32,000 bases of DNA from an uncultured Opitutales bacterium (GTDB lineage Bacteria > Verrucomicrobiota > Verrucomicrobiia > Opitutales > Intestinicryptomonadaceae), in the NCBI GenBank assembly GCA_934660865.1, contig CAKUIA010000012.1:55241-87240 (forward strand), given 5' to 3'. The translations under genes and the position numbers were made by a program. Shown here piece by piece: positions 1-32,000 of this stretch; position 1 is the first letter of the stretch; each line of letters begins with the position of its first letter. The notes under the pieces are model-generated. The model made no database searches. It worked only from the letters and a program-made list of their open reading frames with translations, and was not told the origin of the DNA.

Positions 1-32
1 AAGAGGGAAAACGACACATTCGCACTGCCGAA

Positions 33-887
33 ATGCCGGTGGCAAAAGGTTTCACTCTCTATTTGGAATCCAAGCGGCATTTGCGCAAAGACTCTTTCAA
101 CGACATTCGCTATTTAGGCAAACGCCTGCTAAAGACAAATCCCGAACTTGGCAAACGCAATTTTTCGGAGCTTAGCGTATCGGAATGCGAAGAATGGCTG
201 AATGCGGCGTTTACTACAAATCCGCAATTCAAGCAAAGCGCGAGTCAATTCAACAAGGGGCGGACAATGTTGCATGGGTTGTTTGAATTTGCCCTACGCC
301 GCGAATGGTGCGAAAAAAATCCAATAAAGAAAATCGAACGCCGAAAGGTAGTCGAAAAGGAAATTCAGCCCCTAAAACTATCCGAAACAAAGCGAATAAT
401 AAAAACCGCACAAAAAGAAAGCTCTGCCTACGCCGTAGCTGCCGCGCTTTTAGTCTACACGGGCATTCGCCCGCGCGAAGTGCGCAGGCTAACTTGGCAC
501 GATATCGATACCGAAGAAAAGACAATTACAGTCCGCTCGCAGTGCTCTAAAACGGGAGGTGTAAGACAAGTGGAAATCCCTCCCGTCTTAAACAAACTTT
601 TGATTACCCATAAATTAAAAAACAATTCTCCTATTTGCCCGACAGACTGGCAGCGCCGCTGGCGCAAAATCCGCGACAACTCCGGCTTTCGCGGGCGTTG
701 GGTTCAAGATGTTTTGCGCCATACCTACGCCAGCTTCCATGCCAAGCACTATGCCGACTTGCCACGCCTGCAGCTTAATATGGGGCACCGCGACTTATCG
801 CTTCTTCGTTCGCGCTATGTAAACATGCACGGCATTTCACGCACCGAGGCAAAATGCTTTTTCGAATCCAAAGAAATTGGCATATAA
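33..887 (+). CDS. Tyrosine recombinase / phage-type integrase (possibly 5'-incomplete at the window edge)
   Basis: The translation shows the catalytic-domain signature: YTGIRPREVRRL (Arg I), LRHTYASF (H-x-x-R box) and MGHRDLSLLRSRYVNM (His plus catalytic Tyr). The frame has no stop between nt 3 and the ATG at 33, so the true start may lie upstream of the window. The stop is 14 nt before the 89-bp att-like repeat. Confidence 0.85.
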   Translation: MPVAKGFTLYLESKRHLRKDSFNDIRYLGKRLLKTNPELGKRNFSELSVSECEEWLNAAFTTNPQFKQSASQFNKGRTMLHGLFEFALRREWCEKNPIKKIERRKVVEKEIQPLKLSETKRIIKTAQKESSAYAVAAALLVYTGIRPREVRRLTWHDIDTEEKTITVRSQCSKTGGVRQVEIPPVLNKLLITHKLKNNSPICPTDWQRRWRKIRDNSGFRGRWVQDVLRHTYASFHAKHYADLPRLQLNMGHRDLSLLRSRYVNMHGISRTEAKCFFESKEIGI

Positions 888-901
888 CAAAAAAAATATG
901 A

Positions 902-990
902 AACAAAAAAACCGCTCAACCTTTCAGGGCTGGCGGCTTCTTCGTTTGCCGTGTTTAACACGGTTCGCTTTTCAACAACCATCTGGCGTC
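902..990. repeat. Left copy of the ~89-bp att-like direct repeat; it ends in the core atctggcgtc (981..990), which includes the complement of the tRNA-Glu 3' end GACGCCA
   Basis: It aligns by eye with 20911..20999: acaaaaaaaccgctcaaccttt...ggcttcttcgtttgccgtgtttaacacggttcgcttttcaacaacc[a/c]tctggcgtc. Differences are confined to an 8/7-nt patch (cagggctg vs cggtatc), the A-run length and one base before the core. It contains the hairpin ccgtg-tttaa-cacgg and, on the minus strand, a stem plus T-run. Confidence 0.85.
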
Positions 991-1011
991 GCAACAATCT
1001 TGTTTGTCGCA
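991..1011. repeat. Island left-arm sequence, copy 1 (gcaacaatcttgtttgtcgca), directly following the core
   Basis: 19 of 21 nt are identical to 1591..1611 (gcaacaaccttgtttgttgca). Both copies directly follow atctggcgtc. Confidence 0.8.
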
Positions 1012-1103
1012 TTTTTTGCCAAACTTTATGTTCAATTTTTTGAGCATAAAAACATTGAGCTTTTGCATTGCAAACACTTTGCTGAAATTTTTTAACGGAA
1101 CGG

Positions 1104-1145
1104 CTACTTTAAAATTTTGCGTAAATACGCAGAAATTTAAAGTAG
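1104..1145. promoter_or_regulatory. 42-nt near-perfect palindrome centred on TGCGTAAATACGCA, 6 nt upstream of the ATPase-remnant ATG; candidate operator or promoter element
   Basis: The sequence is ctactttaaaattt-TGCGTAAATACGCA-gaaatttaaagtag. The central 14 nt are perfectly self-complementary and the outer 10 nt of each arm are complementary. Related copies lie at 1845..1858 and 1917..1930. Confidence 0.45.
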
Positions 1146-1151
1146 GTTAAA

Positions 1152-1476
1152 ATGAACAGCGCACGCCCCATATTCGGTCGATGTCGGACAAGCCATCGTA
1201 AACACAAAAGATTCAAGAGGGACAAGCAAACGAAAGTATTTTGAAGTCGATTTTGTCTGCAATTCGGGGTTCAAACGCTATTATATCCAATCGGCTTTGG
1301 AATTGCCCACGAAAGACAAGGCCGAACAAGAGCTGCGGTCTTTGCAGAATATAAACGACAGCTTCCAAAAAATGGTGATAGTCGGTGGAATTGCCCCGAC
1401 ATACCAAAACGAAAGCGGCATTATAATTATGAACGTTTTTGATTTTCTTTTAGGCGATTCAAAACTTTTTGAGTAG
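1152..1476 (+). pseudogene. Internal-deletion remnant of a DUF4143/AAA_14 ATPase gene, paralogous to 1951..3207
   Basis: Nt 1152..1173 match the first 22 nt of 1951..3207. Nt 1174..1476 align without gaps to 2905..3207 (303 nt each, roughly nine in ten positions identical by eye), including the stop. The junction sits in a shared 'atat' and is out of frame (22 nt before it), so the ATG frame reaches a TGA after about 30 codons. Confidence 0.85.
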
Positions 1477-1550
1477 CAAACTGCGCCGAGCTTAATTCCT
1501 GCGGGCCTTTGCTACGCAAAAATCCCATCATCGTTTTGCCTGCAAAAAAC

Positions 1551-1580
1551 CCCGCAAGCCTTGCGGATTGCGGGTTTTTT
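1551..1580 (+). terminator. Rho-independent terminator-like hairpin, directly abutting the core copy at 1581
   Basis: Stem cccgcaa (1551..1557) pairs with ttgcggg (1568..1574), followed by tttttt (1575..1580). Confidence 0.6.
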
Positions 1581-1611
1581 ATCTGGCGTCGCAACAACCT
1601 TGTTTGTTGCA
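1581..1611. repeat. Internal third copy of the att core (atctggcgtc, 1581..1590) plus island left arm copy 2 (1591..1611)
   Basis: The core is identical to 981..990 and the arm matches 991..1011 at 19 of 21 nt. The two cores are exactly 600 bp apart. Confidence 0.8.
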
Positions 1612-1716
1612 ACATATTGACCTATAAGCAATAGGCGTTTTAACGTTATCTTTGCAGAAACGTGAAAAGGCGTCTATCTTGCGAAAATTTTTGGGTCAGT
1701 TTTTTCGTAAATTAAG

Positions 1717-1740
1717 AGTTTAACGGTTTGTCTCATTTTT
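1717..1740. repeat. Left copy of a 24-bp direct repeat, agtttaacGGtttgtctcattttt
   Basis: 22 of 24 nt are identical to 20693..20716 (agtttaacACtttgtctcattttt), which starts 9 nt after the serine recombinase stop codon. Confidence 0.7.
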
Positions 1741-1844
1741 TACAGAACTTTTTGTCCGATTCTTTGAATCGTAAAAACATTGAGTCTTCACATTACAAGC
1801 ACATTACTGAAATTTGCTTTGAGGGGAGATCTGCTTTAAATTTT

Positions 1845-1858
1845 TGCGTATTTACGCA
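1845..1858. promoter_or_regulatory. Second copy of the palindromic motif (TGCGTATTTACGCA)
   Basis: It is a perfect 6+2+6 palindrome within a segment (1772..1870) homologous to 1048..1147. Confidence 0.4.
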
Positions 1859-1916
1859 TAATTTTAAATTAAAAGCTTGATTTATCCCTAACATTGCCAT
1901 TTATTTTCTAAGAAAT

Positions 1917-1930
1917 TGCGTAAAAACGCA
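1917..1930. promoter_or_regulatory. Third, imperfect copy of the motif (TGCGTAAAAACGCA), 20 nt upstream of the ATPase ATG
   Basis: It has the same right flank (gaaatttaaagta) and the same spacing to the ATG as copy 1, with one mismatch in the right half-site. Confidence 0.4.
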
Positions 1931-1950
1931 GAAATTTAAAGTAAATAAAA

Positions 1951-3207
1951 ATGAATATAGCGCGCCCCATATATTTGCAAAAGCTCATCGACCGCAAGCA
2001 GAATGGAATGATTAAGGTCATTACCGGAATGCGGCGTTGCGGTAAATCTTTTTTGTTGTTTTCGATTTTTCGCGAGTACTTAAAACAGAGTGGCATTGAT
2101 GACGGGCACATTATAGCAGTAGACCTTGAAGACCGTCGCAACAAGCAGTTGCGCAATCCCGATACGCTTTTGGATTTCATCGACAAAAAGATGTCGGGCA
2201 AAGGAGTCTATTACATATTGATAGACGAAGTTCAGATGGCGGCTGAATTCGAAGATGTTTTAAACAGTCTTTTGAAGAGGTCAAATGCCGACGTTTATGT
2301 TACGGGCAGCAACGCGAAATTTCTTTCGAAAGACGTGATTACCGAATTTAGGGGGCGCGGAGACGAAGTGCGAGTTCGCCCGTTGTCGTTTGCGGAATTC
2401 CATTCCGCCAATCCGCAAGAGGACAGAACCGCAGCGTTGTCGGAATATATGGCTTACGGCGGGTTGCCGCAAACGGTTTCGATGAAATCGGCTACGCAGA
2501 AAGAGGACTACTTAAAAGATTTGTTTTTGCACACCTACCTTGTGGATATAAAGGAGAGATACCGAATCAGAAACGATGAGGACTTGGAGGAATTGGTACG
2601 GGTTGTCGCGTCGGCAATCGGCGGGCTGACGAATACAACCAAGTTGCAGAACACGTTCAATTCCGAAAAGAAAAGCAAGATTTCAAACGCCACGATTAAG
2701 AATTATCTTGATATGCTACAAGACGCTTTTCTTGTAGAAAAAGCTACGCGCTACGACATAAAAGGGCGCAAGTATATCGGCACGCAATCTAAATATTTCT
2801 TCGAAGACTTGGGCGTCCGCAACGCCGTGATAAACTTTCGGCAGTCGGAGGAATCGCACCTTATGGAAAATATGATTTACAACGAACTGCGTATGCGCGG
2901 ATATTCGGTCGATGTCGGACAAGTCACCGTAAATACAAAAGATTCAAGTGGAACAAGCAAACGAAAGTATTTTGAGGTCGATTTTGTCTGCAATTCGGGA
3001 TTCAAACGCTACTACATTCAATCGGCGTTGGAATTGTCCACGAAAGACAAGGTTGAGCAGGAGCTGCGGTCATTGCAAAATATAAACGACAGCTTCCAAA
3101 AAATGGTGATTGTAGGAGGAACAGCCCCGACATACCAAAACGAAAACGGCATTATAATTATGAACGTTTTCGATTTCCTTTTGGGTGATTCAACGCTTTT
3201 TGTATAG
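1951..3207 (+). CDS. AAA+ ATPase of the AAA_14 + DUF4143 type (COG1373-like)
   Basis: Walker A is GMRRCGKSFLL and Walker B is YYILIDEVQ. The overall length (418 aa) and the C-terminal region (YFEVDFVC...) are typical of DUF4143 ATPases. Confidence 0.8.
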   Translation: MNIARPIYLQKLIDRKQNGMIKVITGMRRCGKSFLLFSIFREYLKQSGIDDGHIIAVDLEDRRNKQLRNPDTLLDFIDKKMSGKGVYYILIDEVQMAAEFEDVLNSLLKRSNADVYVTGSNAKFLSKDVITEFRGRGDEVRVRPLSFAEFHSANPQEDRTAALSEYMAYGGLPQTVSMKSATQKEDYLKDLFLHTYLVDIKERYRIRNDEDLEELVRVVASAIGGLTNTTKLQNTFNSEKKSKISNATIKNYLDMLQDAFLVEKATRYDIKGRKYIGTQSKYFFEDLGVRNAVINFRQSEESHLMENMIYNELRMRGYSVDVGQVTVNTKDSSGTSKRKYFEVDFVCNSGFKRYYIQSALELSTKDKVEQELRSLQNINDSFQKMVIVGGTAPTYQNENGIIIMNVFDFLLGDSTLFV

Positions 3208-3252
3208 CTGATTATATCATCTTCCCCCTTCAGATTTTAGTCTACATTTTTC

Positions 3253-3288
3253 GGGCGGCGGGGTATTTATTCCCTGCCGCCTTTTTTT
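3253..3288 (+). terminator. Rho-independent terminator after the ATPase gene
   Basis: Stem gggcggcgggg (3253..3263) pairs with ccctgccgcc (3272..3281) with one mismatch, followed by ttttttt. Confidence 0.6.
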
Positions 3289-3334
3289 GGGTAAATTTTT
3301 ACTCAATAATACATAGCTTTGTAAGCTATTTTTT

Positions 3335-3865
3335 ATGAGTAAAGAATATTACACATTAAGAGAACTAATAGACAATAACGGCGGACTTTTGAATGACGAA
3401 AGTCTGCATTTTATAGCCAAACACGGCTTGCTGTGCGAGTTGTTGCTTTGCGACAATCGGCTTGGGGAGGAGGCGTTCTTGGCGTTGCCCGCGATGGGAT
3501 ATGCGCCAAACAGCAACGAGCTTGCGTGTTATCTGTATATGCGCGACGACCTCGATTGCAAAATGATGTCGGCTCTAAACCTGTCCGACGCAGTGATGTT
3601 AGAGTTGCTGTGTCTTGACCTCTCGCTTTTGCCTGCGGTAAGGGCGAAGGGATTATTTGGGCGAATCGACGAAGGGCAATTTGCGAGGATTTTCATCAAC
3701 GCGTATCGCGCGGCGGAAAGCACTGAGCTTGTTGCCGAGTTGCAAAAGCGCGGATGGGCTTTTATGGACGCGGTAATTTTGGACTGCCCTGAGATAATCC
3801 CCACACTCGAACGAATGGGTGCGGATTTAGAGCAGTCGCGCTATGCCGAGTATTTTTCGAAGTAA
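3335..3865 (+). CDS. Hypothetical protein (176 aa, acidic, Leu-rich), first gene of a three-gene module
   Basis: ATG-initiated ORF with backbone-like GC. It lies 27 nt upstream of the ATPase gene on the same strand. I recognise no motif. Confidence 0.6.
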   Translation: MSKEYYTLRELIDNNGGLLNDESLHFIAKHGLLCELLLCDNRLGEEAFLALPAMGYAPNSNELACYLYMRDDLDCKMMSALNLSDAVMLELLCLDLSLLPAVRAKGLFGRIDEGQFARIFINAYRAAESTELVAELQKRGWAFMDAVILDCPEIIPTLERMGADLEQSRYAEYFSK

Positions 3866-3892
3866 ATTTTGTGAGTAGGAGAGATTTTCGAG

Positions 3893-5359
3893 ATGAAAGA
3901 AAAAATAGTTTCTACAATCAAAACGAGCGCGGGAGAGTTGCAACTTTCAGAAGACGCGCTTTGCAAACACACGATATTTATCGGCAGCACGGGCAGCGGA
4001 AAGACAACTTCGCTCAACGTGCTTCTTCGAGATATCATCGGCTACAATGCGAATGACGAAATGCAAAAAGTCGGCTTGCTCGTCTTCGATTTAAAGGGCG
4101 ACAACACGCTTTTTAAAATCCGAAAGTTGGCTAAGGAATGTGGACGCGAGGCTGACGTTATCGACTATTGCGCCGACTCGCAGTTTTACTTCGACCCGCT
4201 CGGCGGCTTGGACAGTTTCCGCAATATTCCCGAATACGTCGAACGGCTTTACAACATCTTCCCATTCCAGAGTAGCGAGGTCTATTGGGAGCAGTCGTTA
4301 AGAAAGCGGTTCAAGACCGTGCTGACTTACTGCTTATTCCGACACGGAAGGATGACGTTTAAACTGTTCTTGGAAGAGCTGCGAGAGTTTACAACGGCGG
4401 ATTCGACAAACGGTAATTGGCGCGGCGTGATGGATTCTATTGAGATGGTTTTGCGCGCGCTCGAAAAGAAGTCGAAAGGCACAGTCGCCGAATCATATGA
4501 AATCCTACGCGAACTTTTAGAGAACACGCGGGCGGGCGTTAACGAATGGCAACATCTTGACCCGCGAACCAAGAGCAACGAGCTAAGCACGATGACGAAC
4601 CTGGTTTCGAACTTCGGCAACCCAATTACTAATGGGCACATTTTCGAGGGGAAGAGCAAGATGCGCTTGGACGTTGGCAAACTTGTGTGTGCAGGAAAGA
4701 TTGTCGTGGCTTCGTTCGACGGCATCTCCAACAGGCAGTCGGCGGCGGCAATTTGCAAGCTCTTAAAGAGCGATGCCTACGGACACATTCAGACACGTCA
4801 AAATCCAAGCCGGCTTGTTGGTATTGTAATGGACGAGTTCCCGCTTGTGGCAACAGATGGCGAAAACATCTCGGGAGACGGCTTCAATATGCAGACAATT
4901 CGCTCAAAGCGCGGCTTTGTGATTGCCGCCACACAGGGACTTGTCGGGCTTGATTTGGCAATCGGAGAACCCGCCCGTCGCAGGCTTATGACGAACTTCA
5001 ACAACGTCTTCGTCTTCAAAAGCAACGAGCGCGAGGTGCTCGAACTGGTTGAAGATTTGAACTTCTGTGAACCGCCGCAGAACAAAATCGGGTTCGGTAG
5101 TAATACCATTTGCGAAAAACGCGAACCTATAACGCTTGCCAATGCTCCCGCGGGCTACGCCGCGATAAAACTTGCCGACGGCTTCCAGTCAAAGGGTCTC
5201 GTTGAAATCGAGCGTCTCTATGTTGATACACCGCCAATGCCCGAAAATAGGCGCGAATCGGAAATCGACAAATGCGCAAAGGTTCTCCGAACCTACTTAA
5301 AGACAATCGATTTTAACGCCTGCCTTAACGGTAAATTTTTAGACAAAGACACTTTATAA
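3893..5359 (+). CDS. Soluble P-loop NTPase of the FtsK/HerA/TraG-TraD (coupling-protein-like) superfamily
   Basis: Walker A is IFIGSTGSGKTTSLN near the N-terminus and Walker B is VGIVMDEFPLVA. These are followed by RSKRGFVIAATQG...G, which resembles the TraG/TraD C-terminal and HerA-DUF87 pattern. There is no N-terminal hydrophobic segment. An AGGAG lies upstream of the ATG. Confidence 0.6.
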   Translation: MKEKIVSTIKTSAGELQLSEDALCKHTIFIGSTGSGKTTSLNVLLRDIIGYNANDEMQKVGLLVFDLKGDNTLFKIRKLAKECGREADVIDYCADSQFYFDPLGGLDSFRNIPEYVERLYNIFPFQSSEVYWEQSLRKRFKTVLTYCLFRHGRMTFKLFLEELREFTTADSTNGNWRGVMDSIEMVLRALEKKSKGTVAESYEILRELLENTRAGVNEWQHLDPRTKSNELSTMTNLVSNFGNPITNGHIFEGKSKMRLDVGKLVCAGKIVVASFDGISNRQSAAAICKLLKSDAYGHIQTRQNPSRLVGIVMDEFPLVATDGENISGDGFNMQTIRSKRGFVIAATQGLVGLDLAIGEPARRRLMTNFNNVFVFKSNEREVLELVEDLNFCEPPQNKIGFGSNTICEKREPITLANAPAGYAAIKLADGFQSKGLVEIERLYVDTPPMPENRRESEIDKCAKVLRTYLKTIDFNACLNGKFLDKDTL

Positions 5360-5537
5360 TCTATGAAATCCCATCATTCAAAATCATTTTCGCGATACCT
5401 GCGCGAAATCAAAATCAGATACAAACGCGAATCGGCAAAACGAAGCTTTTTCGTAGCTTGCGAACATTGCGACCTGCCGATTCTCCACACGTCAAGGTTG
5501 CTTGCCAACAAACAACTCGCATACGAAAGGAACTAAA

Positions 5538-5972
5538 ATGGACGAAAAACTTTTTCACGCACACAAAGACACACACAACCCGAACAACCCTTATCCCGAG
5601 TTTGTTCGCCAAGCGGCAAAACGCACGAAAGTACCGATTGAGCTTTTGACGCGCAAAAAATATTGCGGGAAATCCGCTAACGGCAAAGGAGACAATCACC
5701 ATATCTTGGATAAGTCGCTTTTCCCCAAGAAAGGAACGCCTACTATCAGCGTTTCAAAAGAAAAACACTTCGAACTTCAATGCCTGCTCGCCCAAGCCAC
5801 AACCCTACAAGGCTATATGGACTACGAACAAGCCCTGAAAGCCGAATGCCCCGAAATCCAAAACCCCATCGCCCAAATCTACTGGCAACGCATAGAATCC
5901 CTCCATACCCCGTGGCGAATTAGGCTGACAGTGTGGGCAAAGAAGATTTTTAGGGTTTACGTTGTTATATGA
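5538..5972 (+). CDS. Hypothetical protein (144 aa from ATG 5538; the ORF track starts at 5502)
   Basis: The ATG at 5538 is preceded by aaagga. It is on the same strand as the ATPase gene and has backbone-like GC. No motif recognised. Confidence 0.5.
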   Translation: MDEKLFHAHKDTHNPNNPYPEFVRQAAKRTKVPIELLTRKKYCGKSANGKGDNHHILDKSLFPKKGTPTISVSKEKHFELQCLLAQATTLQGYMDYEQALKAECPEIQNPIAQIYWQRIESLHTPWRIRLTVWAKKIFRVYVVI

Positions 5973-6029
5973 TGGCGGGTGGGGGAATAGAGAAAATTAC
6001 AGATAGGATATTGGGATGCCTTAAATGTA

Positions 6030-6362
6030 TTATTCGGAGTACAATTTTTCTCCTAGCGCCTCTATTTTCGCCATATTTGACTCTAGGATATTAAGTATTT
6101 CTTCTTTTGTTTGCACATTTAAAGCCATTTTATAATCTTCGTTATTGGGTAAGAGAATTCCCAATTCGCTAAAAGCATCTAAGATTCGCATCGATCTACC
6201 AAACCCGATATCAGCGGCTCTCATTGCCACACTAGAAGTACAATAACCTTTCTTTAACATTGCGTCGATAATTTTCATTAATACTGTTTTTTTTGCTTTT
6301 TTCATTTTACGCCCAATTGATTGTGATTTCCTATGCATACCGAAACTCAACCATGGTTTCAA
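6030..6362 (-). CDS. Small standalone winged-helix protein resembling the FtsK gamma domain
   Basis: The segment CTSSVAMRAADIGFGRSMRILDAFSELGILLP follows the FtsK-gamma pattern (E. coli [30 protein letters not shown]), with a conserved R, the I-G-[YF]-x-R-x-x-R-I core and G-I-[VL]. The gene is AT-rich and divergent from the helicase operon. Confidence 0.5.
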   Translation of the reverse strand: MKPWLSFGMHRKSQSIGRKMKKAKKTVLMKIIDAMLKKGYCTSSVAMRAADIGFGRSMRILDAFSELGILLPNNEDYKMALNVQTKEEILNILESNMAKIEALGEKLYSE

Positions 6363-6394
6363 GATAATTTATTGACAAAATTATAAAAAATATC

Positions 6395-6415
6395 ATCCTG
6401 AATAGGCGTCAGGAT
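6395..6415. promoter_or_regulatory. Perfect 7-bp inverted repeat (atcctga-N7-tcaggat) in the divergent intergenic region; candidate operator
   Basis: It sits between the start of the minus-strand wHTH gene (6362) and the ATG at 6425. A TTGACA hexamer lies at 6373..6378. Confidence 0.4.
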
Positions 6416-6424
6416 TACCGTTGC

Positions 6425-6724
6425 ATGGAAACAATAAACATTCAAAACATAGAAGACAAATGGAAAAATTTTATTTGTGAAGAAAGCGATGTTCCCATCA
6501 TAGGATTACTGCCGTTTCAAGGCCACGAAAAAAAACTTTTCTTAAATTGTATTGAAAATATTCCCGTTGCGACCGAGAAACGTATCGTAGCGGAGTTATG
6601 CAACTTATTAGACAAATATCCATTTTCGACATCAATTTGGATTGCAACAATCGCTGCTGAAACATACGCAAATGGTGATTTTGGTCTGGGTTTTCCGATG
6701 GACTTGGGCTATCCCAAACACTAA
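6425..6724 (+). CDS. 99-aa hypothetical protein; either a separate small gene or the detached N-terminus of the following 1045-aa ORF
   Basis: ATG-initiated and AT-rich. Its last 46 nt overlap the open upstream extension (from 6679) of the next ORF's frame. Confidence 0.5.
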   Translation: METINIQNIEDKWKNFICEESDVPIIGLLPFQGHEKKLFLNCIENIPVATEKRIVAELCNLLDKYPFSTSIWIATIAAETYANGDFGLGFPMDLGYPKH

Positions 6725-6762
6725 CAGACCCCATAGCGAGAAAGGAATTATATTGTAAGTTT

Positions 6763-9700
6763 TTGGAAATATGCAATATATGCGACTTTGTCCAATATTA
6801 TCCTAAAAAGCAAAAAAGAACGAGTTTTGTTTCAGCATTCCTGTTTTACGCGGGATTCCCAATTTGTTATAGCAATAAATTAGCCGAAGCCATTTTGCAA
6901 CTACACAAGCGAAATCTGCTACCTCATCCAGAAGATGATGAAGCCGCAGAAATATTATTAGATTTGCTTCTTGATTATTTTAAAAACTCTCCGATACAAA
7001 TGCTGAGAAGGTCTTTACTATCTGATGCGGGTATTCTCGTTGTGAAAACCGCATTAGATGTGTTGTATACAGGAGACTTTAAAAAGGTAAACATAAAGTT
7101 TGGCGATGCATTAAAAAAAGCGTTTGATAACGTTCCTCAATCGAAATTATTTTCTAAAAAAAATTATGCTGCAGCATCATTGAGACTAACGCATGATTTA
7201 ACGGGATTTGAAATATATTGCCCGAAGCAGTATGACTTAGATGAAGATTCATCATTTGGATGGAAAATAAACGATGATATTTTTAGGCGATCAAACAGGG
7301 ATGTCTTCATATATCAAATTTCGGAGACTCAAAACGAGGTTAAAGTAGAACCGATTGGACTTAGATGCCACCATATTCAAACGTTTAATATTGAAAAATT
7401 AAGAAGTCCAAAAAATGAAATATTGTTCTTTGACAGAAATTCATTAAAATTAAAAGGACGTCCCATACTATTAGATACAGATCAAACCGAAATAGCACCA
7501 GGGACCTATTGGATTTTAACACCACACGACATATCATGTCATGACAGTATAGAAAATATCTCCATTTCAAAAGCAAATCTTTTGTCAATTGATGTACTAC
7601 CCGGAAAGATTATAGAACTATTTAGGGGCAACGAAAAATGTATCACTATAAAATCTAAGGCGATACCATCTATCTTTCTTTCTGATTCAAATAAAATTAT
7701 TCGAACTTATAACGGAGATCCAATCTTATTTGGGCCTTCAATTTCTATCGATGTATGGGACACATCGGATTTGTCAAAATACGATGTGGTTGTAAGCTAT
7801 AATGGGCGAGAAGAGCGAATAGATATTCCTCATGTAGATGCAAAAAATGAGTGGTTTTTTGAAAGCATAGACATATCCAGTGTGTTGGATGACTCACGCG
7901 ATATCCTCTCGGAAATTACGGTTTCGCTTGAAAAGAATGCTCGAACTAAGGTAAAAAAGGAATTTTTATATTTGCCAAATGTAACATCTTGGGATGGAAC
8001 AAATTTAGTGTTTTCAAAGCGTGTATCAAACTTACAAAGAAGGGGCTCTATCGGTTATGACATTAAAGATAATAAAGTCACGGTCTTAGAAACACTGTCC
8101 CCTTTTAGAAAACTTGCTTTTTGTGTTGCGGGAGAAGAAAGAGTTTTGATTTTTAAAAACAGTGGAATATTTCTTCAACAAATAAAAAGTAAACCCGGAC
8201 AAAGGGATTATTCTGAATATATAGATGTAGGAAGCGAAGTCTTTTCTTCAAAAAACGAGTTTACTTCTATAAGGATATGGAATTTTACAAATCAGGATCG
8301 GAAGATTTTTAAATGCAATGAGTATGCATATGATATAAATAGCGAAAGTTACATTGATATATCATTACAAAATCTTTTGGAAAGATTCCCAGCAGGAGGA
8401 GTGGTCGATCTTTCTGTTCCTGATGAAAGACCAATTAATGCATTTAAGTTTAGAGCTGCCCCGGAAACTATCGATTACAAACACGCCTTAAATATTGATA
8501 CCTTTTATTTTAAATCCCCAATAAAAAAATTTAGAGTAAAAATCATTAATCTGATAGATGGTGAGTCGATAGTTTTCCCTGGAAATGTTTTTCATGAAGA
8601 GTCTGCGATTGAATTAAAGGCGGATAAAATTCCTACTATTGTTGGAAGAAATTATTCACCAACCAATAATACACTAGCGGATGCCTTTTCTATCGAAATC
8701 CCGAAAGAAAATTGGTCTGAAGGGATATGGGCCGTATTTGTAGAAGTCGCCTTTTCTGAATTTGGAGTTTTCGAACCGCTTAACATGCCAACAACGAAAT
8801 CCGAACCTAATAGGTATGTTAAAATTATTCGCAGTTATTGCATAGAAAACGAGAACTCAATTTTAAGTCTTGTCCAAAGAACGATAGACTCCGATCAGAA
8901 TAGTAAGATATCTCTTCCACAAAATCCACAAAACATTATTCCAAATCTCATACAACTTTTGTTAAGGATTAATAAGCTTGGGATTGAATCAAATCCAGGC
9001 ATTCGGAAGTGGAGAGATGCAATAGAACGCAAAACGGTTAACTATTTAAAATATGACATTAAGGCTAACTGTAATTTAGACAACGTTACTCCTCTTGTTG
9101 CACTATCCTCAAAATCTCCGTCTAGATATTTAACAGCCATGGAAATTATGGCTGCCCCTGCGCGATATTACAAGTCTATAGCCGACAATATCAACGAACA
9201 AATCTTCTCGCTAAAAATCTGCGGAGATTTAGATGATTTTACATCAAATTATGAAGCTTTCGCATGCGGATTGTTATCTTACGAATTCATTGGTTGCTAT
9301 AAAAACATTTCCGAAGAAACAGAAGATTTTATCTCATTTGATATAAGGAAATTTTACGATAGCTATAAAATATTAGAACATCGCGTCGAATCAGATTTTA
9401 ATATCTATGAAAAATGTGATATATTGTCAAAATCGCATTGGCGCAGAGCTTGTGAATCTTCTTTTTCGCGAAGGTATCAAGCAGGATCAGATACCAAATC
9501 AAACTTTTCGTTCGTAAATTCATTTACTTCGCGGTCTAGTGATTTCTTAGAAAAGCTCCATAAAATAGCCTCTTCAGCTCCTATCCCAGAAACCATTTGG
9601 GATAACATTCTTCCAGAATACGAGGGAACATATCACATAGACAAAAATATCATAAATTTTGCATCTTTATATGCATTTGCCTGTCGGTTGGCGGGAGCAC

Positions 9701-9900
9701 AATTTATTTCCTTTTCAGACTGGACAGATGTATTATGTGCTGAAGGAATTTTCAAGAACATAGAGGATAAAGAATGCGTCTTGAAATGCATGTTTTTTAC
9801 GTACAAAGAGATTTTTGCTTTCTTTATAATATTTTGGGAGACGATAATTAAAACATACAAAAACACGACTAAAAATGAACCCGATAGAACTGTCATATAA
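6763..9900 (+). CDS. Large orphan protein (1045 aa), DruH-like by position and size only
   Basis: It is an uninterrupted 3.1-kb ORF in an AT-rich cassette, and its stop overlaps the start of the helicase gene by 26 nt. The only upstream start candidate is TTG at 6763; the first in-frame ATG is about 240 nt further in. I see no catalytic or nucleotide-binding motif. Confidence that it is a real CDS is high; confidence in the DruH assignment is low. Confidence 0.45.
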   Translation: MEICNICDFVQYYPKKQKRTSFVSAFLFYAGFPICYSNKLAEAILQLHKRNLLPHPEDDEAAEILLDLLLDYFKNSPIQMLRRSLLSDAGILVVKTALDVLYTGDFKKVNIKFGDALKKAFDNVPQSKLFSKKNYAAASLRLTHDLTGFEIYCPKQYDLDEDSSFGWKINDDIFRRSNRDVFIYQISETQNEVKVEPIGLRCHHIQTFNIEKLRSPKNEILFFDRNSLKLKGRPILLDTDQTEIAPGTYWILTPHDISCHDSIENISISKANLLSIDVLPGKIIELFRGNEKCITIKSKAIPSIFLSDSNKIIRTYNGDPILFGPSISIDVWDTSDLSKYDVVVSYNGREERIDIPHVDAKNEWFFESIDISSVLDDSRDILSEITVSLEKNARTKVKKEFLYLPNVTSWDGTNLVFSKRVSNLQRRGSIGYDIKDNKVTVLETLSPFRKLAFCVAGEERVLIFKNSGIFLQQIKSKPGQRDYSEYIDVGSEVFSSKNEFTSIRIWNFTNQDRKIFKCNEYAYDINSESYIDISLQNLLERFPAGGVVDLSVPDERPINAFKFRAAPETIDYKHALNIDTFYFKSPIKKFRVKIINLIDGESIVFPGNVFHEESAIELKADKIPTIVGRNYSPTNNTLADAFSIEIPKENWSEGIWAVFVEVAFSEFGVFEPLNMPTTKSEPNRYVKIIRSYCIENENSILSLVQRTIDSDQNSKISLPQNPQNIIPNLIQLLLRINKLGIESNPGIRKWRDAIERKTVNYLKYDIKANCNLDNVTPLVALSSKSPSRYLTAMEIMAAPARYYKSIADNINEQIFSLKICGDLDDFTSNYEAFACGLLSYEFIGCYKNISEETEDFISFDIRKFYDSYKILEHRVESDFNIYEKCDILSKSHWRRACESSFSRRYQAGSDTKSNFSFVNSFTSRSSDFLEKLHKIASSAPIPETIWDNILPEYEGTYHIDKNIINFASLYAFACRLAGAQFISFSDWTDVLCAEGIFKNIEDKECVLKCMFFTYKEIFAFFIIFWETIIKTYKNTTKNEPDRTVI

Positions 9901-12900
9901 AATAAAAGATTCCCTTAGCCGGTATCTACAAGCTGTCTTACCAGTTTCCGGTAAATATCCAAAACTTTCTTCTGCAATAAATGAAGTATTGAATGAACCG
10001 GATCGTCTATTAAGAGGCCCATATGTTGAATCATTGAGCGATTTTGAAAAAGGGGCTTCTCTTAAAGATCTTGTCGAGGAAGGTATCTTAAATGAAGAAT
10101 TGGCAAGTTTGAAAACATCTCAACCTTCAATATACAACCGTGCATTGCATAAGCATCAAGAAGTCGCTTTACGCTCAATTGTTAATGGCAAAAATGTCAT
10201 TGTTTCGACCGGGACTGGCAGTGGAAAGACCGAGTGTTTTCTATACCCTATATTAAATTCACTCTTAAACGATGATAACCTTGATGAGCCAGGAGTACGA
10301 ACAATACTAATATATCCTCTAAATGCACTAGCTAATGATCAACTCTACAAACGCATAGTCCCATTTTTTGTAGGAGACTTTGCGAAAATGGATATAAAAG
10401 TTGGACGTTATACAGGATTAACCCAAAAAGGAGGTAGAACTGAAGAGGCAGAAAAGATATTGAGCGCGGAACCTTATTTCCGAGAAAAATTGGGCTGGGA
10501 ATCAATTCCTGAGAATTGGTTGCTTACGAGAGATGAAATGCTGAAATCTCCGCCGCATATTCTTATTACGAATTATGCAATGCTTGAACACTTATTGCTT
10601 TTCCCCAAGAATGCACCTCTTTTCTTCAATTCAAAATTAAAATTCATTGTATTAGACGAAGTTCATACATATACAGGAGCGCAAGCTTCAGAAGTCGCAT
10701 TTTTGATTCGAAAGTTAAAACAAAGACTTAATGTAACGAAAGTGCAATGTGTAGGAACTAGCGCAAGCTTTGGAGATGAGTCAAAAGACAAAGATGTTTT
10801 AAGCTTTGCATCTGACCTCTTTGGAGAACCATTTTCTATGGTGATTAGAGGAAAACGAGAACCGCACGTTTTGCTAAGAACTCCTACAAAACATCCTTTT
10901 TCTTTAACCGCGAAAGAATGGATAGAATGCGCGAAAAATATAGACAATATCGCACCAAATGTAATTCTAGAAAAATATGCAGATAATATAGAAATGCGAA
11001 AGCTTTCTGATATTTTCCAATCTAACAACGGGAATCCTCTCAGCTTCAAAGCATTGGCATACCAGATATTTGGAGAAGACGATAATTCTTATGAAGCTCT
11101 TTCTGCAATGATAACAATCGGAATAAAAGCGAGAAAGTCGGAGGCAGATTTCCCCCTTTTGCCCGGACGATATCACATATTTTTGAACGGAATAGACAAT
11201 ATTACTATAACCTTATCTGACAAAACAGATGAACATTTTAACGATATAAAAATCGGGAAACAATTTTTGGATGAAATCGGAATTCGTTTTTCTTTACTTA
11301 CATGCAGAAAGTGTGGACAACCGTATATAGAAGGCTTTTTGGTAGGAAACAAGCTATTACCGTATCCACGTTCTTCCTCTGAGAAAGCTTTACGTCGTGT
11401 CTTTTTACTAGATAATAACAGCCATGTCGAAGACGAAGACGATTCTGTGGGCGAATCAAATGTTGAAAGCGTTGTAATAAATCCTATTACAGGGGAATAT
11501 CGATGCAAAACAGGGGTAACTCTTTTTGAAGTCAAACTAAAGAAAGATGATGAGTTGGGCCGAAGCTTTCTTCATAAATGCCCGGCTTGCGGAGGAACAT
11601 CCGGAACGAATGTTGATGTCATAACCAAATATTCCCCCGGCGATTTCATGTTTTCAACAGTAGCCAGCGATTTGTTGTATCAAAGCCTGCAAAAAAAGAA
11701 AGGTCACGAAGCTGAAATTGGAGAGGGGCGGAAGCTTATTGTTTTTTCTGATAACAGACAAGATGCCGGTCAGTTTGCCTATTCATTCCAAAAAACCAGC
11801 GAAGATTTACTTCTTCGTAGGCTCATGATGAAATCCATTTTAAATAACAACGATAATCTATCCTTCAACACGCTAAGAAATGAAGTATGTAAAATATTAG
11901 GGAATAAATACCCATTCCTTGATGATAAAGGCGACGTGTATCAAAATTCTAGCGATGCATCTGCATTCCTTTTGGGTAAGATTGCGAGTGAATTTTGTCT
12001 CCCTACGGGAAGAAGAAATTCATTAGAAGCACTAGGACTTGTTAAAATTTCAACTTGCAAATCATATCTAGATAAAGCTAATAATGCATTTAAAGACGCA
12101 CTACCTTCAGCTCTTTTTAAATATAGTTCAGAGATACTAGAAATACTGATAGAATCTATTCGTCGTAACCGTTGCATATCGGACCTTTCGCAAGTGAGAA
12201 TGGATGATAAACATATTTGGGGTGATTCATTTTCCCATGATGGGTTCCGTTTTTCATTAGTTCCTGAGAAAGATAAAAAATATAGGTTTTCGTGGCTCCC
12301 AAGCTATGAAACCGGGAAAATAAGACATAATAGACGTAGCTTTTTTCTAAGAAAGATTCTAGACAATTCATTTTCAAATAATGATGTTATAGATATTTTG
12401 AAAGCAGCTTATTCTTCTCTTAAGGAAGCTGACATAATAGTATCTTCATCTAGAGGAAATGTCTTAAACGTAGATAGTATAATGTTATCCTCTGGAATGG
12501 AAGCAAAACTCTATATATGCGATAAATGTGGAAGGAAATTTTTCTACAATATAAGCGACAAATGCCCGTCTTACAAGTGTACTGGGAGCTTAAGAGAGCT
12601 TTCGGATGAAGAAAGGCAACAAGAATATGAAAACAAGCACTATATGAGGATGTTTCTAGCTAAGGACACAGAATATTCGAGTAAAGTTGTACGAGAACAT
12701 ACTGCAGCGATAAATAATGATATAAGAGAAAAAATAGAACAAGATTTTAGAAAGGGTAAAATCAATGTATTGAGTTGTTCAACTACCATGGAACTAGGTG
12801 TGGATATTGGAGAATTGGAATCCGTTGTTTGCCGAAATGTTCCGCCCACAATTCAAAATTATCAACAACGTACCGGTCGAGCTGGACGTAGAGCTCAAGG

Positions 12901-14578
12901 TGCTCCCATATCAGTTACCGTTGCTAGAAACCGTAATTTTGACCAGACAGAGTTTAATGAAGTAGAACATTACTTATCTCAAACTCCATCGACCCCGTTT
13001 GTACATTTGCTAAATAAGAAGTTATTCGAACGGCATCAATTCTCTATTATTCTTTCTGGGTGGCTGAAGACGTTGTTAAAGGACAAAAATAGTTCTCCAT
13101 CGTTAAAAGATTTCTTTGGTGAATCGTTTACAAAAGAAGAGGAAAACAAGTTTATAACCACTTTGAACGATTGGCTTTCTCTCCCTGGGAATGATTCCCT
13201 AAGTAAAGCAATTCGACTGTCGGAGTCGTTACCTGGAGAATTATCAAAAACAGAAGTTGAGATGAAAGAAACTTTTGGCGGCAAAATAATGGAGGCTGCA
13301 GCATGGTACGGCGAAAGATGGAGATACTATGATGAAAAGACCCGTGAATGTGCAAAACTTAGCAAATTTAAAACTGCCGCATACTGGGAACACATGAAAG
13401 AAAAATGGAGCGAACAGTTGTTAATAGAACAATTCCCAAAGCTTGGGTTAATACCAAGTTATACATTCCCTGTAAATAATATCCAACTTGAAGTGTTAAC
13501 GGGAGAGAGCGGTGATAGGAATAAAAACCCATGGGACAGAGAAATTCAGTTGAATCGAGATGCACGATTAGGAATTTCAGAATATGTACCAGGAGCCAGA
13601 GTTATTGCGGGTGGAAGAATGTGGGAGTCTTATGGAGTTGGTCATTACCCGAAACACTTTATGGCTACACAGCTATATTTCTTGTGCCCTGAGTGTAATA
13701 ATGTTGAAGTTTATCAATCTTTGGATGACGTTCCAACCAAATGTAGGGCATGCGGAGCACATATAGAAAAAACAAAAATCAGGGCATTTATTGAACCGAA
13801 AAGTTTTGTCACATCAGCAGAAAAGCCTAATGGAGAAACCCCAGATTTAGTCCGCTTGAAACCTCCACCTTCTCAAGAATCTAGGTTATTAGGCGGAGCG
13901 GCAGACGATGCCTTTACCTCAACTAAGATATCCGATATAACTTGGGCTTATCAGAATTCCATAGAGGGGAAGATGTTTATCGTCAACAAAGGATATGGTG
14001 AAGGATATATCCGATGTGGATGTGGGTATGCCAAAGCTGTAAAGCGAGGTCAATTACAAAAAATAATGAAAGATAAGCACAAAACTCCCTATGGGGAACA
14101 TTGTAAAAAACCTTTTTGGGAAAACAAAGGGAAACCGGAAGATTTTGCCCATGTGTATAATACCGATACGCTTCAAATACGTTTCAACAGAACGCTGCCT
14201 CCGCCTCCGCCAGAGTTAACAGATGAAGAGAAATCACAATGGACACACTCAATGTGCGTAACATTGGTTGAAGCCATTCGACTTGGCACAATACGGTTGA
14301 TAAATATAGATCAAAGAGAGCTTAGTGGCACATATAGACTTCATGCAGGAATTCCTGAGGTTATATTGTACGATAGTACTCCAGGCGGAGCTGGATACTG
14401 TACAATGTTACAATCATGCGATATTCAATCCTTATTGGATGCTGCATGTTTTAAATTAGAATGCAAAAATGAATGCTCTAATTCTTGCCGGTCATGTTTA
14501 CAATCATACGACAACCAAATCTTATGGGATTTCTTAAGAAGAAAACCTATTTTGAAATGGTTAAAAGAATTTAAATGA
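9875..14578 (+). CDS. druE: Giant superfamily-2 DEAH helicase with multiple zinc ribbons and a DUF1998-like C-terminal domain (Druantia DruE-like)
   Basis: Helicase motifs are motif I VSTGTGSGKTECF, Ia LIYPLNALANDQ, II VLDEVHTY, III GTSAS, V LSCSTTMELGVDIG and VI QRTGRAGRR. CxxC pairs include CRKCG, CPACGG, CDKCG..CPSYKC and CPECN..CRACG. The C-terminus has YDSTPGGAGY followed by CKNECSNSCRSCL, as in DUF1998/MrfA-type Zn domains. The size of 1567 aa is about twice that of MrfA-type helicases. Confidence 0.65.
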   Translation: MNPIELSYKIKDSLSRYLQAVLPVSGKYPKLSSAINEVLNEPDRLLRGPYVESLSDFEKGASLKDLVEEGILNEELASLKTSQPSIYNRALHKHQEVALRSIVNGKNVIVSTGTGSGKTECFLYPILNSLLNDDNLDEPGVRTILIYPLNALANDQLYKRIVPFFVGDFAKMDIKVGRYTGLTQKGGRTEEAEKILSAEPYFREKLGWESIPENWLLTRDEMLKSPPHILITNYAMLEHLLLFPKNAPLFFNSKLKFIVLDEVHTYTGAQASEVAFLIRKLKQRLNVTKVQCVGTSASFGDESKDKDVLSFASDLFGEPFSMVIRGKREPHVLLRTPTKHPFSLTAKEWIECAKNIDNIAPNVILEKYADNIEMRKLSDIFQSNNGNPLSFKALAYQIFGEDDNSYEALSAMITIGIKARKSEADFPLLPGRYHIFLNGIDNITITLSDKTDEHFNDIKIGKQFLDEIGIRFSLLTCRKCGQPYIEGFLVGNKLLPYPRSSSEKALRRVFLLDNNSHVEDEDDSVGESNVESVVINPITGEYRCKTGVTLFEVKLKKDDELGRSFLHKCPACGGTSGTNVDVITKYSPGDFMFSTVASDLLYQSLQKKKGHEAEIGEGRKLIVFSDNRQDAGQFAYSFQKTSEDLLLRRLMMKSILNNNDNLSFNTLRNEVCKILGNKYPFLDDKGDVYQNSSDASAFLLGKIASEFCLPTGRRNSLEALGLVKISTCKSYLDKANNAFKDALPSALFKYSSEILEILIESIRRNRCISDLSQVRMDDKHIWGDSFSHDGFRFSLVPEKDKKYRFSWLPSYETGKIRHNRRSFFLRKILDNSFSNNDVIDILKAAYSSLKEADIIVSSSRGNVLNVDSIMLSSGMEAKLYICDKCGRKFFYNISDKCPSYKCTGSLRELSDEERQQEYENKHYMRMFLAKDTEYSSKVVREHTAAINNDIREKIEQDFRKGKINVLSCSTTMELGVDIGELESVVCRNVPPTIQNYQQRTGRAGRRAQGAPISVTVARNRNFDQTEFNEVEHYLSQTPSTPFVHLLNKKLFERHQFSIILSGWLKTLLKDKNSSPSLKDFFGESFTKEEENKFITTLNDWLSLPGNDSLSKAIRLSESLPGELSKTEVEMKETFGGKIMEAAAWYGERWRYYDEKTRECAKLSKFKTAAYWEHMKEKWSEQLLIEQFPKLGLIPSYTFPVNNIQLEVLTGESGDRNKNPWDREIQLNRDARLGISEYVPGARVIAGGRMWESYGVGHYPKHFMATQLYFLCPECNNVEVYQSLDDVPTKCRACGAHIEKTKIRAFIEPKSFVTSAEKPNGETPDLVRLKPPPSQESRLLGGAADDAFTSTKISDITWAYQNSIEGKMFIVNKGYGEGYIRCGCGYAKAVKRGQLQKIMKDKHKTPYGEHCKKPFWENKGKPEDFAHVYNTDTLQIRFNRTLPPPPPELTDEEKSQWTHSMCVTLVEAIRLGTIRLINIDQRELSGTYRLHAGIPEVILYDSTPGGAGYCTMLQSCDIQSLLDAACFKLECKNECSNSCRSCLQSYDNQILWDFLRRKPILKWLKEFK

Positions 14579-14665
14579 ATGGTTTTATAATTCATAGAAA
14601 AAATAAAACTTCGTCAGATTCAGTAAGAAACTTTATATCTATACGTTACAGAATTTGAAATTTAC

Positions 14666-14697
14666 CAACAGTTGGACAGCTTTCTGCCCAACTGTTG
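14666..14697. terminator. Bidirectional terminator-like hairpin between the convergent helicase and relaxase genes
   Basis: A perfect 10-bp stem, caacagttgg (14666..14675) paired with ccaactgttg (14688..14697), with a 12-nt loop and T-rich flanks. Confidence 0.6.
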
Positions 14698-14737
14698 TAT
14701 TTATGTAGGTAGATGTTTCGCTTTATCTTGAGTTCTC

Positions 14738-16969
14738 TTACAAATCGATGTCATAGCTGATTGTTTTGCAGGGAGGTTCTTCAGGAGGTTCTTCAGGAGG
14801 TTCTGGGGTGGTTGGAGGTATGGACTTGGTCGGAGCGGGATTGTCTGTAGGGCGAGTATTTTGTTGCGGCTTGGGGTAGTTCGTTATGGGCGATGGGGTG
14901 ATTTTTGGTTGAGGGTTAGGCGCCGGACGGGTGTATTGTGGCTGCGGTTGAAGCGGTTGTTTCGGTTGCGGGGTTCGGTGTGAGGGTATTGCGGTGGCTG
15001 TTTGGCGTAGTTGCTCTCTATCATATATAGAGGGGCTGGTAGAAATTGGTCTTGTGGGGTGGGTATTGTTTTGCGCGGGCGATGAACTTTTATTCATTTT
15101 CGCGGGACGGTTTACAATCTGCCGTTCTCGTGCGGCGGGTTGTTGTGAACGCTGCGGCTGTGTATGGATTGGGGTATGCGGCTGTTGTTGCTTTGACGGC
15201 ACGTCTGTTTGCGTTGGAGATGTATTATTGAGGCGCGATGTTGGTATTACTACCTTTCTTAGTTGAGATTGTGCCTCAATCGGCGTAAGAGTCGTCTTTG
15301 TCTGGATTGGTGTTTTGATCTTATCGGGTTTGGAGAGATGCGGTAACGGTTGATGTTGCGATTGTGTCCGTTGGGGTAACGGGATTGTTTGGTCGGATTG
15401 TGTTCTTGCCGAAGCTTGCGGGAGGGTATTTGTAATTTGATTTTTTACTGTAATTTTCTTCAACCCGAACGAGCGTAGTAGTGGCATCGCGTAGTCTTCT
15501 TTGCGGGGCAATGTTGTTTGGTCGTTCGAAATCAAAACAATCTTTGAACTTGTCGCGTTTACGGCTTTTATGAGTTTAAGGAAGTATTCGCAGCCGATAA
15601 AATCTGCGTTATCTAATATAAAGATTGAAGGAGATTGAATTTTGCCGATTTCGGCAAAGCGCGTCGGGGCGACATTAAAATTCTTGCGAACACGTATGCG
15701 ACTGGCGTTTAAATAGACAATCGGCACATTATTGGCATCCGCGAAGTGGTTCAGATTTTTAGTGAACGACGCCCCGCCGTCGTCGTTAACTTCAAAGATG
15801 GCACTCTGTTCGGAATACATATTTTGGTATCGGGCATCGGGGATTTCAATATCGGAAGAAAACGAGTCAAACGTGCGCGCTGAGGCTTTGGCAAATTCTT
15901 TTCGTAATTCTGTGTGCAAAGGCGGTTGATTGTCCTCCACCCCGCATAATCGGGCCGCCCAGTTTGCGATTTTGCAAAAAAGGTTTTGGGGCGTTTGTAG
16001 GACTTCTTGTTTGGTATTAATACCCTTCGGCGATGGATGTTTTTGCGGCGTTTTACCAATCATTCCTCGGGCAACCTTTGTTATCTGTTTGCCGCAGGCA
16101 ATTTTTATCTCTTTGCGAATGCGTCTTAACGCCGCTTTTGTCATACTGTCTGGGCGTTTGGGCTCTTTAAAGAGATTGGCGATTCTTGCGATTGCGCGTT
16201 TACCGTATTTCTTGTTCGGATTTTTTGCCTGTAATTCTTTTGCTTTGCTTTTTATCTGCTTGCTCCGCTTGCTGAACCTATCGCACAACGACTGTGGAAT
16301 TCCCGCGATGACCACTTCACCTTTTGTATCCAACGATGCTTCTATGCCTTTGCCTTTCAGGCGATCAACAAGCTTTTGGCGGTAAATCAATGTTGCTATT
16401 TGCGACTCGTTGTAGATTTCCAGCGGGTCCAAGGCTTTGTATTTTTGTTCGTTTTGGTCGTAAGTTAGATTAAAAATTTCGTAATGGCTGTGTAGTTGCG
16501 GGTCGTCCGCCCTGCTTAAAAGGTGCGTGATTTTCACGCCAAGAAAACTTCCCGTAGGTATGGAATAATTCGCCCCGTTCTTCCGAATTCTTACCATCGC
16601 CTTTTCTTCAATCCAACGCATGGCTTCGTCCGCCGCCTCTTCGTGGATTGTCATGAAATCGTTGTCTTTGCCGAGCATGTACACGGCAAGAATGGAAAAC
16701 GCTTTGGGTGCTGAGATGCACGCGCTGAAAATTTGGCGTTTGCATTCCCGCGGTCTTAACTTTGCTTTCGTAAGCGGGTGCTTGTTATCCAAGACGGATT
16801 TGAAGACATCCGCGGGGGAGCATTTTTCTATGCCAAGCTTCCCTGCAAGCTTGCCGAAAAGCTTCGCGTTTGTGCCGTTGTTCTTGTCGTAGCAGAAGTA
16901 CCCGAGCAGATCGTTTTCAAAATATCGAACGACCTGCTCCTTATTCATAAATTTTGATATTGTGAACAT
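14738..16969 (-). CDS. MOBF (TrwC/TraI-type) conjugative relaxase with a degenerate helicase remnant and a long Pro/Gln/Thr-rich tail
   Basis: The N-terminal domain follows the TrwC pattern: FSACISAPKAFSILA (TFSAPKSVS-like) and THLLSRADDPQLHSHYEIFNLT (histidine-triad region H..SR..DPqLHtH..v.N). IFILDNADFIG...KIVLISNDQT looks like decayed Walker B and GD-Q motifs of the AAA_30 helicase part. The last ~230 aa are low-complexity P/Q/T. Confidence 0.8.
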   Translation of the reverse strand: MFTISKFMNKEQVVRYFENDLLGYFCYDKNNGTNAKLFGKLAGKLGIEKCSPADVFKSVLDNKHPLTKAKLRPRECKRQIFSACISAPKAFSILAVYMLGKDNDFMTIHEEAADEAMRWIEEKAMVRIRKNGANYSIPTGSFLGVKITHLLSRADDPQLHSHYEIFNLTYDQNEQKYKALDPLEIYNESQIATLIYRQKLVDRLKGKGIEASLDTKGEVVIAGIPQSLCDRFSKRSKQIKSKAKELQAKNPNKKYGKRAIARIANLFKEPKRPDSMTKAALRRIRKEIKIACGKQITKVARGMIGKTPQKHPSPKGINTKQEVLQTPQNLFCKIANWAARLCGVEDNQPPLHTELRKEFAKASARTFDSFSSDIEIPDARYQNMYSEQSAIFEVNDDGGASFTKNLNHFADANNVPIVYLNASRIRVRKNFNVAPTRFAEIGKIQSPSIFILDNADFIGCEYFLKLIKAVNATSSKIVLISNDQTTLPRKEDYAMPLLRSFGLKKITVKNQITNTLPQASARTQSDQTIPLPQRTQSQHQPLPHLSKPDKIKTPIQTKTTLTPIEAQSQLRKVVIPTSRLNNTSPTQTDVPSKQQQPHTPIHTQPQRSQQPAARERQIVNRPAKMNKSSSPAQNNTHPTRPISTSPSIYDREQLRQTATAIPSHRTPQPKQPLQPQPQYTRPAPNPQPKITPSPITNYPKPQQNTRPTDNPAPTKSIPPTTPEPPEEPPEEPPCKTISYDIDL
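14772..14804. repeat. Tandem 12-nt repeat (ggaggttcttca, about 2.7 copies) encoding PPEEPPEEPPEE at the relaxase C-terminus
   Basis: Read directly from the sequence at 14772..14804. Confidence 0.8.
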
Positions 16970-17016
16970 GCCTTATGAGTTTAGGCATTTCTTTTTTAAA
17001 CAAACTTTGCGGTACT

Positions 17017-17158
17017 GACGGCTACGCCGTCTTAAATATCACGGGGTTTTTCTCGCGGGGATGCGTTGCATTCCCCGCTCGATGGGGACGCTACGCGTCC
17101 ATTAATTATCTACTTGTTTCGGAGTGCTACACTAACCCCTCCGACTTCCGTCGGAGGG
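17017..17158. other. Candidate oriT: a cluster of four short hairpins just upstream of the relaxase gene
   Basis: The hairpins are gacggc-tac-gccgtc (17017..17031), ggggatgc..gcattcccc (17057..17076, imperfect), ggacgc-tac-gcgtcc (17086..17100) and ccctccgac-ttcc-gtcggaggg (17137..17158, perfect 9 bp). They lie in the divergent region between the relaxase gene and the 17345 gene. Confidence 0.45.
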
Positions 17159-17344
17159 TAGAGCCCGCAGTTGTTGCCGTAATTTGGCTCGCCTAAATCA
17201 GGGCGAAATACCCCCTCCAGAAACCTTCATGCCCTTCCGTTTCCCTGCTGATTTTACCGAAACGATCGTTCCGCTAACTACCCCCCCCTGAAACTTTTTT
17301 GGGAATTTTCGCAAAGCCGAAGCCTTTTTCCTATAATAAGGACT

Positions 17345-18409
17345 ATGAATCGTAACCCTAACAATAAAAAAGGTATCCCGCAACAAATTGCGGGAAGTGT
17401 AGAAAACATAAAACACGCGATTGTGGAAACCCGCAATCACGTCTTAAATGCGGAGAAATTCGTAGAGAAAGGAAAAAGTTGCATCTTTGACTTGTGCATA
17501 GAACTTGTCTTGCTTGCCCGTTCGGCGAACAAAGCCCCCACTTATCGGTGGTTGTGGAAGGAGGTGTTTTGTCTTGATCAGAAAGAGGTCTGTCCCATAA
17601 AGCCAGACATATACAAAATCGCAAAGTCGCTCGGAGAAGTTTGCGTAAAACTTCAATCGCCGCGAAAGGAAAACTTACGCAATGTTGGCTGCTCACGTTG
17701 GCAGACAATACGAAAGGCGTTGAGCCGATATCCTAAAGACAAACGCGAAGTCATTTTGAATTCGTTGGCATCCGCCTCTTTTGACGAATGCGGGAAGGCA
17801 TTGGCACAAAAGGTCAACGCTACCGCAGCCGCCGCAAATATACAACCCGTGCAAAAAGAGAAAAGTAAACTCCAAAAGGTGAGGGATTCTTTTAACACAA
17901 CACTAAAAACTATAACGGACGATACCCAGTTAAAAGCTTTTGAGCTGTATATAGCTAATTTCAATGTTCCACAGTCTGCGATGCAAAACGATACTGCCGA
18001 TGAGGAGGGAAAAGCCACCGCTGCGCAACCGCAAGAACCGTCGCCCGAAAAATCGGCTACGCCGAATCAAACGCCAATGGAGGAAGACTTGGGTATTTCA
18101 ATACCAAACCCCATGAACGAAACCCCTACCATAAACACCCCCGCTACTACTATTCAACCGCAAGAAAACCCAACAGAGCCGTTTCCAATTCTTGACGGGC
18201 TTAGCGACCGTGAAAAGGCGGAAAAGATTCGGGTGTGGCTAACGAGACTTGAAGGGCGCGAAGCATACAAGCGAGATGCAAATGGCTATGAAATGAAAAT
18301 CGCGTGGGCCGTCGCAAAAGAAACGATACCCCTACAAGAAGTTGCCACACTTAAAACCCACGAAGACCTTCGCAAATTGGCGGAAAATTTTTACCCTGAA
18401 AAACGTTAG
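17345..18409 (+). CDS. Hypothetical protein (354 aa) with a central Pro/Thr/Gln-rich linker; first gene of the recombinase operon
   Basis: ATG ORF divergent from the relaxase gene. The next ORF starts 2 nt after its stop. No motif recognised. Confidence 0.6.
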   Translation: MNRNPNNKKGIPQQIAGSVENIKHAIVETRNHVLNAEKFVEKGKSCIFDLCIELVLLARSANKAPTYRWLWKEVFCLDQKEVCPIKPDIYKIAKSLGEVCVKLQSPRKENLRNVGCSRWQTIRKALSRYPKDKREVILNSLASASFDECGKALAQKVNATAAAANIQPVQKEKSKLQKVRDSFNTTLKTITDDTQLKAFELYIANFNVPQSAMQNDTADEEGKATAAQPQEPSPEKSATPNQTPMEEDLGISIPNPMNETPTINTPATTIQPQENPTEPFPILDGLSDREKAEKIRVWLTRLEGREAYKRDANGYEMKIAWAVAKETIPLQEVATLKTHEDLRKLAENFYPEKR

Positions 18410-18411
18410 AC

Positions 18412-18669
18412 GTGAGTTTTTCAAAATTACATTGCAATTCGGCTGGCTCGGATAAAGTTCGGGTTGTTGCCGAATTGTTCGCGCGAGCCGCCCACAGACT
18501 GGACGGTCGCAAAATAATAACCGCCGCAAAGCAAATAGAACATAAAACACAGTATCGCGGTCAGACAACGGAAATTGCAAAATCGTTGAAAGGTTCGCGT
18601 TCAACACGGTACAGGAATGCCCGAAAGATAATTAACGGCATATCGCAAGGAGGAATTGCAAATGGGTGA
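18412..18669 (+). CDS. Small putative HTH protein (85 aa, GTG start); possible recombination directionality factor or regulator
   Basis: The C-terminal TTEIAKSLKGSRSTRYRNARKI resembles the resolvase-type HTH pattern (ia..lgvSRsTvYRyl). It is tightly packed between two genes and overlaps the recombinase ATG by 8 nt. Confidence 0.35.
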   Translation: MSFSKLHCNSAGSDKVRVVAELFARAAHRLDGRKIITAAKQIEHKTQYRGQTTEIAKSLKGSRSTRYRNARKIINGISQGGIANG

Positions 18670-20683
18670 TTTTCTCCGAAAAATGATTTTGCAAGAGCGC
18701 AAGAATAATGACGTAAACGCCCAAATAAATGCGCTTGTGTATTTGCGTGTGTCTACCAACAGACAGGCGGCAAAAGAATTTTCATCCATTGACGCCCAGC
18801 GCAAGATGGTTGACGAATATGTTTCGCGGAATCCGAAAATACGCATTGTTGGCGAATATTCCGACGCAAAATCGGCCAAAGATACCAACCGGCGAGGTTT
18901 CCGCGAAATGCTTGCACGTATCGAACAGGGTGGAATTGACGCTGTAATCTGCTACAAAAATGACAGAGTTTGCCGCAATAAAACTAATTTTGCGGAACTA
19001 AAACAGTTTCTAAACGAACACGATGTCAGACTTATTTACAGCAATGATTTTTCCTCCGACGGTAGTCCGACAGGCGATTTTGCCGAAGACATTACGGTGA
19101 ATCTTTCCGAAATGGAGCGGCGGAAAATTTCCGAGCGCACCGCCCACAAATATTTGCAGAATCTAAAACGCGGATTCCGTTCAGGCGGTGTTGTTCCGTT
19201 TGGCTACAAAACGGGGCGAACAGCTTGCTCGATAGAAATAGACAAGGTAAATGCGGAGATTGTCCGCAAAATTTACTCCGAATTCCTATCCGGCGAAAAG
19301 CCGTCGGAAATTTCCGCACACCTTACAAAACGCTACGGGAAAATTCCGTTGCGGAAAACGCGTTCGGGGCGTCAACTCGGTGGCAAGCCGTTTAACGAAA
19401 ATTTTGTCCGCAAGGTTTTGGCAAATCCGATGTATTCGGGCTACAACTACATCAGCCTCGGGGTGGAAAATTCGCGACCAAAATACGAATTATTTAAAGG
19501 AGTCCATTCGCCGATTGTTAAAAAGTCGGAATGGGACAAAGTTCAGGAAAGCCTCTATTGTATCCCCAAACAAAGAAAGAGCGCGTCTGTAATTCCGAAC
19601 GAGGAATATTTGCTGAAAGGCTATCTGCGGTGTGCGTGTGGCAGTATGGTGACGGCGGCGTATACTGTCCGCAAAGGGCGAAAATATCCGTATTACATTT
19701 GCTCGCGCCGCAACAAGGAACATTCTGCGTGCGAATGCAAGGAAGGTGGAATTGCTCTTTCCGTGTTGGAGGGGGTTGTCTTTTCGGCGATAGGTTATTT
19801 TATGCGAGAAAAACTCTCCTCGGTTTCCCGCAACGGAGAATATCGCGAAGAACTGGAACGTAAAATAGCGGCATTGAGGACAGCCCGAGAACGGTTGCGC
19901 AAAAAAGTCGCCAGTGCAAACGACGAATATTTATCCTGTACTGACGAGTTGATGAAAGCGCATTTTAAGGAATCGCTTCGAATGCTTGTTGAAGAGGAAC
20001 GAAATTTGGAGCGAAAGTTGGGCGATACCGTAGAAGAGCAAAAGTTGCTCTCCGCGGCAGACACTGCAAACCAATCGCGGTCTGTATCGGCAAATATCTG
20101 CGATATGGATTTGCTGCAAAGTAATCTTATTCCCGAAGAAAAGAGAACCATTCTTGAAAACGCGATAGAAGGTCTTGTCATTTCGTCCGTGTCGCATAAA
20201 AGCCGTTTTTGCCGCGAAATGTCTTTGAAGGTTTTTCCTACACACGAGCTTGACGGGGTAATTCCCAAGTGTGATTTGCGTTTTATCGTGGATACATCAA
20301 GGGGCAAGTCGCTTTGGAAAATAATTAGCCCTTTTGAGATGCCGTGTAGCGCATTGATGGAAATGGGGAAAGAGCAAAAGTCCAAAACCGCCCGCCATTT
20401 TATTTGCGATGTTTTGGAGTGGCGGCGCGAAATTGAAATGCGGAAGATTACCGCAACGCGGTTTTGTACCGAGCATGGTATTAAGAAGTCGTTGTTCAGC
20501 CTAAAATACGGATTGCTCAAAAAGCTTTCGCCCAAAGTAGTGGAATTTTTAGCTAAAACGGGTTTCCCCGAGATACCCCAAAGAATGAGCTATCGCAAAA
20601 CATCGGAGCTTGCAAAATTGCCGCAAAGCGAACAGATGGTAGAGCTTCGCAAAATTTGCGGAAATTTGAATGTGCCAGTATAG
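18662..20683 (+). CDS. Large serine recombinase (ATG at 18662; the ORF track starts at TTG 18656)
   Basis: The resolvase catalytic domain reads ALVYLRVSTNRQ (nucleophile Ser) and GIDAVICYKNDRVCRN. The recombinase domain reads GGVVPFGYK. A Zn-ribbon (CACGSMVTAAY...YYICSRR...CEC) and a coiled-coil region follow. AGGAGG lies 8 nt upstream of the ATG at 18662. Confidence 0.9.
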   Translation: MGDFLRKMILQERKNNDVNAQINALVYLRVSTNRQAAKEFSSIDAQRKMVDEYVSRNPKIRIVGEYSDAKSAKDTNRRGFREMLARIEQGGIDAVICYKNDRVCRNKTNFAELKQFLNEHDVRLIYSNDFSSDGSPTGDFAEDITVNLSEMERRKISERTAHKYLQNLKRGFRSGGVVPFGYKTGRTACSIEIDKVNAEIVRKIYSEFLSGEKPSEISAHLTKRYGKIPLRKTRSGRQLGGKPFNENFVRKVLANPMYSGYNYISLGVENSRPKYELFKGVHSPIVKKSEWDKVQESLYCIPKQRKSASVIPNEEYLLKGYLRCACGSMVTAAYTVRKGRKYPYYICSRRNKEHSACECKEGGIALSVLEGVVFSAIGYFMREKLSSVSRNGEYREELERKIAALRTARERLRKKVASANDEYLSCTDELMKAHFKESLRMLVEEERNLERKLGDTVEEQKLLSAADTANQSRSVSANICDMDLLQSNLIPEEKRTILENAIEGLVISSVSHKSRFCREMSLKVFPTHELDGVIPKCDLRFIVDTSRGKSLWKIISPFEMPCSALMEMGKEQKSKTARHFICDVLEWRREIEMRKITATRFCTEHGIKKSLFSLKYGLLKKLSPKVVEFLAKTGFPEIPQRMSYRKTSELAKLPQSEQMVELRKICGNLNVPV

Positions 20684-20692
20684 CAAACGAGA

Positions 20693-20716
20693 AGTTTAAC
20701 ACTTTGTCTCATTTTT
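20693..20716. repeat. Right copy of the 24-bp direct repeat, agtttaacACtttgtctcattttt
   Basis: 22 of 24 nt match 1717..1740. It begins 9 nt downstream of the serine recombinase stop (20683). Confidence 0.7.
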
Positions 20717-20910
20717 GCGATTATGGCGGTTGAAGATAATCCCGATTTTGCCAAAAAAAGCGTTTTGGATTCGAACCCCGTTAAACTATCTCAAGTCAGA
20801 TTTTGGAGTTGGATTTTGCGGAAACGGGGCAACTGGCTTGCACGGTGGGAGTTAGTTACATTTTGTTAGAAATCAATATGTTATCCACAGTGGCGCAGCT
20901 ACGTGCTGAC

Positions 20911-20999
20911 ACAAAAAAAAACCGCTCAACCTTTCGGTATCGCGGCTTCTTCGTTTGCCGTGTTTAACACGGTTCGCTTTTCAACAACCCTCTGGCGTC
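20911..20999. repeat. Right copy of the ~89-bp att-like direct repeat, overlapping the tRNA-Glu 3' end and providing its downstream terminator-like structures
   Basis: It aligns with 902..990. On the minus strand the tRNA is followed by the hairpin ccgtg-ttaaa-cacgg, a second stem (ccgc..gcgg) and a run of nine T. Confidence 0.85.
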
Positions 21000-21069
21000 C
21001 CTGTGGGGATTCGAACCCCAGTCGTAAGAATGAAAATCTTATGTCCTAACCGGGCTAGACGACAGGGAC
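20993..21069 (-). tRNA. tRNA-Glu (anticodon UUC), with CCA encoded
   Basis: The reverse complement is GTCCCTG-TC-GTCT-AGCCCGGTTA-GGAC-A-TAAGA-TTTTCAT-TCTTA-CGAC-TGGGG-TTCGAAT-CCCCA-CAGGGAC-G-CCA. It folds into a full cloverleaf with a 7-bp acceptor stem, TTC at anticodon positions 34-36 and the 4-nt variable loop typical of bacterial tRNA-Glu. Confidence 0.93.
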
Positions 21070-21221
21070 GTAGCAGATTGTTAAAGTCCCCTATAGTGCG
21101 AAAAATTTTTTGCATTGCAAGCTTTTTTTGAAAAAAATTTGTTTTTTCATAAAAATTTTTTGCGGGCGTTTTTTTAATTGGCTTTAATGCCTTTGTTTTT
21201 GCGGGTTTTCGCCATTTCGGG

Positions 21222-21251
21222 CAAAAAAATAAGGCCCTCTAAGCGGGCCTT
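21222..21251 (-). terminator. Rho-independent terminator downstream of the DUF481 gene
   Basis: Stem aaggccc (21231..21237) pairs with gggcctt (21245..21251). The A-run at 21223..21229 reads as a T-run on the minus strand. Confidence 0.65.
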
Positions 21252-21280
21252 ATTTTGCGGAAAAATCTTAAACTTTTATA

Positions 21281-22324
21281 TTAGTCCCAACCTAGGGGAA
21301 CTTCCAGCGCGATAATAAAGCGCTGTTCCGTTTTAACCGAGCTGCCGGCATTGATACCGTCGTACTGGAAGGTATATCTTGCCGCCAAATCGAATACGGG
21401 AGTTGGCGATACTACCAAGCCCAACATAAAGTTGAATGTATATTCGCCGCCGTTTGTAAGGTTAATTTCGCCCGCCATTTTGTTTTCGATTCGCATCCAT
21501 TCGTGGAATTTCCAAACAAGGTCTTCGCCGGCAGTCATCATTGCAACATAGTGGTCGGTGTAGTTCTTTGCCTGTATATACTTTAAACCGGGACCGCCAT
21601 ATACGTTAATTATCAGGCTGTCGTCCAACATTTTAAATGTATAACCTGCGCCGATGATTTCGTTTATTTCGTGCTCTATGCCCTTAACCATATCTTTGCG
21701 GTAGGTAAGAGTGTTTGTAAAGAACCAGCCTTCGTCGGTGTTTAAGTCGCGTCTGTAAACTGCGCTTGCGCCGTACTTATCGGTAGAAGTATATTCGGGA
21801 CCAGTTACGGGGCTTTCCCTCGTATAGTCGTAGTAGGCGCCTAGGGCAAGAGAGTCTTTATCCCACTTTCTGTCGGCATTAACGCCAAGCGTATACGATG
21901 TATAGCTAGAATTTGTTTTCTTGTAATCCATACCCGCCCTGAATTTAACTTTCCAGCCGGCAAGGTAGGGGTTTACGGCTTCCACATACTGCTCGCGCCA
22001 GGACTTTTCCACCGTGCTTTGCTGGTCGTCTACCTTGGCTTCTTCGGCCGCCAGCGACTGCGAGGCGCTTGCCGTACCGCCGCCGCCCATAAGGCTTATG
22101 GCCTTGCTTTCAACGCTTTTTGCGGCTTGCGGCTCCATTCTTTCGGCAATCATTTCGCGCGGAACGCTTAAAACGCCGAATGCCGTTTTAACCACAACAG
22201 TGTCGGTATCCGATTCCTGAACTGCGCCGCTTATTTTGTCGCCGTTCGACAAAACAAGGGTTGTTGCCGATAGAATATTCGCCAAAAACAGCGCAGCAAT
22301 AGACAACAGTATTTTTCTAAACAT
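21281..22324 (-). CDS. DUF481-family (YdiY-like) outer-membrane beta-barrel protein
   Basis: The signal peptide is MFRKILLSIAALFLANILSA. An N-terminal LVLSNGDKISG motif is followed by alternating aromatic-rich beta-strand-like sequence ending in an aromatic-rich C-terminus (EVPLGWD). Confidence 0.55.
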   Translation of the reverse strand: MFRKILLSIAALFLANILSATTLVLSNGDKISGAVQESDTDTVVVKTAFGVLSVPREMIAERMEPQAAKSVESKAISLMGGGGTASASQSLAAEEAKVDDQQSTVEKSWREQYVEAVNPYLAGWKVKFRAGMDYKKTNSSYTSYTLGVNADRKWDKDSLALGAYYDYTRESPVTGPEYTSTDKYGASAVYRRDLNTDEGWFFTNTLTYRKDMVKGIEHEINEIIGAGYTFKMLDDSLIINVYGGPGLKYIQAKNYTDHYVAMMTAGEDLVWKFHEWMRIENKMAGEINLTNGGEYTFNFMLGLVVSPTPVFDLAARYTFQYDGINAGSSVKTEQRFIIALEVPLGWD

Positions 22325-22398
22325 AATGCTTTAAATATTTTTAAAATCGTGGGAAAATCTAACAACTGCCTTTATGGGTAGTCAACATATTTCCGCAA

Positions 22399-22986
22399 AT
22401 GATAGACGAACTTTTAAAAAACTTTAACCGCAAAGGCTTTAACGCCGTTTACTTTAAAGATGCGCAAAGCGCCGTAGACTGGCTTTGCGGGAACATCAAC
22501 AACACAAGCGTGGGCTTTGGCGGCTCTGCAACAGTAGGCCAGCTAAACCTTATAGAGCTTTTGGCCGAAAACAACCGCGTGTTTGCCCATGCAAAAGACG
22601 GCCCAAGCGCCTACCAGGGCGCAAGAAACGCCGAAAGCTATATTTGCAGCGCGAACGCCATAACAAAAACGGGCGAAATTGTAAATATAGACGGCCGCGG
22701 CAACAGGGTATCGGCAACATCGTACGGGGCAAAGCGCGTATTTTTTGTTTGCGGAACAAACAAGATTGCCCCCGACATTGAAAGCGCAATTTACAGGGCA
22801 AAAAACATTGCAGCCCCCTTGAACGCCAAAAGGCTAAAGCGCAAAACGCCGTGCGCAGTAAGGGGCGACAAATGCTACAACTGCCAAAGCCCCGAAAGGA
22901 TTTGCAACATAACAACAATTATTACAAACCCGCCATTTGACATGCAGGTATACCTTGTGCTGATAGAGGGCAGCTTCGGGTTTTAG
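22399..22986 (+). CDS. LUD-domain (lactate-utilisation LutC/YkgG-like, DUF162) protein
   Basis: The size (~195 aa) fits, as do the motifs VGFGGSATV..., ICSANAITKTGEIVNIDGRGNRV and KRVFFVCGTNKI, which are typical of LUD-domain proteins. Confidence 0.55.
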   Translation: MIDELLKNFNRKGFNAVYFKDAQSAVDWLCGNINNTSVGFGGSATVGQLNLIELLAENNRVFAHAKDGPSAYQGARNAESYICSANAITKTGEIVNIDGRGNRVSATSYGAKRVFFVCGTNKIAPDIESAIYRAKNIAAPLNAKRLKRKTPCAVRGDKCYNCQSPERICNITTIITNPPFDMQVYLVLIEGSFGF

Positions 22987-23028
22987 CGGCGCATAAAAAA
23001 AGCGAAAAAATCCATACGCAAAAAAAGA

Positions 23029-23054
23029 CGGCACATTGCCGCCTTTTTGTTTTT
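23029..23054 (+). terminator. Terminator-like hairpin after the LUD gene
   Basis: Stem cggca-cat-tgccg followed by cctttttgttttt. Confidence 0.4.
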
Positions 23055-23071
23055 CAAAAAACTGCGCGCTT

Positions 23072-23692
23072 TTAAAGCGTTTTTAAAAACTCCAAAAGTT
23101 TGCGCAACGCCTTGCCGCGGTGGCTGATTTCGTTCTTCTTTTCGGCCGGCATTTCGGCCGTTGTGCAGCCGTATTCGTCGCAATAAAACAGCGGGTCGTA
23201 GCCGAAGCCGCCGCTGCCCTTCTCGCCGTGGTTTATGCGGCCTTCAACCTTGCCCGAAAACGAATGAACCGTGCCGTCGGGGCAAATAAGCGCCAGTTCG
23301 CACACAAAGCGCGCCGTTCTTTTGTTGTCGGGCACGTTTGCCAAATTTGCCAAAAGCTTTTTGTTGTTCTCGGCGTCGGCATTTGCGCCCTTTACCCCCG
23401 CATATCTTGCAGAATGCACCCCAGGGGCGCCGTTTAGGGCGTCTACAACAATGCCGCTGTCGTCGGCCAAAACATAGGCGTCTTTAGGCGCAATTTTTTT
23501 TAGCGCCGAAGCCTTTAAAAAGGCGTTGCCCGTAAAGGTTTCGGCATTTTCGTCTACATAGGGCATTCCGCCCAAATCGGTTGCCGACTTTAAAACCCAG
23601 CCCGAATTTTCTAGCATTTGCGAAAATTCGGAAAGCTTGTGGGCGTTGCCCGTTGCCAAATATATAACTTTATTGACCTGTTTTTTTCGCAT
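23072..23692 (-). CDS. rdgB: Non-canonical purine NTP pyrophosphatase (dITP/XTP pyrophosphatase, RdgB/HAM1 family)
   Basis: The family motifs are ATGNAHKLSEF, ETFTGNAFLKA, LADDSGIVVDALNGAPGVHSARYAG, GFGYDPLF and EISHRGKAL. Confidence 0.9.
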   Translation of the reverse strand: MRKKQVNKVIYLATGNAHKLSEFSQMLENSGWVLKSATDLGGMPYVDENAETFTGNAFLKASALKKIAPKDAYVLADDSGIVVDALNGAPGVHSARYAGVKGANADAENNKKLLANLANVPDNKRTARFVCELALICPDGTVHSFSGKVEGRINHGEKGSGGFGYDPLFYCDEYGCTTAEMPAEKKNEISHRGKALRKLLEFLKTL

Positions 23693-24647
23693 CGCGTTTC
23701 TTTGTTAGAAGTCTTGCCTTAGACAGCGCAAAATTCGGTTCCGAAAATTCGCTTTTGCCCTCGTTTTTAAGAATGCCGTAAACCGCGCCCATTTTTGCGT
23801 CTAGATAGTCTACGCACGAAACGAAAACGGCTTCGGGGGTGGCGGGCAAAACAACCGCGCCCCACTCTATTTCGCCGTGGTGGCTAAGCATAATGTGCTC
23901 GAGTCTTTCGCGCGAATCGTCGTCTAAACCGCATTTTATGGCGGCCTTGCGCACAAACCTGTACGACAGCACCAAGTGCCCCTCTAAAAGCCCCGAACGG
24001 GTTTTATTGAAAGTTAAATCCTGCGCATATTCTATAACCTTGCCCGTGTCGTGCAAAATAACGCCCGCTAGCGCCATATTTCGGTCTATAAAAGGATATA
24101 AATCGAACAAGGCGTTTGCCGTTTTTGCGCACGAAAGGGTGTGCTCTAAAAGCCCGTGAATGTAGGCGTGGTGCATACTTTTTGCCGCCGTGCTTGTAAA
24201 GAAGTTTTCGGCTACAACGGGTTCGGCAAAAACGCTTAGCACTGTGTTTTTAAGCGGCTCTTCGCTTATGGTGTCGATAAGCGCAAAAAGCTCGGCTTTC
24301 ATTTGCTCGGGGTCTTTGTCGGAAACGGGGCACAAGTCTTTTGCGTAGGGCTTTGCCTCGTCTTTGTCGAGCTTTTCAAGATATTCAAGCCTGGGGCTGA
24401 ACTTGTCGTTGTAATAGTCGCAACGCCCCGAAATCCTGAAAATGTCGCCCGCCGTCGACGATTTTACGACGCCGAAAAACGCGTTGTCGCCGAACACCAT
24501 AAAGGTTATCGAGGCGGATTTGTCGCCGAAATCGGCAACCAAAAAATCCCCGCCGTTTTTGGCGATTTTGGTTTGAACGTCTTTTAAAACGGCAACGGTT
24601 TCGAACGAGTCGCCCCTGCTTAGATTTTTTGCGTCGGCAATTTTCAT
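23670..24647 (-). CDS. OB-fold + HD-domain phosphohydrolase (YhaM/Cbf1-like 3'-5' exoribonuclease family)
   Basis: An N-terminal OB-like region is followed by the HD domain: [23 protein letters not shown] and [12 protein letters not shown]. It overlaps rdgB by 23 nt, consistent with an operon. Confidence 0.7.
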
Positions 24648-25132
24648 AAAGTGTTTTTCCTTTTTTCCACCAATGCCCTTACAACATTTTCGGGGGCAAA
24701 GGCCCTGATTTTTTCGGGCCTAAAATTTGCAACCTCTTTTATGAGAGTCGAGCTCGTATAGAAATATGCGTTTGAAGGCATAAGCAAAATCGTTTCTATG
24801 GAATCGTTTAAGTGCCTGTTCATTTGGGCAAGCTGGAACTCGAACTCGAAATCCGAAACAACCCTAAGGCCGCGTATAAGCGCGCAGGCGTTGTTTTTTT
24901 CGGCAAAGTCTATGGTAAGCCCGTCCAAAACCGCAACGTCCACATTCGGCATATCGGCTATGTTTTCCTCTATCAGGCGAACCCTTTCGGGTATGTCGAA
25001 CAGCGGTTTTTTGCCCGAGTTTTTGGCGACGGCAATAATTACCCTGTCGAAAATCTCCAAGGCGCGTTTAAGAATGTCGAGATGCCCCAACGTTATCGGG
25101 TCGAAAGACCCGGGGTACACTGCGGTTTTCAT
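24644..25132 (-). CDS. coaD: Phosphopantetheine adenylyltransferase
   Basis: [20 protein letters not shown] contains the T/HxGH nucleotidyltransferase motif, and the length is about 162 aa from this Met. The ORF-track start at 25171 adds 13 unlikely residues. Confidence 0.9.
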
Positions 25133-25208
25133 GCGAGTATTTTTTTGTTGTAAAGAGTATTGTGTGTGCAATAATGTGCCAAAATATTTTTAGTACAAAC
25201 CTTTTTTA

Positions 25209-25790
25209 ATGAATTTGCCCAATATATTAACGCTCGCAAGAGTTGCGGCAAGCTTCGCGGTGTGCGTGGCTTTGTGTATCAATGTCGAATGGTTTGCCCT
25301 TTCGGCGTTCGTGCTTTTTTTGGCGGGGGCCGTTAGCGACTGGTTCGACGGCTACTTTGCAAGGAAATATTCGCTTATTACAAACTTCGGCAAGTTTATG
25401 GACGCTTTGTGCGACAAGATAATGATTTTGGGAATTGCCGTTGTAATGATTGCCCTTAACATTTTCGGCGAATACAACCTTATTGCGGCCTTTTGCGTTA
25501 TGCTTACGGTAACGCGCGAATTTTTTGTCAGCGGCATAAGAATGATGGCGGCAAAAGAGGGCGTTGTGATTGCCGCCGAAAAAATGGGCAAATACAAAAC
25601 GGCCTTCCAAATGGTTTCGCTTGGCGCGTTTATTTTGGCGAATTCGGTTGTAAAAGACTTCGACGCCGCCGACACCTTTTTTTGGACGCTCTGCCGCGAT
25701 GTGGGCGTTGTAATGCTTTTATTGTCGACATTTTTGGCGGGGCTTTCGGGCGTAAACTACGCGGTAAAATACAGAAAACTTTATTTGTAA
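25209..25790 (+). CDS. pgsA: CDP-diacylglycerol--glycerol-3-phosphate 3-phosphatidyltransferase
   Basis: NLPNILTLARV is followed by the CDP-alcohol phosphatidyltransferase motif DWFDGYFARK...G...D...D. The protein is multi-pass hydrophobic. Confidence 0.85.
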   Translation: MNLPNILTLARVAASFAVCVALCINVEWFALSAFVLFLAGAVSDWFDGYFARKYSLITNFGKFMDALCDKIMILGIAVVMIALNIFGEYNLIAAFCVMLTVTREFFVSGIRMMAAKEGVVIAAEKMGKYKTAFQMVSLGAFILANSVVKDFDAADTFFWTLCRDVGVVMLLLSTFLAGLSGVNYAVKYRKLYL

Positions 25791-25793
25791 AAA

Positions 25794-26294
25794 ATGTTTA
25801 AGCTGAATAAATTTTTGGCGTTGTTGGGCAAAGAGCGCATTGTTGCCCTTGCCACCCTCGGCAAAATCGGCTCGCTAAAAGCCCCCGGAACTTTCGGCAG
25901 CCTTGCCGGGATTTTGTTTTTTACGGTTGCCCTTTTCTACGCAAGTTTGCCCGCGCTGGTTTTATATTCGCTTGTTTCGGCCTATATAGCCGTGGGCGTT
26001 TGCGACTTGGCCGAAAGCTACATAGGAGTTAAAGACCCGCACGAGGTTATTTTGGACGAATTTGTGGCCATACCCTTTTGCTTTTGGGGAATTCCCCTTA
26101 ATTTTGAAGGCGCGGGCAACTTTATAATTGTGGCCTTGGCTTTCGGGCTATTCAGGCTTTTCGACATAACAAAACCGCTTTTTATAAACAAGCTGCAAGA
26201 GCTTAAAGGCGGCCTGGGCTGCGTTGCCGACGACATAGCCGCCGCCCTTACGACCTGCGTTTGCCTGCACGTTATAATAAAGCTTTTTATGTAG
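25794..26294 (+). CDS. pgpA: Phosphatidylglycerophosphatase A
   Basis: The APGTFGSLAG motif, ILDEFVA and DITKP are present in a hydrophobic protein of about 166 aa. The gene is adjacent to pgsA. Confidence 0.8.
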   Translation: MFKLNKFLALLGKERIVALATLGKIGSLKAPGTFGSLAGILFFTVALFYASLPALVLYSLVSAYIAVGVCDLAESYIGVKDPHEVILDEFVAIPFCFWGIPLNFEGAGNFIIVALAFGLFRLFDITKPLFINKLQELKGGLGCVADDIAAALTTCVCLHVIIKLFM

Positions 26295-26375
26295 CAAGCG
26301 CCCGAATTTTGCGCAAAAAAATGCGGGGCAATCCAATGGATACGCTCCGCACTTTTGTCTTGTAAAAAGCCCCGT

Positions 26376-27401
26376 TTACAGGCTCGATTCCCTGTATTCT
26401 ATTTTGGTATCCAGCAGCTTAAAGAACACGTCGCCGTCGGGGTTGTTTATGCGCGACAAAATCGCGTCGGCGCCCATTTCGCCCATCTTGCGCGTGTCGG
26501 TTACCGCCGTAGACAAAGTGGGGCTTGTAATCTTGCTCATTTGAATCGAGTCGTACCCGAAAAACGAAATTTGCGCGGGAATGTTATATCCCAATTTTTT
26601 TGCGTGGTTCATAAGGGCAATGGCCAAATTGTCGTTGCACGAAAATATCGCGCCGTTTTGTATGCCCTTGTCGAAATTCTTGTCGAATATTTCTATTGCT
26701 TCGGCTTCGGTATCGAATTTGTCGAAAACCTTTGCGTTTTGCACCGCAAATTTGGAAACGGCGTTTTTAAAGCCGCCGAGACGCTCTTTTGTGTTGTAGT
26801 CGTCGTGGTCGAAGGCGAAATAGGTTAAATCTTTTGCGCCTTTTAAAAGAGCCGTTTGCACCATTCTTTGGGTTGCTTCAAAACCGTTTGTAGTTATGGA
26901 ATCTATGCCGCTTATGTAGGTGTCGAGCGCAACGCATTTTACCTCCGAAGCCTTTATTATGTCGGCCGCCGCCTCCGGGAAGCCGCCCAAAAGAACAACG
27001 CCGTCTACCTTGCCGTATTTTATGCAGTTTGGCGGGGTTTTTGTTTCCACGTTTTCGGGCGTAAATTCCGAAATCAAAAGCTCGTAGTTATATTCCGACA
27101 ACCTTTTTTGCAGGTTGTGCATTAAGTTAAGGTAATATTCGTTTTTGAATATGTCGGTATTTGAGCGGTAAAACACAACGCCTATGGTTTGCGTTTTGCC
27201 GGTGCGCAACATTCTAGCCTTAAAGTTTACCGAATAACCAAGCTCTTTTATTATCCTTTGTATCTCGGTTTCGGTTTCGGTAGAGTAGTTGCCTTTTTTA
27301 TTTAAAACATTCGACACCGTGGCCGTAGAGCAATGCGCCCTTTCGGCTATGGTTTTTAGAGACAATTTTTTGGTATTGGCCATTCTTATTTTCGTTATCA
27401 C
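26376..27401 (-). CDS. LacI-family transcriptional regulator
   Basis: The N-terminal HTH is LKTIAERAHCSTATVSNVLNKK...I..ELGY, followed by a periplasmic-binding-protein-like sugar-binding fold. The start may instead be the Met at 27383. Confidence 0.85.
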   Translation of the reverse strand: MITKIRMANTKKLSLKTIAERAHCSTATVSNVLNKKGNYSTETETEIQRIIKELGYSVNFKARMLRTGKTQTIGVVFYRSNTDIFKNEYYLNLMHNLQKRLSEYNYELLISEFTPENVETKTPPNCIKYGKVDGVVLLGGFPEAAADIIKASEVKCVALDTYISGIDSITTNGFEATQRMVQTALLKGAKDLTYFAFDHDDYNTKERLGGFKNAVSKFAVQNAKVFDKFDTEAEAIEIFDKNFDKGIQNGAIFSCNDNLAIALMNHAKKLGYNIPAQISFFGYDSIQMSKITSPTLSTAVTDTRKMGEMGADAILSRINNPDGDVFFKLLDTKIEYRESSL

Positions 27402-27482
27402 CTTAGGTTATCCTAATTATCGTTAACTAAGGCAAGTAAAAAGTTTTTGACAAGCCGGGCAAAAAACAAAAACATTTTGTTT

Positions 27483-29411
27483 ATGAAAAACGTTGCATAT
27501 ATATTGGGGCTTTTGTCCGCATTTTTAGTTTCGTGCACAAGCGCGAATTCGGCAAACGACGAAAATACACATTCAGGATTTACGCAAATAGACCAGCCCG
27601 TAGAAACGCAAGCTGCCCCGCAAGTGTTAAGCGACGGCGATTTCGACTTTTCGAAAATTAAAGGCCACCCGAGAATTTTCTTTAAAGACGCCGAAATAGA
27701 CTTCATTAAAAATTCGCTGAAAGGCAACAAAGTAGCCAACCGCTACCATAGCGAAATAATTAAATCGGCAAAAGAGCACCTAAACGCCCCCAAGCTTGAA
27801 TATAGGCTAGACGCTTCGGGCAGGCGCATTTTAAGCATATCGCGCGAATTTTTAAGGCGCATTGCCTTGCATGCCTATGCCTACAAGTTTACCAAAAACC
27901 CCGCATTTTTAGCGGCGGCAGAAAGGGAAATGCTTAACAGCGCCTCTTTTAAGGATTTTAACGACAGCCACTTTTTAGACACCGCCGAAATGGCTCTTGC
28001 CCTTAGCGTTGGCTACGACGCCCTTTACAACGATATTAAGCCCGAAACAAGAAAGGCGGTAGAAACAGCCCTTATTGAAAAAGCGCTAAAAAAAGCCCTT
28101 GTTCGCAAACATGTGTTCGGCGGAAAGGATAACTGGAATCAGGTTTGCAGTGCCGCAATGATAAGCGCCGCCATTTGCGTATTCGAAAAAGACGAAACTT
28201 TGACAAGGAAAATATTAAGGGAATGTTCTACATCTCCCGTAAGAACCCTAAACGAATATGCCCCCGACGGCGTATACCCCGAAGGCCTCGCCTATTGGGA
28301 TTTCGGCACGGGCTTTCAGGTTTTGCACATAAAGGCGCTCGAACGCGCTTTCGGCAAAGATTTCGGCCTTTCAAAAGCGCAAGGCTTTTTGGAATCGGCC
28401 GAATACGAAACTTTGGGAATGTCGCACACGGGCAAAATTTTTAATTTTAGCGACGCCACCGAAAACTGCCAAATTTCAAGCGCAATTTTTTGGTTTGCAA
28501 ACAGGTCAAACAACTTGGGCGTGTTGTCGCCAATAAAGGAAATGGTTAAAGACCCCAAGTGCGTAGGCGAGCACGGCATTACAGTAAAAACTTCGTTTGC
28601 AAGGCTGCTGCCTCTTTTTATGGACGACATAGCCGCAGTTGATTTCGATAAAATTCCCGAAAAAGCTACTCCCTTTAAAATAGGTTTGGGGCCCTGCTCT
28701 ATTGCGCTAATTAGGGGCACTATTGACGGCCAACCCGTATTTATTGGCGTAAAGGCGGGTATCGACGCCAACAACCACGGCCACGCCGACACGGGCTCTT
28801 TTGTTTTGGATATAGGAGAAAGTCGCTTTGTAAGCGACATTGCAATTTTGCCCTACCATGCTATGGAGAAAAACAAGATAAACCTTTGGAACAAAAAACA
28901 GGATTCCGAAAGGTGGCGTCTTATTAGGTATACAAACTCTTCGCACTCTACCCTTACGGTAAACGGCAAGGTACACAATGTGTATGCAAAAGCCCCCATT
29001 GTCGGCAAAATAGACAACGCCGCTTGCCGCGGAGTTTTAATAGACCTAACCGCCCCCCTTGCACCCGAAGTAGAAAAGGCAACGCGCGCAATAAAGCTTA
29101 TCGACAACAAAAAAATAGAAATTACCGACACAATAAAAGCCCCCGAACAAAAAGACGCCGAAGTTGTATTTTGCATACCAACCCAAGCCGAAGTTAAAAT
29201 GGAAAACGGCGCAATCATTTTAAAAAGGGGCAATAAAATGCTGAAAATTTCGGCAACTTCGAACGCAAATACAAAGCCCGAAATGTTCGACAGAAAGCCC
29301 ATAAACCCCAAAGACTACTTTTTGGACAACTACTTTTTAACGGGTTTTAAAAGCACGGTAAAGAAAGGGCAAACAGCCGTAATTAAAACCGAAATTACGC
29401 CTTTAAACTAG
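27483..29411 (+). CDS. Heparinase II/III-like polysaccharide lyase, lipoprotein
   Basis: The lipoprotein signal is MKNVAYILGLLSAFLVSC. NWNQVCSAAMISAA and HGHADTGSFVLD are typical of heparinase II/III proteins. The ORF-track start at 27447 precedes the signal peptide. Confidence 0.75.
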   Translation: MKNVAYILGLLSAFLVSCTSANSANDENTHSGFTQIDQPVETQAAPQVLSDGDFDFSKIKGHPRIFFKDAEIDFIKNSLKGNKVANRYHSEIIKSAKEHLNAPKLEYRLDASGRRILSISREFLRRIALHAYAYKFTKNPAFLAAAEREMLNSASFKDFNDSHFLDTAEMALALSVGYDALYNDIKPETRKAVETALIEKALKKALVRKHVFGGKDNWNQVCSAAMISAAICVFEKDETLTRKILRECSTSPVRTLNEYAPDGVYPEGLAYWDFGTGFQVLHIKALERAFGKDFGLSKAQGFLESAEYETLGMSHTGKIFNFSDATENCQISSAIFWFANRSNNLGVLSPIKEMVKDPKCVGEHGITVKTSFARLLPLFMDDIAAVDFDKIPEKATPFKIGLGPCSIALIRGTIDGQPVFIGVKAGIDANNHGHADTGSFVLDIGESRFVSDIAILPYHAMEKNKINLWNKKQDSERWRLIRYTNSSHSTLTVNGKVHNVYAKAPIVGKIDNAACRGVLIDLTAPLAPEVEKATRAIKLIDNKKIEITDTIKAPEQKDAEVVFCIPTQAEVKMENGAIILKRGNKMLKISATSNANTKPEMFDRKPINPKDYFLDNYFLTGFKSTVKKGQTAVIKTEITPLN

Positions 29412-29433
29412 TTTTGCCCAAAACAATAAAAGC

Positions 29434-29466
29434 GGCGCAATACCTTTGGGGTTTGCGCCGTTTTTT
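29434..29466 (+). terminator. Rho-independent terminator after the lyase gene
   Basis: Stem ggcgcaa (29434..29440) pairs with ttgcgcc (29453..29459), followed by g and tttttt. Confidence 0.7.
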
Positions 29467-29515
29467 GTTGAATTTTTTTGACAGTTGGCGGCTTAACTTT
29501 TTTAATCGGCAAAGT

Positions 29516-31921
29516 ATGAATATGAAAAAACGTATATTTACTTTTGCAGCCATTTTGTTTGCGACTGCAATGGGTGCAACATCGCTTTACGCAAATCCGA
29601 AAGTGCAACCCGAAACGGAGGAAACTTTTGCGCACATTCCGCAGGCGCTAAAACAGGCGCGCTGGCTGTGGCCGTATCCGGCAAGCTGGTACGACATTCA
29701 CAACAGCTACGCCCTTTTTAGGCAAACTTTTGAATTGGGCAAAATGCCCGAAAAGGCAATTTTATACATCAGTGCCGACCAGCAATATATGCTGTATATA
29801 AACGGCAAATACGTAAACCGCGGCCCCGCCCGAGCCATGCACGAACACTATAGCTACGACGAAATAGACGTTTTGCAATATCTAAAAACGGGCAAAAACC
29901 TTATTGCAATACGCGCCTACAATTCGGGCAAAAGCACATTTTCGTATGTGCACCAGGCAAACGCCGGTGTAATTTTTGCGCTTGAAACCGACGGCAAAAC
30001 CAAAACGGTTTCGTGCATGCCGAAGACAAAGTGCATACGCGAAAACGCAAATTATAGGGATAGCGTTTCACAATCTCTGCAGCTAAACTACCAAGAGCAT
30101 TTTGATATGAATAAGGCCGAAATCGGCTGGCAAAGCTTGGATTACGACGATTCGAACTGGGGCAAGGCCGAGGGCGACCGCGCCTACAACGCAATGCCGT
30201 ACTACAATTTGCAGGCTCGCGGAACGCCGATGTGCGACACAAACATAATAAAAAACTTTACAATTTTGGCGAAGGCAAAGGGCAAAACGCTGACCGAAAG
30301 CGACACATTCCGCAACATTTGCGAGCTTTACGATTTGGAGAAAACAAACGGCTTTAAAAAGGCCGAAAATGCCCCCAAAATAAACGTTGCAAAAAATCCT
30401 ATGGGCGAATTTACATCGCACATTGTCGATTTCGGCAAAACCGTTGTAGGCACGCCTATTTTGAAAATAGAAAACGCAAGCGGCGGCGAAATTGTCGACA
30501 TGGTTTTAAGCGAAAAAATCGACGAAAACTTCAACATAGACAACCTCTATAAAACGCACAGCAAACCCGCGGTTTCGAACAGGCTTATATGCAAAAAGGG
30601 CTTAAACGAACACGAATTTTTCTCTATTTGCGGCTTTAGGTATATGGAAATTAGGGTGCGCAAAAACAACAATTCCGAAATTTCAATTACCCCGTCGCTT
30701 AGGTGGTCTAACTACCCTTTGGGGAGCAATGGCGTTTTTGAATGTTCCGACAAGCTTGCAAACGAAATCTGGAAAGCTTCGGTGCATACCCAGCGCTGCT
30801 GCGCCATGGACGGCTATGTGGACACCCCCTACCGCGAACAGGCGCAATGGTGGGGCGACGCGCGCGTGCAGTCGTGGAACACATTTTTTATTTCGGGCGA
30901 CGCGCGCCTTTTAAGAAGAGGCATAAACATATTGTCGCAGCAGACTTTGCCCAACGGCCTAACCTACGGGCACGCCCCCACAATGGCGCACACCTGCATT
31001 TTGCCGGACTTTTCGCTTGTATGGATTTTAACGCTATACGATCACTATTGGCAAACGGGCAGCGCCGAGGCATACACAACGCACCGCGACACCGTTATGG
31101 GCATATTAAACTATTTTAACGGTCAGTTCGACACAAACGGCCTTTTAAAATACGACAAACGCTATTGGCTGTTTTTGGATTGGTCGCCCATACAAAAACA
31201 GGGCAACCCGGCGGTCTATAATTTGCTTTATTTATACACAATGCAAAAAATGCAGCAGCTTTGCGAGGAAAACGGCTTTAAAGACGACGCCAAAATGTTT
31301 GCCGAACGCGCCCTAAAACACGAAACTGCAATTATTTTAAATTTACTGGGCCAAAACGGCTTAATACACGACGGCATTTTGCCCGATAAAACCCTCAACA
31401 AAAAATGCGGCATACACGCGCAAACATTGGCAAAAATGTGCAACATAAACGGCTTTAACTTCGAAAAGGCCTTAAACGAAATTCTGCTTCCCTTTGTAAG
31501 AGAAAAAACTCCCGTAAGGGAATACAACGCAAAGCGCGACAAACCCGTGCCCTCTTCGTTTTGGGTTATATACCTTTTGCAGGTGCTCGACGAACAGGGC
31601 AAATACGCCAAAGACATTTACGACTTTTATATGCGAAACTGGGACATTATGGCCGAATACGGCGGAACTTTTGAAGGCTATCCCATAACTTCCAGCTCGC
31701 GCTCGCACGCATGGACGGCGCACCCCGCATTTATGCTGCCGAGAATTATCGGCGGCGTACGCCAAACATCGGCAGGCTGGAAAAGCGTAAGCTTTAAGCC
31801 CGCAACGTTTATCGACAATGCCACAATAGTATATCCAACCCCCAACGGCAAAATTAGGGTAGATATAGAAAACGGAAAGGCAAAACTGTCTTTGCCCGAC
31901 GCCATAACGCTCGACAAATAA
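29516..31921 (+). CDS. Secreted six-hairpin glycoside hydrolase, alpha-L-rhamnosidase (GH78)-like
   Basis: The signal peptide is MNMKKRIFTFAAILFATAMGATSLYA. DGYVDTPYREQAQWWGDARV resembles the rhamnosidase motif D.P.RER.gW.GD, and the size and C-terminal beta domain fit. The ORF-track start at 29414 would run through the upstream terminator. Confidence 0.6.
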   Translation: MNMKKRIFTFAAILFATAMGATSLYANPKVQPETEETFAHIPQALKQARWLWPYPASWYDIHNSYALFRQTFELGKMPEKAILYISADQQYMLYINGKYVNRGPARAMHEHYSYDEIDVLQYLKTGKNLIAIRAYNSGKSTFSYVHQANAGVIFALETDGKTKTVSCMPKTKCIRENANYRDSVSQSLQLNYQEHFDMNKAEIGWQSLDYDDSNWGKAEGDRAYNAMPYYNLQARGTPMCDTNIIKNFTILAKAKGKTLTESDTFRNICELYDLEKTNGFKKAENAPKINVAKNPMGEFTSHIVDFGKTVVGTPILKIENASGGEIVDMVLSEKIDENFNIDNLYKTHSKPAVSNRLICKKGLNEHEFFSICGFRYMEIRVRKNNNSEISITPSLRWSNYPLGSNGVFECSDKLANEIWKASVHTQRCCAMDGYVDTPYREQAQWWGDARVQSWNTFFISGDARLLRRGINILSQQTLPNGLTYGHAPTMAHTCILPDFSLVWILTLYDHYWQTGSAEAYTTHRDTVMGILNYFNGQFDTNGLLKYDKRYWLFLDWSPIQKQGNPAVYNLLYLYTMQKMQQLCEENGFKDDAKMFAERALKHETAIILNLLGQNGLIHDGILPDKTLNKKCGIHAQTLAKMCNINGFNFEKALNEILLPFVREKTPVREYNAKRDKPVPSSFWVIYLLQVLDEQGKYAKDIYDFYMRNWDIMAEYGGTFEGYPITSSSRSHAWTAHPAFMLPRIIGGVRQTSAGWKSVSFKPATFIDNATIVYPTPNGKIRVDIENGKAKLSLPDAITLDK

Positions 31922-32000
31922 AGCGCTCATCGTCAAAGATAGTGGAATGGATAAAAAAAAGGAGGGCAAAGAAGAGAAAAAATCTCTTACAATGCCCAGT

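What the first reader, a model, noticed from the sequence alone, without database searches (positions are those of the whole stretch)
6030..14578. AT-rich cassette with a giant DEAH-DUF1998 helicase and an overlapping 1045-aa orphan: Druantia type III-like or an undescribed relative
The 1567-aa protein (9875..14578) has a complete SF2 motif set (GTGSGKT, DEVH, GTSAS, QRTGRAGRR), at least five CxxC zinc-ribbon pairs and a DUF1998-like end (TPGGAGY, then CKNECSNSCRSC). Among the defence systems I know, this giant fused helicase-DUF1998 architecture best matches Druantia DruE. The upstream gene (6763..9900) overlaps it by 26 nt and encodes 1045 aa with no recognisable motif, which matches the two-gene DruH-DruE layout of type III. 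Two parts are not in the published two-gene description: a 99-aa ORF, and a divergently transcribed FtsK-gamma-like wHTH gene with a perfect inverted repeat in the shared promoter region. The cassette sits inside a mobilizable island next to other accessory ATPases, a typical defence-island setting. The Druantia mechanism is essentially unknown, so a divergent, regulator-equipped variant would be informative.
Basis: partly seen in the sequence, partly recalled or inferred. Interest (0 to 1): 0.8.

Follow-up and report, generated by a model that had tools for sequence, protein, structure and literature searches.

The report
Divergent, frameshifted Druantia type III-like cassette
This is a two-gene Druantia type III-like anti-phage cassette, a DruE helicase with no nuclease domain plus a DruH-shaped partner that no current DruH model recognises, carried on a mobilizable island, and in this copy a one-base deletion breaks the partner gene.

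Summary
The 1567-aa protein (9875..14578) is a genuine DruE. It matches PADLOC DruE1 (2.5e-178) and DruE3 (5.7e-172) and has Pfam DEAD, Helicase_C and MZB/DUF1998 domains. It ends just after MZB, so it lacks the PLD nuclease of E. coli-type DruE.

The "99-aa ORF" and the "1045-aa orphan" are one gene, 6425..9900. A 94%-identical contig encodes an intact 1158-aa protein. The window has TTTT at 6680-6683 where that contig has TTTTT.

The partner has no sequence match to any DruH model (PADLOC, NCBIfam, precomputed Pfam, solved DruH 9tud, hhalign). It nevertheless has DruH's length, its position and overlap upstream of druE, and its predicted build: a helical N-domain, about six Ig-like domains and a helical C-domain. 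Its roughly 100-cluster family sat directly upstream of a DruE in every locus with enough downstream DNA. It diverges much faster than DruE, as published for DruH.

The wHTH gene and the 7-bp inverted repeats are not conserved parts of the system.

The cassette is cargo of a ~20-kb element at tRNA-Glu with a serine recombinase, a relaxase and a coupling ATPase.

Verdict: a new variant of a known kind, with moderate interest. Four 2026 preprints and one 2026 paper (M. smegmatis system) have already described the type III mechanism.

The parts
6425..9900 (+). DruH-like partner gene. It would encode 1158 aa if one T were restored, and it is frameshifted in this window.
   Evidence: Homologues are 1143-1158 aa. 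The repaired translation is 94% identical to P0001 over its full length. The AF2 model of P0001 (pLDDT 84.3) has a helical domain at 1-245, about six beta-sandwich domains at 250-805 and a helical domain at 813-1150. There is no hit in PADLOC, Pfam, NCBIfam or PHROGs.
6680..6683 (+). Frameshift site: a T4 run where the intact relative L003 has T5.
   Evidence: DNA alignment A1. This is the only frame-breaking indel between 6425 and 14578 relative to L003. dN/dS against L003 is 0.19 upstream and 0.30 downstream of the site, so the gene has not decayed further.
6425..6724 (+). It is the N-terminal fragment of the partner (residues 1-86 plus an out-of-frame tail).
9875..14578 (+). druE: a YprA/MrfA-family SF2 helicase of 1567 aa with no C-terminal nuclease domain.
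   Evidence: PADLOC DruE1 2.5e-178 and DruE3 5.7e-172. Pfam DEAD 81.7 bits, Helicase_C 50.4 bits, and MZB 35.3 bits at residues 1467-1542. The DruE3 profile PDLC00037 is matched only up to position 1674 of 2055. The best PDB match is 9tu7 at 1.5e-73. YjiV_N (PF27116) is recorded on the 97%-identical L003 protein.
6030..6362 (-). Small divergently transcribed wHTH-like gene. It is a neighbour, not a conserved component.
   Evidence: FtsK_gamma E 4e-4, below the gathering score. It is present only in the near-identical L003, where a 1-nt indel at 6101 changes its frame. No wHTH-like ORF lies upstream in L004 and none is called in L001, L002, L005, L009, L011 or L015.
6363..6424 (.). Intergenic region with two perfect 7-bp inverted repeats (6364-6370/6378-6384 and 6395-6401/6409-6415).
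   Evidence: The repeats are short enough to arise by chance. The second is disrupted in L003. No sigma-70-like promoter was called here.
990..20914 (.). A ~20-kb integrative mobilizable element that carries the cassette as cargo.
   Evidence: An 86-nt direct repeat at 905-990 and 20914-20999, 84% identical. The right copy overlaps the 3' end of tRNA-Glu at 20993-21069(-). The element encodes a large serine recombinase at 18656..20683, a TrwC relaxase at 14738..16969, and a TraD/VirD4-like ATPase at 3893..5359.

Best explanation
The locus is a Druantia type III-like two-gene anti-phage system, carried as cargo on a ~20-kb integrative mobilizable element at tRNA-Glu.

Gene 2 is DruE, a 3'-to-5' SF2 helicase of the YprA/MrfA family with an MZB zinc domain. 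It belongs to a nuclease-free form.

Gene 1 (6425..9900) is a very divergent DruH-type partner. It has a helical N-domain, about six Ig-like domains and a helical C-domain.

The mechanism is inferred by analogy with solved type III systems. The partner would recognise or process phage DNA intermediates (ssDNA or 3' ends, possibly also phage proteins through its Ig-like domains) and recruit or activate DruE. DruE would then load at ssDNA-duplex junctions and unwind phage DNA, blocking replication. Because this DruE has no nuclease domain, any DNA cutting must come from the partner or from a host nuclease, or unwinding alone is enough.

In this window a 1-nt deletion in a T-run splits the partner gene. 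As sequenced, the system is probably inactive, unless the deletion is a sequencing error.
For: Shown here:
- DruE identity and domains.
- No nuclease region: the protein ends 25 aa after MZB, and DruE3 profile positions 1675-2055 are unmatched.
- The partner is a single 1158-aa gene in relatives.
- The partner family has 98 representative clusters, mostly 1115-1220 aa.
- Every locus with enough downstream DNA has an overlapping DruE next: L001-L006, L009-L012, L014, and L015 in Ralstonia solanacearum.
- The AF2 model of the partner shows helical 1-245, beta 252-804 and helical 813-1150. A control model of genuine E. coli DruH shows helical 1-268, beta 272-818 and helical 834-1095.
- Both models retrieve the same kind of PDB hits, including 9flp_A, 4pbx, 5lf5_A, 5lfu_A, 9fls_A and 8uin_A.
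- The partner diverges faster than DruE. Partner identity is 42, 23 and 16% where DruE identity is 60, 47 and 37%. dN/dS is 0.30 for the partner and 0.11-0.15 for DruE. In L014 versus L004, DruE is 94% and most of the partner 78.5% identical at the nucleotide level.
- Window DruE is only 23-34% identical to E. coli DruE, so by extrapolation the loss of detectable partner similarity would be expected.

From the literature:
[quoted passage not shown] It has no InterPro hits, and fold searches return ICAM/NCAM (10.64898/2026.05.13.724313; 10.64898/2026.05.12.722862).
- DruH is more divergent than DruE (PMC13192584).
- Type III-like DruE most often has no nuclease domain (10.1101/2025.09.15.676423).
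- A Mycolicibacterium smegmatis DruH (1132 aa) and DruE (1667 aa) pair, overlapping by 17 bp and with no nuclease domain reported in DruE, defends against phage (PMC13316683).
Against: - No sequence evidence links the partner to DruH. Seventeen family members gave no hit against PADLOC, which holds at least 11 DruH models (model count). NCBIfam gave none. No precomputed Pfam family is recorded on any family member whose record was listed, whereas genuine DruH carries PF27205 and PF27201.
- hhalign of the whole proteins gives probability 0.3%. The N-domains alone give only 7.5%, P 0.005.
- The solved DruH 9tud is not hit by the family profile.
- No direct structural superposition on a solved DruH was possible, because it is not in the fold library.
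- The partner gene is frameshifted here.
- Defence activity is untested.
- DruE scores about equally on DruE1 and DruE3 models, so its subtype is not settled.
Confidence: 0.75

Rival explanations
1. The partner is not a DruH homologue. It is an unrelated accessory protein that occupies the same operon position, which would make this a separate Druantia type with its own sensing logic.
For: Every sequence and profile test against DruH failed. The DruEs linked to this family score only 540-620 bits and about equally on DruE1 and DruE3 models, which suggests a clade of their own.
Against: The partner has the same length, the same upstream overlapping position and the same three-part predicted architecture as DruH, including a matching number of Ig-like domains. 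Genuine DruH proteins are themselves so divergent that E. coli DruH matches the solved DruH 9tud only across its N-domain. The co-divergence trend predicts that similarity would be undetectable.
Confidence: 0.12
2. The cassette in this genome is a dead remnant. The frameshift is real, so the cell makes only a truncated partner, or none, and the system no longer defends.
For: The window has T4 where L003 has T5, which creates a stop at 6722-6724. The downstream ORF would lack about 113 N-terminal residues. In P. aeruginosa DruH the N-domain residues R22, K28 and E64 are essential (10.64898/2026.05.13.724313). Split partner genes also occur in L014 and in the P0060 cluster. DruH expressed alone is reported to be toxic in M. 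smegmatis (PMC13316683), which could select for its loss.
Against: This is the only disabling change in 8.1 kb. Both genes show purifying selection relative to L003. A single-base homopolymer error is a common sequencing artefact. A low level of -1 slippage on U UUU could restore the frame (my inference).
Confidence: 0.4
3. The helicase pair serves DNA repair, or the transfer and maintenance of the mobile element, rather than phage defence.
For: DruE belongs to the YprA/MrfA family, which includes repair helicases (6znp YprA, 2.6e-25). The genes lie between a coupling ATPase and a relaxase.
Against: The same pair sits in unrelated elements: integrase with DUF3987/primase islands, an IS-flanked locus and a Ralstonia megaplasmid. 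This is the pattern of cargo, not of transfer machinery. The best matches are Druantia DruE models, far above the repair helicases.
Confidence: 0.05

Closest known systems
Druantia type III-A (E. coli YjiT/DruH with DruE; P. aeruginosa DruH-DruE)
   Same: It has two co-directional genes, with a ~1100-aa partner directly upstream of druE. DruE has the SF2 core, YjiV_N and MZB. The partner is predicted as a helical N-domain, Ig-like repeats and a helical C-domain. The partner evolves faster than DruE.
   Different: DruE here is 1567 aa and lacks the two C-terminal PLD nuclease domains (E. coli and PDB DruE are about 2100 aa). It is only 23-34% identical to E. coli DruE. The partner has no detectable sequence similarity to YjiT/DruH.
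Druantia type III-B / type III-like branch (Bell et al. 2025), including M. smegmatis MSMEG_1253-1254
   Same: It is a two-gene system with overlapping genes. DruE usually has no nuclease domain, and in M. smegmatis (1667 aa) the domains reported end with DUF1998. The partner is about 1130 aa. In M. smegmatis the system blocks phage DNA circularization and replication (PMC13316683).
   Different: Whether this DruE falls in that branch could not be tested, because no type III-B sequences were available to me. E. coli DruH matches 11 PADLOC DruH models, several only across its N-terminal ~250 residues, which suggests a shared N-domain across DruH lineages. This partner family matches none of them.
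MrfA/YprA repair helicase (PDB 6znp)
   Same: It shares the SF2 core and the MZB/DUF1998 zinc domain, and presumably 3'-to-5' polarity.
   Different: It is half the size, has no DruH-like partner and has a repair context. The match is weak compared with DruE models (2.6e-25 against 1e-178).
Druantia types I, II and IV
   Same: They share the DruE signature helicase. The DruE1 model gives the top PADLOC score.
   Different: No DruA-D, DruM/F/G or DruF/L homologue is present in the neighbourhood. Type IV is DruE with DruF and DruL (PMC8565338).

Membership tests
DruE (Druantia signature helicase, YprA/MrfA family) | SF2 helicase core with Walker A, DExH, motif III and motif VI | tested here: met
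   GTGSGKT, DEVH, GTSAS and QRTGRAGRR are in the translation. Pfam DEAD scores 81.7 bits and Helicase_C 50.4 bits, both above cut-off.
DruE (Druantia signature helicase, YprA/MrfA family) | MZB/DUF1998 zinc-binding domain after the helicase core | tested here: met
   PF09369 scores 35.3 bits (cut-off 24.2) at residues 1467-1542.
DruE (Druantia signature helicase, YprA/MrfA family) | Significant full-length match to DruE profile HMMs | tested here: met
   PADLOC DruE1 2.5e-178 covers residues 216-1558. DruE3 gives 5.7e-172 and 1.4e-125. The subtype is ambiguous.
DruE, type III-A form | C-terminal tandem PLD nuclease domains | tested here: not met
   The protein ends 25 residues after MZB. Positions 1675-2055 of DruE3 model PDLC00037 are unmatched.
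DruH (type III partner) | Sequence match to DruH/YjiT/STY4851 family models | tested here: not met
   PADLOC gave no hit even at E<=10, and none for 16 other family members. NCBIfam gave none. hhalign probability is 0.3%. hmmsearch in both directions gave nothing. The PDB DruH 9tud was not hit. As a positive control, E. coli YjiT hits 11 DruH models.
DruH (type III partner) | Protein of about 1100 aa encoded immediately upstream of druE and overlapping it | tested here: met
   The repaired product is 1158 aa and overlaps druE by 26 nt. The same arrangement is seen in the related loci checked.
DruH (type III partner) | N-terminal helical domain, six Ig-like domains, C-terminal helical domain | tested here: met
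   This rests on prediction only. The AF2 model of P0001 has pLDDT 84.3. Its layout matches the control model of E. coli DruH and the published cryo-EM descriptions. Foldseek returns tandem-Ig hits for both.
DruH (type III partner) | [quoted passage not shown] | not testable with these tools
DruH (type III partner) | ssDNA binding or 3'-5' exonuclease activity, and interaction with DruE | not testable with these tools
   This needs biochemistry.
Druantia type III system | Exactly two conserved genes, partner plus DruE | tested here: met
   No third gene is shared across L001-L006, L009-L012, L014 and L015. The wHTH gene occurs only in the near-identical L003.
Druantia type III system | Both genes intact | tested here: not met
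   The partner gene carries a 1-nt deletion at 6680-6683.
Druantia type III system | Protects against phage | not testable with these tools
   This needs plaque assays.
Druantia types I, II, IV | Presence of DruA-D, DruM/F/G or DruF/L | tested here: not met
   No PADLOC hits to these on any neighbouring ORF.

The most novel reading that the evidence does not exclude
The partner family (about 100 clusters at 50% identity) and its DruE clade may form a distinct, so far unmodelled Druantia subtype. The family is mostly metagenomic, but it also occurs in an Opitutales MAG and on a Ralstonia solanacearum megaplasmid. Current DefenseFinder- or PADLOC-type partner models would not detect it. In the short-DruE branch seen here, neither protein carries a recognisable nuclease. 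Defence would then rest on unwinding alone, on a cryptic nuclease in the DruH-like N-domain, or on a recruited host nuclease.
Probability: 0.35. Interest if true: 0.55.

Novelty: new variant of a known kind. Interest (0 to 1): 0.4.

Why it matters
Druantia III is one of the commonest defence systems, and its mechanism was worked out only in 2026, on E. coli, Pseudomonas and Mycolicibacterium examples. This locus shows that a whole family of DruH-shaped partners escapes every current DruH model, so Druantia is under-counted in surveys that rely on partner models. An HMM built from alignment A4 would recover these systems.

The published studies disagree on DruH. One finds ssDNA binding without nuclease activity, and two report nuclease activity. 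A pair whose DruE has no nuclease domain is a natural test case for which component does the damage.

The mosaic pattern also fits the idea that the partner is the fast-evolving sensor: DruE is conserved while the partner is swapped or diverges rapidly.

Full report
**1. What is in the sequence**

The cassette is AT-rich, with GC 0.34-0.40 across 6001-14000 against 0.44-0.51 in most 1-kb windows elsewhere.

The 1567-aa protein carries every motif quoted. It scores above Pfam thresholds for DEAD (81.7 bits), Helicase_C (50.4 bits) and MZB/DUF1998 (35.3 bits, residues 1467-1542).

Against PADLOC it is clearly a DruE: DruE1 PDLC00013 at 2.5e-178, and DruE3 PDLC00037 at 5.7e-172. The DruE2 and DruE4 models score lower.

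The closest solved structures are 9tu7, a 2108-aa DEAD/DEAH helicase (1.5e-73), then 9wae, then YprA 6znp.

The protein stops 25 residues after the MZB domain, and positions 1675-2055 of the DruE3 model are unmatched. It therefore lacks the C-terminal PLD nuclease region that E. coli-type DruE has (described in 10.1101/2025.09.15.676423 and PMC13192584).

**2. The '99-aa ORF' and the '1045-aa orphan' are one frameshifted gene**

The six closest homologues of the 1045-aa ORF are 1143-1158 aa long, and P0001 is 94% identical. P0001 begins with the sequence of the 99-aa ORF.

DNA alignment with its contig L003 (95% identical over 9.4 kb) shows GATTTTTGG in L003 and GATTTTGG in the window, a single missing T at 6680-6683. 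Restoring it gives a continuous 1158-aa product.

This is the only frame-breaking difference between 6425 and 14578. Both genes show purifying selection relative to L003: dN/dS is 0.19 and 0.30 for the two parts of the partner, and 0.11-0.15 for DruE. The lesion is therefore either recent or a homopolymer sequencing error.

As sequenced, translation from 6425 stops at 6724. The ORF starting at TTG 6763 would lack about 113 N-terminal residues.

**3. What the partner is**

It has no hit in PADLOC (even at E<=10), Pfam, NCBIfam or PHROGs.

As a positive control I recovered a full-length E. coli YjiT (1096 aa, L008) sitting upstream of a ~2100-aa DEAD/DEAH helicase. It hits 11 PADLOC DruH models, the best at 1828 bits. 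Its relatives carry Pfam PF27205 and PF27201 and the NCBI name 'STY4851/ECs_5259 family'. None of these labels is attached to the partner's homologues.

An exhaustive HMM search of 1.84 billion representatives found 98 clusters, mostly 1115-1220 aa. Sixteen of these, at all distances from the query, also have no PADLOC hit.

- Profile-profile comparison of the family (45 sequences) with an 18-sequence DruH alignment gave probability 0.3%.
- Domain-wise, only the N-domains gave a faint signal, with probability 7.5% and P 0.005.
- hmmsearch in both directions gave nothing.
- The solved 'DruH' 9tud_A is not hit by the family profile.

Genuine E. coli DruH itself matches 9tud only across its N-terminal 250 residues. 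DruH proteins are therefore extremely divergent even among themselves.

**4. Structure**

An AF2 model of P0001, built with the 45-sequence alignment, has mean pLDDT 84.3. It shows a helical domain at 1-245, a run of beta-sandwich domains at 252-804 (about six by strand grouping) and a helical domain at 813-1150.

The control model of E. coli DruH (pLDDT 77.6) has helices at 1-268, beta structure at 272-818 and helices at 834-1095.

[quoted passage not shown] Those studies found no InterPro hits and fold-search hits to ICAM/NCAM (10.64898/2026.05.13.724313; 10.64898/2026.05.12.722862).

**5. Conservation of the pair**

The partner gene is followed by an overlapping DruE gene in every related locus with enough downstream DNA:

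- L003: 94% partner identity, the same flanks, and an intact partner gene.
- L001, L002, L004, L005 and L006: 42% partner identity, DruE of 1512-1571 aa, in integrase plus DUF3987/primase islands.
- L014: an Opitutales MAG.
- L009 and L010: 23% partner identity, DruE of 1961 aa, next to an IS element.
- L011 and L012: 16% partner identity, DruE of 2012 aa.
- L015: the Ralstonia solanacearum SL3022 megaplasmid. An unannotated 1158-codon frame matches the family HMM at 1.9e-180 and overlaps a 1968-aa DruE.

All DruEs tested from these loci give the same PADLOC pattern, roughly equal DruE1 and DruE3 scores of 540-620 bits. That suggests a clade of their own.

The longer DruEs carry a conserved C-terminal extension with DPY, FHDR and LTGGI motifs and no Pfam hit. 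The window's branch lacks it.

The partner diverges much faster than DruE. Partner identity is 42, 23 and 16% where DruE identity is 60, 47 and 37%. Between L014 and L004, DruE plus the last ~220 nt of the partner are 94% identical at the nucleotide level, while the rest of the partner is 78.5%.

The window's DruE is only 23-34% identical to E. coli DruE in three segments. If the trend continues, an undetectable partner similarity is what an orthologous relationship would predict. PMC13192584 reports the same asymmetry for DruH and DruE.

**6. What is not part of the system**

- The wHTH gene (6030..6362) has only a sub-threshold FtsK_gamma match.
- It is found only in L003, where a 1-nt indel alters it. 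No wHTH-like ORF lies upstream in L004, and none is called in the other loci.
- The two perfect inverted repeats are 7 bp long with 7-nt spacers. That is about chance level for the 500 nt searched, by my rough estimate. One is disrupted in L003.
- No conserved third gene exists across the loci.

**7. Setting**

An 86-nt imperfect direct repeat lies at 905-990 and 20914-20999. Its right copy overlaps the 3' end of tRNA-Glu.

The repeats bracket a ~20-kb element. It encodes a large serine recombinase, a TrwC relaxase, a TraD/VirD4-like coupling ATPase and a PDC-S01 candidate ATPase. The cassette is cargo on this integrative mobilizable element.

The tyrosine integrase at 33-887 lies outside the left repeat.

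**8. Mechanism (inferred)**

This is inferred from solved type III systems:

- DruE is a dimeric 3'-to-5' helicase that loads at ssDNA-duplex junctions.
- DruH binds ssDNA in competition with ATP (10.64898/2026.05.12.722862). Other studies report nuclease activity: a 3'-5' exonuclease that recruits DruE through its C-terminal domain (10.64898/2026.05.13.724313), or a dimer-dependent nuclease most active on dsDNA (PMC13192584).
- A Mycolicibacterium pair whose DruE has no reported nuclease domain blocks phage DNA circularization and replication (PMC13316683).

Here the identity of DruE, its missing nuclease region, the partner's architecture and the gene coupling are shown. All activities are inferred.

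**9. Novelty and score**

The kind of system is known and now mechanistically studied, and type III-like DruEs without a nuclease domain have been described. What is new is a partner family invisible to all current DruH models, linked to a DruE clade that the PADLOC models do not directly represent.

I rate it a new variant of a known kind, with interest 0.4.

Noticed in passing
window 905-990 and 20914-20999; tRNA-Glu 20993-21069(-): An 86-nt imperfect direct repeat (84%) brackets a ~20-kb element. The right copy overlaps the 3' end of tRNA-Glu, and a large serine recombinase (18656..20683) sits just inside it. The tyrosine integrase at 33-887 lies outside the left repeat, which suggests a second element in tandem.
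   Followed up: partly
window 1038-1469 versus 1763-3200: There is a partial duplication at the left end of the island. Region 1170-1469 is a 90% copy of 2901-3200, the 3' end of the AAA_14/DUF4143 gene. Shorter repeats lie at 1038-1173 versus 1763-1972, and at 981-1011 versus 1581-1611.
   Followed up: no
window 1951-3207: The AAA_14/DUF4143 ATPase matches the PADLOC candidate defence family PDC-S01 at 2.6e-119. This is a second possible defence cargo on the same island.
   Followed up: no
L014 7986-11409; cluster of P0060 (P0232, P0233): The partner gene is also split in other assemblies: 523 + 599 aa in an Opitutales MAG, and 845 + 338 aa on one 7.7-kb contig. This could be recurrent inactivation or assembly error.
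   Followed up: partly
L014 versus L004: The conservation is mosaic. DruE plus the last ~220 nt of the partner gene are 94% identical at the nucleotide level, while the rest of the partner is 78.5%. This suggests exchange or rapid evolution of the partner's N-terminal and Ig-like parts.
   Followed up: partly
L015 3516-6989 (Ralstonia solanacearum SL3022 megaplasmid CP023017.1): An uninterrupted 1158-codon frame matches the partner family HMM at 1.9e-180. The plasmid gene table lists only a 470-aa hypothetical protein there. It overlaps a 1968-aa DruE.
   Followed up: partly
C-termini of DruE in L009, L011 and L015: The longer DruEs linked to this partner family have a ~340-400-aa extension after MZB. 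It carries conserved DPY, FHDR and LTGGI motifs and has no Pfam hit. It may be a divergent nuclease-like domain, and it is absent from the window's DruE.
   Followed up: partly
window 6101 (wHTH gene): A 1-nt indel relative to L003 changes the C-terminal reading frame of the wHTH gene. In L003 the gene is called as only 73 aa.
   Followed up: no
L011 596-901 and L012 458-763: A 101-aa ORF overlaps the start of the partner gene in the most distant loci. It has no Pfam hit.
   Followed up: no
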